Source: Candidatus Bipolaricaulota bacterium | GTDB taxonomy: Bacteria > Patescibacteriota > Patescibacteriia > UBA11705 > DATKZF01 | NCBI GenBank assembly: GCA_035528115.1 | Contig: DATKZF010000003.1 | Coordinates: forward strand, 551,089-615,088 | Direction: 5' to 3' | Length of the DNA: 64,000 bases | Shown here: positions 1 through 64,000 of the stretch, piece after piece | Layout: each line of letters starts with the position of its first letter | Numbering within the stretch: position 1 is the first letter of the stretch | Position numbers and translations under genes: made by a program | Notes under the pieces: generated by a model | Databases searched by the model: none | Told to the model about the DNA's origin: nothing | Seen by the model: only the letters and a program-made list of their open reading frames with translations

Positions 1-533
1 ATCAATACGAACTTGGCGTTTTGGAAAGAGATGTTAAACTGCTGGAAAAAATAAAAGCGCCGTTCGGTAAAATGACTCACGCCGAGGCCGTTAAAAAATT
101 GCAGTCGCTCGGCTCGGACATTAAAGAAGACGATGATTTGGGAGCCGATGACGAGACTTTGCTGACCAAAGACAGCGCCGTGCCCATATTCGTTGAAAAA
201 TGGCCGGCGAAAATTAAAGCGTTTTACATGAAGCTTGATCCGGAAAACAAAGACTTGGTTTTGGGCTCTGACCTGATCGCCACCGAAGGCGCGGGCGAGA
301 TTATCGGCGGCTCGCAAAGAGAAGACGATTATGATTTGCTTTTGAAGAGAATGAAAGCGCAAAAAATGCCCATTGAGTCATTTCAATGGTATCTTGATTT
401 GCGAAAATACGGATCAGTGCCGCACAGCGGCTTTGGTTACGGCTTAGAGAGGTTGGTTCGCTGGATTTGCGGCTTGCAGCATATTCGCGAAACGGTTCCG
501 TTCCCGAGGATGATTAATAGGTTGACTCCATAG
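1..533 (+). CDS. asnS: Asparaginyl-tRNA synthetase, C-terminal part (5' end lies outside the window)
   Basis: The translation continues in frame from the window edge. Class II motif-3 region matches AsnRS: GEIIGGSQRE, WYLDLRKYGSVPHSGFGYGLERLV, PFPR. Confidence 0.8.
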   Translation, partial: QYELGVLERDVKLLEKIKAPFGKMTHAEAVKKLQSLGSDIKEDDDLGADDETLLTKDSAVPIFVEKWPAKIKAFYMKLDPENKDLVLGSDLIATEGAGEIIGGSQREDDYDLLLKRMKAQKMPIESFQWYLDLRKYGSVPHSGFGYGLERLVRWICGLQHIRETVPFPRMINRLTP

Positions 534-708
534 TGAGTTACGAGATGTACGAGATTTTCGTACGAAATATTACGAGATCGGTTTCTTAAAAAATTGGAAA
601 GTGGAAATTGGGGATGAAGAAAAAAATTGCTCCATTACTCAATTGTTACGTGATACATGATATGTGATCCATGCTTCATGCTCCATGTTTCATGATTCAT
701 GATAATTT

Positions 709-903
709 ATGCCAATAGAAAACAGAGACGACATCAAGCCGGGTATGGAGGTGATGATTGTTTTGAAAAAAGATCAGCCCACCGGCGACTTGACTCGAGG
801 AGTCGTTAAAGAAATTTTGACCAATTCCGCTTTTCACCCGCGCGGCATAAAAGTCAGACTTGAAGACGGGCAGGTGGGAAGAGCGCAGGAAATCGTGAAA
901 TAA
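709..903 (+). CDS. YwbE-like small protein (DUF2196 family)
   Basis: 64 aa with KPGMEV..KKDQPTG.LTRGVV..ILT.S.FHPRGIKVRLEDGQVGR, typical of the YwbE family. Confidence 0.55.
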   Translation: MPIENRDDIKPGMEVMIVLKKDQPTGDLTRGVVKEILTNSAFHPRGIKVRLEDGQVGRAQEIVK

Positions 904-931
904 AAAATGCTCGGATCGGGCATTTTTTATT
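903..931 (+). terminator. Intrinsic terminator after the ywbE-like gene
   Basis: Hairpin aaaatgctcgg/atc/cgggcatttt followed by a T-run. Confidence 0.55.
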
Positions 932-966
932 TGTAAAATAATTGATTTTATGGTAATTTTAGAGAT

Positions 967-2115
967 ATGAATGATGTTTTCGAGCAAATTAAGCGGCGGA
1001 AATGGTTTCTTGGCATTCGTCGGGAAGAATCACTGTTTTTTTATTCGGCCAAGTTTATGGACAGAGAGAAATTCACTTTAAAAAATTATAAAAATAATTT
1101 TGTCGAATCAATAATTTTTCCTCAAAAGGATAATGAGGTAATCCGCGCTTTTAATTTGGATCAATCAAAACTCTTTCATCAAGAATCAAAGAAAAAGGTT
1201 TTGCGAAATCCGGAGCTTTTGCGAAAATATATTGACCACGATGATAAACTTTGGAAAAAAATTTCCAAGCTTTCCGAAAGATTGGAAAAGTTTATCGAAA
1301 AGCGAGATTTAAAAAAGGCAAAAAAATGTTTTCAGGACATTCTTGAAAAATACGGCGAACATGGCGCTTATTTTTTATTTATTTTTTCAATGGGCATGAT
1401 GCTCGAGGAAAATAAAAAAGAAATTGAAAACGCTGGACAAGTTTTGGAGGCCCATAACAAATGGAGAAATGAGATTGCATTTAAAGAGGAAAAAATGGGT
1501 GAAAACTTGTTTGATTTTTTTGAATTTTTGAAAAAGGAGAAAAAATCAGATGCAAAAGAAAAAGATTTGATGACTTTTTTAACTGCCCAAGAGATTGTGA
1601 ATTTGGCTGATGGCGCGCTTGACGGGCAAGAAGCGGCGGAAAAAACCGAGCATCGAAAGCAAAGCGGCTATGTTTATTTGTATTTAAGAGACAAACGCTA
1701 TCAAGACACTGTATTGGATGATCCGATTTTGATCGGGCAGATAAAAGAATATTTTGGAAAATTATCAGCGCCTAAAGAGGCGGGCATTAAGGGGCAGGTC
1801 GCTTTCAATTCCGGAGAAAATATCAAGGGAGAGGTTGTTGTTGTAAAAGATAAACGTGAATTGGAAAAAGCGGATTTGGCGGGGAAAATTTTGGTTACGA
1901 TTCAAACCACGCCGCATTTTATTCCTTATTTGAAAAATGTCAAAGCGATTATTACCGATGAAGGCGGCATTACTTGCCACGCGGCGATTGTATCCCGAGA
2001 AATGAAAAAGCCCTGCGTCATCGGCACGAAAATCGCCACGCAGGTTTTGAAGACGGGCGACGAGGTGGAGGTGGACGCCACGCACGGCAAAGTGACCATA
2101 ATTAAAAAATCATAA
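967..2115 (+). CDS. PEP-utilising enzyme mobile (swivel phosphohistidine) domain protein with an uncharacterised K/E-rich N-terminal region
   Basis: C-terminal ~110 aa matches the PEP-utilizers swivel domain: ITDEGGITCHAAIVSREMKKPCVIG. Confidence 0.65.
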   Translation: MNDVFEQIKRRKWFLGIRREESLFFYSAKFMDREKFTLKNYKNNFVESIIFPQKDNEVIRAFNLDQSKLFHQESKKKVLRNPELLRKYIDHDDKLWKKISKLSERLEKFIEKRDLKKAKKCFQDILEKYGEHGAYFLFIFSMGMMLEENKKEIENAGQVLEAHNKWRNEIAFKEEKMGENLFDFFEFLKKEKKSDAKEKDLMTFLTAQEIVNLADGALDGQEAAEKTEHRKQSGYVYLYLRDKRYQDTVLDDPILIGQIKEYFGKLSAPKEAGIKGQVAFNSGENIKGEVVVVKDKRELEKADLAGKILVTIQTTPHFIPYLKNVKAIITDEGGITCHAAIVSREMKKPCVIGTKIATQVLKTGDEVEVDATHGKVTIIKKS

Positions 2116-2119
2116 TACT

Positions 2120-3058
2120 ATGTTTACCAAAACTTTTAAACAAATATCTTACAAAAACGTCGACATCGCCGGCGGCAAGGGCGCGTCGCTGGGTGAAATG
2201 TTTCAGGCAGGCATTCCGATCCCGCCGGGATTTGTGGTTTTGGCGCCCGCTTTTGACAAGTTTTTGAAAGAAACAGATTTGGATGTTGAAGTGGAAAAAG
2301 AGCTGGATAAAATTAATTTTGAAAACGTGAAATCGGTTGATCAGGCGTCGAAAGTGATTAGGCTTTTGATTGACAAAGCGCGATTCCCTGAAGACATTGC
2401 CAAGGAAGTTCAAGATCAGCACAAAAAGCTGGGCGCGGAATATGTGGCCGTGCGAAGTTCCGCGACCGCGGAGGATTCTTCAATCGCGTCCTGGGCCGGA
2501 GAGCTAGAGAGCTATTTAAATGTTAAAGAAGATAATTTATTAAAGTCAGTCAAAAAATGCTGGTCGTCTTTATTTACGCCCAGAGCGATTTTTTATCGTT
2601 TTGAAAAAGGGTTGATTAAAAGTAAAGTTTCGGTGGCCGTTGTCATTCAAGAAATGGTTAACAGCGAAATCGCGGGCATCACCTTTACGGTGCATCCGGT
2701 CACCAAAGACCCGAACCAAATTATCATTGAAGCGGGCTTTGGTTTGGGTGAGGCGATCGTCTCCGGCAGTATCACGCCTGACAGTTATGTGATAGAAAAA
2801 GACACTTGGAATATCATCGACATCAATGTCGCCGAGCAAGCGAAGCAATTGATCAGGGTGCCGGCCGGCGGCAATGTCTGGAAAGATTTGCCGGCTGATA
2901 AAAAGGAAAAACAAAAATTAACCGGCGAGCAAATCATTGAATTGGCGAAATTGTGTTTTGATATTGAAAAGCATTATAAATTTCCCTGCGACATTGAATG
3001 GGCGTTTGAGGGAGGTAAGTTTTATATCACGCAATCGAGGCCGATAACGACGTTATGA
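2120..3058 (+). CDS. Pyruvate phosphate dikinase-type ATP/PEP-binding (PPDK_N, ATP-grasp) domain protein
   Basis: NVDIAGGKGASLGEM and GIPIPPGFVV at the N-terminus, and the protein ends with EWAFEGGKFYITQSRPIT, characteristic of the PPDK_N / PEP synthase N-terminal domain. Confidence 0.7.
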   Translation: MFTKTFKQISYKNVDIAGGKGASLGEMFQAGIPIPPGFVVLAPAFDKFLKETDLDVEVEKELDKINFENVKSVDQASKVIRLLIDKARFPEDIAKEVQDQHKKLGAEYVAVRSSATAEDSSIASWAGELESYLNVKEDNLLKSVKKCWSSLFTPRAIFYRFEKGLIKSKVSVAVVIQEMVNSEIAGITFTVHPVTKDPNQIIIEAGFGLGEAIVSGSITPDSYVIEKDTWNIIDINVAEQAKQLIRVPAGGNVWKDLPADKKEKQKLTGEQIIELAKLCFDIEKHYKFPCDIEWAFEGGKFYITQSRPITTL

Positions 3059-3246
3059 TTGGTTACGAGATGCTACAAGATATTGGAATATAATAATAGT
3101 GTGAAAAGTCAAAATTTATTTTAAATCGGCGCGCGAGCGCCGGTTTTTGTTTTATAAGCAGGCCGAATACTTGAAATGCCGCGTCAAATGATGTATGATT
3201 ATAATGACATTTGTTTAATTCTAATGGTTATTTTTTATACAAAAAT

Positions 3247-4584
3247 ATGGCAAGAACGCTTAATTTGGAGGTTGTAAACAAAAAAGGGGAGGAAGTCATC
3301 ATAAACGGTTGGGTCGATGTCAGGCGCAACATGGGTAAAATCGTATTTCTCGACATGCGCGACCGAACCGGAATTTTGCAGGTCGTTTTGGTGCCAAACG
3401 AATTGGATGACGCTTCAAAAGGCATTTTGGATAATATCAGGCCGCAGTTTGTTTTGGAAATCCAAGGCGTGGTCAATGAACGAAAAGGCAAGAACGCCAA
3501 TCCGCTGATGGAAAGCGGGTCGGTTGAGGTTTTGGCCAAAAGCATCAAAGTTTTAGCTGAAGCGGAAACACTGCCGTATGAGCTCGGGTCTGAAATGAAA
3601 ATGGATACGTATTTGGACAATGCGCCGCTCAATTATCGTGATGAAAAATCCAGAGCTGTTTTTAAAGTCCAATCCGCTTTGATTCAAGGATTCAGAGAAT
3701 TGATGATTGATGAAGGTTTTACCGAATTTCAAGCGCCGAAACTGGTGGCCGAGGCGACCGAAGGCGGAGCCAATGTTTTCAAAATCGATTATTTCGGCAA
3801 AGCCGCGTATTTGGGCCAGAGTCCGCAATTTTACAAACAAATCATGACCGGCGTTTTTGAGCGCGTCTTCACCTGCGGCAATGTTTATCGAGCCGAAGCT
3901 CATCATACTTCAAGGCATGTCAATGAATACACGTCGCTTGATTTTGAAATGGGATTTATTAAAGATCACTCCGATGTCATGGATATGACGCGTCGCGCTT
4001 TAACCGCCATGATGAACAAGGTGGCGAAAACGTGCGACAAGGAAGTTCAATTGCTGGACGCGGCCATTCCCGAGGTGCCGGCGGCCATCCCTTCAATGAA
4101 ATTAAAAGAAGCCGAGAAAATCTTGAAAGATGAATTCGGCGAAAATTGCGAAGGCGAACCGGATCTCGAACCTCACCAGGAAGAATTGATCTGCCAATAC
4201 GCCAAACGCAAATTCGATTCGGATTTTCTTTTCATCACTCATTATCCGGTGGAAAAAAGGCCGATGTACACCATGCCAGACGAAAACGATAAGGGTTTCA
4301 CCAAAAGTTTTGACCTGCTTTTTCGCGGCTGCGAAATCGTCACCGGCGGCCAGCGCATTCACGATTATCAAATGCTGGTTGAAAATATTAAAAAATTCAA
4401 AATGGATCCCAAGGAGTTCGAGTTTTATCTGGAGGCTTTCAAATACGGCATGCCGCCCGAAGGCGGGATTGGCATGGGGCTGGAGCGGGTGACTCAAAAA
4501 TTGCTCGGCTTGGATAATATCAAGCAGGCGACGCTTTTCCCGAGAGATGATGTGAGGATTGACCTGCCTTTGAGTGGAAAATAA
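3247..4584 (+). CDS. aspS: Aspartyl-tRNA synthetase, archaeal/non-discriminating type
   Basis: Class II aaRS with GGQRIHDY, GGIGMGLERV, LFPRDDVRIDLP. The listed ORF starts at 3211, but ATG MARTLNLEVV at 3247 is the more likely start. Confidence 0.8.
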   Translation: MARTLNLEVVNKKGEEVIINGWVDVRRNMGKIVFLDMRDRTGILQVVLVPNELDDASKGILDNIRPQFVLEIQGVVNERKGKNANPLMESGSVEVLAKSIKVLAEAETLPYELGSEMKMDTYLDNAPLNYRDEKSRAVFKVQSALIQGFRELMIDEGFTEFQAPKLVAEATEGGANVFKIDYFGKAAYLGQSPQFYKQIMTGVFERVFTCGNVYRAEAHHTSRHVNEYTSLDFEMGFIKDHSDVMDMTRRALTAMMNKVAKTCDKEVQLLDAAIPEVPAAIPSMKLKEAEKILKDEFGENCEGEPDLEPHQEELICQYAKRKFDSDFLFITHYPVEKRPMYTMPDENDKGFTKSFDLLFRGCEIVTGGQRIHDYQMLVENIKKFKMDPKEFEFYLEAFKYGMPPEGGIGMGLERVTQKLLGLDNIKQATLFPRDDVRIDLPLSGK

Positions 4585-4695
4585 CAAATGACAAACTCCA
4601 AATTTCAAATAAATTACAAGCTCCAAATACGAAATAACAAACATTTGTGATTTTGAATATTGGAATTTTGGATTTATTGTCTGGGATTTATTAAA

Positions 4696-5001
4696 ATGAG
4701 ATTATCGAAATTGCAAAAATATATTTTGATCCAGAGCGATCAATATAAGGGCGAGCGATTGCATCGCGATCGATTGGTTGAGTTTTACGGACATGTTCAG
4801 CGAGCCCCGAAATCGGATTTGCAGACGAAAATCATTTCAAGAAGTTTGGAGAGCTTGATCGATAAGGAATTGATGATCGGCTATGGCATGCGCACGCCGC
4901 ATAAGTGGTTCATTAAGGAAATAAAATTGACATCGAAAGGGAAAAAAGAGGCGAAAAAATTGTTGGGGGAACAAATGAGCCTGCCCTTGAAAACAAAATA
5001 G
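4696..5001 (+). CDS. Hypothetical small basic protein (possible DNA-binding)
   Basis: ORF only; the start could be as early as 4660. Confidence 0.3.
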   Translation: MRLSKLQKYILIQSDQYKGERLHRDRLVEFYGHVQRAPKSDLQTKIISRSLESLIDKELMIGYGMRTPHKWFIKEIKLTSKGKKEAKKLLGEQMSLPLKTK

Positions 5002-5003
5002 CT

Positions 5004-5693
5004 ATGTATAAGATAAAAATAGAAAAATTTTCCGGACCGCTGGATTTGCTCCTGCAATTGATCGAGGGCAAAGAATTGGAAATCACCGAAATCTCGTTGT
5101 CGCAGGTGACTGATCAATATTTGGAACATATTAAAAAATTAACGAATAAGCCGGCTGAGGAATTGGCCGATTTTTTGGTCATTGCCGCGAAATTATTGTT
5201 GTTCAAATCAAAAGCCATTTTACCGATTGTCGAGGAAGAAGTCGAGCCGGACGAGCTGGAAAAGCAATTGAAAATGTACAAGGAATATTACGAAGCGAGC
5301 AAAGTCATTGACGCCATGATGGGTAAAGAGAATTTTTCATTCGGCCGCGAAAAATCGCCGATAAAAATGGAAGTGGAATTTCATCCTCCGGAAAATGTTA
5401 ATTCGGCTTCGCTTAAAGAAGTTTTTTTGAAAATTTTGAAGAGATTGGATCCTCTTTTATCTTTGCCGAAAGTGGCCATTGAAAAAACGATCAGCATACA
5501 AGAGAAAATCATGTCCTTGCAAAAAGCTTTGTCTCGATTCAGAAATATCGATTTCAGCAAATTGACGAAAAACGCCAAATCGAAAACGGAAATCATTATT
5601 AATTTTCTCGCCTTGCTCGAATTGATCAAGCGTCGCAGCGTTTTTGTTTCGCAAAATGAAATTTTCGGCAATATTCAAGTAAAAAAAATATAA
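5004..5693 (+). CDS. scpA: Segregation and condensation protein A
   Basis: FSGPLDLLLQLIEGKELEITEISLSQVTDQYLEHI matches the ScpA N-terminus. It is immediately followed by scpB. Confidence 0.8.
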   Translation: MYKIKIEKFSGPLDLLLQLIEGKELEITEISLSQVTDQYLEHIKKLTNKPAEELADFLVIAAKLLLFKSKAILPIVEEEVEPDELEKQLKMYKEYYEASKVIDAMMGKENFSFGREKSPIKMEVEFHPPENVNSASLKEVFLKILKRLDPLLSLPKVAIEKTISIQEKIMSLQKALSRFRNIDFSKLTKNAKSKTEIIINFLALLELIKRRSVFVSQNEIFGNIQVKKI

Positions 5694-5787
5694 GCGTTGT
5701 CACGGGGCGTGACAACGCTTGAAATTCCGTCGCTCGGTCGCCATGAAAATAAATTTTCGCAGCGACCTCGCTAGAAATTATAAAAAT

Positions 5788-6354
5788 ATGGATAAATCTC
5801 AAGTGGAAAGTTTGTTGTTAGTTTCTCCGCGGCCGCTCGGCGTGTCCGATTTGATTAAGTTCTTTAAAAAGTCAGGCCAAAAGACTTCAAAAGAAGAAAT
5901 CAAAAAAGCGCTTGATGAATTGGTGCTCAAGCATAACGCGCCGAATAGCGGCATCAATATCGTTTATTCAAATGATAGCTATCAAATGGTCTCCAATCCG
6001 GCCAATAAGGAATTGGCCGAGCAATTGATCAAACAGGAAAGATCGGGAGAATTGACGCAGCCGTCAATCGAGACCTTGACGATCATCGCTTATCGCGGCC
6101 CGATCAGCAAGGCCGAGATAGAGAAAATCAGAGGCGTGAATTGCAGTTTGATTTTGCGCAATTTAATGATCAGAGGTTTGGCGGATTTCGAGATCGATAA
6201 AAACAACGGGCAGGAATTATACAGCGTCACCGTCGAATTTTTGCAATATCTGGGCCTGAATACGGTCGAGGATTTGCCCGATTACTCGCGTTTGCATCAA
6301 TTGGAGAGTCTGGTTGATTTTTTGGCGAATAAAGAAGAAAGTTTAACCAAATAA
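5788..6354 (+). CDS. scpB: Segregation and condensation protein B
   Basis: Winged-helix ScpB motifs: VESLLLVSPRPL.. and TLTIIAYRGPISKAEIEKIRGV. The ORF may start as early as 5719. Confidence 0.75.
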   Translation: MDKSQVESLLLVSPRPLGVSDLIKFFKKSGQKTSKEEIKKALDELVLKHNAPNSGINIVYSNDSYQMVSNPANKELAEQLIKQERSGELTQPSIETLTIIAYRGPISKAEIEKIRGVNCSLILRNLMIRGLADFEIDKNNGQELYSVTVEFLQYLGLNTVEDLPDYSRLHQLESLVDFLANKEESLTK

Positions 6355-6364
6355 AAAGACCGCT

Positions 6365-7267
6365 ATGATCGAATTTGTGGTTTCGGCGATTTTAATGATC
6401 AATCCGATATTTTCGAGCATTGATAGAGTTGCGGTAGATGATTTTTACAATGATCTGCGTTTGCCGCGTAAAATAGAAAATGATAACAGAGGAGTATTGC
6501 CGACATCTCAAAATTTTATTTTAAAAGATATTGATACCGGAAAATTTTTGTACGGTAAAAACAAAGACCAGCAGACTCCGATCGCCAGTCTCACTAAATT
6601 GATGACGGCGTTGGTTTTTTTGCGGGAAAACCCCGAAGTGAATTGGGAAGCGGAAGTGACCATGCAGCAAAGCGATGAGATTCCCGGCGCTTATCCGCAC
6701 ATTTATCGCGGTGAAACGGTTTCGCTCAGAGACGTTTTCAATACGATGCTGGTGTCTTCCGATAATCATTGCGCCAAGGCGCTGGCGCGAGTCTCCGGCC
6801 TGTCCGAGACTGAATTTGTCGAAAAGATGAATGTTTTCGCTGGGGAAAACAATATGCCAAACACTGAATTTCATGACGTGATCGGTTTATCAAAAAATAA
6901 TGTTTCGACGGCCGCGGAAGTGGCGAGACTATTCGAGCTCGCTCTGAAGAATGAAGATATCTCGGCAGGGCTGTCTTTGCCGGCGTACAATTTTAAAATA
7001 AAAAATTCCAAGAAAGTCAGAAATGTTTATTCGACCGACGCGCTTTTTGATAGTTTTTTGAACTCGGAAAAATACGGCTATAAAATAATAGGAGGCAAGA
7101 CGGGATATTTGCCCGAGGCCGGGGGTTGTCTGGCTATTTTGGTGGAAAAAGACAATCATCGGTTGCTCTCGGTTGTTCTGGGCAGTAATTCTTCGCAAGC
7201 CAGATTTCAGGACACGAAAGCTTTGATTGATTGGGGATTTTTAAATTACAGTTGGGATAATTTATGA
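6365..7267 (+). CDS. dacA: D-alanyl-D-alanine carboxypeptidase (PBP5-type serine peptidase)
   Basis: SxxK (ASLTKLM), SxN (SSDN) and KTG (GGKTGY) motifs are present. Confidence 0.75.
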   Translation: MIEFVVSAILMINPIFSSIDRVAVDDFYNDLRLPRKIENDNRGVLPTSQNFILKDIDTGKFLYGKNKDQQTPIASLTKLMTALVFLRENPEVNWEAEVTMQQSDEIPGAYPHIYRGETVSLRDVFNTMLVSSDNHCAKALARVSGLSETEFVEKMNVFAGENNMPNTEFHDVIGLSKNNVSTAAEVARLFELALKNEDISAGLSLPAYNFKIKNSKKVRNVYSTDALFDSFLNSEKYGYKIIGGKTGYLPEAGGCLAILVEKDNHRLLSVVLGSNSSQARFQDTKALIDWGFLNYSWDNL

Positions 7268-7755
7268 TTCAAACCATAATTGATTATTTCAGTAATGTCG
7301 AGCCTCGCTGGGCCACTTTTTGGCTATCCATGATTCCTTTTACGGAGCTTCGAGCCGCGTTGCCGATAGCTTTGTTGGGGTATAAATTGCCGGTCTGGGA
7401 GGCGATCGTTTTTTCAATCGCGGGCAACATGATTCCCGCGGTTATAATTTTATTTAGTTTGGACTGGCTGAGCGATTTTTTGGCGGCCAGAATAAATTGG
7501 TACAAAAAATTTCAGACTTGGCTTTTTGAGCGGACGGCCAGAAAGTTTGAGGGCAAATACAGAAAATATGGCCGCGTCGCCTTGCTGATTTTTGTCGGAA
7601 TTCCTTTGCCTCTGACCGGCGCCTGGACGGGCGCAATCGCGGCTTTTATTTTCGGGTTTAAGAAAAAATGGGCGCTGCTGTTTATTTTTCTCGGTTTGAT
7701 TATGTCGGCGATTATTGTTACACTGCTTAGTCTGGGCGTGATTTCGGTCATGTAA
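7264..7755 (+). CDS. Small membrane protein, possibly the small multidrug export family (COG2426)
   Basis: Four predicted TM segments. FTELRAALPIAL and the overall layout resemble the Sm_multidrug_ex family. Overlaps the dacA stop. Confidence 0.4.
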   Translation: MIQTIIDYFSNVEPRWATFWLSMIPFTELRAALPIALLGYKLPVWEAIVFSIAGNMIPAVIILFSLDWLSDFLAARINWYKKFQTWLFERTARKFEGKYRKYGRVALLIFVGIPLPLTGAWTGAIAAFIFGFKKKWALLFIFLGLIMSAIIVTLLSLGVISVM

Positions 7756-7927
7756 GCACATACACAGAACACATAACCTGAAGCACGTAAAAACGGAGCT
7801 TGTAGGTTGTTAGGTTATTAGGCAAACCAATAAGACACTAAGAACCTACTTGACTAACAACCCAAAAAGCCAATAAGTTACAAACTCATTACCATTTTAC
7901 GATCGCTAATTGCCAATTCACACCCAT

Positions 7928-9052
7928 ATGCGCATAGGCATTGACTGCCGCAAAATATTCGATCCGATAAAAAATACCGGCGCCGGCGTGGAGCGGTATA
8001 CCTTTAATTTGGTTAAAAACTTGATTGAACTCGATGAAGAAAACGACTATGTTTTATTTATACCGGCTGCGTATTCAAAAAATGCTTTGGATATTTTGAT
8101 CAAAGACGGCGGACGCGCCCAGGTGAGGAAAATCCGGTCCGGCAAAATGCCGTTTTGGTCCCGCCATTTGAAATTTTCTTTTCAATTGTATCGGGCAAAG
8201 CTCGATTTGGCGTTATTTCCCGCCAACATTATTCCCATCGGCTATGCCAAGCGTTCATTTGTTTTCGTGCACGATTTGATCATTTACAAACATCCCGAAT
8301 GGTTTCCTACCGGCCAATTTTTTTCGAAAAAAGTGTTGGTGCCGCTCAGCTTGAAAAAGGCGGAAAAGATAATTGCCATTTCACAAGCGACAAAAAAAGA
8401 TTTGATTCAATTGTTCCGCGCTCAGGGCAAGAAGATTGAAGTTGTTTACCCGTCAGTGGATATTTATCCGGAAATCGATCCGCGCGCGGAAGAAAAGGCG
8501 AAACAGAAATTCAATTTGGAAAAAAGATATTTGTTTTTCGTGGGCACGCTCGAGCCCAGAAAGAATTTGGTCAATTTGATTAAAGCGTTCAAAAAAGTTT
8601 TACGTGAATTCCCTGACGTGGATTTGTATTTGGCCGGCAATGTCGGCTGGCATTATGAAAAAATAATCGGAGCCGCGGCTTCGGCTCGCGGCAAATCGAA
8701 CATTAAGTTTCTGGGGGCTGTCACCAATTTGGAAAAATTGGTTTTAATGAAAAATTGCAGTGTGTTTGTCTTTTTGTCATGGGACGAAGGCTTTGGCATG
8801 CCCGTTTTGGAAGCCATGAAGGTCGGCGTTCCCATTGTCACTTCGGCCGCCGGCGGGCTCGGAGAATTGATTTCCGACAACAGACAGATCGCCGCGCCCG
8901 GAGATATCAATGATATTGCTCAAAAAATAAAAAATCTCCTGGCGGATCAGGAGCTTCGTCGCAATATTATAGAAAAGCAGAAAAAATGGTCGGAAAATTT
9001 CAGCTGGCGATATTCCGCTCAAAAATTGTTAAAAATTATACAAGGAAAGTAA
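7928..9052 (+). CDS. Glycosyltransferase family 1 (GT4-type)
   Basis: FFVGTLEPRKN and EGFGMPVLEAMKVGVPIVTS motifs. The ORF could start at 7910. Confidence 0.75.
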   Translation: MRIGIDCRKIFDPIKNTGAGVERYTFNLVKNLIELDEENDYVLFIPAAYSKNALDILIKDGGRAQVRKIRSGKMPFWSRHLKFSFQLYRAKLDLALFPANIIPIGYAKRSFVFVHDLIIYKHPEWFPTGQFFSKKVLVPLSLKKAEKIIAISQATKKDLIQLFRAQGKKIEVVYPSVDIYPEIDPRAEEKAKQKFNLEKRYLFFVGTLEPRKNLVNLIKAFKKVLREFPDVDLYLAGNVGWHYEKIIGAAASARGKSNIKFLGAVTNLEKLVLMKNCSVFVFLSWDEGFGMPVLEAMKVGVPIVTSAAGGLGELISDNRQIAAPGDINDIAQKIKNLLADQELRRNIIEKQKKWSENFSWRYSAQKLLKIIQGK

Positions 9053-9493
9053 AATAACCAGCATTGCGATTTGAATCATTAGGCCCAGCGGCAGGCCTAT
9101 TTTTTTTGTGGGAAATCGATCGTGAACCCAAAAGTGCCATTTGGCGAAGCGTTTAAACATGCGGGGATATATTTCATGCACGCCCACCAAAAAATCGGGC
9201 AAAAGAGAGCCGGCCAAGGCCATGAAATATAAAAAGAAACTATCGATGTCGTTGTAGAACTTGATGAGCCAGAACAAGTTGAAAGCGATGCAAAGAGCCA
9301 AGTCAACCAAAATCAACTGCACCACTTGCTTGGGCTTTTCTTTGGTGCGATAGCCTTCAATAATGCGTTGATCGCCGTGAGGGATCATGTCCATCAGGAA
9401 GTGGAAAATTAAGCCGATGATGAAGGCCAGCCACCAGAATTTTATTTTTTGCGCGATGAATACGCCGGCTGCGGCGTGGACGGTTAGTAGCAT
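9029..9493 (-). CDS. Membrane-bound metal-dependent hydrolase-like protein (DUF457/YdjM-like)
   Basis: N-terminal MLLTVHAAAG and an H..D..PHGD motif, with multiple TM helices. Confidence 0.35.
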   Translation of the reverse strand: MLLTVHAAAGVFIAQKIKFWWLAFIIGLIFHFLMDMIPHGDQRIIEGYRTKEKPKQVVQLILVDLALCIAFNLFWLIKFYNDIDSFFLYFMALAGSLLPDFLVGVHEIYPRMFKRFAKWHFWVHDRFPTKKIGLPLGLMIQIAMLVILLSLYNF

Positions 9494-9644
9494 ATATCAT
9501 GGATCATGCCTGCCCGCCGACCTGTCCGGCGTAGCTTCAGCGGAGGCGGAAGCTTAATAGCGAAGGCGGGGATCATGAATCACATATCAATTCCGGTTTT
9601 ATCTTTGCTCTATGTTATATGTTTCATGTTTCATGAACATTATA

Positions 9645-10595
9645 TCACAAATCAATATTTAACACGGCTATTTCGGGCGGATCGAATAATCTGGCGCGCG
9701 GTCCGATTTCACCAACGCCTGAAGTGATGAAAATCTGAGTTTGATCAAAATCAAAAAGTCCCTGATCGTATTGTCTCCCCAGCTCATCCGGAATCGGAGA
9801 GACAGGGCCGATCAGCGGCAGCCTGATTTGCCCGCCGTGCGTGTGACCGCTGAGCATTAAGTCAACTTTATCTTGCGCGGCGGCGATAAAATCGGGATTG
9901 TGCGCCAGCAGGATAATCGGCTCTGTCCGATTGGTCCCTTTCAGCGCGGCGTTAATATCGGCATTGCCCGTCCAATATTCTTTGACACCGGCCAGATAAA
10001 AGCTTTCGCCATTGATGACAATTTTTTCATTTTCATTTTCGAGCAGTTTGGCAGGATAATTTTCAAGCAATTCTTTGAGCGTCCCGGTTTTATCTTTGTA
10101 TTTGGGATCGTTGTAGCCGGGCAGATGATATTCGTGATTGCCGGAAATCAAATACATCGGGTAATCTTTGCTTAATTCCAAAATCGGCGCCAAATATTTG
10201 TGATTGCCTTCATCGCCATAGATATAATCTCCGAGCAAGACAATGACGTCAGGATTTTGAGCGCGTAATGCGTCAGCGATTTTTTGGCTGTATTTGTATT
10301 TTTTGAAAGGTCCAAAGTGCGAGTCGGAGACGGCGGCTATTCTTATTCTTTGCGCGCTTTCCGTTTTATTTATATTGATCTCCACATTGTTCACCCACAG
10401 TTCTCTGGGTTCGATGAAACTGCCGTAAAAAACAATCAGCCAGCTTAAAATCAATAAGCCCGCGATTAACAGACGACTTATTTTGCGCTCGTTTTTTTTA
10501 TAAAAAAAAGACCTGATCAAATGATAGGCGATAATAGCGGCGGCAATCAGCCAGCCGAAGATGATTATTTCAAATACGTAGAGCAACATGTTCAA
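9645..10595 (-). CDS. Calcineurin-like metallophosphoesterase with an N-terminal TM anchor
   Basis: Motifs AVSDSHFG, LLGDYIY, GNHEYH and GHTHGGQ. Confidence 0.75.
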   Translation of the reverse strand: MNMLLYVFEIIIFGWLIAAAIIAYHLIRSFFYKKNERKISRLLIAGLLILSWLIVFYGSFIEPRELWVNNVEININKTESAQRIRIAAVSDSHFGPFKKYKYSQKIADALRAQNPDVIVLLGDYIYGDEGNHKYLAPILELSKDYPMYLISGNHEYHLPGYNDPKYKDKTGTLKELLENYPAKLLENENEKIVINGESFYLAGVKEYWTGNADINAALKGTNRTEPIILLAHNPDFIAAAQDKVDLMLSGHTHGGQIRLPLIGPVSPIPDELGRQYDQGLFDFDQTQIFITSGVGEIGPRARLFDPPEIAVLNIDL

Positions 10596-10705
10596 AAATT
10601 AAAATCGAAATTTTTTGTCCATCGAGTTCGCTTAAGACATTCGACTCGCCTCATGTGTGGTCGTAGACCATGAGCGACCCCTAGCGAAGTCGAGGGGGAG
10701 TCGAA

Positions 10706-10783
10706 TGGTAGCAGGGGTGGGGATCGAACCCACGACCTGAGGGTTATGATTCCTCCGCTCTAACCAAACTGAGCTACCCTGCC
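10706..10783 (-). tRNA. tRNA with anticodon CAT (Met or Ile2/lysidine type); CCA is encoded
   Basis: The reverse complement folds as a cloverleaf: GGCAGGG acceptor (G1-U72), GCTC/GAGC D-stem, anticodon loop aTCATAa, GTGGG-TTCGATC-CCCAC T-arm, ACCA end. Confidence 0.7.
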
Positions 10784-10926
10784 GTCCTACGCTTTTTTCG
10801 AAAAGCTTCGGACGGCGGGCCATTCAAAGTTTTCGAAATAAGCGATAATATTGTTGTAAACGATCACTTCTTGGAAAAGATGAAAATGGAATCCTTAATG
10901 TTTTATATTTAATCTTAAATTTACAT

Positions 10927-11002
10927 TGGTAGCGGGAGGGGGACTCGAACCCCCGACCTCCAGGTTATGGGCCTGGCGAGCTGCCAACTGCTCTATCCCG
11001 CG
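10927..11002 (-). tRNA. tRNA-Met-like (anticodon CAT) with a C1/U72 mismatch and C33; possible initiator-type
   Basis: The reverse complement gives CGCGGGA-TA-GAGC..GCTC-G-CCAGG-cCCATAa-CCTGG-AGGTC-GGGGG-TTCGAGT-CCCCC-TCCCGCT-A-CCA. Confidence 0.6.
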
Positions 11003-11077
11003 ATGATTTTTAAATGATTCGCCTCGTCCCTGCTTGTGCTGGAGGTGGAACACCATGAGCGAGCGGAGTGAGTCGAA

Positions 11078-11164
11078 TGGTGCCGCCGGTCGGAGTTGAA
11101 CCGACATGAACGTTAGTTCACACGATTTTGAGTCGTGCGCGTCTGCCAATTTCGCCACGGCGGC
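11078..11164 (-). tRNA. tRNA-Leu (anticodon CAA), type II with a long variable arm; CCA is encoded
   Basis: The reverse complement gives GCCGCCG acceptor, CACGA-cTCAAaa-TCGTG anticodon arm, a long variable arm, and a GTCGG-TTCAACT-CCGAC T-arm. Confidence 0.75.
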
Positions 11165-11402
11165 ATAATGATTTTAAATATTCTTTGCCAATTCCTGATT
11201 TTAGATATTTTTCTCTTTTTCTCGCTTCCTTTCGATTCGCAAATTTTTCTATGGTTATAATTTCAAATGGCATGTACGGTTTGGTGGTTCTGCTTTTTCC
11301 GGTATTATGCTGCCGTATTCTTTTATGTGGATTGATTGCCGTACCTACATAGATATAAGATTTTGATAAACTGGATATAGCGTAAGTAAAGCAATCTCGC
11401 AT
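11118..11402 (-). CDS. GIY-YIG nuclease-domain small protein
   Basis: YIYVGTAINPHKRIRQHNTGK...FEIITIEKFANRKEARKREKYLK is a classic ~85-aa GIY-YIG (URI) domain. The reading frame runs about 47 nt into the tRNA-Leu 5' half before reaching a stop. Confidence 0.6.
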   Translation of the reverse strand: MRDCFTYAISSLSKSYIYVGTAINPHKRIRQHNTGKSRTTKPYMPFEIITIEKFANRKEARKREKYLKSGIGKEYLKSLCRRGEIGRRARLKIV

Positions 11403-11544
11403 ATTTTATTGTCGTGCGCGCCTGCCTGCTCCTCGGGTCTGCCTTCGACGGCCCTGAGGGGCCGCTCAGGCCCTCGAAGGGAGCGACCTCGCCACTCGGC
11501 CGTGAGCTCGTGGCCGAACGGGAGTCGAAGACCGGCAGGCAGGT
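11403..11544 (+). repeat. GC-rich palindromic repeat element (B-module family)
   Basis: cctgcctgctcctcg...ctcgccactcggccgtgagctcgtggccgaacgggagtcgaagaccggcaggcagg, with inverted ends cctgcctgc/gcaggcagg. Related copies are at 20321, 57950 and 62020. Confidence 0.7.
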
Positions 11545-11605
11545 CTGCCAATTTCGCCACGGCGGCCTGCAAACAATATGGATACTATACAGTAAATGAT
11601 GAAAA

Positions 11606-11634
11606 TTGTCAAAAACCATGGAATGTATTATAAT
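11606..11634 (+). promoter_or_regulatory. Sigma70-type promoter upstream of parA
   Basis: TTGTCA, 17-nt spacer, TATAAT, located about 35 nt before the parA start. Confidence 0.5.
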
Positions 11635-11669
11635 AAATTTGCATATAATTTCAATTATTCTTTTTAAGT

Positions 11670-12431
11670 ATGGCTAAAATCGTCTCCATTGTAAATCAAA
11701 AAGGGGGAGTCGGCAAAACTACGACAGCCATCAATTTGAGCGCATATTTGGCCGAAATGGGCAAATTTGTTTTGCTGGTGGATATGGATCCTCAGGCCAA
11801 CGCGACATCCGGATTGGGCATTGATTATAAAAACTTGTCCGGCGGCATGTACGAGGTCTTGATCGGGGAAAATTATTTCAATAACATCATTTTACCCACC
11901 AAACATCAGGGATTCAAGATCGCTCCGGCCACGCCGGATCTGGCGGGCGCGGCCGTGGAATTGGTCAATATGGATCGCCGCGAATATCGGCTCCGCGACG
12001 CCTTGCTTGAAGTGCAGGGAGACTTTGATTATATATTTATCGATTGCCCGCCTTCGCTCGGATTGTTGACCTTAAACAGTTTGGTGGCCACCGACGAAGT
12101 TTTAATACCCGTTCAGGCCGAGTATTACGCGCTTGAAGGTTTGGGACAGCTCTTGTACACGATCGATTTGGTCAAAGAGAATCTCAAGCCGGAACTCGGT
12201 ATCATGGGAGCCATGATCACCATGTTCGATAAGCGCAACAATTTGTCCGATCAAATCATGAACGAACTTTATCAATATTTTCCCAATAAAATTTTTCGAA
12301 CAGTGGTGCCGCGAAACGTCAGACTGACCGAGGCTCCCAGCCACGGCCTGACCATCGCTCATTACGACCCGGCGTCCAGCGGCAGCAAGGCGTATGAAAG
12401 ATTGGCCAGGGAAATTATCGATTTGGAGTAA
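11670..12431 (+). CDS. parA: Chromosome partitioning ATPase ParA/Soj
   Basis: Deviant Walker A: VNQKGGVGKTTTAINL. Confidence 0.85.
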   Translation: MAKIVSIVNQKGGVGKTTTAINLSAYLAEMGKFVLLVDMDPQANATSGLGIDYKNLSGGMYEVLIGENYFNNIILPTKHQGFKIAPATPDLAGAAVELVNMDRREYRLRDALLEVQGDFDYIFIDCPPSLGLLTLNSLVATDEVLIPVQAEYYALEGLGQLLYTIDLVKENLKPELGIMGAMITMFDKRNNLSDQIMNELYQYFPNKIFRTVVPRNVRLTEAPSHGLTIAHYDPASSGSKAYERLAREIIDLE

Positions 12432-12521
12432 AACGGATCAACGGATTGTCAATGGATGCCACAGATCCTGGGCTGAATTTCCGTTGCCAATCAGTTGACC
12501 TGTATTAAATAAAAATAAAAT

Positions 12522-13403
12522 ATGATACAAAAAAAAGGCTTGGGCCGCGGGCTGAGCTCGTTGATCCCCAAAAAAGTTTCGCCGGCCATGGTTAAAGAAG
12601 AAAATAAAGATTTGGTATTGTCGCCGTCATCAAAGCAAGTGATTGAAATTTCTCCCGATAGAATAGAACCCAATCCCATGCAGCCGCGGCAAGTGTTCAA
12701 TCATCAGGATTTGGAAGATTTGATGGAATCAATCAAAGAGCACGGCATTATTTCTCCGCTGATCGTCACGAAAGCGGGGGACGGCTATCAATTGATCGCG
12801 GGCGAGCGCCGCTGGCGTTCGGCGAAAATATTGGGAATGGAAAAAGTGCCGGTTATCGTCAGGGAAGCCAGCGAGCAGGAAAAATTGGAATTGTCATTGA
12901 TTGAAAATATTCAAAGGAAGAATTTGAATCCCATCGAAGAAGCGGCCAGTTATCAAAGATTGACCGATGAATTCAATTTGACGCAGGAACAAATCGCCAA
13001 GCGGCTGGGCAAAAGCCGATCGAATATCGCCAACACCATCAGACTGCTTAATTTGCCGCAAGAAATTCAGCGCGCCATTGTGGACGGCAAAATCAGCGAA
13101 GGTCACGCCAGAGTTATCTTGGGTTTGCCCACGGAAAAAGAACAGCTTGATTTTTTGAAAAAAATATTGCAATATAATTTTACGGTCAGAGACGCGGAGA
13201 GTGAAAGCCGAAGAGTTTCGCCGCGAAAACCGAGGCAGTTGCAGAGTCTGAGAGATCCGGTTACTGAAGCGCAGAGAGATGAAATCAGGCAGGCGCTCAA
13301 CACGAAAGTGGATATTAAAAAGCGCGATGGCCAAGGACAAGTCGTCATTGAATTTTATTCCGAAGAAGAATTAAAAGAGATAATCAATAAAATTCGCAAA
13401 TAA
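12522..13403 (+). CDS. parB: Chromosome partitioning protein ParB/Spo0J
   Basis: ParB box GERRWRSAKILG, the HTH region, and its position after parA. Confidence 0.85.
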   Translation: MIQKKGLGRGLSSLIPKKVSPAMVKEENKDLVLSPSSKQVIEISPDRIEPNPMQPRQVFNHQDLEDLMESIKEHGIISPLIVTKAGDGYQLIAGERRWRSAKILGMEKVPVIVREASEQEKLELSLIENIQRKNLNPIEEAASYQRLTDEFNLTQEQIAKRLGKSRSNIANTIRLLNLPQEIQRAIVDGKISEGHARVILGLPTEKEQLDFLKKILQYNFTVRDAESESRRVSPRKPRQLQSLRDPVTEAQRDEIRQALNTKVDIKKRDGQGQVVIEFYSEEELKEIINKIRK

Positions 13404-13412
13404 TTCAATTTT

Positions 13413-13979
13413 ATGAAAACAGCATCAAAAATCTTTTTGGCGGCGTTCATTATTCCTTTGGTGATTTCAGGTTGCAGTTGCTCGAAAAACAATACCTCGA
13501 ATATCGCCGATTTTCAAATCAAGGAACGCGAAGACGTTAAAGACGCGGTCAGAGATTGGGTGGTATTCACCAATCCGGCTTATCGCTATGAACTTCGTTC
13601 TCCGAAAGACTGGACGATTTCCGATGTCAATAAAGACGGAGAGGATGTCAGATTCTATCCGGAGAAAAACGCCATCACCGAAGATTATTTGGGGGATTTG
13701 AGGATTTTGGGCTATACGAATTGGCAGGAACATCTGCCGCTGGATGAATTCATAAAAACCAAAGCCGTTAACAATTATTATCAAATGAGCAACGCGGCGG
13801 ACAGGGAGGAATTAGAATTTCGAGGTTACTACGCCATGAGATTCAAAAATGTTGAACTCAAAAAAGATCAATTCATTGACGTGATCGTGGTGGATACCAA
13901 AGACAGCATAGTGGCCATTGAGCTTCACGGGTCATATGATGTCTTGACCAACATCATCAGCAGCATGTATTTTTATTGA
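13413..13979 (+). CDS. Hypothetical lipoprotein
   Basis: Signal peptide with a lipobox (LVISGCS); no recognisable domain. Confidence 0.4.
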   Translation: MKTASKIFLAAFIIPLVISGCSCSKNNTSNIADFQIKEREDVKDAVRDWVVFTNPAYRYELRSPKDWTISDVNKDGEDVRFYPEKNAITEDYLGDLRILGYTNWQEHLPLDEFIKTKAVNNYYQMSNAADREELEFRGYYAMRFKNVELKKDQFIDVIVVDTKDSIVAIELHGSYDVLTNIISSMYFY

Positions 13980-14324
13980 TTCAAAGACGATGTTGAAAAA
14001 TCCGACCGAGCGTCGGATTTTTTTGTTGTCGAATGAAAAAGCGGAGAGTCAAGCTCTCCGCTGGGGATGGATTTGAATTTTTGTTTTGTAGAATTTCTTT
14101 AGCGGAAAAAGCGGAGAGGCAATTTTTCCGCTGGGATTGGATTTGGGTTTTTGCCCAATGAAAAATTTTATTAGCAGGCGCAAAGGCTTTTTATTGGTGT
14201 GTATTTTTTCCCTTACCAGCGGAGAGCTTGACTCTCCGCTCATGGATTTATTTAAAATAAATAGCCGAGGTTCCTTGTTAGAAACCTCGGCCAAACGAAC
14301 GTGTGCGCGACTCGCGGTCATCGC

Positions 14325-15074
14325 TCATCGCTTTCGACAGCGATAGACTTTGAGCCGCGCGGGTTTGTCTCCGGCGTTGAGGACGAACGCGTTGAACACG
14401 CCGTCCTTGACCTCGCCGCTTTGGGTAGGACCCCAAAGGCAGGTCGCGCCGAATTTTTTTGGAGACACCGGCCAAAGGCTGGACTCCGTGTTGGAAAATC
14501 CAACATGGATTACGGCATCGCTCGGTGAAACATTGTCCACCAGGATGCCGAGCTGCCGGCCGTCGGCTTTGAGCATGACCTGCTTGCCCGGCAGGATTTC
14601 CTGGTCGAGCAGGAGCGGCATGCCGGGGTGAGTCCGTTCCGCGGGCGCGATCGGTGTCGCTCCCGCGGGGTTGGGGCGGCGGAAGCTTTCGAGGATCTCG
14701 CCACCGCACGAGATCATCCCGTAACCGAGGTAGCCCACGAATCCCAGCGCGGCAAGCCCCGCCAGGATCGCGCATACCGCGGTTACAATGTCCAACGACT
14801 CGCCGGCCGTATCGAAGGCCTTGGCCGGTTTTTTCGCCGGTGCCGGCGCCGCTGTCGGCGTCGTCGTTGCGGCGGGAGTGGACTCACTTGGCGCCGGGGT
14901 TGGCGCCGCCGTGGTCGCAGCGGCGGGCTTTCGGCTCGGGATGAGCGCGATCGCCAACGCGGCCACCAGACCGGCCGCGGCCAGGCCGGCCTCCCAGCGC
15001 CCCGAGACCATGATGGCCAGCGGAGCGAGGAGGAGGAGGAGGCCGATGAGCAACAGAATTCTTCCCGCTTTCAT
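14325..15074 (-). CDS. Membrane protein with a Pro/Ala/Thr-rich linker and a C-terminal beta domain (possible NfeD-like partner of the SPFH protein)
   Basis: Two N-terminal TMs, a PT-rich linker, a third TM, then a C-terminal domain. Overlaps the upstream SPFH gene by 1 nt. The GC-rich composition is unlike the surrounding sequence. Confidence 0.4.
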   Translation of the reverse strand: MKAGRILLLIGLLLLLAPLAIMVSGRWEAGLAAAGLVAALAIALIPSRKPAAATTAAPTPAPSESTPAATTTPTAAPAPAKKPAKAFDTAGESLDIVTAVCAILAGLAALGFVGYLGYGMISCGGEILESFRRPNPAGATPIAPAERTHPGMPLLLDQEILPGKQVMLKADGRQLGILVDNVSPSDAVIHVGFSNTESSLWPVSPKKFGATCLWGPTQSGEVKDGVFNAFVLNAGDKPARLKVYRCRKR

Positions 15075-16063
15075 CAGCTCTTCCCTCCAAGCCCCTTGAG
15101 GGCGTTCTGAAGAATGCCGGCGATATCGAGCGACAGCACCAACTTGGAACTGCCGCTGGAACCGATGGCCTTGGCCGCTTCGATGGCGGCCATGGCCTTC
15201 ATGTATTCGGCTTTCTGGCCTCCGCTCTCGAGCAGACCTAGCGCCTCGAGGGCCTCGGCCTCTGTCATCATGGCCACGGCCTTGCCCTCGGCCACCTTTA
15301 TGGCGACCTGCTTGGCCGCTTCGGCGTCGATGATCGCTCGCTCGCGCTCTTTCTCGGCGATTTTCACGCCAAGCGCAGCCTTTTCCAGCTCCGCTTTCTG
15401 CTGGAGCTGAATTCGAGGCACCTCATCGAGCGCCTGACGAATAGTTTCGTCGGCTGCCCGAATGACGTTGACTGTGACGCCCTCGAACAGGACGCCCCAT
15501 TCGCTTTCCTTTGTTTTGAGTTCATCCAGGATGGCCTTGGCAAGCTCTTTGCCCGCGCCAATCATCTTGTCGTAGCTTGTTGCGGCTGCCTGGCGTCTAA
15601 ATTCCCCCTGTACCTCGTCTTTGATCAGCTCGTCCTCGAGCCGACCGTGAACTGATAGAAAGAGTTTGACGCACTCGATCTCGGACAACCCGTGTTTGGT
15701 TGCCCATTTTTGTGGATCCAAACGCCAGTTGACCGAGATGATCTCAGCCAGAACGTCCATCCAGCCGACTTGTTTGTCAGATTCATCGTTCACCTTCGCG
15801 CGCGCCTCGAGCGAAGAGTAGTCCCTTGATTGCGTTTCGCGGGTGAAGTACGGCTTGTCGTCCGAGAACCTCTCGAGCGACTGGAGCAGCAGTTTGTTGA
15901 TCACGCGGATGCCCGCGTGCTTGACGGCCTCGATGCCGCCGCGGCCCATGACGATCATGATGTCGTTGGGCCGGAGAAAGTGGATGCGAAAGATCGCTCC
16001 CAGGATGAGAACGATCGTGCCCAGACCCATGACGAGCCCCAATAGCCAGTAATACTCTTCCAT
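15074..16063 (-). CDS. SPFH/band-7 family protein (flotillin/HflK-like)
   Basis: N-terminal TM, an SPFH-like core, and an Ala/Glu-rich coiled-coil tail (AELEKAALGVKIAEKERERAIIDAEAAKQ). The region is GC-rich. Confidence 0.5.
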   Translation of the reverse strand: MEEYYWLLGLVMGLGTIVLILGAIFRIHFLRPNDIMIVMGRGGIEAVKHAGIRVINKLLLQSLERFSDDKPYFTRETQSRDYSSLEARAKVNDESDKQVGWMDVLAEIISVNWRLDPQKWATKHGLSEIECVKLFLSVHGRLEDELIKDEVQGEFRRQAAATSYDKMIGAGKELAKAILDELKTKESEWGVLFEGVTVNVIRAADETIRQALDEVPRIQLQQKAELEKAALGVKIAEKERERAIIDAEAAKQVAIKVAEGKAVAMMTEAEALEALGLLESGGQKAEYMKAMAAIEAAKAIGSSGSSKLVLSLDIAGILQNALKGLGGKS

Positions 16064-16199
16064 CTTAATCTAATCCTCCCGTAAACGAAAACGTAAAAAT
16101 CTTTGCGGGAAAATCCCGCTTTTAGTTGTCAAAGTTCACAAAGTCACCATATTATTATATCATATTTAGTCAAAAAAGTCAATATTTGCGTATAAAACA

Positions 16200-16382
16200 A
16201 CAAAAAAACCCACTTTTTGGGTGGATTTTGAATATTAAATTGGGTGTTACAAATTACATTCACTATTTAGCTCCTGTTTGTATTGTTACGAAATTACATT
16301 CACTTATAGCCTTATGCCATAGAAGATTGTAATTTGTAACAGATAACCAAAAGCTAATTAGAATCTTGTAATTCGTAACAAT
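16200..16382 (+). repeat. AT-rich intergenic repeat array (gttacgaattacaa family)
   Basis: Contains the conserved aaattacattcactaaatag and gtaattcgtaac blocks shared with at least nine other intergenic regions. Confidence 0.6.
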
Positions 16383-16793
16383 TTATTGCTGCAGAGCCCC
16401 GATAATAAAGGAAACCAAGGCGTAACTGGTAAAGATGATTACCAAGCCGATGGTCGCGTAAAGCATGGCATTTTTGCCTTTTTTGATTTGCTCGGGATTG
16501 CCCCCGGAAATCAGCCAGAGCACGCCTCCGTAAATGAAGACGGCCAAAGCGGCCGTGCCCGCAATGCCGATCAATGACTTGATGATTCTGCCGACAACAA
16601 CATTGAGGTCAGTGGCTTCAGCGCCGAGCGGATTGGGCAATTCGAGCGAAGTATTGACAGGCGTTTCCGCCGGAGGCACTGTCTCCGCGGGCGGCACTGT
16701 TTCAATGGGAGGAGAGGTTTGCGCCAAGGCGAAAAGGGGAATGAATAAAAGCGGCATCAGACTTAGAATGATTTTTATTTTTGTTTTTGCCAT
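16383..16793 (-). CDS. VirB2/TrbC-like (T4SS-pilin-type) small pilin protein
   Basis: Signal peptide, a Pro-rich segment, and a two-helix hairpin IGIAGTAALAVFIYGGVLWLISGGNPEQIKKGKNAMLYATIGLVIIFTSYALVSFI. The same domain is found at the N-termini of 36344..38194 and 38241..45320. Confidence 0.6.
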   Translation of the reverse strand: MAKTKIKIILSLMPLLFIPLFALAQTSPPIETVPPAETVPPAETPVNTSLELPNPLGAEATDLNVVVGRIIKSLIGIAGTAALAVFIYGGVLWLISGGNPEQIKKGKNAMLYATIGLVIIFTSYALVSFIIGALQQ

Positions 16794-16795
16794 AT

Positions 16796-18250
16796 TTAGA
16801 TTGATTTCTTAGTTGAAATTATTTTTTTCCAAGTTTGTTTTTTGAAACTGCCGATGTGAGCCTTGGCGTTTCTGGTTTTAACGAATTTGAGCCATTGCGG
16901 ATTGGGGCCTTTTCTGTTTTTATCGAGAGTGATCTCGACCACATCGCTGTTTTTCAATTTGGTTTCCAGAGGCACGTGAATGTCATTGACGTAAGCGCCG
17001 CCGCATTTATTGCCGACGTCCGAATGGATTTGATAAGCGAAGTCAATCGGCGTGGCGCCGTCCGGCAAATCAATGACATCGCCTTTGGGCGTGAACACGA
17101 AAATTCTATTTTGGAAAAAGTCGATTTTTAATGTTTCCAAAAATTTATCGTCGTCTTTTATTTCTTTTTGCCAATTGGCCAATTCTTTGACCCAGGCGAT
17201 GTCTTTTTCCTTGATGCCTTTTGATTCTTTGTAATGCCAATGAGAGGCAATACCGTATTCGGCCTGATTGTGCATTTCTTGAGTTCTGATTTGGAATTCG
17301 ATCGGTTCTTGATTGTCTCCGAAGACGGTGGTGTGCAGCGAGCGGTAGCCGTTGGGTTTGGGTTGGGAAATATAATCCTTAATTTTGCCTTTGATCGGCT
17401 TCCAGAGACTGTGAATGATGCCGAGCGTGGCATAGCAGTCGGCGACGTCTTTTAAAATGATTCGCGCGGCCACCAGGTCGTAAATGCGGTCAATGTCTTT
17501 GTTGCTTTTCATCAGTTTTCTGTACAAACTGTAATAATGTTTGGTGCGGCCGTAAGCGTCAATGTATTTTATTTTATTTTCGATCAATTTTCGTTTTAAT
17601 TTTTTCAGCATGGCGTCCATGGCGCGCTGTTTGAATTGCAATCTTTTCTTGATCAAATTTTCAACCCAGATGTATTCATCGGGAAAGGCGTATTTAAAAG
17701 ATTCATCTTCGAGTTTGGCTTGCAATTCTCCGATGCCCAGGCGGTTGGCGATGGGCGCGTAAATTTCCAAAACCTCCATGGCGATTCTTTTTTGCTTGTT
17801 GGCGGGCAGGGCGTAGAGAGTGCGCAAGTTATGCAGACGATCCGCGAATTTGATGACAATGACTCTGATGTCTCTGGCCATGGCCACGAACATTTTTCTC
17901 AAATTTTCGACATATCGCTTCATGCCTCGGTATTTGACCGTGCCCAGTTTGGTGACGCCTTCCACCATGCCGGCCACGTCGTCCCCGAAATTCTTTCTGA
18001 CATCTTCCAGCGTGTAGGTCGTGTCTTCGGGCACATCATGAAGCAGGCCGGCGATGATCATGTTGGTGTTGACTTTCAGATCGGCCAGGTTTTGCGCTGT
18101 GGCCAAGGCATGATCGATATAATCCACGCCCGTGGCGCGGCGCTGGCCATCATGCGCTTTTTTCGCGAATTCATAAGCCAGTTCCACCATTTCCAGGTCG
18201 GCTTTGGGATTGTACTTTTTTATGGTTGTGAGCAGTTTTCTAATGGTCAT
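16796..18250 (-). CDS. rel: Bifunctional (p)ppGpp synthetase/hydrolase Rel (HD-Synth-TGS; lacks the long C-terminal regulatory region)
   Basis: Intact HD motif LLHDVPEDT, synthetase motif YRSLHTTV, and a TGS domain. Confidence 0.8.
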   Translation of the reverse strand: MTIRKLLTTIKKYNPKADLEMVELAYEFAKKAHDGQRRATGVDYIDHALATAQNLADLKVNTNMIIAGLLHDVPEDTTYTLEDVRKNFGDDVAGMVEGVTKLGTVKYRGMKRYVENLRKMFVAMARDIRVIVIKFADRLHNLRTLYALPANKQKRIAMEVLEIYAPIANRLGIGELQAKLEDESFKYAFPDEYIWVENLIKKRLQFKQRAMDAMLKKLKRKLIENKIKYIDAYGRTKHYYSLYRKLMKSNKDIDRIYDLVAARIILKDVADCYATLGIIHSLWKPIKGKIKDYISQPKPNGYRSLHTTVFGDNQEPIEFQIRTQEMHNQAEYGIASHWHYKESKGIKEKDIAWVKELANWQKEIKDDDKFLETLKIDFFQNRIFVFTPKGDVIDLPDGATPIDFAYQIHSDVGNKCGGAYVNDIHVPLETKLKNSDVVEITLDKNRKGPNPQWLKFVKTRNAKAHIGSFKKQTWKKIISTKKSI

Positions 18251-18257
18251 AAATACA

Positions 18258-19862
18258 TTATAGCAGACCTTTAAGTTTAAGGTATCTTTTTATCTGCTTT
18301 TCCGCTTGCGGCGTCTTGACGAAATTCAACCAGTCCAGATCCGGGCCTTCCGAATTGATATCGGGAATTATTTCAATCACGTCCTCATTTTGCAGTTTTC
18401 TGTTCAATTCCGCCGGTTGATTGTTGATAATCGCGAATTTGCAGTAATTGCCAAGGTCGCTGTGAATCTGATAAGCGAAGTCCACGGGGGTCGAGCCTTT
18501 GGGCAGGGAAACGGCGTCGCCTTTGGGCGAATAGACGTAAATTTTTTCTTGAAATATTTTGCTGACCTCGTCTTCCCAAACGTTTTTGTGAAACAATGAT
18601 TTGCCCGTGTGGAGAATTTTTTTCGTCCAGTCGTCCTCTGATTCCTTGTTTTTATAAAAAAGCTGGGCGGCAATGCCGAATTGAGCGGAGCGGTGCATGT
18701 CCTTCGTTCGGATTTGAAATTCGGTCAATTGATTGCCGGGCCCGATGATCGTTGTGTGCAAAGTTTGATAGCCGTTTGATTTGGGAGAGGCGATATAGTC
18801 TTTTATTCTTTTGGGCACGGGCGGCCACAATCCGTGAATCAAGCTCAACATTAAGTAACAGTCGTCGACCGAATCGACAATAACGCGCAAAGCAAACACA
18901 TCGTAAATATTATTGAACGTTTTTTGTTTGGTTTTCATTTTTCGGTAAATGCTGTAGTAGTGTTTGAATCGGCCGTTGACATCGCATTTGATTTTCTTTT
19001 CTTCCGCCTCGTTTCTGACGGTTTTGGCGAGTTTGGCAATGTATTTGTCTCGTGTTTTTCTGTCTTCTTCGCCGAAACGTTTTTCGATTTTTTGATATTC
19101 TTCCGGCTGGAGTATGCGGAAGGAATAATCTTCGAGTTGCCAGCGAAGATGCCACACGCCCAGCATGTCCGCGATCGGCGCCAAAATTTCTTTGGCTTGT
19201 TTGGCCACGAGATAGCGATCTTCATCCGGTATTCTTTCGTAATTGATCAGAGAATCAATGGCCGAGGCCATTTTCACCAAAATTATGCGCACGTCTTGAG
19301 ACATCACCAGCAGGATTTCGCGTACATTGCTGTTGAAGCTTTTGGTTTTGTTGGCATAGTGATTGATTTTTTTGTACGTTTGCAAAATGTCCGCTAATTT
19401 TTTTCCCAACTTCTCTTCCACGATTTTGTCGGATTCGGGATTGAGCCGAGAGACATGGTGCAAAAGACCGGTGATAATCGTCAAATGATCCATGCCGGTT
19501 CGGCTTAATATCTCGGCGGTATTCAGGGAATGCCGCATGTATTCGATCTTTTGTATTTCCGAGAAAAGAGCCACGGCCAGATTCAAGGCCATGGCTATTT
19601 TAACGTTTTCTTCGCCGATGAGGGTCTTTATTTCTTTTTCCTTATCGGGATGATTTTTTAATATTTTATGCGCCAGCGCCGCGCCAATGAACCCCGCGCC
19701 GGCTCTGCCGGCCGCCAGCCGGTTCGCCAATTCGATTGTTTGAGATTTATCGTCAAAGCTCAATTCTCCGGCCGCGTTTTGGAAATATTCAAACATTGCC
19801 GAGAGAGCTTCGTGCCCTTCCGGCTTTCTTTCGATATATTCCGAGAGTATTTTGCTTTGCAT
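18258..19862 (-). CDS. relA: RelA/SpoT paralog with a degenerate HD domain (synthetase-only type)
   Basis: HD is replaced by LLHHVSRL (no Asp), the synthetase motif GYQTLHTTIIG is intact, and TGS is present. It sits in tandem with rel. Confidence 0.7.
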   Translation of the reverse strand: MQSKILSEYIERKPEGHEALSAMFEYFQNAAGELSFDDKSQTIELANRLAAGRAGAGFIGAALAHKILKNHPDKEKEIKTLIGEENVKIAMALNLAVALFSEIQKIEYMRHSLNTAEILSRTGMDHLTIITGLLHHVSRLNPESDKIVEEKLGKKLADILQTYKKINHYANKTKSFNSNVREILLVMSQDVRIILVKMASAIDSLINYERIPDEDRYLVAKQAKEILAPIADMLGVWHLRWQLEDYSFRILQPEEYQKIEKRFGEEDRKTRDKYIAKLAKTVRNEAEEKKIKCDVNGRFKHYYSIYRKMKTKQKTFNNIYDVFALRVIVDSVDDCYLMLSLIHGLWPPVPKRIKDYIASPKSNGYQTLHTTIIGPGNQLTEFQIRTKDMHRSAQFGIAAQLFYKNKESEDDWTKKILHTGKSLFHKNVWEDEVSKIFQEKIYVYSPKGDAVSLPKGSTPVDFAYQIHSDLGNYCKFAIINNQPAELNRKLQNEDVIEIIPDINSEGPDLDWLNFVKTPQAEKQIKRYLKLKGLL

Positions 19863-19973
19863 ATTTATGTTTCCATTATAACAAATTTACAGAGATGTCA
19901 AAGGGAAAAGTCAATAATTATTAAAAAACAGCTTAAAATCGATGGGAGGCATTGTTTTGCGATTTATAAACAT

Positions 19974-20002
19974 TGACAAAATTAAAAATGTTTGCTATAA
20001 TA
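19974..20002 (+). promoter_or_regulatory. Perfect-consensus sigma70 promoter (TTGACA-17-TATAAT) driving a short transcript
   Basis: ttgaca aaattaaaaatgtttgc tataat. No protein-coding gene lies downstream. Confidence 0.55.
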
Positions 20003-20008
20003 CATATG

Positions 20009-20085
20009 TTGATGTTTTGGGACAGTTCCCAATGACGCGAACACTCCTTGTGCGTTTTCCTGCAAGGAGTGTTTTGTTTTAAACG
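20009..20085 (+). ncRNA. Candidate small RNA, possibly encoding a leader peptide (9-codon ORF MLMFWDSSQ), ending in an intrinsic terminator
   Basis: The consensus promoter immediately upstream is followed by the stem aacactccttg/caaggagtgtt and a ttgtttt T-run. Confidence 0.35.
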
Positions 20086-20300
20086 TTACAAATTCCAGCA
20101 GCTGATAAGCTAGCCTTGGTTTTAGTTTTTGTGAGTCGTTACGAATGATTACAAATACGTTTACGTTACGAATTATTGCGGCTATTTAGCTATCCTTAGC
20201 GTCATATTTATTACAAATACGTTACAAATTCCAGCAGCTGATAAGCTTGCCTTGGTTTTTGGCTTTGTGAATCGTTACGAATAATTACAAATAATGGGCG
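20060..20300 (+). repeat. AT-rich tandem repeat array (ccagcagctgataagc... and gttacgaat units)
   Basis: Two ~140-bp direct repeats: acaaattccagcagctgataagcttgccttggtttt...tgtgagtcgttacgaatgattacaaat. Confidence 0.6.
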
Positions 20301-20304
20301 TAGG

Positions 20305-20450
20305 CGTTGTCATCTCGACCGCCTGCCTGCTCCTCGAGTCTGAGCTCGCCACTCGGCCGTGAGCTCGTGGCCGAACGGGAGTCGAAGACCGGCAGGCAGG
20401 AAGTCGTCCGAAGCCGCGGCGAAGGATGACGAAGTGGAGAGAGCTTTTCC
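20305..20450 (+). repeat. GC-rich modular element, full A-B-C copy (MITE-like)
   Basis: Module A cgttgtcatctcgacc, module B palindromic cctgcctgc...gcaggcagg, module C aagtcgtccgaagccgcggcgaaggatgacgaagtggagagagcttttcc. Confidence 0.7.
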
Positions 20451-20635
20451 ATCTTGATTAAAAAGATTTATTCATTTTTTTTTCATGAATCGCGTTTTAT
20501 CAACACGGCGATTGGTTTTCAATCAATGATTTGCTAAAATATACGCGAGGGCCGCCGGAAACCCTAGCATCAACAATGTCATTGGGGTTACTATCCGGCA
20601 CCCTCACTTTCAAAATAAAAAATAAAAAATAAAAT

Positions 20636-20680
20636 ATAAAAAAATTGGAGTCCCTTGGCGGGACTTTTTTGTTTTTAAAA
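20636..20680 (+). terminator. Intrinsic terminator-like hairpin (agtccc ttggc gggact plus T-run)
   Basis: Hairpin followed by ttttttgttttt. It may terminate an unannotated ncRNA from the 20.45-20.64 kb region. Confidence 0.4.
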
Positions 20681-20699
20681 TGGAAAGAGGAGTTTTAAA

Positions 20700-20800
20700 C
20701 GCTTTGCCACTTTGCGATTTCCCGCCCGCCTGTTGGCGGATTTTTATTGTAATGACGGAAAGGGGGCTCGGGAAATAAAAAAGAGGCGATTGCCTCTGAT
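20700..20800 (+). repeat. Left ~100-bp direct repeat flanking the 20808-22326 cassette; contains a bidirectional terminator hairpin
   Basis: gatttcccgcccgcctgttggcgg...aatgacggaaagggggctcgggaaataaaaaagaggcgattgcctctgattttt matches 22355-22480 at roughly 80% identity. Confidence 0.6.
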
Positions 20801-20807
20801 TTTTTTA

Positions 20808-21209
20808 TTAAGAAATTTTTGATAAGTCCCCGCCTAAAACAATCGGTCGCATGGCTTTGATTTCGTCGGCATAACTCGTCTCGGGAATGTCATTAAGTAA
20901 AAATATTTTTTTGTTCAATACGTGCGCGAAGCCCATTTCCAGAAACGAATTGCCGCCGATGTAATTTTTGATATTGTTTTTATCCGCATTGACCACCAAG
21001 ATGGCGTCGCCTTTTTTTATTTCATTATAATAATGCCTGATCAGGTCGTGATCGATTTTATTTTGGATGGATTCATGGCTGGTCTCGCCGGGCTTGCCGC
21101 CGGCGTATTTTTCCGCGCCCCGCGGCAGAGTCGTTTGATGGCCCATTTGATTCAGTTGTTCGGCAATGTCCAGCATTTGTTTGGACGCGGACATGCTGCC
21201 GCGGTGCAT
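20808..21209 (-). CDS. Rossmann-like SLOG / nucleoside 2-deoxyribosyltransferase-like protein
   Basis: GDAILVVNAD...GGNSFLEMGFAHVLNKKIFLL resembles the D..GT.FE.G.A motif of the NDT/LOG (SLOG) superfamily. Confidence 0.35.
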   Translation of the reverse strand: MHRGSMSASKQMLDIAEQLNQMGHQTTLPRGAEKYAGGKPGETSHESIQNKIDHDLIRHYYNEIKKGDAILVVNADKNNIKNYIGGNSFLEMGFAHVLNKKIFLLNDIPETSYADEIKAMRPIVLGGDLSKIS

Positions 21210-21263
21210 AGGAGTTTTGTGGGAAAGGTGAAATATTTTATATTGAAATTTTTTGTAATAATC

Positions 21264-21896
21264 TTAATAAAACTTAAAAGCAGTATGGGGTTGTGATAGT
21301 TTATCGAGATACTCATCAATATCCTCAATCAAAATTTTATTATCAATATTTTTAGATTTAAGCAAATTAGTAAAGCTTTTGTTTATAATATGGGATGAGC
21401 CGCAAATAAATAGAATTATTTTGTTCTCATTTAGTGACTTGCTTAACTGATTAAGCCAATGGTTTTCTCTCTTAGACCAGAATCCTTTTTTGGATTGATA
21501 TTGATAAATCAATTCATTCGTTGTTTTGATATAAATTTTTTTAGCACGGAGTTCGTTTTTAAATGTGTTATATTCTTTTGAAATTTCATTAGGATCAATG
21601 AGCATTCCTATTCTTTGTCTTTCCTGCTTGTCCATCTCGCAAAAAAGATGTTTGATGTCCGTGCCATTATTTATTAACTCATTTACAATCTTTTGACATG
21701 TGGATTCTTTTTCCCCGTCGCTGAGAGACTCTTGATTAAATTCCTCCGCCAATACTTGAATCTGGTATTGTTTGACGAGGTTTTTAATGGTTTTCTCAAA
21801 AGGTGCGTTCAATGTTGAAATATGTTGATATTTATGATCTACTCCGATTAAATAAAGCATAATTTCATTATTCCTCATTAAAGAAATTTTTTCCAT
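21264..21896 (-). CDS. Hypothetical protein, possibly TraB/GumN/Tiki-like
   Basis: Spaced G.DH (LIGVDH), AEE and GSSH (ICGSSHI) motifs are reminiscent of the TraB/GumN family. Very AT-rich. Confidence 0.3.
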   Translation of the reverse strand: MEKISLMRNNEIMLYLIGVDHKYQHISTLNAPFEKTIKNLVKQYQIQVLAEEFNQESLSDGEKESTCQKIVNELINNGTDIKHLFCEMDKQERQRIGMLIDPNEISKEYNTFKNELRAKKIYIKTTNELIYQYQSKKGFWSKRENHWLNQLSKSLNENKIILFICGSSHIINKSFTNLLKSKNIDNKILIEDIDEYLDKLSQPHTAFKFY

Positions 21897-22284
21897 ATTT
21901 GTCTTCCAGCCATTTATCCGCACTTTCATTGGATTCTTCAATGTTTTTACTTTCAACCTCTTTCATTAAGCGTTTTAACATCCTGTAATTTTTGTAGTAG
22001 AAAATATTAATCAATTCTTCTTTTTTGATTTTAAAATCCCGCTTGTTGTCGTACTCTTTTTCGATGAGAGCAGTTAAGGCCATCAAATATTCCGGATCGC
22101 TCGAAACAAAAGCTTCTTTGATTTTAGATAGATCCCGTTGATTTATTTCATTCTCTAACGCCACTCTTGTAATGGTGATTTCGCTTTGGTCAATAATATG
22201 GTTTTTTAACAGAATTTTTTCATAGCGGGAAATTAGAATTGTTAAAAATGAAAGCAAGTTATTATTCATTGTTGATTTAAACAT
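21868..22284 (-). CDS. Hypothetical protein
   Basis: ORF only. Its 3' end overlaps the start of the downstream gene, suggesting translational coupling. The start could be as far out as 22326. Confidence 0.3.
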   Translation of the reverse strand: MFKSTMNNNLLSFLTILISRYEKILLKNHIIDQSEITITRVALENEINQRDLSKIKEAFVSSDPEYLMALTALIEKEYDNKRDFKIKKEELINIFYYKNYRMLKRLMKEVESKNIEESNESADKWLEDKYGKNFFNEE

Positions 22285-22354
22285 AGTTGATTTATTATTT
22301 GTGATTTTGTGTCTATAGATTACCAAAATCCTAACCCAACGTCAAAACCGAGCC

Positions 22355-22480
22355 CTGCCATGTTGAGATTCCCGCCTGCCCGCCTCAGGCGGGATCAAGT
22401 CGGGAATGACTGAAAAAAGGGAATGACGAAAGGGGCTCGGAATTGGAAATAAAAAAAGAGGCCAAGAAGGCCCCTTGATT
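22355..22480 (+). repeat. Right ~100-bp direct repeat flanking the cassette; includes the topA terminator hairpin
   Basis: gagattcccgcctgcccgcctcaggcgggat...aatgacgaaaggggctcggaattggaaataaaaaaagaggccaagaaggccccttgattt. Confidence 0.6.
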
Positions 22481-22500
22481 TGGAAAAAAGAAACTGGAAA
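22440..22500 (-). terminator. Intrinsic terminator of topA (minus strand)
   Basis: Minus-strand hairpin aggggccttcttggcctct followed by a T-run. Confidence 0.55.
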
Positions 22501-22583
22501 TTAGAAATCTGAAACTGGGGATGGAGAAGAAAATTGCTTCATTGTTTCATCGCTTCCCTGTTTCATGCTTCACGATCCATGAT

Positions 22584-24809
22584 TTATGACTCCGCCATTT
22601 CCGTATGCTTGCACTCTTTATTCGAACACCTGATGGTGCCCTTCGCGCCGAAGACCAGCTGGGAGCCGCAGTCCGGGCATTTTTTGTCAACCGGTTTTGA
22701 CCAGAACGCGGTTTTGCATTCCGGATAATTGGAACAGCCGTAGAAAGTCTTGCCGCGTTTGGATTTTCTTTCGATAATATCTCCCTTGCCGCAATTAGGA
22801 CATTTGACTCCGGTCGGTTTGAGTATGGGTTTGATGTTTTTGCATTCCGGATATTTCGAGCAGCCCAAAAATTTTCCATAGCGGCCGTGCTTGACCGTCA
22901 TGGGCGCTCCGCATTTGTCGCATTTTTCATTCGTGGCTTCGGTTTCTTCCTGAACTATTTCGGTACCGTTCGAAGAGACGATGTTTTTCGTGTTTTTGCA
23001 TTCGGGATAATTCGAGCACGCCAGGAATTTGCCGAAGCGGCCCATCTTAATGATCATGGGCGAGCCGCATTTTTCGCAAACCTCTTTAGTCTCTTCCTCA
23101 GTGATTTCTTTTTTGGAAATCTCTTTGTCTTTTTTGGTCAGATTTTCTTTGAACGGCGTGTAGAATTCTTCGATCAAGGGCTGCCATTCCTTTTTGCCTT
23201 CGGCTATGTTATCCAAGTCTTCTTCCATATGAGCGGTAAAGTCGTAATCAACAATTTGGGGAAAATGCGCCACCAAAAGATCATTGACCACGAAAGCGAT
23301 GTCCGTCGGAGCCAGTTTGCGGTCTTCTTTGATGACGTAATTTCTGTCTTGGATGGTGGCAATCGTCGGCGCGTAAGTCGAAGGCCGGCCGATGCCGCGC
23401 TCTTCCAGCGCTTTGACCAGAGTGGCCTCGCTGTAGCGGGCCGGCGGCTGAGTGAAATGCTGGAGCGGCGAGATTTCTTTGGCGTCCAGGTCGTCGCCTT
23501 CGCTGAGCGCGGGCAACAGAGTTTCTTGGGCTTGCGCGCCGTAGATTTTTTGCCAGCCGTCGAATTTGATCTGCGCGCCGCTGGCTCGGAAAACATATTC
23601 GCCGTCCTTGCTTTCGATGTCCACCGAAGTTTGGTTGATTTTGGCGTCGGCCATTTGGCCGGCCAGCGCCCGTTCCCAAATCAATTTGTACAACTTGTAT
23701 TGATTATTATTTAAAAAATTCTTGATTGTCTCGGGTTCGCGTCCGGCTACTGTCGGCCTGATGGCTTCGTGCGCTTCTTGCGCGCCTTTTGATTTTTTGT
23801 AAGTTTTGGCTCCTACCGCGAGATATTCTTTGCCGAATTTTTGGGAAATGAAATCTTTGGCGTCTGATTTGAATTCTTCCGACAAATTCAAGGAATCCGT
23901 TCTCATGTAAGTGATCATACCGGCTGATCCCTCGGAGCCGAGCTCGATTCCTTCGTAGAGCTGCTGGGCCAGCATCATGGTTTGCTTGGCGGAAAAATGC
24001 AGTTTGCTGTTGGCGTCTTGCTGCAAGGTCGAAGTCTTAAAAGGCGCCGGCGCTTTTTTCGTTGTTTCTTTGAGCTCTATTTTCGAAACTTTATAATTTT
24101 GATCTTTGAGTTTGTCCAGGATTTCTTTGGCTTGCTTTTCGTTTTTAATGTCCAGCTTCTTCAATGTTTTGCCATTTATGATATGAAGCTTGGCCGGAAA
24201 TTCGTTTTTATCTTTGCTGAAAATAGCTTCGATCGTCCAGTATTCTTCTTTTTTAAATGCTTGAATTTCTCGTTCGCGTTCGACGATCAATCTGACGGAC
24301 ACGGACTGAACGCGTCCGGCCGATAATCCCTTGGCCACTTTTTTCCATAAGAAAGGGGAGAGCTCATAGCCGACCAGTCGATCCAAAATTCGGCGCGCTT
24401 GCTGGGCGTTCACCAGATTCAAATCAATGGTTCTGGGCGTTTGCAAAGCTTTTTCAATGGCCGCTTTGGTGATTTCGTGAAATGTTATTCTTTCCGATTT
24501 GTTTTTTTTGGGTTTTAAAATGTGCGCCAAATGCCAAGCAATGGCTTCTCCTTCGCGGTCTTCGTCAGTCGCGAAATAGATCATGTCCGCTTTCTTGGCC
24601 GCTTCCTTTAATATTCCCACATTCTTTTTGGCTTTGGGCGGGATAACGTATTGAGGTTCGAAATTATGTTCGATGTCCACGCCCATCTTGGTTTTCGGCA
24701 AATCTCGGACATGTCCGAAAGAAGACAGAATGGTGTATTCGGCTCGAGGCAGAAATTTGGTGATGGTTTTGGCTTTGGTCGGGGACTCGACTATGATTAA
24801 ATTCTTCAT
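22584..24809 (-). CDS. topA: DNA topoisomerase I with C-terminal zinc-ribbon repeats
   Basis: TOPRIM N-terminus (IIVESPTKAKTI), type IA core, and repeated C..C..C..C zinc ribbons. Confidence 0.9.
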   Translation of the reverse strand: MKNLIIVESPTKAKTITKFLPRAEYTILSSFGHVRDLPKTKMGVDIEHNFEPQYVIPPKAKKNVGILKEAAKKADMIYFATDEDREGEAIAWHLAHILKPKKNKSERITFHEITKAAIEKALQTPRTIDLNLVNAQQARRILDRLVGYELSPFLWKKVAKGLSAGRVQSVSVRLIVEREREIQAFKKEEYWTIEAIFSKDKNEFPAKLHIINGKTLKKLDIKNEKQAKEILDKLKDQNYKVSKIELKETTKKAPAPFKTSTLQQDANSKLHFSAKQTMMLAQQLYEGIELGSEGSAGMITYMRTDSLNLSEEFKSDAKDFISQKFGKEYLAVGAKTYKKSKGAQEAHEAIRPTVAGREPETIKNFLNNNQYKLYKLIWERALAGQMADAKINQTSVDIESKDGEYVFRASGAQIKFDGWQKIYGAQAQETLLPALSEGDDLDAKEISPLQHFTQPPARYSEATLVKALEERGIGRPSTYAPTIATIQDRNYVIKEDRKLAPTDIAFVVNDLLVAHFPQIVDYDFTAHMEEDLDNIAEGKKEWQPLIEEFYTPFKENLTKKDKEISKKEITEEETKEVCEKCGSPMIIKMGRFGKFLACSNYPECKNTKNIVSSNGTEIVQEETEATNEKCDKCGAPMTVKHGRYGKFLGCSKYPECKNIKPILKPTGVKCPNCGKGDIIERKSKRGKTFYGCSNYPECKTAFWSKPVDKKCPDCGSQLVFGAKGTIRCSNKECKHTEMAES

Positions 24810-25170
24810 ATGTTACAAATTACAAATAAATACAAATATTACCCTTCGACTCGCCCTTTGCGAAGCCTCGGGCTCGCTCAGGGCAGGCAAATGAGTTACA
24901 AATTACGATTAAGAAAAAAAATTATAAATGCAATATGCTTTTGATACTGCCATTATTTTGGAAAGTTGTCAAATTAAGGGATTGTTGATAAATAAACATG
25001 GAGAGTTTCGTCTCGCGCATTTGGCGCTTCACTGATAATAAAAAAATGACGCTGAGGAGGACCCTGACGAATGGAAGGGGACGACGAAGTGGGCCAGGCC
25101 GCCAGGCCATAACCTGCCCCCCGCCCTTTAAAATAAGCAATAAAAAGGGAGGGGGGACAAGGGGGGAGGG

Positions 25171-26427
25171 TTAAAAGCTTTTTCGGTTTTGCAAAATCCA
25201 TTCCTCCGATATCCAGGACTTTCTCAGCTCGCCGCAAAGAAAAGTGGAGCCGGTGATCAGCAGAAGTTGATTTTTTGAAAGATTCTTTTTCGCGGCGTCA
25301 AAAGCTTGCCATGGATCGAGAAACGCGCGGCACTTTGTTTTCGGCCAAACTTTTTTGACGGTTCTTTGAATTTCAAAAGGATTAATGGCCTGCCTTTGCT
25401 CGACCAAAAATCTGGTGGCGAAAATCTCGCAGTCGAAATTATCCAAAAGCGGTTTTAAACAAGCTTTGATATTTTTGGGAGAAGACAGAGCAAAAATAAT
25501 TTTGAGCCGTTTGGCTTTTTGAGTGTTTAATTTTTTAGACAAATATTTTATTTTTTCCGGATTATGCGCCGAATCAATGATGACGAGCGGATTTTTTTGT
25601 ATGATTTCAAATCGGCAAGGCAGTCCGGATTTTTTTAAGCCTTTCTCAATGAACTCGTCATTGATTTTCAAATGTTTGGCGATTGAAGATGCCAGCGCTT
25701 GATTGGGCTTGTCTTTGAATTTTACTTCAATCAATTTTGACTTTGTTTTTTTTGCTTCGTTTTCAAAAATTTTCAAAAACGTTCGATTCTTTTCTGTCGT
25801 AAAGCAAGTGTTTCGGTGAATGATGCCCGCTTTCTCGAAAGCCACGTCGGTTAAAGTCGGGCCGATGATGTGGAGGTGGTCATGGCCGATATTGATGATG
25901 GCCGCGATGTCGATTCGACTCATGGCATTGGCCGCGTCATGACGTCCGCCGCAGCCGACTTCGACGATTATGTAGTCGCATTTTTTTTCTTTGAAATACA
26001 TTAAGGCCAGCAAAGTGAAAATTTCAAAAAACGAAGGCAGATCAAATTTTTGAAAACATTTTTCAATGATCGGTTTCATTCTTTCAACCAGCCGCGCGAA
26101 TTCATCGGGCGAAATGTATTTGTCGCCGACTTTGATTCGTTCAATGGCGGTCGTTGAATGCGGAGAATAATAGGCGCCGACGTTTTTGCCCGCTTCAAAC
26201 AAAATTTGGCGCAAGGCGTCGACTGTCGAGCCTTTGCCCGAGGTGCCCGTGACCACGATTATTTTTTTCGCTGACTTTTCCGGATTGCCGGCCAATTTGA
26301 AAAGAGTTTGCGCTCGCTTCAAATAATGTTTGGGATCGGCGCAGCCCGAAAAAAAAGCGTCTTTCTTGATGTTGGACAAGGAGATGAGGTAATCTAGCGC
26401 TTGATTGTATTTTTTGTATGGAGTCAT
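25171..26427 (-). CDS. folC: Folylpolyglutamate synthase / dihydrofolate synthase (Mur ligase family)
   Basis: P-loop VVTGTSGKGST and Mur ligase middle and C-terminal domains. Confidence 0.75.
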   Translation of the reverse strand: MTPYKKYNQALDYLISLSNIKKDAFFSGCADPKHYLKRAQTLFKLAGNPEKSAKKIIVVTGTSGKGSTVDALRQILFEAGKNVGAYYSPHSTTAIERIKVGDKYISPDEFARLVERMKPIIEKCFQKFDLPSFFEIFTLLALMYFKEKKCDYIIVEVGCGGRHDAANAMSRIDIAAIINIGHDHLHIIGPTLTDVAFEKAGIIHRNTCFTTEKNRTFLKIFENEAKKTKSKLIEVKFKDKPNQALASSIAKHLKINDEFIEKGLKKSGLPCRFEIIQKNPLVIIDSAHNPEKIKYLSKKLNTQKAKRLKIIFALSSPKNIKACLKPLLDNFDCEIFATRFLVEQRQAINPFEIQRTVKKVWPKTKCRAFLDPWQAFDAAKKNLSKNQLLLITGSTFLCGELRKSWISEEWILQNRKSF

Positions 26428-26541
26428 GGGTAATAAATATTTTTATTAGGTTATTAGTCGAGTAGGTTCTTAGGTCTTATTGACTTCTTGGCTTACCTAA
26501 CAACCTAATAACCTACAAGCTCTGGCTTAATTATTCATGAT

Positions 26542-27636
26542 TCATGATTTAACAAACATCTGATTGCCCAAATCCCTGATCAAGCCTTTCATTTCCATTA
26601 TAGTCACATTCGCGTTTATTTTGGAAGCGGGCAGGCCGGTCAGTCTGGAAATTTTATCGATGTGAATCGGTTCGGATTTTAAAATATTCCAAATCAGTTT
26701 TTCTTCAACGGACAAATCGATTTCTTTTTTTCGTTCGACCAATTCTTCTATTTTTTCCATGTTCAATTCATCGAGAATGTCTTTGGTGGAGGTGGTGGCC
26801 TTGGCGCCTTGCTTGATCAGGTTGTTCGGCCCCAAGCTGGTCGGCGAATTGATCGGACCGGGCACGGCGAAAACTTCCCGATTTTGATCCAAGGCGTATT
26901 TGGCCGTGATCAAGGCGCCCGAGGTTTCGCCCGCTTCGACCACCAAAGTGCCCAAGCTCAAACCGGAAATGATTCTGTTTCTGGCCGGGAAATTGTGCGA
27001 AAGCGGCAAAGTGCCGATGGGAAATTCCGAAACGATCAGGCCGTTGTTTTCCAAAATCTGTTCGGCCAAATATCTGTTTGATGTCGGATAAATGTTGGCT
27101 TTGTCAAGACCCGATCCCAAAACCGCGATGGTTTTTCCAGCATGATCGATGGTGGTTTTGTGCGCCAGTGAGTCAATGCCCAGAGCGAGTCCGCTGACAA
27201 TGGTCAGATCATTTTTTATCAATTCAACAATCAAGTCCGGCAGGATTTGCCTGCCGTAATTGGATATTCTTCTGGTGCCGACCACGGCGAGGCAGTTGGT
27301 TTTTAGTAAATTCAGATTGCCTTTGTAAAATAAAAGAGCCGGATGATTATGAGCTTCTTTGAGCAAATCCGAATAAGCTTCGCTGTTCGAGGTGATGACT
27401 TTCAGGCCTTCTTTATTTAAAAGTTCGAGTTCTTTGTCCGGGTCAATCGAGTTTCTTTGAATAACGAATTCTTCGGCGATGTTTGGCGCCAGGCCGGAGA
27501 AAATCAAATCGGACAGTTCGCCTTGGAACGCGTCTTTGTAAGACGGAAAATACGTCATCAAACATTTCAGACGCGCCGCGCCGATTTTTTGGAACCTGAC
27601 AATGCCAAGTAAATATTTGAGTTCTTCTTTCAGCAT
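26542..27636 (-). CDS. dprA: DNA processing protein DprA (Smf)
   Basis: Rossmann-like DprA core (VVGTRR.S.YG, GLALGIDS.AH) plus a C-terminal winged-helix domain. Confidence 0.8.
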   Translation of the reverse strand: MLKEELKYLLGIVRFQKIGAARLKCLMTYFPSYKDAFQGELSDLIFSGLAPNIAEEFVIQRNSIDPDKELELLNKEGLKVITSNSEAYSDLLKEAHNHPALLFYKGNLNLLKTNCLAVVGTRRISNYGRQILPDLIVELIKNDLTIVSGLALGIDSLAHKTTIDHAGKTIAVLGSGLDKANIYPTSNRYLAEQILENNGLIVSEFPIGTLPLSHNFPARNRIISGLSLGTLVVEAGETSGALITAKYALDQNREVFAVPGPINSPTSLGPNNLIKQGAKATTSTKDILDELNMEKIEELVERKKEIDLSVEEKLIWNILKSEPIHIDKISRLTGLPASKINANVTIMEMKGLIRDLGNQMFVKS

Positions 27637-28227
27637 AAAGTTATTTTAATTTATCACAAATTTTTGAAATTACAAATAATTACGAATTGAGTTATCTAAG
27701 CTGAAGCGTTTGTATTGACAATTCCAATAAGCTTGTGCTATTTTAATCATGCGCACGCGGCTGGGTGCGCGATGTCAGCTTTCCTGCGAATCGGCCGAGG
27801 ACGATTCGCAAGCTGCGCCAGCGCCGCAAACATCCGCCTCTACCCACATCGTTTTTCCCTCTGGGGCCTCGGCCTTCTGAACCCGCTCGACTCTCATGTC
27901 TTGCGGGTTCTGTCTTTTAAATTACAAATAATTGGGTCGAAGAGGAGAATCTATGTTTTGGTTTAACTGTTTTGTCAGTAATCGGTAAACAGTAAGCCGT
28001 CAAAATGACACAGAAGAGCAGAGAGTCGAGCTCTCTGCTGGGATAGATAAAAAAGGTGTTTTGTTGGTTTATTTATTTCCTAGCGGAAAGCTTGCCTTTC
28101 CGCTCATCCCGCCAATTGACAGAACAAAAAAATCGAGCTAAGTTGAAATCGACATTGGTTCCTTTATATATAGAGAACAGCAATTTACAGGAAACACGTA
28201 AATTTAGATGAAAAATCTCTTCAAGTA

Positions 28228-28256
28228 TTGACTTTTTGTATGAATTGTGATATAAT
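28228..28256 (+). promoter_or_regulatory. Consensus sigma70 promoter (TTGACT-17-TATAAT) for the GC-rich secreted protein gene, followed by a ~190-nt structured leader
   Basis: ttgact ttttgtatgaattgtga tataat. The leader contains hairpins gggcttta/taaagccc and ccccc/ggggg next to the ribosome-binding site. Confidence 0.5.
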
Positions 28257-28456
28257 GCAAGGTCAGTATCAAATGGGGAGATAACATCTATATATCGATA
28301 ATGCCTGGAATTTTGCTTATCGGCCCCGAGCCATGTTAGCAGCCCCTCCTCTGCTGTCTGTGCTTTAAGCTGATAAGCAAGATTCCGGGCTTTATTTGTT
28401 TAAAGCCCCGAGAGAAAGTTTAACAATCCCCCGACAAGGGGGGAAAGGTCCTGATC

Positions 28457-29038
28457 ATGAAGACGACGTTGATCGTTGTGGCGGCCCTCGTGGTCGCCCT
28501 GGCCGGTTCGGACTCTTTTGCCCGCGGCAGCCGGCCACGCGGTCAGACCCCTCGTGGCCAGACCGTTCGTGGCGGCCAGACCGCCGAGCGCGCGAGCTAC
28601 CGCAACACCCCGCGCGGTCAGTCCCCTCGGGGACAGGTGGCTCGCGGCCGCGCTCCTCGTGGAGAGGTCCGCGGCGGATCCTACCGTCGTGGCGGCGCCT
28701 ACCGCCCGGCGGTGTATGGTCGCGGCGGGGTCGGCTTCCACGTCGAGTTCGGGTTCGGCATTCTGCAGCCCCGGACTGTGTACGTGGCGCCGCAGCCCGT
28801 GGTCGTGGTCTCCGCGTGCTCGTACGATGAGCCGTGGAACTGCGCCCCGGCCGGACCCTTTTCGTTTAGCGGCTCCCACTACTACTACAGCGTCGGCAAC
28901 GGCCTGTGGTACATCGTGGGGCCCAACCCGTTCTTGATCAACAAGAACCCGGGTGGCTACCCCGTCTCGGACAGGTATCTGGTCGAGGCGCGGCGTAGCT
29001 ACCTCATGCATCCGGCTGCTTACGCCGTGGTGCGGTAG
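28457..29038 (+). CDS. Secreted Arg/Gly-rich repeat protein (hypothetical); GC-rich gene
   Basis: Signal peptide MKTTLIVVAALVVALAGSDSFA, PRGQ/RG repeats, and a strong ribosome-binding site (aaggggggaaagg). The composition is strikingly GC-rich compared with the flanking sequence. Confidence 0.5.
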   Translation: MKTTLIVVAALVVALAGSDSFARGSRPRGQTPRGQTVRGGQTAERASYRNTPRGQSPRGQVARGRAPRGEVRGGSYRRGGAYRPAVYGRGGVGFHVEFGFGILQPRTVYVAPQPVVVVSACSYDEPWNCAPAGPFSFSGSHYYYSVGNGLWYIVGPNPFLINKNPGGYPVSDRYLVEARRSYLMHPAAYAVVR

Positions 29039-29067
29039 TTCCATCAACGTTTAAAGGAAAGGAGGAA

Positions 29068-29112
29068 AACAAAAGGACGCTAGGTCTTACCCTATGCGTC
29101 CTTTTTCGTTTT
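29068..29112 (+). terminator. Intrinsic terminator after the RG-rich protein gene
   Basis: aggacgc..gcgtcct hairpin followed by tttttcgtttt. A perfect 13-bp palindrome tagagacgcgccgc/ggcgcgtctcta follows. Confidence 0.5.
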
Positions 29113-29201
29113 AAATGCGCGGTCATCGGCGGCGACGCCGATGGTAGAGACGCGCCGCGGCGCGTCTCTACGCGCGGGCGTATGCCCGCGGCCGCGCCAT
29201 A

Positions 29202-31166
29202 TCACATGAAATTTTTCAAATCAACAATGGCCGCCACGACGGTTTCCATGAATTTTTTCTTTTCCGCCATGGTGAATTTTTTCAACACAAAATCAGCCGT
29301 GTCTCCCATTTTCTTTTTATCTTCGCGGGCAATGCCGAGGCGCAAGCGATGAAAATCATTTGAGCCAAGAAAATCAATGATCGATTGAACTCCTTTTTGA
29401 CCGGCTGATGATCTGCTTTTTTGAATTTTGTATTCGCCCAGTAAAAAATCGACGTCGTCGTGAATCACCAGCAAGTTGTCCAAATCAATGTTGTAGTATT
29501 TGACCAATTTTTGAACGGCTTCGCCGGAATTGTTCATGAAAGTCTGCGGCTTGGCCAAAATGATTTTATTGCCGTCGAGCCTGCCCGCGGATAGCCAGCT
29601 TTGATTTTTTTTATCCAAAATCCATCCTCCAAAATCATATTGAGCTTCTTTCTTTAATTCGTCCAAAGCCGTAAAGCCCGCGTTGTGCCTCGTCGATTCA
29701 TATTCTTTGCCAGGATTGCCCAGGCCGACAATCAATTTGGTCATATTTTTACCGCTTAATTTTTTGTTTTTCGACAAAATCGCTTCTTTGGGCAACTGTC
29801 TGCTTCTTTTCGTTAAAACCAGTTTGACGCCGCTGCCGGACAAATTGAATTCTTCCCTCAGATTGTTGAGCAAATATCGGCGATAAGAAAAAATCAAATC
29901 TTGAGGTTTATCGATAATCAAAGCGAAAGTCGGCGGATTGATATCGGTTTGATTGATTTCATAAATGAAAGCCGGTTTGGTGATGTGATTTTTCGGAGGA
30001 GGGGATTGTTTTTTAATCATCTTGGACAAAAATTTATCCAGCTGTCTTTGCGGGATGATGATTTTGCGATCTTCGTAAAGTTGAATGATCATGTCGAGCA
30101 GCCGCTTCACCTTGAAGCCTGTTTTCGCGCTGGTGAAAACAATCGGCGCCCACTTTAATTGCGGCAAAAGCGACTGATAATATTCAATATATTTTTTTTG
30201 GGTGTCTTCATCCTTCTCGGGGATCAAATCCCATTTGTTCGCGACAATGATTAGGCTGGGATGCTCGTCCATGATGACCTGCGCCAAGTTTTTATCTTGA
30301 ACGGATAATTTTTTGCTGCAATCGGTGATGAAAATGGCCACGTCGATTTCACGAATGGTGTCCAAGCTTTGTTCAATGCCCAGTTTTTCCAACTTGCCTT
30401 TGATTTTACCTTTCTTGGTCACGCCCGCGGTATCGAAAAAGCGCAAGTTGTAATTTTTCCCGGAATCGGCCGAAAAATCAATGTCGATCATCTGCCGATC
30501 TCTGGTGGTGTGCGGACGTTCATTGACAATAACTCTTTCTTCGCCGGAAATTTGATTAAAGAGAGACGATTTGCCCACGTTCGGCTTGCCGATCAAGCCG
30601 ATGGAAATTTTTTCGATTTTTTCTTTCGTCTCTTTCACTGCGGGTTTTTTAAAATTCATCTTTGACAGCATCGCATCCAAAAGATCTCCGGTGCCGCGAC
30701 CGCTGGCCGCGGATATCGCGATCGGTTCTCCCAAACCCAGTTTGTAAAATTCGGATAAATTGACCTCGTCTCTGGCCGCGTCGGTTTTATTGGCGACCAG
30801 AACGATGTTTTTTTTATTTTTTTTCTTAAGCATGCCGGCGTATTTTTTGTCTCCGGGCAAAAGTCCTTCTTTGGCATTGACCATGAACAAAATCAAATCG
30901 GCTCGCTTGATGGCTTTTTCCGCTTGGATCAGCGATTGCTTTTCAATCAAGTCCGGATCCTCGACATCCAGACCGGCGATGTCCACCATGGTCATGACTT
31001 TGCCGCGCCAAACACAGTCGCCGTATTGGCGATCTCTGGTCGTGCCGGCGATATTGGAAACAATGGCGTTTTCGGTTTCGGTCAATTTGTTAAATAAAGA
31101 GGACTTTCCAACATTGACTCGGCCGACCAAAACGACGAGCGGATTTTGATGTTTTATCTTTGACAT
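29202..31166 (-). CDS. der-pth: In-frame fusion of GTPase Der/EngA (two G-domains plus KH) and peptidyl-tRNA hydrolase
   Basis: G1 motifs GRVNVGKSS and GKPNVGKSS, then the Pth N-terminal signature MTKLIVGLGNPG..Y..TRHNAGF. It is a single 666-codon ORF with no intervening stop. Confidence 0.75.
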   Translation of the reverse strand: MSKIKHQNPLVVLVGRVNVGKSSLFNKLTETENAIVSNIAGTTRDRQYGDCVWRGKVMTMVDIAGLDVEDPDLIEKQSLIQAEKAIKRADLILFMVNAKEGLLPGDKKYAGMLKKKNKKNIVLVANKTDAARDEVNLSEFYKLGLGEPIAISAASGRGTGDLLDAMLSKMNFKKPAVKETKEKIEKISIGLIGKPNVGKSSLFNQISGEERVIVNERPHTTRDRQMIDIDFSADSGKNYNLRFFDTAGVTKKGKIKGKLEKLGIEQSLDTIREIDVAIFITDCSKKLSVQDKNLAQVIMDEHPSLIIVANKWDLIPEKDEDTQKKYIEYYQSLLPQLKWAPIVFTSAKTGFKVKRLLDMIIQLYEDRKIIIPQRQLDKFLSKMIKKQSPPPKNHITKPAFIYEINQTDINPPTFALIIDKPQDLIFSYRRYLLNNLREEFNLSGSGVKLVLTKRSRQLPKEAILSKNKKLSGKNMTKLIVGLGNPGKEYESTRHNAGFTALDELKKEAQYDFGGWILDKKNQSWLSAGRLDGNKIILAKPQTFMNNSGEAVQKLVKYYNIDLDNLLVIHDDVDFLLGEYKIQKSRSSAGQKGVQSIIDFLGSNDFHRLRLGIAREDKKKMGDTADFVLKKFTMAEKKKFMETVVAAIVDLKNFM

Positions 31167-31167
31167 A

Positions 31168-31620
31168 TTACAAATTACGAATAATTGCATCGAATAGGAC
31201 AAGCTTGGTTTAGGTTTATCTGTTTGCTACGAATTGTTGCTTCTATGTAGCTTGCCTTTGCCTTGAAATTACGAATAATTGCATCGAATAGGACAATCTT
31301 GGCTTTGGTTTAGGTGACTTATTACAAATAATTACGAATGAGGCGGGAAAGTTGATGGCTACTTAAAAAGCTAATAAGCTACAACCTATTACAAATAGTT
31401 GCGTCTGGCAGGACAAGCTGTGTTTAGACCTTAACGTTTATTGCGAATAATTACAAATGGTTACGAATTACAATAGACTATTCAGCTTTCAGGTTATTTG
31501 TTACGAATTACAATATTCTCAGGCATAAAGTTATAAGTTAATGTACTTTGTAACAATACAAATAAAGAGCCATTTAGTGAATGTAATTCGTAACGACTCC
31601 CCGGCTTCTCTGTTTCATGC
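31168..31620 (+). repeat. AT-rich tandem repeat array (attacgaataattgcatcgaataggacaagcttgg... and gttacgaattacaat units)
   Basis: Multiple 45- to 110-bp direct repeats that share blocks with arrays at 35900, 54400, 57440 and 60560. Confidence 0.65.
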
Positions 31621-31634
31621 TTCATGATACGTGA

Positions 31635-33035
31635 TCAAAGATCCTTATTATCCGCGCCCAAAATAATGTAAAAATCAGTACCAGGCGCGGCCAGTTTTTT
31701 TATCCAATCAGGTATTTCCTCCGATTTTTTAGCTTTAAGAATTGTTTCCAGCACGCCGGTCACTCCGGATTTTTCTCCTCCGGTCAGATCGTATAGCTCG
31801 GTTGTCTCATAGTCTTGCGACGGCGCGTTGCCGATTTTAATGACTTCATAACCGAGAGAAGTGAATTTGTCCGAGGTTCTGCTCGCCAGCCCGTTGACGC
31901 CCGTGCCGTTTTTAATTTCTATTTTGGCCGTTTCTTTTTGCTCAATGGCTTGTTCTTTCAAAAAAATGTTTTCCGCCGCGAATCTGATATCCGAAAAATT
32001 TTCGCTTTTTGGTTTAAGCACGAAAGCTTCTCCGTATTTGGTGCCGTACAAAAGTCCGTTGGGACTGTCATCGAGCACCAAAGTGCTGACGTTTTCCATG
32101 TCCACTTCTTGGGCGATTTTGGCCAAGTGAACGATTTCCCAAATTTCCAAATTGGTCGAGATGTTTTCGCTCAATGTTTCCATGACCTTGGATATTTTTT
32201 TCGGGCTCAGAAAGGTTTTGTACGATAAGGTTTTTTTCTGCACGGCCTCGAGTACTTTTTGTTGCCGTTTGCTTCTGGCGAAATCGCCGGACTCTCCGTT
32301 GTTGCCGTGGCGGGAGCGGACGTATTTGAGAGCTGTGTCGCCATCCATGGTCTGCCAGCCTTCTTCGAAACGAACCACTTGATATTTATCGTTTGGCGCG
32401 GGATATTGATAATCCGTAAAAGAACGATCCACGTAAACGTCAATGCCGTCCAGATCGTTTACCAGACTTTCGAAGCCGTCAAAGTCCACTCTGACGAAAT
32501 AGGGAATATCAATGTCCAAGACATCGCTGACGACTTTGGTGGTATAGATGCCGCCGGTGCCGTTCGTCTGGGCTTCGGCGAAAGCATAGGCGTTATTGAT
32601 TTTGCCTTGGCCGAAATCGGGCAAAGGCACCAGCAAGTCTCTGGGGACCGACATCATGGCCACGCGATTTTCGGACGGTTTGATGCTGATCAGCATGATG
32701 GTGTCTGTCAGGTTCGGGCCGTCGTGCCCGCTGCCGCCGTTGCCTAGCAACAGAATGTTGATGCGGTCGTCTTGCTCCCCGATCACTTGATCTTCATAGC
32801 CTTTGATCATTTGGCCGACGTTTTTGAAAAAATTAAAATTTTGGAAACTGGCGTTTTTTCCTCCCGATAGAATCACTTGAAAGGTGAAAACGGCGAAGAC
32901 CGTAAATAAAACAATGAATAAATATAAAATCAACCGGCTGACCTTGAATATTTTTTTGCCTTTCGGATTTTTGTTGTCGTCTTTATTGAGCAAGTTAACT
33001 TTGATTGTTTTGTCGATATTTTCTTTTTGCGCCAT
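31635..33035 (-). CDS. LytR-CpsA-Psr (LCP) family cell-envelope phosphotransferase
   Basis: N-terminal TM, the LCP core (ILLLGNGGSGHDGPNLTDTIMLISI, SVPRD), and a C-terminal LytR_C-like region. Confidence 0.7.
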   Translation of the reverse strand: MAQKENIDKTIKVNLLNKDDNKNPKGKKIFKVSRLILYLFIVLFTVFAVFTFQVILSGGKNASFQNFNFFKNVGQMIKGYEDQVIGEQDDRINILLLGNGGSGHDGPNLTDTIMLISIKPSENRVAMMSVPRDLLVPLPDFGQGKINNAYAFAEAQTNGTGGIYTTKVVSDVLDIDIPYFVRVDFDGFESLVNDLDGIDVYVDRSFTDYQYPAPNDKYQVVRFEEGWQTMDGDTALKYVRSRHGNNGESGDFARSKRQQKVLEAVQKKTLSYKTFLSPKKISKVMETLSENISTNLEIWEIVHLAKIAQEVDMENVSTLVLDDSPNGLLYGTKYGEAFVLKPKSENFSDIRFAAENIFLKEQAIEQKETAKIEIKNGTGVNGLASRTSDKFTSLGYEVIKIGNAPSQDYETTELYDLTGGEKSGVTGVLETILKAKKSEEIPDWIKKLAAPGTDFYIILGADNKDL

Positions 33036-33167
33036 AAATCTTTTTCTCCATGGAATTATTATAAGAGAATAATCCGTGTTTGACAACTGTGTGTAATTGT
33101 TGATTTGCTAAAATCGGGCGGCGGTGCTATAATAACCGTGTTATAAATTATTATTATTTTAAAAAAT

Positions 33168-33770
33168 ATGAGCGGAGATCCTTTTATTACCAATAAATCA
33201 AAAGGCAAGATAATTTTTGAATTCATTTGGGATTTGGCCAAGGTGGCTTGCATTTCGCTGGCCATAATAATTCCGGTCAGATATTTTTTGATTCAGCCTT
33301 TTTACGTAAAGGGCGCTTCGATGGAGCCGAATTTGCACGATCATGAGTATTTGATCATCAATGAAATCGGCTATCGTCTGGATGAACCGCAGAGAGGAGA
33401 CGTGGTGGTTTTCAAATATCCTCAGGATCAGACTCAGTTTTTTATCAAACGCGTCATCGGTTTGTCCGGTGAAATCGTTGAATTGAAAGATGGCGTGGTT
33501 TACCTGTATTCGAAAGATGAAAACGGCGAAGATAAAAGATACGTGTTGAATGAAACTTTTTATCTCGATCCTCAAATCAAAACTTGGGGCGATCGAACTT
33601 TTCAAATCGGCGAGAACGAATTTTTCGTCATGGGAGACAATAGATCGCAAAGTCTGGACTCGCGATCATTCGGCCCCGTGGACAAGGACTTGATCGTCGG
33701 CAAAGTTTGGCTGAGAGGTTGGCCGTTCGATAAGTTTCAGCTCTTTAGCCAAATCGATTACGGATTTTAA
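33168..33770 (+). CDS. lepB: Signal peptidase I
   Basis: GASMEPNL (the catalytic Ser box), RVIGLSGE, and the GDNRSQSLDSR box. Confidence 0.8.
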   Translation: MSGDPFITNKSKGKIIFEFIWDLAKVACISLAIIIPVRYFLIQPFYVKGASMEPNLHDHEYLIINEIGYRLDEPQRGDVVVFKYPQDQTQFFIKRVIGLSGEIVELKDGVVYLYSKDENGEDKRYVLNETFYLDPQIKTWGDRTFQIGENEFFVMGDNRSQSLDSRSFGPVDKDLIVGKVWLRGWPFDKFQLFSQIDYGF

Positions 33771-33790
33771 TTTTTGATAAGCAAATAATT

Positions 33791-35110
33791 ATGCCAAGAA
33801 GAAAAAAGACCGAAGATACGGCCATTAAAGTCAAATCGATCAAAACGCCCCAGCTCGTTAGGGGCATGAAAGACATTTTGCCGGTCGATCAAAAATACTG
33901 GCGTTTTTTGAACTCTCGCGTGGAGTCCATTGCCGTTGATTACAGTTACCGACGCATCGAAACTCCCATTTTGGAAAATATTTCGTTATTTACCCATGCC
34001 ATCGGCAAGCAAACGGACATTGTTGAAAAAGAAATGTTTGTTTTTCTCGATAAGGGAGGAGACAAGCTGGTCTTGCGGCCGGAAGGAACCGCGCCGATAG
34101 CCAGAGCCTACATCGATCACGGCATGTTAAATCTGCCTCAACCGGTCAAGTTGTATTATTCGGGTTCCATGTTTCGGCACGAACGTCCGCAATCTGGCAG
34201 ATTGAGAGAATTTCATCAAACCGGTTTTGAAATCATTGGCGACGGTTCGCCGGCGATTGACGCCGAATTGATTTTGATCGCTTATAATTTATTCAAAGAT
34301 TTGGGGATTGAAGTCAATGTGCAGGTCAACAGTATCGGCGAGCTGGGCGATCGGGAAAATTATCGCAAAGCTTTGCTTGATTATTATAAAAATAAAAAGG
34401 CGTCGCTGTGCGTTGATTGCAAAAAGCGCATTTTGAAAAATCCGTTGAGGCTGCTTGATTGCAAAAACCCCAAATGCGCCAAATTAAAAGAAAACGCTCC
34501 GCAAATGGTTGATTATTTATCGGATGACGCCAGAAATCATTTTTTCCGATTACTGGAATATCTGGATGAGTTGCAAATTCCTTACAACCTGAATCAATTT
34601 TTGGTTCGCGGCATGGATTATTACAATCGAACGGTTTTTGAGTTTTGGGAAAAAGAAGATACTGAAGGAAGGAACGCTCTCGGCGGAGGCGGACGCTACG
34701 ATTATTTGTTGGAAATGCTTGGAGGCCGGGAGACGCCGGGATGCGGATTTGCGGTCGGAGTCGAAAGAGCGCTCGGCGTGCTGAAAGAGAAAAGAGTTCA
34801 ATTGCCCGAAGCGTTGACTCCGGATATTTTTTTGGCGCAAATCGGAGAACAGGCCAGGCGGCGCGCCATGGGATTTTTTGAAGAATTGAGAAAATCGGGC
34901 TTGAGGGTGGCGGCCAATTTTTCGAAAGGCAGCCTGAAATCGCAGCTTGATCTCGCCAATAAATTGGGTGTTAAGATTGTTTTAATACTTGGACAGCGTG
35001 AAATAGTCGATGAAACTATTTTGATGAGAGACATGGACAGCGGTATTCAGGAAGTGGTCAATTTTAAGAAAATCATCAATGAAGTCAAGCGAAAATTGGA
35101 AAAGCATTGA
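33791..35110 (+). CDS. hisS: Histidyl-tRNA synthetase
   Basis: Class II HisRS motifs (GMKDILP, LRPEGTAP, FERALG) and an anticodon-binding C-terminus. Confidence 0.85.
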   Translation: MPRRKKTEDTAIKVKSIKTPQLVRGMKDILPVDQKYWRFLNSRVESIAVDYSYRRIETPILENISLFTHAIGKQTDIVEKEMFVFLDKGGDKLVLRPEGTAPIARAYIDHGMLNLPQPVKLYYSGSMFRHERPQSGRLREFHQTGFEIIGDGSPAIDAELILIAYNLFKDLGIEVNVQVNSIGELGDRENYRKALLDYYKNKKASLCVDCKKRILKNPLRLLDCKNPKCAKLKENAPQMVDYLSDDARNHFFRLLEYLDELQIPYNLNQFLVRGMDYYNRTVFEFWEKEDTEGRNALGGGGRYDYLLEMLGGRETPGCGFAVGVERALGVLKEKRVQLPEALTPDIFLAQIGEQARRRAMGFFEELRKSGLRVAANFSKGSLKSQLDLANKLGVKIVLILGQREIVDETILMRDMDSGIQEVVNFKKIINEVKRKLEKH

Positions 35111-35179
35111 CAAGAATCGGAATTTCAAGTAAATTAAATCAACGAATATTATCATATAAAGAAAGGAAGGTGAACTAAG

Positions 35180-35422
35180 ATGGTTGAAATAAGAAGAAAG
35201 AAAAATGAAACATTTGAAGCGATGCTCAGACGTTTCAACCGAAAAACTTTGGAGAGCGGCAAGTTGCTCCAATTTAAAAAAGTAAAATACCTGCAGCCAT
35301 CAAAGAGCCGCAACCTGCAAAAGGCCAGCACGCTGGTTAAGCTTGAAAGAAAAAAACAGCGAGAATATTTAAAGAAGATCGGCCAGCTGCCCGAAGAAGA
35401 AACAACATACAGGAGAAGATAA
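35180..35422 (+). CDS. rpsU: 30S ribosomal protein S21
   Basis: MVEIRRKKNETFEAMLRRFNRK... is the typical bS21 sequence. Confidence 0.8.
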   Translation: MVEIRRKKNETFEAMLRRFNRKTLESGKLLQFKKVKYLQPSKSRNLQKASTLVKLERKKQREYLKKIGQLPEEETTYRRR

Positions 35423-35423
35423 A

Positions 35424-35864
35424 ATGAATATCATTGAAAAAATTGAACAGGATTATCTTGAAGCCGCCAGAGCCAAAGACAAGCTGACCGTGGCTACATT
35501 GAGATTGATCAAAGCCGCCCTGAAAAACAAGCAAATAGAAAAGATGAAGGAATTGACCGAAGAAGACGCGGCGGCCGTGCTGAAAACGGAAGCCAAAAAG
35601 AGACGAGAATCGATCGAGGCTTTCGAAGCGGGCAATCGGCAAGAAATGGCCGATAATGAAAAGGCGGAATTGGCGATTATTGAAAAATATTTGCCTCAGC
35701 AGATGTCCGTTGAAGAAACCGAAGCCAAAGTCAAGGAGATTATTGAAAAAATTAAGGAAGGCGATCGCGACTTCGGCAAGGTCATGGGTTTGGTCATGAA
35801 AGAAATGAAAGGACAGGCCGACGGTCAGGTCGTTTCAGCGGCGGTAAAAAAATTCTTAAGTTAA
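35424..35864 (+). CDS. yqeY: GatB/YqeY domain protein
   Basis: YqeY family signature. It is often found immediately after rpsU, as it is here. Confidence 0.7.
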   Translation: MNIIEKIEQDYLEAARAKDKLTVATLRLIKAALKNKQIEKMKELTEEDAAAVLKTEAKKRRESIEAFEAGNRQEMADNEKAELAIIEKYLPQQMSVEETEAKVKEIIEKIKEGDRDFGKVMGLVMKEMKGQADGQVVSAAVKKFLS

Positions 35865-35899
35865 AACTTTTATAAAAATCGGCTCGGATAGGGTCGGTT

Positions 35900-36230
35900 T
35901 TTTTATCTTCATTATGGAAATATTACGAATTACAATATTCTATTTAGCTTTCAGGTTATTTGTTACGAATTACAAGATTCTGTTTAGCTTCTATGTTATC
36001 TGTTACGAATTACAATATTCTATTTAGCTTCTATGTTATTTGTTACGTATTACAATCGACTATTAAGCTTTCAGGTTATCTGTTACTAATTACAATCATC
36101 TATAGCTATATGCCTTAGAATCTTGTACTTCGTAACGATCGTTTCTAAGCCAAATGGAACCTTGTACTTCGTAACAATATAAATAAAGAGCTATTTAGTG
36201 AATGTAATTTGTAACGACGCGCGGCGTTTG
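35900..36230 (+). repeat. AT-rich tandem repeat array (gttacgaattacaat units of ~45 bp)
   Basis: About six tandem units. It ends with the conserved block aataaagagctatttagtgaatgtaatttgtaacgac, which is also present at 31560-31600. Confidence 0.7.
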
Positions 36231-36343
36231 TTGATAACTTTCCGAAAATATTCTTTTCTAAAACCGCAAAATATTGTACAATATAATCAACGACATTCGG
36301 GCTGAAAACGTCCGATGATCGGAGTTTTCGACTTGAAACAAAA

Positions 36344-38194
36344 ATGAAAAAGAAAGAGCCAAGAGCAAAAATTTTATTAGGCGCTTTATTTTTGAGTATT
36401 GTTTTATTAACAATTGTTTTTTTGTTTCCATCGGGAACTTTTGCCCAGCAAGCGCAACTCGAAGCCGTAGGGCAGCAGGTCGGGTTTTTTGAGCAATCCT
36501 TACCCGTGGTTATCGGTAAAATTATCAGAATAGTCCTTTCAGTGGTCGGCGTTGTCTTGCTCGTTATTGTGATTTACGCCGGATTTTTATGGATGACGGC
36601 CGGAGGCAGTCCCGAACAAATAGAAAAGGCTAAAAAATGGCTGACCAACGGCGTGATCGGCTTGGTCATAATTTTATTTTCTTATTCAATAGTGACCTAC
36701 ATTATCAATCAACTGCTCGATGAAGGCGGCGTTTTCGGTTCGCCATCCACCTATTATGAAGGCTATGGACAAGGCGGCGGCGGCTGGGGAGGCGGCGCGC
36801 TGAGTGAAACAATCGAAGACCATTACCCCGGACGCGACGCGACCAATGTGCCGAGAAATACTTTTATAATGGTTAAGTTTTACGAACCGCTTAATCCTGA
36901 CAGCGTCAGGAGACAAGATACGTCGATGGATTGCGGCGATCAAGGTTACATTTGCGGTACGCTTAATTTCGACAACATAAAAATTTACAGAACCGAAGAC
37001 AGTGAGGAAGGTTCTTTTCCGACCGACTCCGCGACTTTGGTGCGCGGCGGCAAAGCGGCTTTGTCTCCCGATAAAAGAATATTTTTTTTCCAGCCCGATC
37101 CGGTGCTGGGTTCGGATACGGTGGACGTGAACTATTCGGTTTTTTTGACCAATGACATTCAAAAAGAGGATGGCTCCAAGATTTTCAGCAATAATAAAGA
37201 TTACGGTTGGAATTTCACCACGAGCACGGTCATTGATCTGACTCCTCCGCGAGTGGTCAGCGTATTGCCCAGTTCCAATAATCCGGAGTTTGAATTTTTC
37301 GCCAACAGTCTCATTCAAATCAATTTCAACGAACCCGTTTTGCCGCCCGCGGTTTTGAATACGGCCGGATCGGTGGAGGATAAAAGCAATTCCATTTATA
37401 TCGAATATGAAAAAGACGGCGCCGTAGGTTATGTCGAAGGCACATTCAATGTCGGTCTGAACCGATTTAAAACCATGGAATTTTTACCGGCGGCCGATTG
37501 CGAAAACTCCGGGCCCAATTCTTGCGGAGAAATCCCAAAATGCTTGCCCAAAGGCGCGACGATCAAGCCTTATATTCGAGCGGCCAGCGTCAACGCCGAA
37601 GGATTATCGTTCTTCCCGTTTGATGGTTTGGTGGACGCTGCCGGCAATTCGCTCGATGGCAATGCCGATGGGGTCGCGCAAGGACCGGCTGAAGATGATT
37701 ATTCTTGGCAATTTAAAACAGGCAGTATTTTGGATTTGCTGCCGCCGACGGTCAATTCGGTCTCGCCGCAAAACGCGGCCGAAGACCTGCCCGTTGACGT
37801 GGAACTTAAAGCGACGTTTTCCGAAAATCTCAGCGCTTCTTCGGTCAACAGCAGAACAGCTCTTTTGACGGGCGACGATTGGGCGCGCTGGTTCGTGGTT
37901 CATTTCGCGGACACGCCCGCGGGCGAGGACGGTCAGACGATCACCGACAGTTCGACGGTTCAAATCTCTCACGCCGATTTTGACAAAGCGCTGGAAGTGG
38001 AGGAGGGGCAAGAAGCCATTTCATTGAAATATTATCCGGTCTTAACGTCCGGAATAAAGGATTTACAGCAAAATTGTTATCAGCCGTGCAAAGATACTGG
38101 TTCTTGCGCCGGCGCCTTGCCCGGGCAGTCTTGTTGCCCTGATCCGGATTTCAATAATCAAAGACTTGTGCCCGGCTCGACTTGCCCGCAGTAA
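36344..38194 (+). CDS. Pilin-domain surface protein: N-terminal VirB2/TrbC-like (T4SS-pilin-type) domain plus Ig-like (SbsA/Big-type) domains and a Cys-rich C-terminus
   Basis: The N-terminus IIRIVLSVVGVVLLVIVIYAGFLWMTAGGSPEQIEKAKKWLTNGVIGLVIILFSYSIVTYIINQL is homologous to the 16383..16793 pilin. DLTPPRVVSVLPS and DLLPPTVNSVSPQ are Ig-like domain starts. Confidence 0.6.
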   Translation: MKKKEPRAKILLGALFLSIVLLTIVFLFPSGTFAQQAQLEAVGQQVGFFEQSLPVVIGKIIRIVLSVVGVVLLVIVIYAGFLWMTAGGSPEQIEKAKKWLTNGVIGLVIILFSYSIVTYIINQLLDEGGVFGSPSTYYEGYGQGGGGWGGGALSETIEDHYPGRDATNVPRNTFIMVKFYEPLNPDSVRRQDTSMDCGDQGYICGTLNFDNIKIYRTEDSEEGSFPTDSATLVRGGKAALSPDKRIFFFQPDPVLGSDTVDVNYSVFLTNDIQKEDGSKIFSNNKDYGWNFTTSTVIDLTPPRVVSVLPSSNNPEFEFFANSLIQINFNEPVLPPAVLNTAGSVEDKSNSIYIEYEKDGAVGYVEGTFNVGLNRFKTMEFLPAADCENSGPNSCGEIPKCLPKGATIKPYIRAASVNAEGLSFFPFDGLVDAAGNSLDGNADGVAQGPAEDDYSWQFKTGSILDLLPPTVNSVSPQNAAEDLPVDVELKATFSENLSASSVNSRTALLTGDDWARWFVVHFADTPAGEDGQTITDSSTVQISHADFDKALEVEEGQEAISLKYYPVLTSGIKDLQQNCYQPCKDTGSCAGALPGQSCCPDPDFNNQRLVPGSTCPQ

Positions 38195-38240
38195 TTATAA
38201 TTTCAAAAAAGTTTATCGATAGTGTAATTCGTCAAGGAAA

Positions 38241-41200
38241 ATGAAAACGTTTTTCAAAAACAAAAAAGTTCTTGTCATGCTGATCGCCTTTGTCGGGTTT
38301 TTGATTTGTTTTAATTTCGCGGCCGCGCAGTTTGACACGGGCTTGCAAACCGTGGGCGAGCAGGCCGGCATCGGAGCGACCACGGACGTCAGAGTGGCGA
38401 TCGCCAGAATCATCAGAACCGCTTTCGGTTTTCTGGGAGTGGTCGCGGTCGCCTTGGTCATTTATGGAGGATTTTTATGGATGACCGCCGGCGGAGACGC
38501 CGATAAAGTTACCAAAGCCAAAAAAGTGCTGGTCAACGCGTTTATAGGTTTGGCCATTATTCTTTTGGCTTTTTCGATCACCTCTTTTATCATCAACAGT
38601 TTGCAAGAAGCTGTTTTGGGTCAGCCGGGAGAATACGAATATGACGGCGGAGATGGAGGCGGCCCGAGCTCGTCGAGTTGCGGTTTTACGCCAAAGAGCG
38701 TTCAGCCGATCGGCGCGGTTTCTCTCAGAAATATTGTCGTGCGCGCGACCTTCAATGAAACCTTGGACGCAAATCTGGACGAACAAACATTGAAAAACAA
38801 TTTTGTCATTACCGATAAAGCGACCGGACAGACAGTCGACGGCGCGATCAGCGTCAATGGAAAAATTCTAGAATTCGAACCGAGCGCCGCGTGTCCCGAA
38901 CCCAATCAAGAAAGACACTGCTTTGACGCGGATACGATTTACAACGTGCAAATTCTGGCGGGCATAAAAAATAATCAGGGACAAGCTCGATCTTGCTGTC
39001 TGGGCAGCGTTTGTACCGCGGAATTTTCTTCCGGCAATTTAATCGATGTCGAGAATCCGACAATCAACATAATTTCGCCATACAACGGCCAGCAAATCAG
39101 CGAAAATATCATTTTCCCGCTTCAAGCTTTGACTCATGACGACAGTGGCGTGTCCATCGTGGAGTTTTTCGTTGACAAAAATTCGGCGGGAGCGGTTTCC
39201 CCGAGCGAAATTTCACCTAATTACAACGCCCAAGTCGATTGGGATAATTCGGGCTTTGAGCTTGGCTTGCACAGAATAGACGCCCGCGTTTTTGATCTGG
39301 ATTCCAATAAAACCGACGCGGCGTCCAAGCAAGTCAAAATTTTAGCAGAGCATTGTTTTAATTTGAGTCAAGATTTCGACGAAACGGGCATTGATTGCGG
39401 GGGCGCGGATTGCGGAGTTTGCGACGGTGAAGAATGCGACGGCGATCTGGATTGCGCCAGCGGCGTTTGCGTTGACAGTGTGTGCGTCAATTATCCGACC
39501 ATCACCGCTTTATCCAATGTTGAAGGAGCGATCGGCAACATGATTACGATCTGGGGTTATAATTTCGGCGAATATCAAAGCGGGGCCAGCAAAGTTGAAT
39601 TCACCGGTCCCAAACAAAGTTTGATCTCAGCCGAATTTTCCTGCGGCGCCGAGGGTTCCACTTGGTCCGAGCACAGCGTGGTGGTCAAGGTTCCGGAAGG
39701 TTCCGTTGACGGTCCGATAAAATTAACCAATGTTGACGGATACTGGGACAATACTGCAAACGATCGAGGCTTTTTGGGAGATTTTGTCATTAATCCCGAT
39801 CTTTTCTGGCCGGGCTTGTGCAGCGTCGTCAATCCGGACGGCAGGGCACTCGGCGAGTATGAAGATTCGGTGCTGGCTACCGGAGAAAACATGGGGCAGT
39901 CCGGCGAAGTCTTGTTCGGGAATATCAAAGCTCAGGTCACGGGCGCTTGGTCGTCTAATTCGATTTCAGGCATCAAGGTGCCCAATGTTTCCCCGAGCAA
40001 CATTTTGGTTAACGTGAAAACGGACGGTCAGCTCAGCAACCCCGTAAATTTTCAAGTGGTCTCTTCCAGCAAATTGCCGGAAATAATTTCGGTTAATCCC
40101 GAGACGGGCGGCATCGGCCAGTACACGACGATTTCGGGTAGAAATTTCGGAGATAATCCCAATTTATATCAAGTTTATTTCATCAATAAATCAAATGACA
40201 GCATCAGAGTGCCGGCCGACTTGAATTTTCCGCCCGAATGCGCGGAGAGCCTCTGGAGCGACACCGAAGTCTTGGTTAAAGTGCCGCAGACAAATTTGTT
40301 GGGCGAATATTCCGTGCAAATGATTGGTCAAGAAGCTCAAAGCAACAAAGTGAATTTTCTGATCTCGGACGCGTCGGCCAGTCCGGGAATTTGCGGGCTT
40401 GATCCGGACAACGGTCCGGTGGGCACATCGGTGAATGTTTACGGCGAAGGTTTTCGAAGCGAAGGAGTTTTAACTTTCAATGAAAATAAAAAGGCTCAAC
40501 AATTAAATTTGACCGCCAATTTGATCGCCACGGGAGTGCCCCCGGCCTCTGTTTCCGGTCCGGTTAATTTCGCGCTTGAAAACTTGATCAGCAACGGCAT
40601 GGTTTTTAATGTAGGCAGCTGCACGTCCGTGTCTTGCGACGCGGGCGATGAATGCTGCGTTGACGGAGTTTGCCGTTTGTCGGGCGCTTGCGAAACGAGT
40701 CTGATCGCGGCCAAGTGCGAGTATTCTTGGATGCTGAGCACGGACAAATTGCCGCTGGTGCCCAGAGTGCTGGAAACCATGTCTTGCGACGACGAGCACA
40801 ATCAGTCGCCGTCTCCGTGGAAAGATTCATCAGACGCTTGTGTCAACGCCTTGATCTCGGCTCAATTCAACATGCCCGTCAAAATGGACGCCATTGCCGA
40901 TAAATTAATTATCAAACGTTGCTCTTTGCAAAATGAAGTTTGCGATTTCAATAAGTGCGGACAGGAAGGCTCGAATTGCGTTTTTGAAATCCCGAGTTCG
41001 ATCGAAACGGCCGGTTCTTTGAGCGATCGATTCGCGGCCATTGTCGAGTCTTTGCCCGGAGGGGGAGATGAGAGCAATTTGATTTCCAATACTTGGCATC
41101 AAGTGACCATCAAAGGCGGGGTTAGCGGCATCAGAGGGGAAAACGACACACCCATGCCGGTCAATTACGTTTGGCAATTCAAGACCAAAGATGGTCCGTG

Positions 41201-44200
41201 CGAGCCGGTCAATGTGATCGTCGAACCGACCGCCGGCATAATTTCAGAATATTTGGGTCAATTGAATTATACGGTTTACGGCCAGGCCGAGAATTGCAAC
41301 ATCCTTAAGACGGGCTTTGATTGGAGCTGGGTGATTGATCGAAATCAAGATAAGGCTTCGATAGAAGACATCTCAAATGACAAATCCCAGGTTACCGGTT
41401 TGGCGGAGACCGAACCGGCCGATCCGGTCGTGGTCAGAGCGTCCACCGTGTCCGTTGATGGGGTGACTCAGCAAGACAGCGCTCCTTTGAAAATTGATTT
41501 TACTGATCCGAAAGTCAAGTCATTCGGTCCGAATTGCCAAGCGGCTTGCGTCAATACCGCTGTCTTCTCGACTTTCAATACTTACATGAACGCGGACTCC
41601 GTAAAAAAGAATTTTCAGATTTTCAAATGTCAGGGACAGCAATGCCTGGGCTTGACCGCAATTTCTCCGAATAATTTTACTTTTGAATATAATGATCTCG
41701 ACAAGACTCTCTGGGTTTTCGGACAAGCCGGCAAAACCCCATATTATTTTTCACCCAACAGCTATTATCGGGTGGTGATCGGCAGCCGATCAGAGAGTTT
41801 AAGCGGCGTCGAGCTTACCGGTTTGAATTTTGACCGCAATGACGACGGCAAAAATGACGCTTTTTCATGGACATTCAAAACAAAAAATGATAATACGCGT
41901 TGCGACTTGGAAACCGCTGTCGTGAATCCTGATTTTTATGAAAGCACCACACAGGGGGAGAAAGTCCAATACCTCGTTTCGGCCAAAGGCACGCCGGATG
42001 AGTGCAACCCCAGCGGCCAGACTTTGAATCCGTTCGAGTTCGATTGGGTTTGGTCGGTATTAAATCCTGGTTCTTGGGTTGTGGCCAGTATCACTCACGC
42101 CTTGCATTCCACCGATTTTCCGAGCGAGATCTGCTCGAGTAATTGTTTGAATCTGGGCAGTGATCCTTTTGCCGCGGTTTGCGGCAACGGCGCGCAGGAA
42201 TACGGCGAGGAATGCGATAATCAAGGAGTGTGCTCGGGAGATGAAGGCACCGATTGTTCTTCCAATGCGGATTGTTCCATTGTTGGAGGAGTCTGCGAGC
42301 CAAAAGACGGGGACGGTTGCAGCATTGATTGTTTGAACGAATCCGTGCCGGCTGTCAGCGACGGGGGATCTTGCGGTAATGGCGTCAGGGAAGGGACGAG
42401 AATAATCGATGGTATAACTTATCATGAAGAATGCGATCCGGCCGTTGATCCGGATATCTGCACCGCCGGTTGCCAATTGGCGGGTTCGGATGTTAGCGGT
42501 TTTGTCTGCGGCAACGGCCAAAAAGAAGCGGGTGAAGATTGCGATGACGGCAATGCTTCAAACGGCGATGGTTGCTCGAATATCTGCTTGTTTGAAGGAT
42601 CGAAATATTCCGTGGCCCAGATTATTGAAACTCCGCTTTGCGGCAATGCCGATGTTGAGCCGGGTGAAGACTGCGATGACGGTAATTTATTGTCCGGCGA
42701 CGGCTGCTCGCCCCGATGTTTGGCCGAAGGCAATGCCGAACAGTGCGGCAACGGCATTATCAATATCGGAGAAAACTGCGATGATGGAAATAATGATTCC
42801 GGCGACGGATGTTCGGCTGTTTGTTTGGCCGAAGGTTCCGACTGGGACATCGGATCTTATTGCGGAAACGGTTTTCCATTGGAAGTCGGCGAAACTTGCG
42901 AAGCCAAGCAAAGCTCGGATTTTCAAGGCTCGCCCAAGCAATTGGTGACCGTCGATGGCAATATCGATCCTTTTATAATGAGCGAGTCCGCGGAAATTAA
43001 AGCGATGACCGATAATTTCGCGGGCACGAGGGTATCCGGCAGCGGCGAGCTGGCTTTTACCAGAACGTTTTGCGAAAGCGTGCCCGTCGAATCTCCGTAT
43101 CCGATTGTCGGACCGACCGGCAGCGATGTCTGTCGCAATTCGGCCATTCAGATTAAATTGAATCAGCAAATCAAACAATCCAGTTTGAGCTCCGGCATCA
43201 GCGTCACCTATGATTGCGGTCAGACTTCATTGCTTTCCAAAATTAAAAAATTAGTCATTAAAAAAATAAAATATCGTTTGGAAATTTTAGCCGTGGCGAA
43301 AATAAAAGTGAAAAATTATTTTGTAAAACCGGCTAATGCTCAGCGAAAAGGCGAAGAAGAAACCTTTACACAGACGACTTTCGAAAGCGTGGTCCTGGAT
43401 TACCACCGGCCGGACAATTCAAATGTTTGGTTGTTGGTTCGGTTCGGATCCAGCTTGGTTTTGGCTACGGTTAATAAAGATAGCGTCAGTCCGGAGGTTT
43501 GGACCGTGGCTGAAAAGTACGCCGAAACCGGCTCGATTGTGCTGATCTCAGGGTTATTGTCCAATACCCCCGATAGTAAAGGCTATTTGCCCATGGCTGT
43601 CGATAATTTGCAAATTATTGAGGCCGAAGAGCCGCCGGCGCTGGGAAGCTCGGGCGTCTGTAAATTGTCGATTAAAAAAATCAGCGTCGTGTATAACGAA
43701 GAATTGAGAGAAAGCTCTATTACCATATTCCCTGATGGTTTGCTCGCGCCAAACACCAAATACACGGTGGACTTTTCCGGTTTGCAAGATCATTGCGGAG
43801 AATCGATCTCCGGCGATATTTTCGAATTCACCACCGGACCGGAGGCTAAGATATGTAAAATGGATTACGTGGAAATCACCCCGGATTATCAAGTGGTGAG
43901 CAAACGTTTTGGCGACGCGGAATACGCGCCCGTGGATTTTCAAGCCAATGCCGGAAGTTATGAGTTGGCTAATTCTTCGCTCAATCCGGTGCCAGGCGTT
44001 TACGCTTGGGATTGGACGTGGAATATGAATTCCGAGCCCGGAGGTTTGGATGTGTCGTTGTTTGATAAAGCCGGAGACGCGACCGGGGCGAATCCCGAGG
44101 ACGATGATCAAAAGAGCCTGCAGACCGGAGTGTCAAACGGCGAAGTCGAAGTGGATGCCATCGCCACCGTGACCGATAGCGAATTCGGCGATTTGGATAA

Positions 44201-45320
44201 AGAATTCGGAGGCGCGGCCAATGTCATCATTTATCTTTGCGAAAATATTTGGACCGGCACTTTGACGGACGGAGGTTTTTGGCGGGACAGCGATTTCGCT
44301 TTCAGGACTTTTTATTGTCGCGACGCGGGCAATCCCGGAGAAACGGATGATTTGCCCAATTTGAAAATAGTTCAGGCGCCGCCGCTCGATATTCCGACTG
44401 ACGCTTGGAGCCAAGACGATAGCGCCGTGCTTCGAGAGTATTTCATGCTCAGAGAAGATAATTTGACGCCGGACGCCATTGCCATGAGAATTTACACCAA
44501 TCCGGAAGGCGTATCTCCGGCCATTTGGTATGATTTGCATGTGCCCAATCCGGGCAGCACTCAGAATATCAGCATTGATTGCTCGACCGAATACAACAAT
44601 AATGCGAAAGCTTGCTATCCCGGCATTCAAGACGGTCGAACCGTCTATTTGTCAGCGGCCAATCAAATTACGGTTTATGTCAATTACGGTTGTTATTTTA
44701 TTCACGGAAAGCAGTATTGCCGTACTTTGGCTGTGGGAGACTCCATTTATCACAATATTTACGTGTTGTCATATAGCGAAAACGCCAATCCGGAAACTTT
44801 ATCCATTTACAGTCAGCTTTTGAATAATTTGAAATTCAATTATTTTGACAGCAGCATGGTCAAGGCCAGCCTGAAGAGAGACACGCAGAGAATGCATGAT
44901 ATTGTTTTCATTCGCAGTTTGATTAAAAATTATATTCAAAAAAACGGTCGTTTGCCTTTGCTCGATGAAACCGGAAGCTATGTGCCGGGCACTTATGTCA
45001 ATGGTCAATCAATCAGCGCTTGGCCGTCTTGGACCACCGTTTTAAGCAACCTCTTGGGTTCTCCCTTGCCGATAGATCCGCAGAACGGATTTAACGGCAC
45101 CTGTCCGGCCAATTACGATCAAGACACTTGTTTCAACGAACAGCTGGACGAAAAGTTTTATAACGAATACGATAAGAGTGTGGCGCAGGTTTACGATTAC
45201 AGTCTGGATCCGGATTCGCCGAGCGGCTATAATCTCTCGGTTAATTTTGAAACGGTAGTGCCCGAAGCCAAGAGATATCCGGCCATTTGTGTTAATTTGC
45301 AGGAGATTGATTGTCATTGA
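38241..45320 (+). CDS. Giant (2359 aa) surface protein: N-terminal VirB2/TrbC-like pilin domain, three IPT/TIG domains, about five Myxococcus-type cysteine-rich repeats, and a large uncharacterised C-terminal region
   Basis: The N-terminus IARIIRTAFGFLGVVAVALVIYGGFLWMTAGGDADKVTKAKKVLVNAFIGLAIILLAFSITSFIINSL is homologous to the other pilin-domain proteins. IPT domains include PTITALSNVEGAIGNMITIWGYNFG. The cysteine-rich repeats are of the form CGNG..E.GE.CDDGN...GDGCS..C. Confidence 0.7.
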   Translation: MKTFFKNKKVLVMLIAFVGFLICFNFAAAQFDTGLQTVGEQAGIGATTDVRVAIARIIRTAFGFLGVVAVALVIYGGFLWMTAGGDADKVTKAKKVLVNAFIGLAIILLAFSITSFIINSLQEAVLGQPGEYEYDGGDGGGPSSSSCGFTPKSVQPIGAVSLRNIVVRATFNETLDANLDEQTLKNNFVITDKATGQTVDGAISVNGKILEFEPSAACPEPNQERHCFDADTIYNVQILAGIKNNQGQARSCCLGSVCTAEFSSGNLIDVENPTINIISPYNGQQISENIIFPLQALTHDDSGVSIVEFFVDKNSAGAVSPSEISPNYNAQVDWDNSGFELGLHRIDARVFDLDSNKTDAASKQVKILAEHCFNLSQDFDETGIDCGGADCGVCDGEECDGDLDCASGVCVDSVCVNYPTITALSNVEGAIGNMITIWGYNFGEYQSGASKVEFTGPKQSLISAEFSCGAEGSTWSEHSVVVKVPEGSVDGPIKLTNVDGYWDNTANDRGFLGDFVINPDLFWPGLCSVVNPDGRALGEYEDSVLATGENMGQSGEVLFGNIKAQVTGAWSSNSISGIKVPNVSPSNILVNVKTDGQLSNPVNFQVVSSSKLPEIISVNPETGGIGQYTTISGRNFGDNPNLYQVYFINKSNDSIRVPADLNFPPECAESLWSDTEVLVKVPQTNLLGEYSVQMIGQEAQSNKVNFLISDASASPGICGLDPDNGPVGTSVNVYGEGFRSEGVLTFNENKKAQQLNLTANLIATGVPPASVSGPVNFALENLISNGMVFNVGSCTSVSCDAGDECCVDGVCRLSGACETSLIAAKCEYSWMLSTDKLPLVPRVLETMSCDDEHNQSPSPWKDSSDACVNALISAQFNMPVKMDAIADKLIIKRCSLQNEVCDFNKCGQEGSNCVFEIPSSIETAGSLSDRFAAIVESLPGGGDESNLISNTWHQVTIKGGVSGIRGENDTPMPVNYVWQFKTKDGPCEPVNVIVEPTAGIISEYLGQLNYTVYGQAENCNILKTGFDWSWVIDRNQDKASIEDISNDKSQVTGLAETEPADPVVVRASTVSVDGVTQQDSAPLKIDFTDPKVKSFGPNCQAACVNTAVFSTFNTYMNADSVKKNFQIFKCQGQQCLGLTAISPNNFTFEYNDLDKTLWVFGQAGKTPYYFSPNSYYRVVIGSRSESLSGVELTGLNFDRNDDGKNDAFSWTFKTKNDNTRCDLETAVVNPDFYESTTQGEKVQYLVSAKGTPDECNPSGQTLNPFEFDWVWSVLNPGSWVVASITHALHSTDFPSEICSSNCLNLGSDPFAAVCGNGAQEYGEECDNQGVCSGDEGTDCSSNADCSIVGGVCEPKDGDGCSIDCLNESVPAVSDGGSCGNGVREGTRIIDGITYHEECDPAVDPDICTAGCQLAGSDVSGFVCGNGQKEAGEDCDDGNASNGDGCSNICLFEGSKYSVAQIIETPLCGNADVEPGEDCDDGNLLSGDGCSPRCLAEGNAEQCGNGIINIGENCDDGNNDSGDGCSAVCLAEGSDWDIGSYCGNGFPLEVGETCEAKQSSDFQGSPKQLVTVDGNIDPFIMSESAEIKAMTDNFAGTRVSGSGELAFTRTFCESVPVESPYPIVGPTGSDVCRNSAIQIKLNQQIKQSSLSSGISVTYDCGQTSLLSKIKKLVIKKIKYRLEILAVAKIKVKNYFVKPANAQRKGEEETFTQTTFESVVLDYHRPDNSNVWLLVRFGSSLVLATVNKDSVSPEVWTVAEKYAETGSIVLISGLLSNTPDSKGYLPMAVDNLQIIEAEEPPALGSSGVCKLSIKKISVVYNEELRESSITIFPDGLLAPNTKYTVDFSGLQDHCGESISGDIFEFTTGPEAKICKMDYVEITPDYQVVSKRFGDAEYAPVDFQANAGSYELANSSLNPVPGVYAWDWTWNMNSEPGGLDVSLFDKAGDATGANPEDDDQKSLQTGVSNGEVEVDAIATVTDSEFGDLDKEFGGAANVIIYLCENIWTGTLTDGGFWRDSDFAFRTFYCRDAGNPGETDDLPNLKIVQAPPLDIPTDAWSQDDSAVLREYFMLREDNLTPDAIAMRIYTNPEGVSPAIWYDLHVPNPGSTQNISIDCSTEYNNNAKACYPGIQDGRTVYLSAANQITVYVNYGCYFIHGKQYCRTLAVGDSIYHNIYVLSYSENANPETLSIYSQLLNNLKFNYFDSSMVKASLKRDTQRMHDIVFIRSLIKNYIQKNGRLPLLDETGSYVPGTYVNGQSISAWPSWTTVLSNLLGSPLPIDPQNGFNGTCPANYDQDTCFNEQLDEKFYNEYDKSVAQVYDYSLDPDSPSGYNLSVNFETVVPEAKRYPAICVNLQEIDCH

Positions 45321-45412
45321 TAAATCATGGATCATGTATCATGTATCATGAAACATGAATCATAAAACATAAAGAACAGAAAGACAGAAAAACAAAGAAA
45401 CAAGGTCGCCGC

Positions 45413-45479
45413 TGTTGTCATCTCGACCGAAGTCGTCCGAAGCCGCGGCGAAGGATGACGAAGCGGAGAGATCTTTTCC
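45413..45479 (+). repeat. GC-rich element, A-C copy (lacks the B module)
   Basis: tgttgtcatctcgacc followed by gaagtcgtccgaagccgcggcgaaggatgacgaagcggagagatcttttcc. Confidence 0.65.
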
Positions 45480-45611
45480 TAAATCTTCGGAATAGACTTC
45501 TCCAGCCCCAATTTCCAGTTTCTAGTTTCCGGTTTCAAATATCAATTCCCCAGTTTCTGATTTCAGGTTTCCGATTACCCATTACTTTTTACTAATAAAA
45601 ATAAAAAATGT

Positions 45612-46277
45612 ATGCCAGAAGCATCAACTAACTCGCCAGCCGCTTCCGAGCAGCCAAAGGATATATTCGCGGAAATAGATCATTCGGCGCCGGTCCCGGC
45701 TTCAAATAGCATGTCTCCCGCGGCGCCGCCCGCCAAAATGGCCGCGCCCGGCAAAGCGAATGGGGGAAAAAAGATTTTAGTCATTTTTTTAATGATCATA
45801 TTTTTGGCGATTGTCATAGTTATCGGATATGTTGTTTATGACAGATATTTGGCTGTGCCGGAAACAGCCGTAACTCCCATAAAAAATCAGATACCGATAG
45901 CGCCTCCAGCGACCCCAACCCCGACGCCGACCCAACCGACGGTTGTGCCGGAGGCGGCCACTGTGGAAACGACAGTTGTTTTGCCGGTGGCCACGCCTTC
46001 CGCCACGGTTAATCAAATTGATACGGATAATGATCGGCTGAGCGATAGCGAAGAAAAGATAATAGGTACGGATCCCGAAGCCGTTGACAGCGACAAGGAC
46101 TCTTTGACGGATTATGAAGAGGTTAAAATATATAAGACGGATCCGCTGGATCCGGATTCGGATGATGACGGTTATAAAGACGGCGAGGAAGTTTCCGGCG
46201 GTTATGATCCTCTAAATCCCGCCGCCGGCGCCAAGTTGTCCGGATTGCCGTCGGTTTTACCTTCAGCCGTTGAATAA
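45612..46277 (+). CDS. Membrane-anchored protein with thrombospondin type-3-like Ca-binding repeats
   Basis: TM helix, a PT-rich linker, then DTDNDRLSDSEE, DSDKDSLTDYEE and DPDSDDDGYKDGEE repeats. Confidence 0.5.
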   Translation: MPEASTNSPAASEQPKDIFAEIDHSAPVPASNSMSPAAPPAKMAAPGKANGGKKILVIFLMIIFLAIVIVIGYVVYDRYLAVPETAVTPIKNQIPIAPPATPTPTPTQPTVVPEAATVETTVVLPVATPSATVNQIDTDNDRLSDSEEKIIGTDPEAVDSDKDSLTDYEEVKIYKTDPLDPDSDDDGYKDGEEVSGGYDPLNPAAGAKLSGLPSVLPSAVE

Positions 46278-46316
46278 ATAATTGGGGAGGGAAGAATATA
46301 CATAATTTAGAATACT

Positions 46317-47351
46317 ATGACACCAAACAATATTGATGAAGAAATTCACGTCATGCCCAAATCATCGGGGATTCACACCGTCAGTCCCTCCAGTCCGGCG
46401 GCCATGCCGCCGCGAGCGACCGCTCCGGTCTCATCCATGGACAAACCGACGTTGGAAGAGCCCAAAGGGTCAAAGGGTTGGACCAAGGCCGTATTGGCTA
46501 TTTTATTGGTGGCTCTGCTGGCCGCGTCCGGATATTTTCTTTATAGCGCTTATATGCCTAAAGAAGAAAATACCGCGACCAATACGCAAAATGAACAAGC
46601 GACGGAGCAACCAACCGCTGTTTTTCCCGCGACATCCGAGATTATTGAACCGGCAACCACTCCGGCCACGAAAGAGAGCGTAATTTCTCCGGCTACGAGC
46701 GAAGCGCTGCCGGAAATAATGATCGGCTCGAGGAATGATTTTGATTATGGAGCGACCGGCGACTTGAAGCTTGATATGGCTTATTCCCAAGACAGCGATG
46801 GCGACAAACTGACCGATCAAGAGGAAAAATTGTTCGGCACGGGGGTGCAGAACATTGATTCGGATTCGGACGGTTATTCCGATGGCGATGAAGTGGCTAA
46901 TTTATACAGTCCAAAGGACGCTGACGGGAAATTGCTCAAAGACACCAATTCGGTCAAAACGTACGTTAATGATAATTACGATTACACCGTTTTATATCCG
47001 GCGTCTTGGTTCGCCAAAGGCACTGACAAATCCGACTTGGAAGTTGTTTTTTCTTCCGATAACGGCGAGTTCGTGTCCGTTTGGGTTGAAGAAAACATCG
47101 GTCGATTGTCTCTTTCCGATTGGTACAAAAAACAAGCGCCCGAAGCGAATCTTGATGATTTGACCGAATTCGGTAATAAAAACGGGTTGTCCGGTTTGAT
47201 GAGCCCTGACGGTTTCACCGCGTATTTCGTCAAAGACGGATTCGTTTATATCGTTCATTACAATATCGGTTTGAAAGATCGGGCGGATTATCCGAACGTG
47301 TTCAAATTGATGATCGAAAGTTTTAATTTTATAGTTAGCGAAAGAGGATGA
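46317..47351 (+). CDS. Paralogous membrane-anchored TSP3-repeat protein with an extra C-terminal domain
   Basis: TM helix, then DSDGDKLTDQEE and DSDSDGYSDGDE repeats. Confidence 0.5.
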   Translation: MTPNNIDEEIHVMPKSSGIHTVSPSSPAAMPPRATAPVSSMDKPTLEEPKGSKGWTKAVLAILLVALLAASGYFLYSAYMPKEENTATNTQNEQATEQPTAVFPATSEIIEPATTPATKESVISPATSEALPEIMIGSRNDFDYGATGDLKLDMAYSQDSDGDKLTDQEEKLFGTGVQNIDSDSDGYSDGDEVANLYSPKDADGKLLKDTNSVKTYVNDNYDYTVLYPASWFAKGTDKSDLEVVFSSDNGEFVSVWVEENIGRLSLSDWYKKQAPEANLDDLTEFGNKNGLSGLMSPDGFTAYFVKDGFVYIVHYNIGLKDRADYPNVFKLMIESFNFIVSERG

Positions 47352-47755
47352 TAAATATCGAAATCAATAATCAGACGGCTTATCCGGCACGGAAAAGCGA
47401 GCTATTGAAAGTGGCGAAAATGGTTTCGTCGGTTTTGAAAATCAAATCGAAAAAGGAGGCGTCCGTGGCCTTGGTTGATGAGCAGACCATTAAAATGATG
47501 AATAAAGCTTATCGTAAAAAAGATAAAGTGACTGACGTGCTGTCTTTTGCCGGCGAAGACGCCTCGATCGGGGAAGTGTTGATTTGCTTGCCTAGAGCAA
47601 AGGCTCAGGCCAAGGATTTCGGTCATTCCTTGAAAAAGGAAATACAATTTTTGTTGACGCACGGGTTGTTGCATCTTCTGGGTTATGACCACATAAAAAA
47701 GAACGATCGTTTTAAAATGGAAGCATTGCAGGAAAAAATAATGGCCAAATTATGA
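47348..47755 (+). CDS. ybeY: Endoribonuclease YbeY (rRNA maturation factor)
   Basis: HGLLHLLGYDH zinc-binding motif. Confidence 0.8.
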   Translation: MINIEINNQTAYPARKSELLKVAKMVSSVLKIKSKKEASVALVDEQTIKMMNKAYRKKDKVTDVLSFAGEDASIGEVLICLPRAKAQAKDFGHSLKKEIQFLLTHGLLHLLGYDHIKKNDRFKMEALQEKIMAKL

Positions 47756-48129
47756 TTTTCAAATTTAAAAGATTAAAAAGGAGTTTTTCATACGCCTGGC
47801 GAGGCCTTTCGACCGTTATTTTGAAAGAACAAAATTTCAGAATACATTTCGTGATCGCTTTGATCGTCATTATTTTGGGTTTGTCGTTTCAGATCAGGCC
47901 GTGGGAATGGGTAGCTCTTTTATTGGTGATATTTTTTGTGTTGTTATTGGAAATCGTCAATACGGTTTTCGAGCGGGTGGTGGATATGCTTAAGCCGAGA
48001 GTGAGCAATTTGGCCATGGAAGCCAAAGATGTCATGTCCGCGGCCGTTTTGGTGGCCGCCATTTTCTCGATCATTATAGGTTTATTGATTTTTGTTCCGT
48101 ATCTGCGGGAGTTTTTGAGCCGGCTTTAA
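47752..48129 (+). CDS. dgkA: Diacylglycerol kinase / undecaprenol kinase family
   Basis: Three TM helices and the EIVNTVFERVVD motif. Confidence 0.7.
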   Translation: MIFKFKRLKRSFSYAWRGLSTVILKEQNFRIHFVIALIVIILGLSFQIRPWEWVALLLVIFFVLLLEIVNTVFERVVDMLKPRVSNLAMEAKDVMSAAVLVAAIFSIIIGLLIFVPYLREFLSRL

Positions 48130-48230
48130 TTTGGAATTTGAGAATTTTTATATTATAATGGAACAAGCGATCGGGAGGGAAATTTAATCCCTTCTTTGAA
48201 TATTCGCTTGTTTTGCAAAAACAAAAATTT

Positions 48231-49478
48231 ATGGCAGATAATTTAATCACCGGAATCGATATTGGCACCGCGACCATCAGAATCGTGGTGGCGCAGCTGG
48301 CCAGAGGAGCGAACGAAGAGCAGCTGAATATCATCGGCGTTATTGAGGTGCCGGCGCAAGGCGTCAGCAAAGGCTCGATCATCAGTATTGAAGACTCGGT
48401 TTCCAGTATTTCAAACGCTTTGGAAAATGCCGAGCGCATGATCGGCTTGCCGATTGATAATGCTTGGATCGGCATTTCCGGCACGCATATCACGTCCCAG
48501 GAATCGAGCGGAGTTATCGCCATTTCCAGAACCAGCGGTGAAATACAAGATGATGATGTGGATCGAGTGATTGAAGCCGCTCGTTCGGTGGCCGCTCCGG
48601 TGAATTATGAGGTTTTGCACGTAATTCCCAAAGCGTTTACGATCGATAATCAATCGGGGGTAAAAGACCCGGTCGGCATGTCCGGCATCAGGCTCGAAGT
48701 GACGACACAGGTCATCAGAGGACTGTCTTCTCATATCAAAAATCTGACCAAAAGCATTTATCGCACCGGCCTTGATATCAATGACATAATTTTGGCTTCC
48801 TTGGCGGCTTCCGAGTCGGTGTTGTCCGTCCGGCAAAAGGAATTGGGAGTGGCTTTGGTTGATATAGGCGCGGCCACCACCAACATTATCGTTTTTGAAG
48901 AAGGCGATGTCTTGCATACCTGCGTTATTCCGATCGGTTCGGACCATATCACGTCCGATATTGCCATCGGCTTGCAGACATCGATCGATATCGCGGAAAA
49001 AGTGAAACTGGAATTCGGCAGCGCTTTGCCCAAAAATTTTGAAAAAAAGGACATTGTTAATCTGCAAGACGTGGGCGGAGACAATCAGGAATTTTCCAGA
49101 AAATATATTTCCGAGATAATCGAGGCGCGCGCCGAGGAAATGTTTGAAAAAATCGACATTGAGTTGCAAAAAATAAACAGGAGTGGTTTACTACCAGCAG
49201 GTATAGTTTTGGTCGGCGGCGGCGCGAAATTGTCGGGTTTGGTGGAAGTGGGCAAGAAAAAAACCATGTTGCCCGTCTCAATCGGCAAATTGCAGACGTT
49301 CACCACAGCTGTGGACAACGTCTCCGACGTTTCCTTCGCCACGGCGCTCGGGTTGGTCTTATGGGGCTATCAGATGAATCAGGAAAGCGGCAAGAAAATG
49401 GGATTTTCCAATAAATTTGAGACAATAAAGGCGTCAGCAGGCCGAATAAAAAATTGGTTCAAGTCACTAATATCATAA
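48231..49478 (+). CDS. ftsA: Cell division protein FtsA
   Basis: Actin-like ATPase (GIDIGTATIRIVVA) positioned upstream of ftsZ. The ORF could start at 48213. Confidence 0.85.
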   Translation: MADNLITGIDIGTATIRIVVAQLARGANEEQLNIIGVIEVPAQGVSKGSIISIEDSVSSISNALENAERMIGLPIDNAWIGISGTHITSQESSGVIAISRTSGEIQDDDVDRVIEAARSVAAPVNYEVLHVIPKAFTIDNQSGVKDPVGMSGIRLEVTTQVIRGLSSHIKNLTKSIYRTGLDINDIILASLAASESVLSVRQKELGVALVDIGAATTNIIVFEEGDVLHTCVIPIGSDHITSDIAIGLQTSIDIAEKVKLEFGSALPKNFEKKDIVNLQDVGGDNQEFSRKYISEIIEARAEEMFEKIDIELQKINRSGLLPAGIVLVGGGAKLSGLVEVGKKKTMLPVSIGKLQTFTTAVDNVSDVSFATALGLVLWGYQMNQESGKKMGFSNKFETIKASAGRIKNWFKSLIS

Positions 49479-49482
49479 ATCT

Positions 49483-50670
49483 ATGGGAGAAGTTAAACCT
49501 GAAATTGAAACTTTTGCCAAAATAAAGGTTTTTGGCATAGGAGGAGGGGGAGGATCCGCGTTAAACAGAATGATACAGCAAAAAATCAAAGGAGTTGAAT
49601 TTATTGCCATTAACACGGATTTGCAAGCTTTGCAGCATTCATTGGCGGAAAAGAAAATCCATATCGGTCGCACCACGACCAGAGGTCTTGGCGCGGGCAT
49701 GAATCCCGATATCGGCCGTAAAGCCGCTGAAGAATCCCAGAACGAATTGAGAGAATTGCTTAAAGGCGCGGACATGATTTTTATCACTTATGGTTTGGGC
49801 GGAGGCACGGGCACGGGCGCCGGACCGATTATCGCCGAATTGGCGAAAGAACAAGGCGCGCTGACCATTGCCGTGGTTACCAAACCTTTTTCTTTTGAAG
49901 GATCTCCAAGAAGAAAAATAGCCGATGAAGGCTTGGCCAATTTGAGCGGCCAGGTGGATACTTTGATCACCATACCCAATGACCGTATTTGGCAAATTAT
50001 CGATAAAAAAACGCCTTTGCTCGAAGCATTCGGCGTGGTGGACGAGGTCTTGCGCCAAGGCGTGCAGGGCATTGCCGAATTAATCACTTTGCCCGGTCTG
50101 ATCAACGTGGATTTCGCGGACGTGAAAACTATCATGCGAGACACGGGATCGGCTTTGATGGGCGTCGGCCAAGCAACGGGCGAAAATCGCGCCATTGAGG
50201 CGGCCAAGGCGGCCATTTCCAGTCCTTTGCTGGAATTGAGCATTGATGGCGCCAAAGGCATCTTGTTCAACATTGTCGGGGGCAATGACATTACCATGTA
50301 TGAAATCAGCGAGGCCGCCAAAGTCATTACCGAAAGCGTGGATCCTGAAGCCAAGATCATTTTCGGGGCGGTGGTGGATGAAGAATTGAAAGATGAAATA
50401 AAAATAACGGTGGTGGCCACGGGTTTTGATCCGGACGCGGCTTTTCAATCGAAAAACAGGATAACTCACAGCGTCACGCCGGTCACCAAAAATTATTTTC
50501 AGCCGGAAACAAGAAGGGATGATTCGAAAATTATCGAACAGGAGACATATCAGGCCGCTGATGAAGATATCTTTCAACCGAAGAGCAAGGAGCAGTTCCG
50601 GGCTCAAGAGAGCGACAGCGATGATGAGGACCTGGAAATTCCGGCGTTTATTCGAAGGAAAATGATGTAA
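49483..50670 (+). CDS. ftsZ: Cell division GTPase FtsZ
   Basis: Tubulin signature GGGTGTG and NTDLQAL. Confidence 0.9.
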   Translation: MGEVKPEIETFAKIKVFGIGGGGGSALNRMIQQKIKGVEFIAINTDLQALQHSLAEKKIHIGRTTTRGLGAGMNPDIGRKAAEESQNELRELLKGADMIFITYGLGGGTGTGAGPIIAELAKEQGALTIAVVTKPFSFEGSPRRKIADEGLANLSGQVDTLITIPNDRIWQIIDKKTPLLEAFGVVDEVLRQGVQGIAELITLPGLINVDFADVKTIMRDTGSALMGVGQATGENRAIEAAKAAISSPLLELSIDGAKGILFNIVGGNDITMYEISEAAKVITESVDPEAKIIFGAVVDEELKDEIKITVVATGFDPDAAFQSKNRITHSVTPVTKNYFQPETRRDDSKIIEQETYQAADEDIFQPKSKEQFRAQESDSDDEDLEIPAFIRRKMM

Positions 50671-50693
50671 TTCATGCTTATAAAATATTATTG

Positions 50694-50745
50694 AAAAAAA
50701 GCGGAGAGCTCGCCGGCAGGCAGGACTCTCCGTTTTTTTTTCGGT
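50694..50745 (+). terminator. Intrinsic terminator after ftsZ (member of the gcggagag-hairpin family)
   Basis: aaaaaaagcggagagctcgccggcaggcaggactctccgttttttttt. Confidence 0.6.
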
Positions 50746-50834
50746 ATGAAGAGATGAATTTATCCACAGCGGATCGAATCGGTTTTATGACGCTTGATTT
50801 TCCCAGGTTTTAGCCCAGTATTTTGTTTTGAGGA

Positions 50835-50863
50835 GATCTTGAAATCATGCTATAATTAAATCA
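50835..50863 (+). promoter_or_regulatory. Candidate promoter for nrdD (TTGAGG-17-TATAAT with a TG-extended -10)
   Basis: ttgagg agatcttgaaatcatgc tataat. Confidence 0.3.
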
Positions 50864-51021
50864 AGGAAAGAAATTTCTAAAGCGAGGCAAAGGCCTTAAA
50901 ACAAAAGTTACATTTTTTTTGTGAGGAAGACTAAAAAAGTGCCGGCTCGGGCGTGGGCGCTGAATTTAAGTCTTCTTTATTTCCCCCAAAAACCTTTAAC
51001 CCTATTATTATTCCCACTATT

Positions 51022-53103
51022 ATGCCTTACGAAGACAATAAAATTCTTCAAATTCGCAAAAGAGACGATCGCATCGTGGATTTTTATCCGGAAAAAATCA
51101 CCGCGGCCATTTTTAAGGCCATGAAAGCGGTGGACGAGGGCAGTCAGGAGCTGGCCGATCGTTTGTCTGACGACGTGATGGAGAAATTGAACAAAAGGTT
51201 TCATGAACGCTCCATTCCGGCCGTGGAAGAAATTCAGGATATTGTCGAAGAGGTCATGATGTCCAACAACTTGTTCAAGACGGCCAGAGCTTACATCATT
51301 TATCGCGATCAGCATTCGAAAATGCGCGAAATAAAGTCCATGATCAATTCGGATGAATTGATGGAAAGCTATTTGAAAAAAGTGGATTGGCGGGTCAAAG
51401 AAAACAGCAACATGGATTATTCATTGCAAGGATTGAATAATTACGTGGCCTCGACCATCAGCTCGCATTATTGGTTGAATAAAATATATCCTCCTCAAAT
51501 AAGAGACGCGCACGTCAACGGCGATTTTCATATTCATGATTTGCAATTGCTTTCCGCTTATTGCGTGGGTTGGGATTTGCGGGATCTTTTAATCAGGGGC
51601 TTTGGCGGAGTTCACGGCAAGGTAGCCAGCTCTCCGGCCAAACATTTGAGCACCGCGCTGGGACAGTTGGTGAATTTCTTTTATACTTTGCAAGGTGAAT
51701 CCGCGGGCGCTCAAGCGATTTCCAGTTTTGATTTGTTTTTGGCGCCGTTTATCAGATATGACGGCTTGGATTTCAAAGGCGTCAAGCAACAGCTTCAGAA
51801 TTTCCTTTTTAACATGAATGTGCCGACCAGGGTGGGTTTTCAGACGCCATTCACCAATATCACGCTTGATTTGTTCGTGCCGGGCAACATGGCGGAGGAG
51901 CCGGTCATTATCGGCGGCAAGCCTCAGCGGGAAACATACAAAGAATTTCAAAAAGAAATGGACCTGTTCAATGAGGCGCTGGTGGAAGTGATGCTCGAAG
52001 GCGACAGCCGCGGACGAGTGTTCGCTTTCCCGATTCCGACTTACAATGTCAGCAAAAACTGGGATTGGGAGTCGACCATCATTGATCGCATCATGGAAAT
52101 CACGGCGAAATACGGCATTCCTTATTTTTCGAATTTCATCAACAGCGACATGAATCCGGAAGACGCCAGATCCATGTGTTGCCGTTTGCGTCTGGACAAT
52201 CGTGAATTGCAAAAGCGCGGCGGAGGACTTTTCGGCGCCAATCCGCTGACGGGATCGATCGGCGTGGTGACTTTGAACATGGCCAGAATCGGCCATACGG
52301 CCAAAAGCAAAGAGGCGTATTTTCAAAGAGTCGCGGAGCTGATGGATTTGGCCAAAGACAGTTTGAAAATCAAAAGAGATGTTTTGGAAAGATTCACCGA
52401 AGGCGGGCTTTACCCGTATTCCAGATATTATTTGTCCTCGGTGAAGGAGCGATTCGGTTATTTTTGGAAAAATCATTTCAATACCATCGGCCTTAACGGC
52501 GTCAACGAAGCTTGTAAAAATCTTTTGGGAGAAGATATTACCGGTCCGGAAGGCCATAAATTCGCCACGCAGATACTTGATTTCATGAGAGAGCGAATTC
52601 ATCAGTATCAATTGGGCGGTTCGGATTTGTACAATCTGGAAGCCACGCCGGCCGAGGGCACGTCGTATCGGTTCGCCAAAATCGACAAAGAAAAATATCC
52701 GAACATCATTTGCGCCAATGAAAAAGATTATTGCGAAAAAGGCGCTGAGCCTTATTACACCAATTCCACCCAGTTGCCCGTGGATTACACGGAAGACATG
52801 TTGGAAGCGTTGAAAATTCAAGATGATCTGCAGACCAGATATACGGGCGGCACGGTTTTTCACGGATTTATAGGTGAGCGAATGCCGTCGATTGAAGCCA
52901 CGAAAAATTTGGTGAAAAAAATCGCGGAGACATTTCATTTGCCGTATTTCACCATCACGCCGACATTCAGCGTCTGCCCCCAGCACGGCTATTTGTCAGG
53001 GGAACATGAGTATTGTCCGAAGTGCGATGAAGAAATGGGCTATTTGGAAAGTCCGTTGATCGATTGGAGCGGTGAAAAAAAAGCTGAAAAAACGGAAAAT
53101 TAA
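51022..53103 (+). CDS. nrdD: Anaerobic ribonucleoside-triphosphate reductase (class III) catalytic body with N-terminal ATP-cone
   Basis: ATP-cone (ILQIRKRDDRIVDFYPEKITAAIFKA), the NrdD barrel, and a C-terminal Cys/His cluster CPQHGY...CPKCDEE. The tail EEMGYLESPLIDWSGEKKAE is a degenerate glycyl-radical-like motif. Confidence 0.75.
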   Translation: MPYEDNKILQIRKRDDRIVDFYPEKITAAIFKAMKAVDEGSQELADRLSDDVMEKLNKRFHERSIPAVEEIQDIVEEVMMSNNLFKTARAYIIYRDQHSKMREIKSMINSDELMESYLKKVDWRVKENSNMDYSLQGLNNYVASTISSHYWLNKIYPPQIRDAHVNGDFHIHDLQLLSAYCVGWDLRDLLIRGFGGVHGKVASSPAKHLSTALGQLVNFFYTLQGESAGAQAISSFDLFLAPFIRYDGLDFKGVKQQLQNFLFNMNVPTRVGFQTPFTNITLDLFVPGNMAEEPVIIGGKPQRETYKEFQKEMDLFNEALVEVMLEGDSRGRVFAFPIPTYNVSKNWDWESTIIDRIMEITAKYGIPYFSNFINSDMNPEDARSMCCRLRLDNRELQKRGGGLFGANPLTGSIGVVTLNMARIGHTAKSKEAYFQRVAELMDLAKDSLKIKRDVLERFTEGGLYPYSRYYLSSVKERFGYFWKNHFNTIGLNGVNEACKNLLGEDITGPEGHKFATQILDFMRERIHQYQLGGSDLYNLEATPAEGTSYRFAKIDKEKYPNIICANEKDYCEKGAEPYYTNSTQLPVDYTEDMLEALKIQDDLQTRYTGGTVFHGFIGERMPSIEATKNLVKKIAETFHLPYFTITPTFSVCPQHGYLSGEHEYCPKCDEEMGYLESPLIDWSGEKKAEKTEN

Positions 53104-53135
53104 TAATTTAAATAAAAAATAATTAAAATAAAAAT

Positions 53136-53282
53136 ATGGCTTCACAAAAGCTCGAGAGAACGAAATGTGAAATTTATACTCGCGTGGTCGGGTATCTTAG
53201 CCCGGTGCAACGTTGGAACAAAGGTAAAAAAGCGGAGTTTGCCGATAGAAAAATGTACGACGCGACATTGTCAAAATAGCGG
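53136..53282 (+). CDS. Stand-alone NrdD-type glycyl-radical tail peptide (48 aa)
   Basis: MASQKLERTKCEIYTRVVGYLSPVQRWNKGKKAEFADRKMYDATLSK contains the canonical NrdD C-terminal RV.GY...WN.GK..E...R motif. It is a separate frame starting 32 nt after the nrdD stop and is not in the supplied ORF track (below 60 aa). Confidence 0.5.
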
Positions 53283-53361
53283 GGAGTCCCGTTACCATGA
53301 GCCTGTCAGGCTCCAATGGATTTAAGGCCGCGGCAAGCGGTCTTAAGTTTTTCATAGAGAT

Positions 53362-54066
53362 ATGATGAAAATCGGCGGCATGCAAACCTTAACCTTAATT
53401 GATTACCCCGGCGCGGTGGCGGCGACGATTTTTTTGCTGGGTTGCAATCTGCGTTGTCATTTCTGCCACAATCCCGAGCTGGTCTTGGGCGATGAGGCCG
53501 CTGAAAAACTCAATGCCAAAGAAATTTTCGATTTTTTGCAAAGCCGGCGCGAGTTTTTGGAAGGAGTCTGCATTACTGGCGGCGAGCCGACCATATGGCG
53601 GGATCTGCCGGATTTTATCGATAAAATAAAAGAAATGGGTTTTAAGGTGAAACTCGACACCAATGGCACGAATTACAAAATGCTCGGCGATTTGATCAAT
53701 CAAAAGAAAATCGATTACGTGGCCATGGATATCAAGGCGCCGTGGGACAAATACGAACAGGTCGTCGGGCGCAAAGTAAACATTGTTCAAATTAAAAAAA
53801 GCGCGCATTTATTGTTATCCGGCAGTGTGGATTATGAGTTTCGCAGTACGGTTTTGCCGGTCTTGCACAAGAAAGAAGACTTGATCGCCATGGCTCGGCA
53901 GATCAAAGGAGCCAAGCGTTACTATTTACAACAATTCAAACCATTTGCTAAAATGGTAGATAAGGAATACAAAAACGCGGTGTCATACAAAAGCGTTGAT
54001 TTGCAAAAAATAAAAAATCAAATAAAACAGTGGTTTGAAGTTTGTCAGATCAGAGAAAATTTATAA
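53362..54066 (+). CDS. nrdG: Anaerobic ribonucleotide reductase activating protein (radical SAM)
   Basis: CNLRCHFCHN radical-SAM cluster motif and GGEPT. Confidence 0.8.
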   Translation: MMKIGGMQTLTLIDYPGAVAATIFLLGCNLRCHFCHNPELVLGDEAAEKLNAKEIFDFLQSRREFLEGVCITGGEPTIWRDLPDFIDKIKEMGFKVKLDTNGTNYKMLGDLINQKKIDYVAMDIKAPWDKYEQVVGRKVNIVQIKKSAHLLLSGSVDYEFRSTVLPVLHKKEDLIAMARQIKGAKRYYLQQFKPFAKMVDKEYKNAVSYKSVDLQKIKNQIKQWFEVCQIRENL

Positions 54067-54088
54067 CATACGGCGTAAAATAAAATTT

Positions 54089-54370
54089 ATGGAGGGTAAA
54101 AACAATAAAAATTTGGAGCAAGAAATGCTGCAGATAAAGTCCATGGTTAAGCAAAATACGGAGTATACCAGAAAAGCGTTGGAATTGGCGGAAAAGACGC
54201 AGAAGTATGTTTTGTGGATTAAAATTATAAATTTAATAAAACTTTTGATCATTCTTCTTCCGATTATTTTGGCTTTGATTTATCTGCCGTCGTTTTTGAG
54301 AGAGTTTTTCGAACAATACAAAGAGTTGTTCGGGGCCGGCGGAATTTTTTACGACAAGCTGATTCGATAA
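54089..54370 (+). CDS. Hypothetical small membrane protein
   Basis: ORF with one TM helix (IINLIKLLIILLPIILALIYL). Confidence 0.3.
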   Translation: MEGKNNKNLEQEMLQIKSMVKQNTEYTRKALELAEKTQKYVLWIKIINLIKLLIILLPIILALIYLPSFLREFFEQYKELFGAGGIFYDKLIR

Positions 54371-54399
54371 GAAAAAGACCGCCGACATGTTTGGCGGTT

Positions 54400-54720
54400 T
54401 TTGAATATTACGAATCTCTACTTCCGATAGGACAAGCTAGGTTTAGGTTTATCTGTTTTGGTTACGAATTACTAAAGCTGTTTAGCTTGCCTTGGCCTGG
54501 AAATTACGAATCTCTACTTCCGATAGGACAAGCTATGTTTAGGTTTAACTGTTTTAGTTACGAATTACTAAAGCTGTTTAGCTTGCCTTGGCCTAGAAAA
54601 TCGCGAATATCTATTTAAATTAGGACAAGCTAGGTTTAGGCCTTGTTTGTTTTGTTACAAATACAGAATTCCAAATAGCTTAGCTTGGCGATGAAAGCTA
54701 CGAATAATCTTTTTATTAAG
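54400..54720 (+). repeat. AT-rich tandem repeat array (~120-bp units, reverse orientation of the 60640-61070 array)
   Basis: The unit attacgaatctctacttccgataggacaagctaggtttaggtttatctgttttggttacgaattactaaagctgtttagcttgccttggcc is repeated. ggacaagctaggtttaggccttgtttgttttgttacaaata is the reverse complement of the units at 60700. Confidence 0.7.
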
Positions 54721-54851
54721 GAAAAAATTACGATGAGCGGAGAGACAAGCTCTCCGCTGGATAAAAAAATAGGCAATCTTTCTACAAACCCAGCAGAGAG
54801 CTTGTCTCTCTGCTCATCAATATTTATGGCCAAGATTTTTCAGCGCTTGTT

Positions 54852-55142
54852 TTGGCAATGATCAAAAAAATCCCGGTCGGCCGCGAGACCACTTACAAAA
54901 TTTTGGCCAAAGCCTGCGGCCGGTCCAAAGCGTGCCGAGCGGTCAGCCGGATTTTAAACGCCAACAATTATTCTTTTCTATCCCGCGTTTCCAAAAAGGA
55001 CATAATTCCTTGTCACCGAGTGATTTGTTCAAACGGGCGTTTGGGCGGACCTGCCTGCCGGCAGGTTCTCGAAAGGAATCAAAAACAAGATTGTATTATT
55101 AAAAGCGGCTGGCGTATTGGCCACCTACAACCTACCAGCTAA
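54852..55142 (+). CDS. ogt: Methylated-DNA-protein-cysteine methyltransferase (Ogt/MGMT) DNA-binding and active-site domain only
   Basis: IPCHRVI active-site motif and RAVS.ILNAN helix-turn-helix. It lacks the N-terminal domain. Confidence 0.6.
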   Translation: MAMIKKIPVGRETTYKILAKACGRSKACRAVSRILNANNYSFLSRVSKKDIIPCHRVICSNGRLGGPACRQVLERNQKQDCIIKSGWRIGHLQPTS

Positions 55143-55180
55143 TAAGCCACAAGCTGCTATTAACAATTAAATTTGAATTT

Positions 55181-56422
55181 ATGACGGAAAAGAAAACATA
55201 CTCGAAAAAGTTCATCGTCATCGCGATTATCATCAGTTTGTTTTTCGGCAGCGCGGTGGGCGCGTTTTTGGGTTTTGCGGGCGCGATTTGGGGCTCGCGT
55301 TTGGCCGGGCCGTATTTGATGAAAACGACTTGGGGTTCCGAGTTGTTGAATAAAAATAAAAATTTGACTTTGCAAATCAACGAGGATTCGGAAACGATAA
55401 AGGTCGCCAAAGACGTGGCGCCATCCGTGGTCAGCATTGTGATTTCCAAAGAGCTGGATAATTATTACAATGCCACCGGCCCGTTTGATTTTTTCTTCGA
55501 TAATTTTTTCAATGGCAACAACCGAATGATCGATCCCAATGAACCGAAAGTCAAACAGACGATCGGCGGCGGCACGGGCTTTATCATTTCAAGCGATGGA
55601 TTGATTTTAACCAACAGGCATGTGGTCGCGGACGACGGAGCCACCTACACCGTTATTTTAAGCGACGGTTCGGAACATGAAGCGACCGTTTTGGGCAGAG
55701 ATTCGCTGAACGATATCGCCGTGATTAAAATAGACGCGGACAATTTGCCCGAAGTGGAATTGGGTGATTCGGATAATCTGGAAATAGGGCAGACCGTGCT
55801 GGCTATCGGCAACGCTTTGGCCGAATACAGCAACACCGTGACCAAAGGCGTGATTTCCGGCATCAATCGCGAAGTCACGGCCGGCGATGGCCGCGGACAA
55901 TCCGAATTGATTAAAGAAGCGATTCAGACGGACGCGGCCATCAATCCGGGCAATTCCGGCGGCCCGCTGCTGAATTTATACGGCCAAGTGATCGGTATAA
56001 ACACGGCCATTGACAGTCAAGGCCAGTCCGTGGGATTTTCAATTCCCATCAACGCGGTCAAGAGCGTTATTGAAAGTGTCAGACAATATGGTAGAATAGT
56101 AAGGCCATGGCTTGGAGTGCGCTATGTTCAGCTCGATCAGGCCATTTCAAAGGCAAATAGCTTAAATTACGACTATGGCGCCTTGATCGCGCCCGGTCAA
56201 AATACGGCTGATTTGGCCGTGGCGCCGGGCAGTCCGGCCGATAAGGCGGGCTTGGTGGAAAATGACATTATTTTGGAACTTAACGGCCAAAAATTGGACG
56301 CGGATCATGTTTTGGCGATTGAGTTGTCAAAATACTCTCCAAGCGATAGGATTACCTTAAAGATATTTCACAAAGGCGAAGAAAAAGATGTTAAAATACA
56401 GCTTGAAGAACGAAAAGAATAA
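55181..56422 (+). CDS. htrA: HtrA/DegP-family serine protease with PDZ domain
   Basis: N-terminal TM, catalytic His (LTNRHVV), Ser (GNSGGPLLN), and a PDZ domain. Confidence 0.85.
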   Translation: MTEKKTYSKKFIVIAIIISLFFGSAVGAFLGFAGAIWGSRLAGPYLMKTTWGSELLNKNKNLTLQINEDSETIKVAKDVAPSVVSIVISKELDNYYNATGPFDFFFDNFFNGNNRMIDPNEPKVKQTIGGGTGFIISSDGLILTNRHVVADDGATYTVILSDGSEHEATVLGRDSLNDIAVIKIDADNLPEVELGDSDNLEIGQTVLAIGNALAEYSNTVTKGVISGINREVTAGDGRGQSELIKEAIQTDAAINPGNSGGPLLNLYGQVIGINTAIDSQGQSVGFSIPINAVKSVIESVRQYGRIVRPWLGVRYVQLDQAISKANSLNYDYGALIAPGQNTADLAVAPGSPADKAGLVENDIILELNGQKLDADHVLAIELSKYSPSDRITLKIFHKGEEKDVKIQLEERKE

Positions 56423-56427
56423 TAATT

Positions 56428-57438
56428 ATGGAAAAAAGTTGGTCGGCCAAAATTGAAGAATTGAAAGAAGTTTTGAAAGCCGATGAGTTGGCGATTGGAA
56501 AAAAACAGCTGGAGGAGCAAATGTCTTCTCCGGCGTTTTGGATTGATCGGGAAAAAGCGGCGCAGGTTTCCAAGAAAGCCAGCTTTATTACAGAGACTTT
56601 GGATAAAATAGCTGAATTGGAAAAATTGGCCGAGAGTTCGGCGAATACCGGCCGAATTGAAGAATTATATGAAGAACTTCGTTTGCAAGCTTTGTTCTCC
56701 GGCAAATATGATCGAAACAACGCATTGCTGAGCATTTACGCGGGCGCCGGCGGCACTGACGCGCAAGACTGGGCGGAAATGCTGCTTCGCATGTATTTGC
56801 GCTACGCGGAATCGAAAAATTGGAAAACCGAAATTATTGAAATTTCTCCCGGTCAAGAAGCGGGCATAAAATACGCCACGATTTTGATCGAAGGTCCGCT
56901 GGCTTACGGTCATTTGAAAGCCGAGCGAGGCGTGCATCGCCTGGTGAGAATCTCTCCGTTTGACGCGGAAAAAATGCGTCACACCTCTTTTGCCATGGCG
57001 CAAGTGATGCCGGAGTTGGAAGACGACGCTGACATTGATATTGATGAAAAGGATTTGAGAATCGATACTTTTAAATCCGGCGGCCATGGCGGACAAGGTG
57101 TCAATACCACGGATTCGGCCGTTCGCATCACTCATTTGCCGACCGGCATTGTGGCCGCTTGTCAAAATGAAAGATCTCAAGCGCAAAACAAAGAAACCGC
57201 GTTTAAAATTTTGAAATCCAAATTGAAACGATATTTCGAAGCGGAAAAAGAAGACGAGAAAAAAGAAATCAGAGGAGAATTCACGGACGCTTCTTGGGGA
57301 AATCAGATCCGCTCTTATGTTTTGCATCCGTATCATCAGGTAAAAGATCATCGCACCGGTTTTACCGTGGAAGACACGGATAAAGTGCTTGATGGGGATT
57401 TGGATGGGTTTATTTTTGAAGAATTGAAGGACATGTAG
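56428..57438 (+). CDS. prfB: Peptide chain release factor 2 (no programmed frameshift)
   Basis: SPF tripeptide (RISPFD) and GGQ motif (SGGHGGQGVNTTDSAVRITH). The ORF is continuous from its start codon. Confidence 0.8.
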   Translation: MEKSWSAKIEELKEVLKADELAIGKKQLEEQMSSPAFWIDREKAAQVSKKASFITETLDKIAELEKLAESSANTGRIEELYEELRLQALFSGKYDRNNALLSIYAGAGGTDAQDWAEMLLRMYLRYAESKNWKTEIIEISPGQEAGIKYATILIEGPLAYGHLKAERGVHRLVRISPFDAEKMRHTSFAMAQVMPELEDDADIDIDEKDLRIDTFKSGGHGGQGVNTTDSAVRITHLPTGIVAACQNERSQAQNKETAFKILKSKLKRYFEAEKEDEKKEIRGEFTDASWGNQIRSYVLHPYHQVKDHRTGFTVEDTDKVLDGDLDGFIFEELKDM

Positions 57439-57439
57439 C

Positions 57440-57660
57440 ATTGTTACGAATTACAATCATCTAGTGGGCCGATTAATATATGTTACAAATTACATTCATC
57501 CATGGCTTTATGTTTGAGAATCTTGTAATATGTAACAAATAACATAGAAGCTAAATAGAATCTTGTAATTCGTAACAAATAACCTAAAAGCCAAACAGTC
57601 GATTGTAATTCGTAACAGATAACCTAGAAGCTAAATAGAATTTTGTAATTCGTAACAATA
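57440..57660 (+). repeat. AT-rich tandem repeat array (reverse orientation, cttgtaattcgtaacaaataacct... units)
   Basis: About four ~45-bp units. Confidence 0.65.
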
Positions 57661-57867
57661 TGAATAATATTGAAAAAATAGTCGTCATCTCCATCTTAAC
57701 CGTTTCCGCCGCCGCGATCGGCGCCAGCGTTTATTTTTGGCGGGACTCGAGAATAGCCGAATCCAATGCTCGGCAAGAGCGATCAACGATGTTGGAAAGC
57801 TTGTCGAATGAGGAGTGATATTATGAAGCCGGGATTGAGGTTGAGGTGTAGAAGATGGAAATTATTT

Positions 57868-58063
57868 TTGTCATTTCGACCGACGACGATAGGAGGAGCG
57901 GAGAAATCTGCTTAAAAGGAGATAGCAGATCTCTCCACTTCGTCATCCTTCGCTAACGCTTCGGACGACTTCCTGCCTGCCGGTCTTCGACTCCCGTTCG
58001 GCCACGAGCTCACGGCCGAGTGGCGAGCTCAGACTCGAGGAGCAGGCAGGCGGTCGAGATGAC
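57868..58063 (+). repeat. GC-rich MITE-like element, reverse-orientation full copy bounded by 13-bp terminal inverted repeats
   Basis: ttgtcatttcgacc at the left end and ggtcgagatgacaa at the right end enclose the reverse complement of modules C and B. Confidence 0.65.
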
Positions 58064-58104
58064 AACTTCTTTTTACTAATTACCATTTACTGATTTCTGT
58101 TTAC

Positions 58105-59628
58105 ATGCAAATAAACGAAAAATCCATAAAATTATTTTTAGCGTCACTGGTGATTTTCGCCCTGGCTCTTGAAGCCGGGCTGTTTTCGTTTTCCGCGGGC
58201 GCGACCCGGCCTTTGCCGGAGATTCGGTTCGTTGATTCTTGGTTTAACGGCGCTTTGATAAAGCTCTCCAGCCATGACGTTTTGGCGCAAAGTTTTTATT
58301 TGCGGGAAAGCTCCGAGATTTTGGATGAAGTAAGCGACTTCGCTGAAAACAACGCCGAAGCCAGCGCGATTTTTGTCGGCGACATCATGTTGTCTCGAAC
58401 GGTCAATGACAAAATGAAAGCTTACGATAATTATTTTTATCCTTTTGAAAAATTGAGTGGATTTTTGAATGAAGCGGATATCACTTTCGGCAATTTGGAA
58501 TCGCCGATTTATTCGGGCAAATACGTGCCGCAAGGAAGTTTCAGCTTTGACGCGGATCCGAAAGTCGCCGAAAGTTTGGAAAATGCCGGCTTTGACGTGT
58601 TGTCCTTGGCCAACAATCACGCGGCCAACGCGGGCGACGCGGGTTTTAAAAAAACATTTGAAGTGTTAAATCAAAACAATATCAAATATGTCGGCGCCGG
58701 AGAAAATCTAGAGGCCGTGGACAATCAGGGCGCGGTGTTTGAAGTCAATGGCATTAGAATCGTTTTTTTGGCGTACGCTTACGGTTCATCGACCGCGAGT
58801 TCGACGCGTCCGGGCGCGGCTCCCATGAATATCGAGCAGATGAAAAAAGACGTGGTTCGTTTGAAAAAAGATGTTGATCAGGTTTTCGTTTCCATGCATG
58901 CCGGCGTCGAATACACGGAAAAAATATCGAACGAGCAGCGAAGTTTCGCGCAGGCCGCCATTGACGCGGGCGCGACCTTGGTTGTCGGCCATCATCCGCA
59001 CGTTGTTCAAAAAATAGAAAAATACAAAGACGGCTATATCATGTTCAGTCTGGGTAATTTCATTTTCGATCAAATGTGGTCGGCCGATACGACTCGCGGT
59101 TTGGCCGTTAAAGCGTATTTTAACAAAAATAAAATTTCCCGCTTGGAATATTATCCGTTAAAAATTTACGATTTCGCGCAGCCGCAAGCGGCGCCGGATA
59201 TTGATCGAGACAATGTTTTGGCCAGAATGGCTTTTGATTTCGATGAGTCCGTTTGGCTGAGCGTCGAGGGAGATGAAATAAAAATAAAGCCAACCGCACT
59301 CAGCGTTTTTGAAGAAAAAAATGAAAATTTGCTTTCGGCGGATATCAATCAAAACGGCGCGACAGAATATTTTTATTTGAAAAACAACAAAGCCTATATT
59401 GTCGAAGACAACGCTTTGAGCTGGCAAAGCTTCGCGGATTGGCGAGTTAACAAAATATTTTTGGCCGACTCAAACAATGACGGTCAAACCGATTTTAATT
59501 TGTTAATCGATGACGAGAGTGGTTCTCGTTGGCTGATTTACGGCTGGCGAGAGGGGAGCTGGCAGCCGTATTGGAATTCCGGACCGCTGGAAAAAGGGCT
59601 TTCGGACTTATTGGCCAGGTCGGCCTGA
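58105..59628 (+). CDS. CapA/PgsA-family (poly-gamma-glutamate synthesis-type) metallophosphatase with a C-terminal beta-rich extension
   Basis: IFVGDIMLSR, SLANNHAANAG, and VSMHAGVEY...VVGHHPHVVQ motifs. Confidence 0.7.
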   Translation: MQINEKSIKLFLASLVIFALALEAGLFSFSAGATRPLPEIRFVDSWFNGALIKLSSHDVLAQSFYLRESSEILDEVSDFAENNAEASAIFVGDIMLSRTVNDKMKAYDNYFYPFEKLSGFLNEADITFGNLESPIYSGKYVPQGSFSFDADPKVAESLENAGFDVLSLANNHAANAGDAGFKKTFEVLNQNNIKYVGAGENLEAVDNQGAVFEVNGIRIVFLAYAYGSSTASSTRPGAAPMNIEQMKKDVVRLKKDVDQVFVSMHAGVEYTEKISNEQRSFAQAAIDAGATLVVGHHPHVVQKIEKYKDGYIMFSLGNFIFDQMWSADTTRGLAVKAYFNKNKISRLEYYPLKIYDFAQPQAAPDIDRDNVLARMAFDFDESVWLSVEGDEIKIKPTALSVFEEKNENLLSADINQNGATEYFYLKNNKAYIVEDNALSWQSFADWRVNKIFLADSNNDGQTDFNLLIDDESGSRWLIYGWREGSWQPYWNSGPLEKGLSDLLARSA

Positions 59629-59642
59629 TTAAATTTAATTTT

Positions 59643-60485
59643 ATGAAAAACAAAGTACTGACGCTATTATCGAAGTATCATCTTTCTCCAAAAAAGTTTT
59701 TGGGACAGAATTTTTTAATTGATGATCAAGTTTTGGCGAAAATAATTTCCGCGGCGAAAATCACTACTCAGGACAATATTTTCGAAGTCGGCCCGGGCTT
59801 GGGCTTTTTAACTCGTGAATTATTGAAAAAAGCCAAAAGAGTGGTGGCCGTGGAGATCGACCCAAGTCTTTTTTTCCTTTTGAAAAAAGAATTTTTCGGC
59901 CAAAAGAAGCTGGAGCTGATCAAAGAAGATGTTTTGAAATTCGATTATCATAGGTTGAAAAATAATTTTAGCGGCGAAAGCTATAAAGTCGTGGCCAATT
60001 TGCCGTATCAAATCACTTCCCATTTTTTAAGAAATTATTTGACCGCTGATTTTCCGCCGGAGGAAATGATTCTGATGGTTCAGCTGGAAGTGGCCAAAAG
60101 AATCTGCGCCAAAGTCGGCGATCACAGTTTATTGTCCATTTCCGCGCAATTTTACAGCCGGCCGGAAATAATCGAGATGGTGCCTCCGTTCGCTTTTTTC
60201 CCCAAACCCAAAGTCTCGAGCGCCATTATCAAATTCGCCGAGATAGGCAAAGATAAGCCGAAAGTCGATGAGAAAATGTTTTTCAGAATGGTTCGAGTGG
60301 GCTTTTCTTCGAAGAGAAAACAGCTGCGCAATAATTTTGTTAGCGGATTTCAAGCGGAAAAAACGTTAATCGCTCAAATAATCGAAAAAGTCGGTCAAAA
60401 GCCGGAGGCAAGGGCGCAAGAATTGGAAATGGGCGATTGGGTGGCCTTGTATAAAGAATTGATTAAGGCGAAGCTGTTAAAATAG
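59643..60485 (+). CDS. rsmA: 16S rRNA (adenine1518/1519-N6)-dimethyltransferase
   Basis: FLGQNFLID and FEVGPGLGFLT SAM-binding motifs. The listed ORF (59529) overlaps the capA-family gene; the ATG at 59643 is the likely start. Confidence 0.85.
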   Translation: MKNKVLTLLSKYHLSPKKFLGQNFLIDDQVLAKIISAAKITTQDNIFEVGPGLGFLTRELLKKAKRVVAVEIDPSLFFLLKKEFFGQKKLELIKEDVLKFDYHRLKNNFSGESYKVVANLPYQITSHFLRNYLTADFPPEEMILMVQLEVAKRICAKVGDHSLLSISAQFYSRPEIIEMVPPFAFFPKPKVSSAIIKFAEIGKDKPKVDEKMFFRMVRVGFSSKRKQLRNNFVSGFQAEKTLIAQIIEKVGQKPEARAQELEMGDWVALYKELIKAKLLK

Positions 60486-60496
60486 GCTATGGGGAG

Positions 60497-60560
60497 CAAT
60501 GTCATTGTCAGTTAGGAAAAGATCTCTCCACTGCGCTACGCTCCGGTCGAGATGACAACT
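60497..60560 (+). repeat. GC-rich element, partial reverse-orientation copy (truncated C plus A)
   Basis: gatctctccactgcgctacgctccggtcgagatgacaac. Confidence 0.55.
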
Positions 60561-61080
60561 TTTTTTAGGCTAAGGCAAGCTAATTTGTAACTATTTGTAA
60601 TAAAATCGAAAAGGCCAAAACCAAGGATAGCTTAATAGCGGCAGTCATTTGTAACATCAGTTTTTATCGCCAAGCCAAGCTATTTGGAAGCCCATATTTG
60701 TAACAAAACAAACAAGGCCTAAACCTAGCTTGTCCTCATAGCAGCAGTTATTCGTAACGTCAGTTTTTATCGCCAAGCTAAGCTATTTTGAAGCCCATAT
60801 TTGTAACAAAACAGACAAGGCCTAAACCTAGCTCGTCCTCATAGCAGCAGTTATTCGTAACGTCAGTTTTTATCGCCAAGCTAAGCTATTTTGAAGCCCA
60901 TATTTGTAACAAAACAAACAAGGCCTAAACCTAGCTTGTCCTAATAGCGGCAGTCATTTGTAACATCAGTTTTTATCGCCAAGCTAAGCTATTTTGAAGC
61001 CCATATTTGTAACAAAACAGACAAGGCCAAAACCTAGCTTGTCCTTATAGCCGTAGTTATTTGTAACGTAGTGGATAAGT
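60560..61080 (+). repeat. Tandem array of four ~120-bp AT-rich units
   Basis: The unit agcagttattcgtaacgtcagtttttatcgccaagctaagctattttgaagcccatatttgtaacaaaacaaacaaggcctaaacctagcttgtcctcat is repeated four times with a few substitutions. Confidence 0.75.
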
Positions 61081-61176
61081 CCGCTATTTTTTGTTTAGAT
61101 CAGACGATATTTTATGTTATAATAAAGATAATCCGAATGACCCGAATTCTCTGTTCGGAGGATTTGGATTATATTT

Positions 61177-61962
61177 ATGGATTTGAACTATCGGGAATTT
61201 GAAAATCCTTCGGAAAATATTGAAATTCCGGCGGAAGAATCTCATCGATTGGACAAGCAACAAAAAATATCGATCGCGGCCATTTCGCTGATCGGTGTTG
61301 GCGTGCTGGTTTTCGGTTTTTGGAGATTCAACGGCTCGATCGGCGTGCCTTTTCCGAAACTGGGCAATGAAAGCAACGCTCAGGTCGCGGCCACCGAAGG
61401 CTTGCGAGACGACACGCTCAAGAATTTGGATACCGACAATGACGGTTTAAACGATTATGACGAAAGTTACGTATATTTGACCAGTCCGTATTTGGAAGAT
61501 TCGGACAGCGACGGATACAGTGATCAAGCGGAAATACAAAACGGGTATGATCCCAATTGTCCGGCCGGCGAAAATTGTTTCAGCGACCTTGCGGGCGAAA
61601 GCGAACAGCAAACAGGGGAACCGGTAGCCGTTCAAAATACTCAGATTCCGGAAATAGACCCCATCGCTTTGCGCGCCCAACTTTTGTCTTTGGGGGTTAT
61701 AGATGAAGCGACTTTGAACGGCATTGACGATGAAACTTTGATTCAAGTTTACAAAGAACTCGGCGTAACCGAAGGGACGACCGGCAATATATTTGACGCT
61801 GCCGAAGCTGAACTTTCAAATCCCGCGGCCGTATCGATTGAAGAGATTAAAGAAATGTTGCGAGAAGGCGGGCTGGAAGAAGATATTATCAATTCAGTGG
61901 ATGACTCCACTTTGATGGATTTGTACAATGAGGCTTTGAAGGCGGTTGAAGAAGGACAGTAA
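61177..61962 (+). CDS. Membrane-anchored TSP3-repeat protein (third paralog)
   Basis: TM helix, DTDNDGLNDYDE and DSDSDGYSDQAE repeats, and an acidic C-terminus. Confidence 0.5.
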   Translation: MDLNYREFENPSENIEIPAEESHRLDKQQKISIAAISLIGVGVLVFGFWRFNGSIGVPFPKLGNESNAQVAATEGLRDDTLKNLDTDNDGLNDYDESYVYLTSPYLEDSDSDGYSDQAEIQNGYDPNCPAGENCFSDLAGESEQQTGEPVAVQNTQIPEIDPIALRAQLLSLGVIDEATLNGIDDETLIQVYKELGVTEGTTGNIFDAAEAELSNPAAVSIEEIKEMLREGGLEEDIINSVDDSTLMDLYNEALKAVEEGQ

Positions 61963-62300
61963 TGTTACGAAGTACAAGATTCTAAGGCATATAGCTATAA
62001 TAGATGAATGTAATTCCTGCCTGCTCCTCGAGTCTGAGCTCGCCACTCGGCCGTGAGCTCGTGGCCGAACGTGAGTCGAAGACCGGCAGGCAGGCGTAAC
62101 AGATAACCTGAAAGCCAAATAGTCGATTGTAATACGTAACAAATAACCTGAAAGTTTAATAGTCGATTGTAATACGTAACAGATAACCTGAAAGCTTAAT
62201 AGTCGATTGTAATACGTAACAGATAACCTGAAAGTTTAATAGTCGATTGTAATACGTAACAAATAACCTGAAAGCTTAATAGAATATTGTAATTCGTAAC
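61962..62300 (+). repeat. AT-rich tandem repeat array with an embedded GC-rich B-module (62020-62100)
   Basis: The unit gtaacagataacctgaaagcttaatagtcgattgtaatac is repeated about five times, and the B-module cctgcctgctcctcgagtctgagctcgccactcggccgtgagctcgtggccgaacgtgagtcgaagaccggcaggcagg is inserted within the array. Confidence 0.7.
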
Positions 62301-62323
62301 ATTCCAAGTCCCGGTAAATTTCT

Positions 62324-64000
62324 ATGGATTCTTTGAGAAAAAAAACAAAAATTTTGATTTTGAGCGCGATAATGATTTTTATATTTTCCCAAATAGGTTT
62401 TTGGGGTATTTTTGTAAAAGAGGGCAGAACGCAAGGCGTGGTTTCGGTTCCGGCCGTGGAAGCGGGGCTTGGCACCAGAATCGCGCAGGCGATTGATGAG
62501 AAAGTCACGGCTTTGACCAATGTCAACGTGGAAAAAGTCTTGGATAGATTATTCAAATCATTGGTGCGCACCGCGTCAGTGCAGTTGAAAAACACTTTGG
62601 TGCAAATCGCGCAGAACGCGGCCAATAACGCGGTTGATTATTTGGCCACGGGCAATTGGGGCCAGCGTCCCATGTTCGAGCAGAGAACTTTCGCGAAATA
62701 CAAAGACGACGTGGTTAGTTCCGTCATCAATGAAACGCTTGATTCTTTGTCGGGTGAACTTTGGAAAAATTTGAATTTCGATATTTGCGATCCCGATTTC
62801 GAGGTGAAGATGCTGATTCAAAAAGACATAGCCAATCAAAAATGCAAACCCGGCCAAAAATGTCCGGGCAAGACCGGCCCGCGTTGCAATTATAAAGCCA
62901 TTTCCGGCAATTGGGACGATTTCATTTCCCAGGTTCAAAACACCGCCGGCGACGCGCTCGACGCGACTTACGCCGCTTTGGGAGCGGTATCTTTGAATTA
63001 CAATCCGGGAGAAAACGATTTCGGAGCGTTCATGAAAATAAGAGATGATGTTTTAAGCGCGGCGGCCGACGAGTACGCGGCGCAAAAAGATGACAGAATG
63101 ATCACCACGGAAATCGAGTCGCCGAAGTCATTGGTTGACCGCGTGGTATTGACGCCGAAGAGCACTTTGCAAAAAACGACCGAAGGCAGTTTGGAAAAAG
63201 CGCAGGCAGCGCAAACGGACGAATTGAAAGCGGCCGGCGATGTGATTACCGAAATTCCGGAAGCGGTTTTATCCGTGTTTATTTCCAAGTCATTCGCCAA
63301 GAGAATGGCGACGGCTTTATTTAAGCGCGTCTTGACCGGTTTGGTGAAAAAATCGGAAAGCTATAATCCCCAGCAGCAAGTTTACGAATATCAAAAATCT
63401 TCGGAAAAAGTTTCCAAAGAAGTTTTGTCCGTCGGCGTCGATTTTTCTTATGAACCGCGAGATATCAGCACGGTCGATCAATTCGTGAATTGTCCGCAGG
63501 AAAGCACTCCGGGCATTCCGAGGGGAGTCAGCGATTGCGTGATGGATCTGAATTTCGCCGAAGCGGTCAAGAGAGCGGACACGGACACGCCGCTCACGGT
63601 GGCGGAAGCCGTTGAGCAGGGATTGCTTAAAGGCAGCAAACCTTTTTACGGACCCGGCGATGAAGAAAACACCAATGTCAGTTGTTACAAAGAAGGTTAT
63701 TGCTACAATAATTTGAAAAAATTGCGCGCGGCTCGCATTTTGCCGATCGGCTGGGAAATCGCGGCGGAAAAAACAGCCGATTACGGCAATCAAACTCTTA
63801 ACGAGCTGATGGCCGCGTTCGACGAGCCGAACTCGCCTTGGTATCGATTGGTCGACCCGAATTGGGTTTTGAAAGAGCCTTTGACTCAATGCCGCGCCGA
63901 GGTCAGCGGACCGGATTTGATCGGCAGCGGCACATCCACTCGTTCGGACGTGTGCGCGGATTATCGCACTTGCGTTGACGAGACGCCGGGCGGAGAATGT
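62324..64000 (+). CDS. Large secreted/membrane-anchored hypothetical protein (3' end lies outside the window)
   Basis: An ATG followed by 559 sense codons running to the window edge was verified by manual translation. N-terminal TM (KILILSAIMIFIFSQIGFWGIF) and scattered Cys residues. It is absent from the supplied track because no stop codon lies in the window; minus-strand ORFs 62236..63889 are shadow ORFs. Confidence 0.6.
   Translation, partial: MDSLRKKTKILILSAIMIFIFSQIGFWGIFVKEGRTQGVVSVPAVEAGLGTRIAQAIDEKVTALTNVNVEKVLDRLFKSLVRTASVQLKNTLVQIAQNAANNAVDYLATGNWGQRPMFEQRTFAKYKDDVVSSVINETLDSLSGELWKNLNFDICDPDFEVKMLIQKDIANQKCKPGQKCPGKTGPRCNYKAISGNWDDFISQVQNTAGDALDATYAALGAVSLNYNPGENDFGAFMKIRDDVLSAAADEYAAQKDDRMITTEIESPKSLVDRVVLTPKSTLQKTTEGSLEKAQAAQTDELKAAGDVITEIPEAVLSVFISKSFAKRMATALFKRVLTGLVKKSESYNPQQQVYEYQKSSEKVSKEVLSVGVDFSYEPRDISTVDQFVNCPQESTPGIPRGVSDCVMDLNFAEAVKRADTDTPLTVAEAVEQGLLKGSKPFYGPGDEENTNVSCYKEGYCYNNLKKLRAARILPIGWEIAAEKTADYGNQTLNELMAAFDEPNSPWYRLVDPNWVLKEPLTQCRAEVSGPDLIGSGTSTRSDVCADYRTCVDETPGGEC

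Follow-up and report, generated by a model that had tools for sequence, protein, structure and literature searches.

A block of three minus-strand genes just after topA in a small Patescibacteria (CPR) genome is bracketed by two similar sequences, and the earlier note on this DNA read the arrangement as an inserted three-gene cassette or excisable island. Is it one coherent and mobile unit, or an ordinary acquired islet whose borders arose in another way? We examined this question in a 64-kb stretch of DNA, referred to here as the window, and at the corresponding locus in related genomes.

The block is a compositional mosaic

The list of open reading frames (ORFs) confirmed three minus-strand ORFs between the repeats, named g1, g2, and g3 here.

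20808–21209, minus strand: g1, 133 aa, predicted nucleoside 2-deoxyribosyltransferase (NDT)/DNPH1/MilB fold
21264–21860, minus strand: g2, 198 aa, predicted small member of the Tiki/TraB/GumN/ChaN/EreA-like hydrolase superfamily
21868–22284, minus strand: g3, 138 aa ORFan starting at ATG 22284, 30.5% GC
21240–22330: compositionally foreign block holding only g3 and g2, 29.7% GC

All three genes had been described as very AT-rich. This applies to g2 and g3, both of which have 30.5% GC (GC3 of 0.32 and 0.36), but not to g1, which at 45.5% GC and a GC3 of 0.57 is native and resembles topA and relA (window average, 45.1%). The lower edge of the foreign block falls right at the damaged 5' end of g1. 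Homologues of g1 start with MKIVICGSM, and the ORF in the window starts with MHRGSM; the in-frame sequence upstream of it (21210–21263) ends in ..YKIFHLSHKTPMHRGSM and contains no start codon, so the called ORF is without strand beta-1. It appears that g1 is probably decaying, its start codon and first strand having been lost. The native composition of g1 together with its damaged 5' end indicates that the block was assembled, as a mosaic, in at least two events, and the idea of one three-gene cassette was abandoned. Target-site duplications were looked for where the AT-rich block begins and ends, and only a 7-mer was found. A 78% match over 23 nt between the 3' end of g1 and the region just upstream of this gene (20803–20825 and 21236–21258) was set aside as too AT-rich and too short to interpret.

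The mechanical ORF of g3 starts at TTG 22326. It is free of stops over 153 codons; in 1000 shuffles, the second-longest such stretch reached at most 102 codons. The sole database match of g3 was itself; lacking a homologue, it cannot form part of a conserved three-gene unit. A promoter scan found no strong sigma-70-like promoter for g3, the best candidate (TTGACG-17-TAATCT, 22347–22319) scoring below the scan threshold. The homologues of g2 begin with MIYLIGVDH and, among the 150 matches listed, most, the best without exception, have alignments that start at query residue 13–14; the true start of g2 is therefore ATG 21860. GAGGA precedes this codon, which lies 7 nt past the g3 stop (21868–21870). 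The two upstream genes, which had been supposed to overlap, are thus closely spaced without overlap and, judging from this arrangement, probably co-translated.

g1 and g2 resemble two known enzyme superfamilies

The g1 family comprised 3,464 matches, and those listed were all from Patescibacteria. The AF2 model of g1 gave pLDDT values of 74–97 for residues 31–151 and 69 for residues 21–30 (means of 10-residue blocks), and the upstream in-frame YKIFHL fell below 50. The top 15 Foldseek matches were all NDT, BcmB/MilB, or DNPH1 proteins with a probability of 1.00, and on this model the predicted fold of g1 is NDT/DNPH1/MilB. The score of g1 against PF05014 (Nuc_deoxyrib_tr) was 14.0 bits, below the gathering cut-off of 28.8; PF05014 was matched by 10 of 12 family members (best E 1.6e-4), all with scores under the gathering threshold, and the homologue P0052 carries a precomputed PF05014 match. 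The family motif G-G-N-S-F-L-E-M-G-F-A has an invariant Glu, which presumably sits at the position of the catalytic Glu of the NDT family. Unlike other NDT/DNPH1/MilB-BcmB (PF05014) members, g1 lacks the N-terminal MKIVIC strand and a start codon. The suggestion of a SLOG/NDT-like Rossmann protein therefore held for the NDT fold, at the superfamily level. It did not hold for SLOG, which is merely a remote fold neighbor through DprA: DprA appeared only at Foldseek ranks 24, 37, and 47, behind NDT-family matches, and there were no LOG matches in Foldseek and no Pfam SLOG-clan match.

The g2 protein has two GxxH motifs, G6-H9 and G154-H157. Across 54 sequences, H9, Q12, E39, E40, E132, W135, G154, and H157 were invariant, and G6, H71, C74, R81, and R131 were nearly so. 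The best structural match was ChaN (2g5g; probability 0.93, Foldseek E 0.019, TM 0.44), and HopBA1 (5t09) and an EreA-like protein (2rad) were also matched. Eight of the 54 homologues matched DUF5694 and five matched TraB_PrgY_gumN, all below threshold; a PDB sequence-profile search returned no match for g2. The tentative assignment of this protein as TraB/GumN-like is thus supported at the superfamily level by the GxxH motifs, the ChaN match, and the sub-threshold Pfam matches. Two GxxH motifs with conserved Glu and Arg are common to g2 and the Tiki/TraB/ChaN/EreA superfamily, but the g2 family, at 170–200 aa, is much smaller than Tiki, TraB-PrgY-GumN, ChaN, or erythromycin-esterase proteins. 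It has 368 representatives at the 50% identity level and, because no Pfam family covers g2, is effectively an undescribed small family.

The flanking repeats are composite terminator and hairpin modules

20697–20802, minus strand: repeat L, 106 nt (gapped local alignment)
22345–22481, minus strand: repeat R, 137 nt (gapped local alignment)
20782–20797, minus strand: terminator hairpin of L, AGAGGC-AATC-GCCTCT, then a T-run (terminator-like hairpin scan)
22456–22476, minus strand: topA terminator hairpin with T-run, in R (terminator-like hairpin scan)
22368–22407, minus strand: palindrome ATTCCCG...CGGGAAT in R, dRS3/NTS-like (from the sequence)
20649–20665, minus strand: third terminator-like hairpin, GTCCCGCCAAGGGAC, with T-run, matching 13333–13460 of relative L004 (score 43)

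The presence of imperfect direct repeats around the block was upheld, as was that of a terminator hairpin followed by a T-run in each. The gapped local alignment of L and R contained 88 matches, 15 mismatches, and 37 indel positions in 14 gaps, which corresponds to 85% identity over aligned pairs and 63% with gaps counted. Its score of 33.5 was above that of every one of 1000 dinucleotide shuffles (11.0 ± 2.0, maximum 23), and the similarity outside the terminators also exceeded that of shuffles (19.5 versus 8.6 ± 1.6, maximum 16). When L and R were aligned globally with MAFFT, the indels led to a poor result (60% identity), and the gapped local alignment was used instead; for the same reason, a search of the window with the 20-mer repeat core, with three mismatches allowed, returned no matches. 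The longest exact stretches are approximately 10–12 nt, no identical core is common to both borders, and the terminator stems differ between the two copies (GGGGCC versus AGAGGC). The repeats are old and rich in indels.

In each copy, an intrinsic terminator comes first and a dRS3/NTS-like palindrome of degenerate sequence (CGTCATTCCCG...CGGGAATC) after it. In R, the T-run is followed by CGAGCCCCTTTCGTCATT and then by the word GTCATTCCC in duplicate. The loop of the R palindrome holds an inner CCCGCC-TCA-GGCGGG hairpin, the two ends of R, CCGAGCCC and GGGCTCGG, are complementary to each other, and ATTCCCG-N26-CGGGAAT is expected 0.06 times by chance. GAC follows the palindrome on the plus strand (GTCATTCCCG on the minus strand). 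Past the T-run of L, the order is CGAGCCCCCTTTCCGTCATT, CCGCC-AACA-GGCGG, and GCGGGAAATC; the only dRS3-type features retained there are CGTCATT and GCGGGAAATC, and we read L as a decayed copy of the NTS-like unit in R. The tail GGGAATGACGAAAGGGGCTCG, a short motif, is widespread and recurs in unrelated metagenome contigs.

No third copy of L/R was found in the window, at 80 related loci, or by a metagenome pattern scan, which gave 60 single matches, none related to the composite element, in a collection that does not include the source contig. Consistently, an nhmmer search of the 80 relatives with a profile of L and R detected no copy, and a marginal match at 801–941 of the window proved to be merely another terminator. 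As far as their sequences tell, L and R are most closely related to one another, and both contain a derived inner hairpin that is missing from the simpler unit in L004. As the similarity spans both the terminator flanks and this hairpin, L and R look like duplicates of a whole composite module.

Neisseria-type hairpins occur in Patescibacteria

In Neisseria, dRS3 repeats serve as a target for a phage recombinase, and the published NTS is CGTCATTCCCGCGMAVGCGGGAATCYRG (PMC11893778). We tested the published SRM pattern, HGTCWYN(0-2)YYVSBRHN(0-5)WNVSBRGN(0-2)RNCYNB, which had no matches in the window and gave six convincing hairpins in Patescibacteria relatives. These canonical SRM/NTS hairpins lie at L026, L061, L032, L056, and L066 (twice, one of them 85 nt after topA). 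L061 and both L066 copies match the published NTS exactly save for T in place of the leading C; with the same exception, the core in L026 matches to within the last base.

A dRS3-type palindrome ATTCCC...GGGAAT with an oriented CGTCAT flank was found in R. The window resembles the Neisseria dRS3/NTS system in its palindrome core ATTCCCG...CGGGAAT with 5' CGTCAT and 3' ATC flanks and in having extragenic repeats on either side of variable genes ('NTS-gene-NTS'). It differs in that the copies are degenerate (one arm is missing from L, and the loop of R, 26 nt long, contains an additional hairpin), in that there are two in 64 kb compared with hundreds per genome for the Neisseria NTS, and in that each is fused to an intrinsic terminator in a different phylum.

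The topA-relA gap is variable among relatives

Relative to related genomes, the block is an insertion, as had been proposed: g1, g2, and g3 are all absent between topA and relA in the 80 relatives that keep the dprA-topA-relA order, and two of the genes are compositionally foreign. Among 47 relatives, the gap between topA and relA measures between 64 and 4752 bp; it is shorter than 300 bp in 21 and at least 1 kb in 14. Two non-coding elements that are well conserved lie in it as well.

Relative L003 (81% TopA identity) has one terminator at the equivalent place and no cargo, and the flanks of this terminator are as in the window (ATTTCTAATTTCCAGTTTC ... AAATCA-hairpin-T7AT.TT.CC). L003 is too diverged to provide a clean attB. 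In L004 and, independently, in L064, a second copy of the genome's own topA-proximal sequence/terminator brackets different cargo; by the gapped method, the bracketing repeats had z-scores of 7.5 in L004, 4.9 in L064, and 6.4 in the window. The other 20 of the 22 relatives tested by this method had no such repeats, so the pattern is not general. A candidate repeat in L009 was low-complexity AT sequence, not significant by blastn or the gapped test, and the GAGGC hairpins of L037 and L071 are not terminators.

At 13333–13460, L004 also has a terminator unit duplicated in tandem with no cargo between the copies, which indicates that such units duplicate locally. The match of the third hairpin of the window to this region suggests that the two are orthologous and that the hairpin may mark the resumption of the conserved backbone towards relA. 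The distal terminator of L004, T1' (AGAGGC..GCCTCT), scored 26 against L, above the shuffle maximum of 23. At 13206–13277 of L004, an NTS-like unit follows another GAGGC terminator, just before the T3 hairpin, in a position that may be equivalent to that of L; this copy is inverted relative to those in the window. Orthology between the terminators of the window and L004, resting on 6-bp stems and A/T flanks, is only suggestive.

The block looks like an acquired islet in a duplicated terminator module

We consider that the block is a mosaic islet in a variable topA-relA slot, bounded by a locally duplicated terminator/hairpin module, with a probability of roughly 0.55. The topA-relA intergenic region would be a variable cargo slot and a hot spot of horizontal transfer in this clade of Patescibacteria. 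In the lineage of the window, the module at the 3' end of topA, a bidirectional intrinsic terminator with a dRS3/NTS-like hairpin, would have been duplicated locally, and foreign DNA would have come to sit between the two copies. In this mosaic cargo, g1 may be a native-like NDT-family gene. An AT-rich two-gene operon (g3, g2) would have been inserted later, clipping the start of g1; this sequence of insertions would fit the native GC and GC3 of g1, the foreign values of g3 and g2, and the break of the g1 N-terminus exactly at that boundary. Copy R would terminate topA, copy L and the third hairpin would terminate the cargo, and together they may insulate topA and relA from the insert. We infer this order of events and the insulating role; a Campbell-type integration would look identical to duplication followed by arrival of the cargo. 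Acquisition would have proceeded through recombination or transformation without a dedicated recombinase.

Hot spots, or 'minimal mobile elements', are known from Neisseria and from comparative genomics as variable genes between conserved core genes that are exchanged by homologous recombination. The window fits this description in its conserved flanks (topA, relA), variable content, and lack of mobility genes, but differs in that a duplicated terminator/hairpin module additionally delimits its slot; transformation would here be the presumed route of exchange.

Alternatively, L and R may be independent insertions or remnants of a dispersed REP/NTS-like hairpin that favors terminators, their position around the cargo being incidental. 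The palindromic unit type is widespread at other Patescibacteria loci, the tail recurs in metagenome contigs as described above, the inverted L004 copy fits a unit that inserts in either orientation, and the window genome has other dispersed repeat families. As in REP/BIME elements, which are mobilised by RAYT, the palindromes are short, imperfect, and just past terminators, and they occur in either orientation and in composite arrangements (as at L066). Unlike REP/BIME, very few copies are present in the visible 64 kb: there are just two, exactly at the borders of the anomalous block, and their similarity covers the terminator flanks and the derived inner hairpin, as for a composite duplication. 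We therefore regard this explanation as unlikely.

Somewhat less likely again is that L and R are attL and attR, left when a non-autonomous circle carrying a copy of the topA terminator integrated there, by a site-specific or Campbell-type event, and that the block is excisable in trans. Like integrase-borne islands, the window has repeats on either side of foreign genes, next to the 3' end of a conserved gene, and relatives do not have these genes there; the topA terminator would be restored, as tRNA-targeting islands restore the 3' end of the tRNA, and analogous brackets occur in L004 and L064. The targeting of Neisseria dRS3 by a phage recombinase (PMC11893778) also agrees with this reading. 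However, Pfam annotation of every called gene revealed no recombinase or integrase within ±10 kb, and none of the three cargo proteins had a recombinase match. Such an island would not be expected to show indel-rich repeats without a long identical core (15 mismatches and 14 gaps over approximately 105–135 nt) and with different stems, GGGGCC and AGAGGC, nor a cargo that is a compositional mosaic with a truncated gene. Moreover, all eight contigs with identical topA or relA1, from several samples, contain the block in an unchanged arrangement, and there is no empty-site variant among them. The block thus does not look like an active excisable cassette, and the proposal of an excisable island was not sustained; an ordinary islet gained by acquisition seems a better description than a cassette serving mobility or defence.

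A functional conflict or defence cassette, combining a nucleotide-modifying Rossmann enzyme, a TraB/Tiki-like hydrolase, and a partner, is very improbable. The 7-nt gap between g3 and g2, with probable co-translation, would suit it, and g2-family genes stand second, behind variable partners (a zinc-ribbon protein, a GHKL ATPase, and a membrane protein), in three other contigs. Against it, PADLOC gave no credible match: g2 and g3 had none, and the sole match, of g1 to Cas10d (E 0.003, 14.5 bits), was at chance level. No phage or plasmid link emerged from PHROGs, INPHARED, PLSDB, and IMG/VR, and no PHROG match was informative. The family of g1 is of a housekeeping type, the surroundings of the three homologues examined contain housekeeping genes or NUDIX/MazG/kinase/NDT arrays, and g1 lacks a start and its first strand, differs in composition from g3 and g2, and is accompanied by a g3 without homologue. 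The link to nucleotide-based conflict systems in the earlier note accordingly found no support. Finally, an integron-like gene cassette bounded by attC sites is refuted: the bounding repeats are imperfectly palindromic and a single unpaired ACCCAAC/GTTGGGT site lies at 22334–22340, but L has no such site, neither repeat contains paired RYYYAAC/GTTRRRY core sites, the repeats hold functional-looking terminators and an NTS-type palindrome instead, and no IntI-type integrase is encoded within ±10 kb.

Implications

Returning to the mosaic islet, we also considered a further proposal, which is speculative and doubtful: that terminator-linked dRS3/NTS-like hairpins mark exchangeable slots by dprA-topA, where a small Ssn-like GIY-YIG nuclease, cutting single strands at these hairpins, governs the swapping of cassettes. 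One candidate gene is present.

11123–11404, minus strand: sole GIY-YIG gene in the window, single-domain (PF01541, E 1.4e-15)

Its nearest solved relatives are SLX1 and UPF0213, and no NTS-like units flank it. If the proposal were true, NTS/Ssn-type control of transformation would operate in CPR bacteria during DNA uptake, the dprA-topA cluster would be competence-linked, and the window and L004 would retain one two-terminator slot with different cargo.

At face value, the block is a routine small acquired islet in a core-gene hot spot, and the main value of the analysis lies in corrections to the annotation, namely the start of g2, the truncation of g1, and the count of two rather than three foreign genes. 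Beyond these, Neisseria-type dRS3/NTS hairpins are present in Patescibacteria, in some cases joined to terminators where variable genes are bordered; g2 represents a small branch, probably of the Tiki/TraB/ChaN/EreA hydrolases, that had not been described and comprises 368 representative clusters; and the region between topA and relA has served repeatedly as a landing site in this clade.

Diverged terminator-bearing repeats flank a gene block between topA and relA

The window derives from a Patescibacteria (CPR) genome, and the same sequence is present on a 604-kb contig of JGI metagenome 3300031565 and in NCBI, ENA and Logan assemblies. On the minus strand, dprA is followed by a Mur-ligase-like gene, topA, a cargo region and two RelA/SpoT paralogues. 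The topA–relA interval holds g3, g2 and g1, bounded by two similar segments (R and L).

Features of the locus
26542-27636, minus: dprA
25171-26427, minus: Mur-ligase-like gene
22584-24809, minus: topA
22345-22481, minus: repeat R (137 nt, by gapped local alignment)
21868-22284, minus: g3
21264-21860, minus: g2
20808-21209, minus: g1
20697-20802, minus: repeat L (106 nt, by gapped local alignment)
18258-19862 and 16796-18250, minus: RelA/SpoT paralogues in tandem

Gapped local alignment of L with R gave 88 matches and 15 mismatches, with 14 gaps that leave 37 positions unaligned; identity is 85% for aligned pairs and 63% with gaps counted. The score of 33.5 exceeded all 1000 dinucleotide shuffles (11.0 ± 2.0, maximum 23); with the terminators removed, the remainder scored 19.5 against 8.6 ± 1.6 (maximum 16), and no third tile in the 64-kb window scored near this pair. 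The repeats are therefore real and beyond chance, confirming the claim of the earlier note that imperfect direct repeats with terminator hairpins flank the block. A profile of L and R had no match in 80 related loci. Both hairpins (R, 22476-22456; L, 20797-20782) are terminator-like, each with a T-run in the correct minus-strand sense. The L hairpin was also called as a plus-strand terminator; the R hairpin received only a minus-strand call, despite a preceding A-run.

The repeats resemble the Neisseria NTS

Past the terminator, L and R each carry CGAGCCCC(C)TTT(C)CGTCATT and then a palindrome. In R this is ATTCCCG-N26-CGGGAAT (22368-22407; 0.06 expected by chance), whose loop holds an inner CCCGCC/GGCGGG hairpin; L retains CGTCATT, an inner CCGCC/GGCGG hairpin and GCGGGAAATC. 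The dRS3/NTS repeat of Neisseria (CGTCATTCCCGCGMAVGCGGGAATCYRG) has the same architecture. SsnA, a GIY-YIG single-strand nuclease, targets that repeat, which has been reported around important genes in pathogenic Neisseria, enriched close to genes variable among isolates, and as a phage recombinase target (PMC11893778). The published degenerate Ssn-related motif (SRM) had no strict match in the window and six clear matches in Patescibacteria relatives.

Canonical NTS/SRM hairpins in related loci
L026, 12133-12160
L061, 12229-12256
L066, 731-758 and 4460-4487
L032, 557-590
L056, 3795-3822

Hairpins of the Neisseria type (e.g. TGTCATTCCCGCGCAGGCGGGAATCC) occur in diverse Patescibacteria genomes. 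One L066 match lies 85 nt past topA, and this locus has a composite of ~110 nt in two copies, one directly after topA. The unit in L004 is simpler, AGATTCCCGATCAAGTCGGGAATGAC, with 18 nt identical to R in inverted orientation; it follows a GAGGC..GCCTC terminator and immediately precedes a conserved hairpin, a position equivalent to that of L in the window.

L and R have in common the terminator frame and a derived inner hairpin, and so appear to be duplicates of a single composite module rather than two separate hits of a short unit. The same features weigh against the first-ranked rival, in which a dispersed NTS/REP-like hairpin flanks the cargo incidentally and which we consider unlikely.

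The topA–relA gap is a recurrent landing place

Among 80 genomes with a TopA relative, dprA lay just upstream of topA in most, and relA lay downstream on the same strand in 47, within the DNA fetched. None of the 80 had g1, g2 or g3 near topA. In the 47, the gap ranged from 64 to 4752 bp (<300 bp in 21, at least 1 kb in 14); that of the window is 2721 bp. This gap is a recurrent landing place. The two RelA/SpoT paralogues of the window (16796-19862) share 38% identity and occur together only in the window, L003, L004 and L057; the remaining relatives showing a relA homologue after topA keep the second type alone.

In L003, the closest relative (TopA 81% identity), the gap is 892 bp and holds no cargo. 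A single terminator stands at the homologous position; the word upstream of it (ATTTCTAATTTCCAGTTTC) and its AAATCA-hairpin-T7AT.TT.CC frame match the window. The downstream backbone is common to the window, L003 and L004: a hairpin with T-run (window 20649-20665), a conserved hairpin element of ~70 nt and, before relA1, an sRNA-like unit with a promoter.

A test for bracketing covered the window plus 22 relatives whose gap exceeds ~500 bp: the first 170 nt after topA were aligned (gapped) to the remainder of the gap, and 100 shuffles served as null. Only three loci gave a second copy: the window (z 6.4), L004 (z 7.5) and L064 (z 4.9). The L004 repeat, the terminator and ~45 nt, recurs 726 bp downstream and encloses two small ORFs; that of L064, a 37-nt terminator, recurs 2.2 kb downstream and encloses two paralogous genes on the reverse strand. 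Since these sequences differ between lineages, the repeats were apparently made locally, not carried by a common element. A separate L004 terminator unit, orthologous to window 20617-20665, is tandemly duplicated with nothing between the copies (64 nt, 98% identity; 13333-13460); a run of N follows, and this assembly gap suggests that there may be further copies. L aligned with the distal L004 terminator T1' at a score of 26, above the shuffle maximum, and the proximal terminator stems of both genomes are GGGGCC/GGCCTC, a thin hint that the two-terminator slot is older than their split.

A second rival, somewhat less probable still, takes L and R as the decayed attL and attR sites of a non-autonomous integrative element. 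Against it, no recombinase was called within ±10 kb of the block, L and R share no identical core, and all eight contigs (from several samples) carrying identical topA, g1 or relA1 have the same layout. An integron gene cassette was ruled out, integron features being absent at the block. No phage, plasmid or IMG/VR relatives were found.

Only g3 and g2 are compositionally foreign

The GC content of g2 and g3 is 30.5% each (GC3 0.32 and 0.36). That of g1 (45.5%, GC3 0.57) is indistinguishable from topA (47.3%, GC3 0.575), relA1 (44.9%, GC3 0.557) and the window average (45.1%). The foreign block is therefore 21240-22330, holding only g3 and g2; of three genes previously described as very AT-rich, g1 must be withdrawn.

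Stop-free runs of 232 (g2) and 153 codons (g3) exceeded the maxima of 1000 shuffles of the foreign block (154 for the longest run, 102 for the second longest), so both ORFs are real. The mechanical g2 ORF begins at TTG 21956. Its homologues begin MIYLIGVDH or MKIFLIGVDH, and in an exhaustive search with the 210-aa query most matches, including all the best, align from residue 13-14. This places the start at ATG 21860, 7 nt past the g3 stop (21868-21870) and with GAGGA upstream; g3 and g2 are adjacent and probably co-translated, not overlapping as first proposed.

An indexed search with g2 returned three matches only, the exhaustive search 368 representative clusters, mostly of 150-200 aa. The family alignment has invariant H9, Q12, E39, E40, E132, W135, G154 and H157 and two GxxH motifs. 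The predicted structure (mean pLDDT 92.9) best matched ChaN (2g5g, probability 0.93), with HopBA1 and the EreA-like 2rad among the weakly scoring PDB matches, and homologues gave sub-threshold matches to DUF5694 and TraB_PrgY_gumN. We accept g2 as a predicted member of the Tiki/TraB/GumN/ChaN/EreA-type hydrolase superfamily, in line with the tentative TraB/GumN-like label it had received, and regard its family as undescribed. In other contigs, genes of this family have upstream partners related neither to g3 nor to one another.

g2-family genes as the downstream gene of two-gene units
L083, 215-1184
L084, 894-3154
L152, 458-1755

Partners in these three are a zinc-ribbon protein, a GHKL/HATPase_c_3 ATPase and a DUF4190 membrane protein, a pattern resembling modular two-component systems. 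A database search with g3 found no homologue at all.

g1 is a damaged NDT-family gene

The g1 family comprises 3,464 matches at E ≤ 0.001. The 120 listed are mostly ~137 aa, and those with taxon-bearing names are all Patescibacteria, with one exception, the copy of the window itself, which was deposited under Bipolaricaulota. PF05014 was matched below threshold by 10 of 12 family members. The top 15 PDB matches of the AlphaFold model (built on 52 sequences; confident past ~residue 30) were all nucleoside 2'-deoxyribosyltransferases (NDTs), the CMP N-glycosidase BcmB or DNPH1 (probability 1.00), with MilB further down and the SLOG member DprA only lower in the list. The NDT half of the original SLOG/NDT-like assignment was thus upheld, the SLOG half not.

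MKIVICGSM is the N-terminus of all g1 homologues. Upstream of the called Met, the window reads *DYYKKFQYKIFHLSHKTPMHRGSM in this frame; the stretch offers no start codon for the first strand, has ~8 additional residues, and is in frame with the g2 stop. As annotated (133 aa), g1 therefore lacks strand beta-1 of the Rossmann-like core, and the gene is probably decaying.

The neighbours of three g1 homologues were examined: they are aminoacyl-tRNA synthetase genes on both sides, or arrays of NUDIX/MazG/histidine-phosphatase/small-kinase/NDT genes. These surroundings point to nucleotide salvage or house-cleaning, not to the nucleotide-based conflict system that the earlier note had in mind. PADLOC gave no credible match for the cargo proteins (the one listing, g1–Cas10d with E 0.003 and 14.5 bits, is at chance level), and both results make the last-ranked rival, a functional conflict cassette, very improbable. 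No PHROG match of the cargo proteins was informative.

Other elements in and around the gap

Additional features of the window
20527-20614, minus: hairpin element of ~70 nt (GTGAGGGTGCCGGATAGTAACCCCAATGACATTGTTGATGCTAGGGTTTCCGGCGGCCCTCG), upstream of relA
19967-20092, plus: small-RNA-like unit divergent from relA1
20306-20445, 11465-11543, 45429-45479, 57927-58066, 62016-62094: GC-rich long-hairpin repeat (~140 nt)
11123-11404, minus: single-domain GIY-YIG nuclease ORF (PF01541, E 1.4e-15)
20083-20293, 27919-27965, 31172-31600, 35923-36220, 54402-54690, 57483-57697, 60592-61106, 62047-62341: intergenic repeat arrays

The hairpin element is a candidate structured RNA (folding z-score -4.2; no Rfam match), with 91-92% identity (BLAST) in L003 (10565-10650) and L004 (13603-13690) amid unalignable intergenic DNA. 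The small-RNA-like unit has a perfect TTGACA-17-TATAAT promoter (12/12, with TG), a TTGGGA..TCCCAA hairpin and a terminator at 20039-20074; it is kept in L003 and L004, the terminator stem with compensatory changes, and more weakly in L017, L054, L038 and L037. Both share the words TGTTGATG and CCCAATGAC.

The long-hairpin repeat looks MITE-like. Copies 20306-20445, 57927-58066 and 62016-62094 are 96-99% identical, and 11465-11543 is 81% identical overall (98% over 59 nt). Copy 20306-20445, absent from L003 and L004, lies inside the topA–relA gap, which indicates that the gap was hit repeatedly. The last codons of the GIY-YIG ORF overlap tRNA-Leu(CAA) (11078-11164), and a second copy of the tRNA 5' half at ~11546-11569 is interrupted by the GC-rich hairpin repeat; 11078-11580 looks like a homing-type insertion duplicating part of the tRNA. 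The intergenic arrays have periods of 40, ~96-103 or ~136 nt and are built on TTACGAATTACAA / TTGTAAT..TCGTAAC boxes; similar boxes lie upstream of relA1 in L003.

A proposed mosaic islet in a transfer hot spot

The best-supported reading, at a probability of roughly 0.55, takes the block as a mosaic islet in a horizontal-transfer hot spot. A module of terminator and NTS-like hairpin, duplicated locally, would bracket the cargo and insulate it transcriptionally. One part of the cargo would be the NDT-family g1, native in composition and 5'-damaged; the other, a later arrival, would be the AT-rich operon of the ORFan g3 and the small Tiki/ChaN/EreA-like hydrolase g2. Nothing in the block is categorically new. 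A further possibility, of low probability but the most interesting, is that in CPR bacteria the exchange of cassettes through transformation is modulated by NTS-like hairpins of this terminator-linked kind, acting with a small GIY-YIG nuclease.

Follow-up and report, generated by a model that had tools for sequence, protein, structure and literature searches.

The KH domain of EngA (Der) binds the peptidyl-transferase centre of the 50S subunit, the C-terminal extension contributing to this binding, and the protein occupies the space of the P- and E-site tRNAs; in E. coli EngA, the extension beyond the KH domain is disordered and species-specific (PMC4245960). In bacterial RQC, peptidyl-tRNA hydrolase (Pth) has been reported to free nascent chains from peptidyl-tRNA bound to the 50S subunit (Svetlov et al., cited by PMC11317155). 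A described link between Pth and a 50S-binding TRAFAC GTPase is the bicistronic pth-ychF operon of E. coli, whose two genes are co-transcribed (PMC11814078); it differs from the locus reported here in that the GTPase is YchF and not Der, the gene order is opposite and two proteins are made. A precedent for Der fused with the product of a neighbouring gene is provided by Cmk-Der (bifunctional cytidylate kinase / GTPase Der, NF007071), but that fusion is N-terminal and the partner is Cmk. The Der scaffold also accepts other added domains, as in protein P0016 (three G domains and KH) and protein P0129 (a serine-hydrolase-like domain between GD1 and GD2), both of which lack the Pth domain found here. 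No description of a Der/EngA-Pth fusion was found in literature searches.

In an uncultured, tiny-genome population of Patescibacteria-like bacteria, the neighbouring essential translation genes der and pth are joined as one intact reading frame, located within the analysed stretch of 64,000 nucleotides (the window; Table 1). The first-pass annotation had described a 666-codon ORF carrying both Der G domains and the KH domain and continuing without a stop codon into a complete Pth, and this is what was observed: the 666-codon version runs from an upstream TTG at 31202 (29202..31202, minus strand), Pfam and NCBIfam agreed on its content, and the Pth start, MTKLIVGLGNPGKEY..TRHNAGF, had been correctly read. 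The ATG at 31166, giving 654 amino acids, is the likely start, because the first P-loop then falls at residues 15-22, matching its place in other Der proteins, and because public records use it. On the fused protein, Pfam identified MMR_HSR1 twice, KH_dom-like at residues 371-450 and Pept_tRNA_hydro at residues 478-648. The NCBIfam equivalog for Der (TIGR03594) scored 442 bits against a cut-off of 306.7 over residues 9-450 (model positions 1-430 of 432), and the equivalog for Pth (TIGR00447) 179.8 bits against a cut-off of 100 over residues 477-646. Both portions are thus full-length, Der with its two G domains and KH at residues 9-450 and Pth at residues 475-654, and translation of the ORF gave no in-frame stop in the linker of about 20 residues between them. 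Assignment to Cmk-Der (NF007071) was rejected, as the protein reached 304.8 bits where the cut-off is 953 and matched model positions 272-702 only, which correspond to the Der part.

Table 1. Features of the der-pth locus, in window coordinates
Feature	Position	Strand	Description
Fused der-pth ORF	29202..31166	minus	654 codons and TGA stop at 29204-29202; identical to public protein P0001 / HUT22679.1
Der G domain 1	30657..31142	minus	residues ~9-170; Pfam MMR_HSR1 11-127, TIGR03594
Der G domain 2	30081..30611	minus	residues ~186-362; second MMR_HSR1, small_GTP 186-360
Der C-terminal KH-like domain	29817..30056	minus	residues 371-450; PF14714 62.6 bits vs 27.3 cut-off; pLDDT 92-98 (model from Der alignment)
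Linker	29745..29801	minus	residues 456-474, (K)RSRQLPKEAILSKNKKLSGKN; relatives' Der end within it; aligns with relatives' spacers; low pLDDT in both models
A5-C-A6 homopolymer tract in linker	29760..29771	minus	other two frames hold stops just before the ATG
Pth domain	29205..29744	minus	residues 475-654; PF01195 187.6 bits vs 27, TIGR00447 179.8 bits; pLDDT 91-98
GC-rich structured element	29118..29198	minus	directly 3' of the stop codon; outer stem around three hairpins
lytR-der intergenic region	31167..31634		468 nt, upstream of the fusion; a 47-nt repeat occurs three times and a 24-nt motif five times

The Der half matched Der/EngA (YphC, TIGR03594) from end to end, showing the equivalog score, the two tandem GTPase domains and the C-terminal KH-like domain that are required of this family, and was 63-69% identical to the ordinary Der of related Patescibacteria. 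The translation contained the expected motifs in G domain 1 (G1 GRVNVGKSS, G3 DIAG, G4 NKTD, G5 SAASG) as well as in G domain 2 (G1 GKPNVGKSS, G3 DTAG, G4 NKWD, G5 SAKTG), and the G1, G3 and G4 columns were invariant in the alignment of Der homologues. Judging from its core motifs, this half is predicted to act as a GTPase that docks on the 50S subunit. The difference from canonical Der lies at the C-terminus: the relatives' proteins stop a few basic residues past the KH domain (455-462 aa), whereas here the chain runs some 200 residues further.

Likewise, the Pth half was a full-length match to the PTH1 family (PF01195 / TIGR00447), shared 56-64% identity with stand-alone Pth proteins of relatives and matched solved Pth structures in the PDB with E values down to 1e-33. 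The catalytic and substrate residues N10, H20, N68 and D93 (E. coli numbering) agreed with all 56 homologues, and the tRNA 5'-phosphate clamp was formed by the majority residue at K105 (46 of 56) and at R133 (55 of 56). Apart from its location C-terminal to Der rather than in a stand-alone protein of about 180 aa, this half differs from PTH1 proteins in the GHNG motif (H113, N114), which reads GQKG. Position 113 is H in 55 of the 56 homologues, 26 of them carry K or R at 114, and the stand-alone Pth P0382, the only other homologue with H113Q, also has GQKG. The substitution may entail some drop in Pth efficiency. It could also be taken as a sign that one half is degenerating, the fusion being a step toward a pth or der pseudogene, but this is extremely improbable: the same GQKG occurs in a stand-alone enzyme and a K or R is common at position 114, both halves score well over the curated equivalog cut-offs, all residues for catalysis and nucleotide binding are preserved, and the frame contains neither internal stops nor frameshifts. 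Moreover, no second der or pth copy was found in the 64-kb window, which is part of a genome whose size is at least 0.6-0.76 Mb. A pseudogene was rejected on the motif integrity of both halves.

The alignments indicate that the linker is the basic Der tail followed by what was once the spacer between der and pth, which now reads open and in frame. Where the Der proteins of relatives terminate (...KKRQQTL*, ...EKRQKPKK*, ...HKKA*), the fused chain runs on as ...KRSRQ-LPKEAILSKNKKLSGKN-M; the assembled DNA across the junction is GAAAAACAAAAAATTAAGCGG and the corresponding peptide ...LSGKNMTKLIVGLGNPGK. The methionine reached in this way is residue 475 (nt 29744-29742), the ancestral pth ATG, which has been kept together with its A-rich leader, ggtaaaaatATG. 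The junction had been placed at about 29780-29800; more precisely, the Der core was found to end near residue 455 (nt ~29802), with the linker filling the interval up to the pth ATG. The linker sequence itself, ILSKNKKLSGKN, had been correctly read, and modelling had been suggested as a means of seeing whether it separates the domains. Two structure models were available, each built from a single-family alignment (Der or Pth) and each informative on its own half rather than on inter-domain orientation or interface. Der with KH was modelled confidently to about residue 455 and Pth from about residue 476, the residues between being of low confidence, which supports a flexible linker between the domains.

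The composition of the junction calls for caution, owing to its A5-C-A6 and A5 runs. Removal of one A from the A5-C-A6 tract creates a TAA that precedes the pth ATG by 11 nt, addition of one A creates a TAA about 5 nt ahead of it, and an indel of ±1 nt anywhere in the last 75 nt sets the genes apart again, with a Der of 450-489 aa. A one-base error in this A-rich stretch could thus mimic a fusion of two genes that are really separate, and the Der-Pth architecture is a database singleton, its protein cluster having a single member. Such an artefact is nevertheless very unlikely. The same 2065 nt, junction included, were found with zero differences in five assemblies (JGI 3300031565 and 3300031539; ENA ERZ27256827, ERZ27256828 and ERZ27256834), although this look-up was by exact protein identity and an assembly with a different junction would not be returned by it. 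These assemblies come from two pipelines overall, the three from ENA being MEGAHIT products, and their contigs span 50,953 to 604,320 bp; NCBI protein HUT22679.1 is the fused protein, which in the collection lies on a contig recorded at up to 762,837 bp. Homopolymers of six bases are not known as error hot-spots in short-read consensus. In addition, a collection of 15 billion proteins held no near-identical unfused Der or Pth, the nearest other Der being 69% and the nearest other Pth 64% identical. A stop codon or frameshift upon resequencing had been named as the observation that would overturn the fusion, and this point is effectively answered by five assemblies from at least two samples that share the junction. 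A single study site may underlie both JGI samples and the ENA assemblies, with some reads in common, in which case a systematic read-level error would be shared; the independence of the assemblies was judged from the small-flank look-up only, and the 100% identity over 22 kb between the window and a JGI contig is uninformative in this respect. Contigs of JGI metagenomes were scanned for the exact junction with A4-A9 variants, then for a pair of flanking anchors separated by a gap of variable length, with zero matches in both scans. As the pattern does match the window and L001, the scanned collection evidently lacks the source population, and the scan provides neither a replicate nor an alternative allele.

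Analysis of nine related loci showed der and pth as separate, co-oriented genes in all of them, within the same synteny block throughout (hisS-lepB-lytR-der-pth-...-dprA-folC). The two genes directly adjoin in L002, L003, L004, L005, L011, L012, L013 and L014, and a small opposite-strand ORF lies between them in L016 and L017. They overlap by 4 nt (ATGA) in L002, and are separated by spacers of 133 nt in L003, 135 nt in L011, 87 nt in L013 and 124 nt in L014. This arrangement indicates that der and pth are probably co-transcribed in the clade, and the ATGA overlap suggests that pth translation is coupled to that of der. A search for the same fusion in related genomes had been proposed; every relative has two genes instead. 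Among the best 120 matches of 5.8 billion protein clusters no other Der-Pth fusion was found, PF01195 occurring only in the self match, and none of the best 150 matches of 1.84 billion representatives covered query residues 477-646. In the latter set the fused protein was apparently subsumed under the unfused P0002 and isolated fusions could hide inside clusters in the same way, so that this search excludes a widespread fusion family and not isolated cases. The best 120 matches of a search with Pth only were all stand-alone Pth, a weak negative since the self protein P0001 was also missed. Exact 8-mer peptide patterns over the whole protein, which were too specific, retrieved from GTDB genomes four distant and irrelevant loci (Mycoplasma sp. 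MAG, Onthousia, Bartonella and an uncultured bacterium) and zero representatives of the source lineage.

Taken on this distribution, the fusion is a recent one, confined to a single lineage or clonal population, and not a conserved architecture. With respect to 'Rosetta-stone' reasoning, the halves are separate, adjacent and co-oriented in relatives, while recurrence of the fusion in more than one lineage was not observed; as a single clonal population with five 100% identical copies, it gives no sign of retention by selection over evolutionary time. A genuine recent 'Rosetta-stone' fusion of the clade-conserved der-pth pair, in one Patescibacteria-like population, is highly probable. It would have originated through loss of the der stop codon, the der-pth spacer of some 50 nt being by chance stop-free and in frame with pth. 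Among shuffled spacers 18% were stop-free, to be multiplied by one third for the frame, so that the chance occurrence of a short spacer of this kind would not be very improbable. The fusion would have been built on the adjacency of der and pth conserved in the clade rather than on a special mechanism. The event can most likely be regarded as a near-neutral accident, enabled by this adjacency and tolerated since the Der C-terminus can carry extensions.

As to the products, we infer one transcription unit and one translated chain with both halves active. Ribosomes starting at the der ATG would continue into pth and make a 654-residue chain composed of Der (GD1-GD2-KH), a basic flexible linker of about 20 residues and Pth. 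Since both halves keep all core motifs, this chain is most likely bifunctional, a GTPase docking on the 50S subunit via its KH domain and carrying a tethered peptidyl-tRNA hydrolase. Some free Pth may be made as a second product by internal initiation at its own ATG, because the genome is largely devoid of Shine-Dalgarno sequences and the pth ATG and A-rich leader were kept: 35 of 40 long ORFs in the window have no SD-like motif and stand behind A/T-rich leaders like that of pth. Extending this argument, the fusion might be functionally silent, with Pth present mostly as a free protein of about 20 kDa through internal initiation or linker cleavage and the fused chain a tolerated by-product. 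The resemblance of the retained leader to those of relatives (aaaatatATG) is consistent with this, as are the translational coupling suggested by the overlap in L002 and the lysine-rich linker, modelled with low confidence. However, ribosomes crossing the junction would still make the full fusion, the sequence holding nothing to stop them, and the linker has no evident protease site; a silent fusion is possible on this evidence, but rather doubtful.

The first-pass annotation had also read the fusion as a link between maturation of the 50S subunit and the recycling of peptidyl-tRNA. This functional interpretation is unsupported in that form. The fusion was found in one clonal population, with the relatives' genes separate, its spacer plausible by chance and the pth start kept. 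In its adaptive form, the KH domain at the peptidyl-transferase centre would place Pth near peptidyl-tRNA on free or immature 50S subunits and couple 50S quality control with tRNA recycling. Several observations point in this direction, namely the binding of the EngA KH domain and C-terminal extension to this centre, the reported action of Pth on 50S-bound peptidyl-tRNA (as relayed by the citing source), the co-transcription of pth with ychF in E. coli and the conservation of the der-pth neighbourhood across the Patescibacteria clade. On the other hand, EngA fills the P- and E-site tRNA space, so that its known binding mode bars Der from a 50S subunit with P-site peptidyl-tRNA; many relatives manage with separate genes, and the opening of the spacer by chance is not improbable. 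Adaptive tethering is therefore unlikely, and tethering of Pth to the 50S subunit via Der is a speculative possibility. One may go further and suppose that Der and Pth act jointly on the 50S subunit in the whole clade, the fusion being a minimal, one-chain factor for large-subunit quality control and recycling and the clade-wide linkage its genomic footprint. The KH domain and basic tail of Der would then bind at the peptidyl-transferase centre, and Pth on its tether would remove peptidyl-tRNA from 50S particles that are split or immature, in organisms whose repertoire for translation rescue is very reduced. We consider such joint action improbable.

If both halves do work in one chain, the fusion would be a natural 'Rosetta-stone' hint of a functional connection between Der and Pth, to be placed next to the pth-ychF linkage in E. 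coli and the reports of Pth acting on 50S-bound peptidyl-tRNA. Its biological weight appears small at present, as it is limited to one clonal population. It offers, on the other hand, a clean and datable case of adjacent, translationally coupled genes merging by stop-codon loss in a streamlined genome without Shine-Dalgarno sequences. It also has a practical side: in the public record the protein goes solely by 'ribosome biogenesis GTPase Der', so that a survey of genome completeness or essential genes would score pth as missing.

Regarding the flanks, a scan for promoter and terminator consensus sequences over 28900-31700 was uninformative, as it gave no more sites than shuffled sequences and zero internal promoter calls before pth. 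The GC-rich element downstream of the fusion is unique in the window and folds as RNA at -64.6 kcal/mol (z = -6.07), with a perfect palindrome of 28 nt at 29144-29171 inside it; it probably either closes the transcription unit or borders a GC-rich insert of foreign origin. On the upstream side, the two best copies of the 47-nt repeat in the lytR-der intergenic region match exactly over 28 nt.

The minus-strand ORF joining Der to Pth was free of interruption from either possible start codon, TTG at 31202 or ATG at 31166, down to the TGA at 29204-29202. The ATG was taken as the start (654 aa) because it is the one used in public records and because it gives the first P-loop the position (residues 15-22) that other Der proteins have. 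Pfam recognized two MMR_HSR1 GTPase stretches, an EngA KH-like domain (residues 371-450) and a complete Pept_tRNA_hydro domain (residues 478-648). Scores exceeded the curated cut-offs of both NCBIfam equivalog models: TIGR03594 (Der) reached 442 bits against a cut-off of 306.7 over residues 9-450 and, across residues 477-646, TIGR00447 (Pth) reached 179.8 bits (cut-off 100). The first-pass annotation, which described one ORF holding the Der domains and a complete Pth, was accurate in this respect and, as judged from sequence, both halves appear intact.

Read from the translation, motifs G1, G3 and G4 were GRVNVGKSS, DIAG and NKTD in the first Der G domain and GKPNVGKSS, DTAG and NKWD in the second; these columns were invariant in an alignment of 56 Der homologues. 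The Pth half matched solved Pth structures (best E = 1e-33). Aligned with 56 Patescibacteria Pth proteins (E. coli numbering), it kept N10, H20, N68 and D93, invariant in 56/56 homologues, and had the majority residue at K105 (46/56) and R133 (55/56). The sole deviation among the residues checked concerned the GHNG motif, which reads GQKG: at position 114, K or R is common in this group (26/56), while Q at position 113 is rare, occurring in a single homologue of the 56, the stand-alone Pth P0382. Decay of either half was also considered, but no sign of it was seen, the motifs being intact and GQKG being shared with P0382. No second copy of der or pth was found within the 64 kb window.

The main rival to a genuine fusion was an indel error in the A-rich junction (A5-C-A6, then A5 ahead of the pth ATG) making separate genes look fused, because a ±1-nt change anywhere in the last 75 nt would part them into a Der of 450-489 aa and an intact pth; both remaining frames are closed by stop codons shortly before the pth ATG. 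However, the exact fusion protein was encoded on contigs of five different assemblies: JGI 3300031565 (604,316 bp) and 3300031539 (604,320 bp), and ENA ERZ27256827 (398,201 bp), ERZ27256828 (50,953 bp) and ERZ27256834 (604,021 bp). This look-up was based on exact protein identity, finding this allele only and being blind to variant alleles, and the source samples were probably from one site or study. All 2065 of 2065 nt, junction included, were identical across the five, so that the stop or frameshift named by the first-pass annotation as fatal to its reading was not found. A near-identical Der or Pth without the fusion would have surfaced in the similarity searches, and none did: the Der ranked next was 69% identical to the fusion (best 120 of 5.8 billion clusters), and among the Pth matches listed the next was 64% identical to its Pth half. 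The 90% cluster of the fusion protein had a single member. In NCBI, this protein is HUT22679.1, and a protein collection gives its contig a length of up to 762,837 bp. A sequencing artefact is, in our estimate, very improbable.

A clean mixed alignment of Der and Pth was not achieved and the full chain was therefore modelled twice, with homologues of one family each, giving models to be read domain by domain and silent on inter-domain contacts. With Der homologues only, residues ~10-455 were mostly confident (KH domain at pLDDT 92-98), residues 451-470 dropped to 78 and then 61, and the Pth region, without alignment in that run, stayed below 50. With Pth homologues only, residues 476-654 reached 91-98 and residues 445-471 remained below 50. 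Both models place a weak helix near residues 460-471. These profiles indicate canonical Der and Pth domains parted by ~20 low-confidence, lysine-rich residues, in line with the linker guessed at by the first-pass annotation, and the models show this linker as flexible.

In every relative locus examined, der and pth were separate and co-oriented, within a block comprising hisS, lepB, lytR, der, pth, a variable small gene, dprA and a folC-like ligase (order scored only where contigs reach far enough downstream). The two genes overlapped by 4 nt (ATGA) in locus L002 and were otherwise parted by spacers of 133 nt (L003, L004, L005), 135 nt (L011, L012), 87 nt (L013) and 124 nt (L014), or by one small opposite-strand ORF in L016 (48% identity) and the Falkowbacteria locus L017. 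The neighbourhood is thus conserved in this clade, and the comparison with related genomes proposed at first pass yielded separate genes throughout. Among the best 120 of 5.8 billion clusters, the nearest Der relatives (63-69% identity, 455-462 aa) were without exception unfused. Der of relatives stops a few basic residues past the last KH strand (…KKRQQTL, …EKRQKPKK, …HKKA, …KRKKPNK), where the fusion runs on as …KRSRQ-LPKEAILSKNKKLSGKN-MTKLIVGLGNPG; the linker therefore combines the former tail of Der with a spacer that has become shorter and would now be translated. MAFFT aligned parts of the linker with the L003 spacer, pairing GAAAAACAAAAAAT with GGAAAAACAAATAAC and TAAGCGGTAAAAATATG with TAATCATTAAAATATATG, a match that is suggestive only, the composition being AT-rich. 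When the 63-nt stretch of tail plus spacer was shuffled, 18% of the products had no in-frame stop; multiplied by one in three for the right frame, this gives roughly 6%, and stop-free reading through such a tail is not rare.

With the 654-aa query, PF01195 occurred in the self match only (best 120 of 5.8 billion clusters), and the best 150 matches of a HMMER pass over 1.84 billion representatives all ended by query residue ~470; any fusion representative would have out-scored them. Widespread Der-Pth families are thus excluded, an exclusion that does not reach isolated cases hidden in clusters. No description of a Der-Pth fusion was found in literature searches. Two Der homologues from other metagenomes had different additions: three GTPase domains ahead of KH in P0016 (613 aa), and, in P0129 (635 aa), a serine-hydrolase / alpha-beta-hydrolase domain that separates GD1 from GD2. 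For the long relatives P0228 and P0259, Pfam showed two G domains and KH, with no additional domain. Der-Pth is a new domain combination from known parts. The fusion is real, recent and seen in one lineage, and it unites two essential, well-known genes whose proximity is conserved in the clade.

The two genes probably form one transcription unit, since they overlap in L002, a promoter scan called none inside der and a very stable GC-rich structure directly follows the stop codon. Ribosomes starting at der would meet nothing to halt them before the end of pth and would produce a 74 kDa chain. Shine-Dalgarno motifs are largely absent from this genome: in the window, A/T-rich leaders free of GGAG-like elements precede 35 of 40 long ORFs. 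The pth ATG retains an A-rich leader of the kind seen in relatives and neighbouring genes, making internal initiation of free Pth plausible; that most Pth activity stems from it is possible but doubtful. Der tolerates C-terminal additions; E. coli EngA bears a disordered, species-specific C-terminal extension contributing to 50S binding (PMC4245960). An adaptive role, with Der holding Pth near the peptidyl-transferase centre of the 50S, is an attractive idea because the EngA KH domain is located at this centre (PMC4245960), bacterial RQC is reported to involve nascent-chain release by Pth (Svetlov et al., as cited in PMC11317155) and, in E. coli, pth shares a transcript with ychF, which encodes another 50S-binding GTPase (PMC11814078). 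However, EngA fills the P- and E-tRNA space (PMC4245960), implying steric competition with the substrate that Pth would act on at this site, the fusion is limited to one clonal population, and chance alone explains the in-frame spacer reasonably well. Such tethering seems unlikely.

The product name of HUT22679.1 leaves out the Pth half; with Der alone in the public name, this genome would seem to lack pth. Its NCBI TPA record belongs to a MAG labelled 'Candidatus Bipolaricaulota'. This label is probably wrong, since taxon-named close Der and Pth homologues were all Patescibacteria/CPR (Falkowbacteria, Magasanikbacteria, 'Patescibacteria group') and contigs of ~0.6-0.76 Mb with giant T4SS-pilin/Big-domain proteins are consistent with a CPR genome.

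Features in and around the fusion gene (positions in the window)
Feature	Position	Strand	Remark
Pth methionine of the fusion	29744	minus	residue 475; translation of ORF
GC-rich element, ~81 nt	29118-29198	minus	just 3' of fusion stop codon
Perfect palindrome, 28 nt	29144-29171		inside the ~81-nt element
GC-rich stretch (~56%)	28400-29100		between pth and dprA
ORF with PRGQ/RG repeats	28457-29038	plus	signal-peptide-like N-terminus
Overlapping ORF	28400-29044	minus	preferred by public gene calls
Second GC-rich island	14001-16100		GC ~0.59
Island ORFs	14325-15074, 15074-16063	minus	one with weak SPFH/Band 7 match
lytR-der intergenic region	31167-31634		468 nt, unusually long
47-nt repeat, three copies	31172-31218, 31266-31312, 31386-31432		lytR-der intergenic region
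Dispersed short repeats	~11485-11543, 20083-20293, 35923-36103, 57517-58066, 62016-62301		BLAST
Two very large ORFs	36344-45320	plus	616 aa and 2359 aa
tRNA cluster	10706-11164	minus	tRNA-Met (CAT) x2, tRNA-Leu (CAA) x1

The ~81-nt element, occurring once in the window, folds into a cloverleaf-like four-way junction, with a 6-bp outer stem around three hairpins, whose stems measure 7, 12 and 8 bp and whose loops are all 4 nt long (MFE -64.6 kcal/mol, z = -6.07); it gave no ARAGORN call and no Rfam match at gathering threshold. The pth-dprA interval, GC-rich in a genome of ~43% GC, differs among relatives, and neither of its overlapping ORFs had a Pfam match. The second island looks like horizontally acquired DNA; both its ORFs are preceded by a strong GGAGG Shine-Dalgarno, unlike most window ORFs. 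Five copies of a 24-nt TTACAAAT.ATTACGAAT-like motif lie directly upstream of der, and the repeats of the lytR-der intergenic region are possibly regulatory. The dispersed repeats (75-160 nt, 82-99% identical between a JGI contig segment and the window) may belong to one family of short elements repeated between genes. Precomputed annotation available for the JGI contig gives T4SS_pilin/TrbC and Big-domain matches for the two very large ORFs.

Follow-up and report, generated by a model that had tools for sequence, protein, structure and literature searches.

Intergenic repeat arrays of the window

The intergenic region at positions 31168–31620 of the analysed window (a 64-kb stretch of a genome of CPR/Patescibacteria) lies between der, encoded on the minus strand with its start at 31166, and a gene of the LytR/CpsA/Psr family (LCP). 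Its repeats form a composite array of type-2 modules spaced by 94 bp, one or two units of 40 bp, a hinge, and finally a terminal block (T). The array extends from its first core, whose end is 1 nt ahead of the der ATG, to block T, which stops 40 nt short of the LCP stop codon.

Related repeats were found throughout the intergenic DNA of the window (Table 1). Allowing at most one mismatch, the core GTTACGAATTACAA was found 25 times, whereas shuffled sequences predict 0.03 occurrences. A shorter core, RTTACRAAT, is common to all repeat units and is present in 55 copies, nearly all of them intergenic, at a density of about 0.9 per kb. Searches with TTACGAAT and TTACAAAT gave 26 and 29 matches, respectively, only about one of them within credible coding sequence. 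Tandem Repeats Finder detected five arrays (Table 1), and self-BLAST revealed repeat islands at each position listed in the initial annotation. Its description of AT-rich repeat arrays in intergenic DNA thus holds, as does its claim, supported by core mapping, that they occur in both orientations. Of the ten or more array sites that it counted, eight are true arrays, while at 24810 and 27640/27900 there are no arrays but GC-rich insertions with a solitary core or core dimer at their sides.

The family, comprising eight true arrays and two solitary-core sites, totals 2.56 kb, which amounts to 4% of the 64-kb window and 28% of its intergenic bases. Repeat loci are present in 10 of the 25 intergenic gaps of at least 100 bp, and both figures bear out the initial impression of an exceptional investment in repetitive intergenic DNA. 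The arrays are 134–493 bp long, contain no gene calls, and have a GC content of 33%, compared to 45% for the window.

Table 1. Repeat loci of the RTTACRAAT family and the nested palindrome in the 64-kb window
Locus	Position	Strand	Organization	Tandem Repeats Finder	Setting
A16	16246–16379	-	Type 1; in minus-strand order, one 40-bp F unit, hinge, block T		Between the stop codon (16383) of a T4SS-pilin-like gene and an intrinsic terminator (16229–16205)
A20	20085–20296	+	One-directional; 8 cores; ~53/27/56-bp units related to type 2		Begins just past a small-RNA-like promoter and terminator unit; stops at a GC-rich TIR element starting at 20306
A24	24812–24910	+	Non-tandem; three cores split by a ~50-bp GC-rich insertion
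A27	27669–27934	+	Non-tandem; core dimers 27669–27690 and 27921–27934 (10-bp core spacing) around a GC-rich block
A31, type-2 part	31167–31459	+	47–59-bp modules, spacing 94 and 120 bp
A31, type-1 part	31460–31594	+	F unit 31460–31499, hinge 31500–31555, block T 31556–31594
A35	35922–36215	+	Type 1; four 40-bp F units, hinge, one reversed unit, block T	35923–36103, 40 bp x 4.5	After the yqeY terminator, before the conserved pilin-like gene promoter (gene at 36344)
A54	54407–54705	+	Type 2; 96-bp bipartite unit (54 + 42 bp) x 2.5 plus a variant unit	54403–54640, 96 bp x 2.5	Directly after a terminator
A57	57443–57656	-	Type 1; in minus-strand order, three F units, hinge, T-like block	57517–57658, 40 bp x 3.5	Gap between prfB and a 52-aa ORF, filled from 5 nt past the prfB stop codon to 3 nt short of the ORF's ATG (57660)
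A60	60575–61067	-	Type 2; 103-bp bipartite unit (54 + 49 bp) x 4.6	60592–61067, 103 bp x 4.6	Between ksgA (then a GC-rich element) and a terminator-like hairpin (61068–61087)
A61	61964–62300	-	Type 1; in minus-strand order, five F units, then hinge	62095–62301, 40 bp x 5.2	Intergenic gap, filled from 2 nt past a stop codon to 23 nt short of the following ATG (62324)
GC-rich palindrome	62016–62094	none	79 bp, perfect-ended, CCTGCCTGC...GCAGGCAGG		Splits an array core into TGTAATT and CGTAAC

Organization of the arrays

The basic module is a 40–54-bp unit starting with RTTACRAAT. Type 1 is a foldback array with the structure (40-bp F unit)n–hinge–terminal block T and 13-nt inverted cores at its outer ends, GTTACGAATTACA and TGTAATTCGTAAC, which are 100% complementary in A31. 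The number of F units is 1 in A16, 1–2 in A31, 3 in A57, 4 in A35, and 5 in A61. Type 2 is a one-directional array of bipartite (two-module) units of 96 or 103 bp; terminal inverted repeats are absent from the type-2 arrays A20, A54, and A60. The periods at the eight tandem loci are 40, 96, and 103 bp rather than about 45 and 110–140 bp, as initially estimated. The grammar of the arrays with mixed orientation is regular: in all five, forward cores precede reverse cores, and the array starts with RTTAC and ends with GTAAC. Two of the five foldback arrays carry the hinge segment in inverted orientation.

Fourteen 40-nt units have a mean identity of 83% and vary at a few two-state positions. Unit subtypes recur between arrays, and a CGAC...TTTCAGG unit with a GTA core is present in A35, A57, and A61. 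Across all 55 units, the 9-nt core is the sole conserved part (1.0–2.3 bits versus at most 0.9 bits elsewhere), and it is strictly kept in internal units, not just at the array ends. In the 40-bp class the core is lengthened to GTTACGAATTACAAT, consisting of two heptamers. The earlier statement that every unit begins with a long core is correct for the 40-bp units, which carry the full 14–15-mer, but RTTACRAAT is all that the 55 units share. RTTACRAAT cores also occur paired as dimers with 7-bp and 10-bp spacing.

A shared terminal block was said to lie just before gene starts. It is found upstream of a start only at 36180–36215, at a distance of 124 bp and with a promoter between; the block at 31560–31594 abuts the 3' end of a minus-strand gene, and the block at 16246–16282 precedes a terminator. 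No consistent target-site duplication was detected around any array, with flanking direct matches of 0–3 nt, which is the chance level.

Reproducibility in independent assemblies

Collapsed or expanded repeats would be a trivial source of such arrays. Short-read Logan contigs do break exactly at the arrays, and two assemblies differ from the window inside A60, but JGI, ENA, and Logan assemblies of different samples recover identical arrays, each with its unit variants in a unique and reproducible order. An ENA contig (L034) is 100% identical over positions 51177–64000 of the window (12.8 kb), covering A54, A57, A60, and A61. The array A20 is reproduced without differences by Logan contig L041, and A61 is identical in five assemblies, with no change in the number of units among them. 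Since independent assemblies reproduce the arrays, they are not the artefacts that the initial annotation had named as grounds for its refutation, and an origin in assembly is extremely improbable.

A comparison of array lengths, proposed initially for related strains, gave a mixed picture between assemblies. Against the invariant A61 stand the two assemblies L035 and L037, in which all 11 differences from the window fall inside A60, at 60737–60856, and are swaps of unit variants; both of these contigs start inside the array. Such swaps, together with the inverted hinges, make the suggested role of the arrays as recombination substrates plausible.

Gene neighbourhood, promoters, and RNA structure

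The genes flanking the arrays are mixed. Half are housekeeping genes (der, prfB, ksgA, topA, dprA, and relA/spoT among them), and surface genes are also found. The host genome is rich in giant surface proteins. For a 96-aa ORF at 54852, a sequence look-up found no record. The positions of the arrays vary as well and are 3' UTR-like, intercistronic, or terminator-to-promoter. Three arrays reach start codons, namely those of der, the 52-aa ORF, and the gene at 62324. This finding is unexpected for neutral insertions.

Between the co-directional genes around A31, A57, and A61 there is no terminator, and A16 and A60 are each placed after a stop codon and ahead of a terminator. Because of this location, A16 is probably part of the 3' UTR of the T4SS-pilin-like gene. 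Judging from the sequence layout, at least five arrays (A16, A60, A31, A57, and A61) are probably co-transcribed with their neighbours. The probable transcription units that contain arrays include those of the essential genes der, prfB, and ksgA, whose expression may be affected by long hairpins. Folding of A16 RNA predicted one long nested hairpin of -49.1 kcal/mol (z -7.8 versus shuffled sequences); the values were -84.2 kcal/mol and z -6.5 for A35, and z -6.0 for A57. On the contrary, the type-2 arrays are without special RNA structure (z +0.24 for A60 and -1.16 for A54), and therefore a hairpin effect cannot explain the whole family. An Rfam search of the window at gathering thresholds found three tRNAs only; in E-value mode no array was matched, and sub-threshold miRNA-like matches were confined to other palindromes.

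The arrays could also be contingency (VNTR) loci, in which the number of units switches or tunes adjacent genes, particularly those for surface proteins. Tandem arrays in a genome of this kind, some of them directly upstream of genes for pilin-like or secreted proteins (36344 and 62324), are what such a role would look like. However, the expected preference for secreted or surface-protein genes was not seen, the flanks being functionally heterogeneous with half of the neighbours housekeeping, and A35 is located upstream of the own conserved promoter of the gene at 36344. Promoter-like matches, GTAACA-N17/18-TAGAAT, are present in some reverse units, but they score only 9/12, compared to 11–12/12 for genuine promoters of the same genome, which also have an extended -10 element. 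We therefore rejected the reading of the units as promoters, and the phase-variable promoters suggested by the initial annotation are not borne out, given also that A61 is the same in five assemblies and that both housekeeping and surface genes flank the arrays. The difference in A60 between assemblies speaks for variability, but the four arrays in the 12.8 kb shared with the ENA contig, A60 included, are unchanged. Taken together, a contingency function is improbable.

Distribution in relatives and sequence collections

In four congeneric species with the same gene order (HisRS 74%–77% identical), both the RTTACRAAT core and the arrays are absent. Orthologous spacers of these congeners are 188–318 bp long, compared to 468–479 bp here, and the downstream promoter of the pilin-like gene at 36344 is conserved in congeners without the array. 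The congener spacers are too diverged to reveal precise empty sites.

A scan of GTDB species genomes for the core pair found no homologue; the two matches were (TTACGAA/TTACAAA)n heptamer microsatellites in Bacteroidota and Ignavibacteriaceae MAGs. JGI metagenome contigs likewise contained no homologue, with one unrelated microsatellite matched, and the matches in IMG/VR were not homologues either, being an operator-like direct repeat in one case and, in the other, an AT-rich inverted repeat that a phage family conserves at a single site. BLAST searches of PLSDB and INPHARED gave no match to the arrays. Evidently, neither of the two contig collections scanned includes the window's own contig, and they may therefore lack its close relatives too. 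On the strength of these sequence comparisons, the arrays are a species-specific expansion, since the four syntenic congeners lack them and no homologue was found in the public collections.

The genomes of CPR/Patescibacteria are regarded as highly streamlined, and no account of interspersed repeat families in these bacteria emerged from a literature search. Here, one CPR species devotes about 4% of 64 kb and 28% of the spacer DNA to a private repeat family that its four sister species do not have. Even in reduced genomes below 1 Mb, repeats can thus invade and multiply quickly and in a species-specific manner. In practical terms, the arrays fragment short-read assemblies of this organism and could serve as strain markers.

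Comparison with known repeat systems

The family is real and unusually abundant, and by analogy it is organized like the BOX, BIME, and MIRU repeats of well-studied bacteria. BOX elements of Streptococcus pneumoniae and S. suis have the structure boxA-(boxB)n-boxC, in which terminal modules surround a variable number of ~45-bp tandem modules (PMC3049150). Shared with BOX are the composite intergenic nature, terminal inverted repeats, a size of tens to several hundred bp, and hairpins predicted if the elements are co-transcribed, as well as clustering with other repeat families, nested insertions, and lineage specificity (PMC3049150). The palindrome inserted in the A61 core resembles the nesting reported for clustered pneumococcal repeats (PMC3049150). 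The correspondence between boxA-(boxB)n-boxC and (F)n-hinge-T, both with terminal modules around variable tandem modules, is a likeness of architecture only: there is no evident sequence relationship, the hosts belong to different phyla, and we do not file the arrays as members of BOX. Moreover, the arrays lack target-site duplications, and their one-directional 96/103-bp type has no counterpart in BOX.

Like REP, BIME, and REPIN sequences of Enterobacteria and Pseudomonas, the arrays are extragenic, species-specific mosaic clusters of a short motif in both orientations with variable linkers, are often located in 3' UTRs between the stop codon and the terminator, and are abundant in a compact genome (PMC3116915, PMC3337134, PMC3184786). 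REP is defined as an imperfect palindrome of 20–40 nt with a GTAG or CGTC head, but the core RTTACRAAT/GTTACGAATTACAA is non-palindromic and has no such head (PMC3733652). Orientation is block-wise here (all forward, then all reverse) rather than alternating, the arrays are AT-rich rather than GC-rich, and a Pfam search found no RAYT gene within the 64 kb.

The MIRU of Mycobacterium tuberculosis, in the accounts of Supply et al. from 1997 and 2000, are said to be tandem units of 40–100 bp at many intergenic sites, often between co-directional genes of operons; the units are reportedly oriented with the operon, carry small overlapping ORFs, and fit tightly to stop and start codons. Tandem units of 40/96/103 bp at eight intergenic loci, the location of A31, A57, and A61 between co-directional genes, and the tight fit against stop and start codons are common to both. 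However, the 40- and 103-bp periods are not multiples of 3, the arrays have both orientations relative to the flanking genes, and foldback is present.

A further comparison is with the Correia elements (NIMEs) of Neisseria and with bacterial MITEs at large, which are likewise small, non-coding, AT-rich, bounded by TIRs, and, as predicted for the arrays, co-transcribed and hairpin-forming (PMC3049150). In contrast to the arrays, a Correia element consists of one unit without internal tandem modules, has TIRs of 26 bp, and duplicates a TA target. As for the hallmarks of MITEs in general, the arrays are small, AT-rich, and non-coding, with TIRs in type 1 and strong base-pairing in type 1 but z close to 0 in type 2, and target-site duplications are missing at every array.

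RNA-guided systems are common in CPR bacteria, and guide-RNA arrays, either TIGR-Tas-like or CRISPR-like, had to be considered. TIGR arrays are frequent in CPR bacteria and their phages, are tandem and non-coding, escape standard annotation, and consist of 36-nt dual-repeat units or of stem-loops with variable stems (PMC12045711; bioRxiv 10.64898/2026.09.09.750476). The regular 40-bp period is near that unit length, and the hinge units are stem-loops with 26–32-nt interiors. However, TIGR arrays have an adjacent tas gene and two hypervariable ~9-nt spacers with box C/D motifs (PMC12045711; bioRxiv 10.64898/2026.09.09.750476), which are missing here: the unit interiors are 83% identical with few two-state positions, and the arrays form at least ten scattered loci instead of flanking a tas gene. 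The stems are conserved, contrary to the variable stems of stem-loop tigRNAs (bioRxiv 10.64898/2026.09.09.750476), and the segments between cores are near-identical, contrary to the unique spacers of CRISPR. No Nop/Tas or Cas domain was found in the ORFs of the 64 kb (Pfam; NCBIfam for Nop/Tas), and a PDB sequence search with an unannotated 230-aa ORF, one of several near A20, gave no Nop/Tas match. Guide arrays of the TIGR and CRISPR types were therefore rejected, since near-identical interiors, a reversed conservation pattern, and dispersed loci are combined with 64 kb devoid of Tas/Nop, Cas, transposase, and recombinase genes; a guide function is very improbable.

Origin and possible role of the arrays

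We propose that the arrays represent a new, species-specific family of non-coding modular interspersed repeats of the BOX/BIME/MIRU kind, with a probability of roughly 0.55. This interpretation is supported by the over-representation and intergenic location of the core, the regular grammar of the arrays, and the folding of type 1 (z from -6.0 to -7.8), as well as by unit subtypes common to several arrays, the nested insertion in A61, the lack of arrays in congeners and of homologues in the collections searched, and the heterogeneous flanking genes. The missing target-site duplications, the unstructured type-2 RNA, the three arrays at start codons, and the constant unit number of A61 count against it. 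Copies would have been seeded by a DNA-level process recognizing the core in permissive intergenic DNA, that is, right after stop codons, between terminators and promoters, and between co-directional genes. The arrays may then have grown, shrunk, and swapped unit variants through slipped-strand or unequal recombination. Type-1 arrays present in transcripts would fold into very long hairpins, which could incidentally influence read-through, the processing of the mRNA, or its stability. No transposase, RAYT (REP-associated tyrosine transposase), or recombinase was identified by Pfam and NCBIfam among the ORFs of at least 50 aa in the 64 kb, so the copying mechanism is purely inferred. Conservation of the core alone across the 55 units is expected if a trans-acting protein recognizes it, and the motif provides a handle for finding this protein, a transposase or a binder, in a complete genome.

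Selection exerted through a host DNA-binding protein could explain the retention of the core in internal units just as well. The arrays would then be clusters of binding sites for a nucleoid-associated, regulatory, or chromosome-organizing protein recognizing RTTACRAAT and would be kept for that role, as the initial annotation suggested in mentioning protein-binding sites. The conservation of only the 9-nt core across diverged unit classes, the core dimers at 7 and 10 bp, the density of cores, and the three arrays abutting start codons agree with this idea. It is at odds with the lack of any fixed orientation or distance to promoters and with the spacing of the cores (40, 42, 49, and 53–54 bp), which is not a multiple of the helical repeat and therefore shows no helical phasing. 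Besides, the four congeners have the same genes and a conserved promoter but are entirely without the motif, and no candidate binding protein was found. Binding sites maintained by the host are accordingly a possible but unlikely explanation.

A functional rather than selfish nature of the arrays would also follow if RTTACRAAT were the cis element of an undescribed genome-wide system of the CPR host, which we consider quite doubtful. Such a system might employ a dedicated core-binding protein that organizes or silences intergenic DNA, or the core might be a sequence of the self-recognition or uptake type, as the organism presumably depends on taking up DNA. Alternatively, array transcripts could be processed into unit-length RNAs used by a partner whose gene lies at another genomic site.

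Other repeat families

The GC-rich palindrome interrupting the hinge core of A61 belongs to a second repeat family, with further copies at 20322–20400 and 57972–58050. Besides the RTTACRAAT family, the host carries at least two other nested repeat families.

Abundance and intergenic location of the arrays

The flagged region and nine further sites were inspected directly. Across the 64 kb, the 14-mer GTTACGAATTACAA had 25 copies with at most one mismatch, whereas dinucleotide-preserving shuffles predict 0.03. The 8-mers TTACGAAT and TTACAAAT occurred 26 and 29 times, and only about one of these occurrences was in credible coding sequence. With genes mapped by manual curation, the arrays sum to 2,561 bp: 4.0% of all window bases and 28% of the 9.1 kb between genes. 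Of the 25 intergenic gaps that reach 100 bp, 10 contain arrays. Their GC content is 33%, compared with 45% for the window. Self-BLAST revealed repeat islands at every site named in the initial annotation, and Tandem Repeats Finder, the check suggested there, reported tandem arrays; the periods were 40, 96, and 103 bp rather than ~45 and 110–140 bp. The presumed arrays at 24810 and 27640/27900 turned out to be solitary cores around GC-rich insertions.

Repeat arrays and other features (window positions unless a contig is named; TRF, Tandem Repeats Finder interval and period)
Feature	Position	Type	TRF	Setting
Array A16	16246-16379	1		stop codon to intrinsic terminator (3' UTR-like)
Array A20	20085-20296	2		
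Array A31	31167-31594	2 (left part), 1 (right part)		entire gap between co-directional genes, no terminator
Array A35	35922-36215	1	35923-36103 (40 bp)	between a terminator and the promoter of the next gene
Array A54	54407-54705	2	54403-54640 (96 bp)	3' of a terminator
Array A57	57443-57656	1	57517-57658 (40 bp)	as A31
Array A60	60575-61067	2	60592-61067 (103 bp)	as A16
Array A61	61964-62300	1	62095-62301 (40 bp)	as A31
79-bp palindrome	20322-20400, 57972-58050, 62016-62094; possibly also 11421-11543			
GC-rich MITE-like element	20306-~20445, 57868-58066, 60490-60559, 45414			
Hairpin pair	54729-54830, 28010-28110			
(TGATYCA)n	655-703, 45323-45370, 31612-31635; L044 7205-7240			
Heptamer repeats with 14-mer core	L001 5600-5700; L002 3880-4190			
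Promoter-terminator unit	19973-20080 (terminator 20039-20074)			directly upstream of A20
Structured leader	28228-28420; L006 4585-4775; L010 5085-5250; L042 4545-4705			after a strong promoter
Small secreted protein gene	28457-29038			downstream of leader
Islands of 61–70% GC	14325-15500, 28457-29047			
der-pth fusion	29202-31166			
RelA/SpoT paralogs	16796-19862			
Low-GC island	20808-22326			between A20 and topA

Modular organization and predicted folding

Alignment of 55 units in one orientation showed that RTTACRAAT alone is conserved across all unit classes, with 1.0–2.3 bits at each position and at most 0.9 bits elsewhere; TTAC served as the alignment anchor and its invariance is partly circular, which does not apply to the RAAT that follows. 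The full core, supposed to start every unit, does so (as a 14- to 15-mer) only in the 40-bp units. The main rival to a repeat-family explanation, and one compatible with it, is that this core is the binding site of a host protein, which we consider rather unlikely.

The arrays have two architectures. In type 1, the 40-bp F unit (consensus GTTACGAATTACAAT ATTCTATTTAGCTTTCAGGTTATTT) is present in one to five copies, followed by a hinge, a forward and a reverse core around 26–32 nt, and usually by the terminal block T (AATAAAGAGCTATTTAGTGAATGTAATTYGTAAC). The common terminal block, described as lying just before a gene start in several arrays, precedes one in a single case. All forward cores precede all reverse cores in five of five type-1 arrays, so that inverted cores bound each array; those of A31 span 13 nt with 100% complementarity. 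Type-2 arrays are one-directional and consist of bipartite units of 54 + 42 or 54 + 49 bp, with the core opening each half. AGCT/GGTTTAGG-like stretches are common to these halves and the F unit. Several arrays have F-unit subtypes in common, for example, the 'CGAC...TTTCAGG' body with the GTTACGTATTACAAT core in A35 and A61. The arrays are therefore interrelated and not of independent origin. As read from the sequences, the hinge interior of A35 and A61 is inverted relative to A16, A31, and A57, as would be expected of recombination between inverted cores.

The predicted single-strand fold of type-1 arrays is one long nested hairpin (z = -6.0 for A57, -6.5 for A35, and -7.8 for A16), whereas two-unit stretches of type 2 fold unremarkably (z = +0.24 and -1.16). 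Hairpin formation is therefore limited to some members of the family, and the core is the feature that all of them share.

Genomic context

On sequence evidence, the host is a Patescibacteria/CPR bacterium. This placement is supported by HisRS matches, by giant proteins that carry a T4SS-pilin-like domain at the N terminus, and by JGI and ENA contigs of 604 and 398 kb, respectively, that match the window at every base tested. The genes flanking the arrays are mixed in kind, including der-pth, an LCP-family gene, yqeY, pilin-like genes, two relA/spoT paralogs, topA, dprA, prfB, ksgA, a PGA_cap gene, and genes for a TSP3-repeat protein and a large secreted protein. Array orientation relative to neighboring genes is variable, and so is placement relative to transcription signals. 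Arrays end 1–5 nt from stop or start codons; the distances are 1 nt between a core and the der ATG, 3 nt at the 52-aa ORF at 57660, and 2 nt at the stop codon at 61962. Promoter-like matches within units are all weak (9/12), compared with 11–12/12 plus an extended -10 element in genuine promoters of this genome.

Reproducibility and distribution

The arrays are reproducible between assemblies. Window positions 51177-64000, with A54, A57, A60, and A61, recur at 100% identity in the ENA contig L034. Every base of A61 agrees between the window and four other assemblies (L034, L035, L036, and L037), and A20 is exactly reproduced in the Logan contig L041. Logan contigs L004, L038, L039, and L041 terminate within arrays, as expected of genuine dispersed repeats; one end of L041 falls within the neighboring GC-rich palindrome. 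Over 3.3 kb, L035 and L037 show 11 differences from the window; every one falls within A60 (60737-60856), where one unit variant is swapped for the other. Both contigs begin inside A60, and the differences could represent real unit turnover or assembly ambiguity.

The core motif was not found in the 9–21 kb examined in each of four syntenic congeners (L006, L010, L042/L043, and L044), which have the same gene order and 74–77% identical HisRS. The der-LCP spacer is 217 and 188 bp long in congeners versus 468 bp in the window, and the yqeY-pilin spacer is 278 and 318 bp versus 479 bp. The pilin-gene promoter (…AAAATATTGTAaAATAT) is conserved in congeners, and A35 lies just upstream of it in the window. 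Each congener has small repeats of its own kind at the same sites. No true homolog appeared when 185,579 species genomes, JGI metagenome contigs, and IMG/VR were scanned for exact patterns, in contig collections that do not include the window's own contig, or when PLSDB and INPHARED were searched by BLAST; the only database matches were unrelated inverted repeats or microsatellites with heptamer units. The absence of the core from congeners and of homologs from these databases indicates that the family is young and species-specific.

Comparison with known repeats

TIGR-Tas systems occur mainly in CPR bacteria, and this identity was therefore tested. TIGR arrays lie beside a Nop-domain tas gene, their units contain two hypervariable ~9-nt spacers bounded by box C/D motifs, and in the stem-loop type, the boxes are conserved and the stems vary (PMC12045711; bioRxiv 10.64898/2026.09.09.750476). 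Fourteen 40-nt units from the window have a mean identity of 83%, with variation at a handful of two-state positions. The TIGR identity was rejected: the interiors are nearly alike, conservation is in the stems (cores), and the loci are ten and dispersed. Nop, Cas, transposase, and recombinase domains were missing in all window ORFs scanned (≥50 aa), and no Rfam family matched the arrays. A REP/REPIN identity fails, as the core is non-palindromic and lacks a GTAG/CGTC head, and a MITE identity fails, as no target-site duplications were found.

Pneumococcal BOX elements are closest in architecture: terminal modules enclose a variable number of ~45-bp tandem modules, the ends are inverted repeats, hairpins are predicted, and the elements cluster with other repeats and carry nested insertions (PMC3049150). 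The arrays also resemble BIMEs, as mosaics of short motifs in both orientations, and MIRU-type dispersed minisatellites. The best explanation, with a probability of about 0.55, is that they are a new lineage-private member of the modular interspersed intergenic repeats. A trans-acting protein would recognize the core and seed new copies, unequal recombination would expand and contract the arrays, and co-transcribed type-1 arrays may influence mRNA fate. The arrays, rightly singled out in the initial annotation, are a real and conspicuous feature of a well-known kind; any function is putative.

Other repeats and features of the region

Pure heptamer microsatellites (TTACGAA/TTACAAA/TTACGAG)n with the exact 14-mer core were found in MAGs of unrelated phyla, from Bacteroidota (L001, DAIPYG010000069.1) and Ignavibacteriaceae (L002, CAZLOL010000076.1). 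They are intergenic, in L001 just upstream of a gene start, and adjoin microsatellites of the octamer CTGCTTAA (L001) and the heptamer GTATTAA (L002). The shared 14-mer is probably a convergence of low-complexity sequence. The array core of the window itself comprises two heptamers, and heptamer periodicity recurs in spacer DNA of the clade: (TGATYCA)n in several intergenic regions of the window and at a different locus of L044, and (AAAAGCA)n and (ATCTTGTA)n in the yqeY-pilin spacer of other congeners.

The second repeat family is a 79-bp GC-rich palindrome (CCTGCCTGCTCCTCGAG...GGCAGGCAGG). The copy at 62016 is inserted precisely within an array core, between TGTAATT and CGTAAC, and those at 20322 and 57972 are nested within a larger element. 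A GC-rich MITE-like element has 15-bp terminal inverted repeats (GTTGTCATCTCGACC ... GGTCGAGATGACAAC). Every inspected GC-rich insertion adjoins or interrupts AT-rich arrays or degenerate TTAC repeats (58067-58104), which could reflect target preference or simply common permissive sites. Hairpin pairs of the third family (GAGCGGAGAGACAAGCTCTCCGCTGG ... CAGCAGAGAGCTTGTCTCTCTGCTC) look like bidirectional terminators; Rfam gave only sub-threshold miRNA-like matches.

The promoter-terminator unit has a perfect sigma-70 promoter (TTGACA-17-TATAAT with TG, 12/12) and, ~35 nt after it, a strong terminator; it is a candidate ~70-nt small RNA or 9-codon ORF and has no Rfam match. The conserved structured leader forms a long hairpin with an anti-Shine-Dalgarno-like CAGCCCCUCCUCUGC apical loop and has compensatory changes at 8 of 37 predicted pairs across four species. 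It is absent from Rfam, so it is possibly a new cis-regulatory RNA. The gene it precedes (~70% GC) encodes a small secreted R/Y/G-rich protein, and in congeners the same leader is followed by small R/Y/H-rich proteins homologous to this one. Unannotated ORFs overlap the islands of 61–70% GC in this 45% GC genome, where both strands carry long ORFs.

Der (EngA GTPase) and peptidyl-tRNA hydrolase are fused in one 654-aa ORF, and der and pth are separate adjacent genes in four congeners; no recognizable Shine-Dalgarno sequence or promoter was found at the der start codon. This reduced genome encodes two tandem RelA/SpoT-family paralogs (484 and 534 aa), both with HD, RelA_SpoT, and TGS domains. 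The low-GC island (31–40%) contains ORFs of 133, 230, and 152 aa without Pfam/NCBIfam matches, and the 230-aa ORF, the only one compared with PDB, had no match there. This region differs among congeners.
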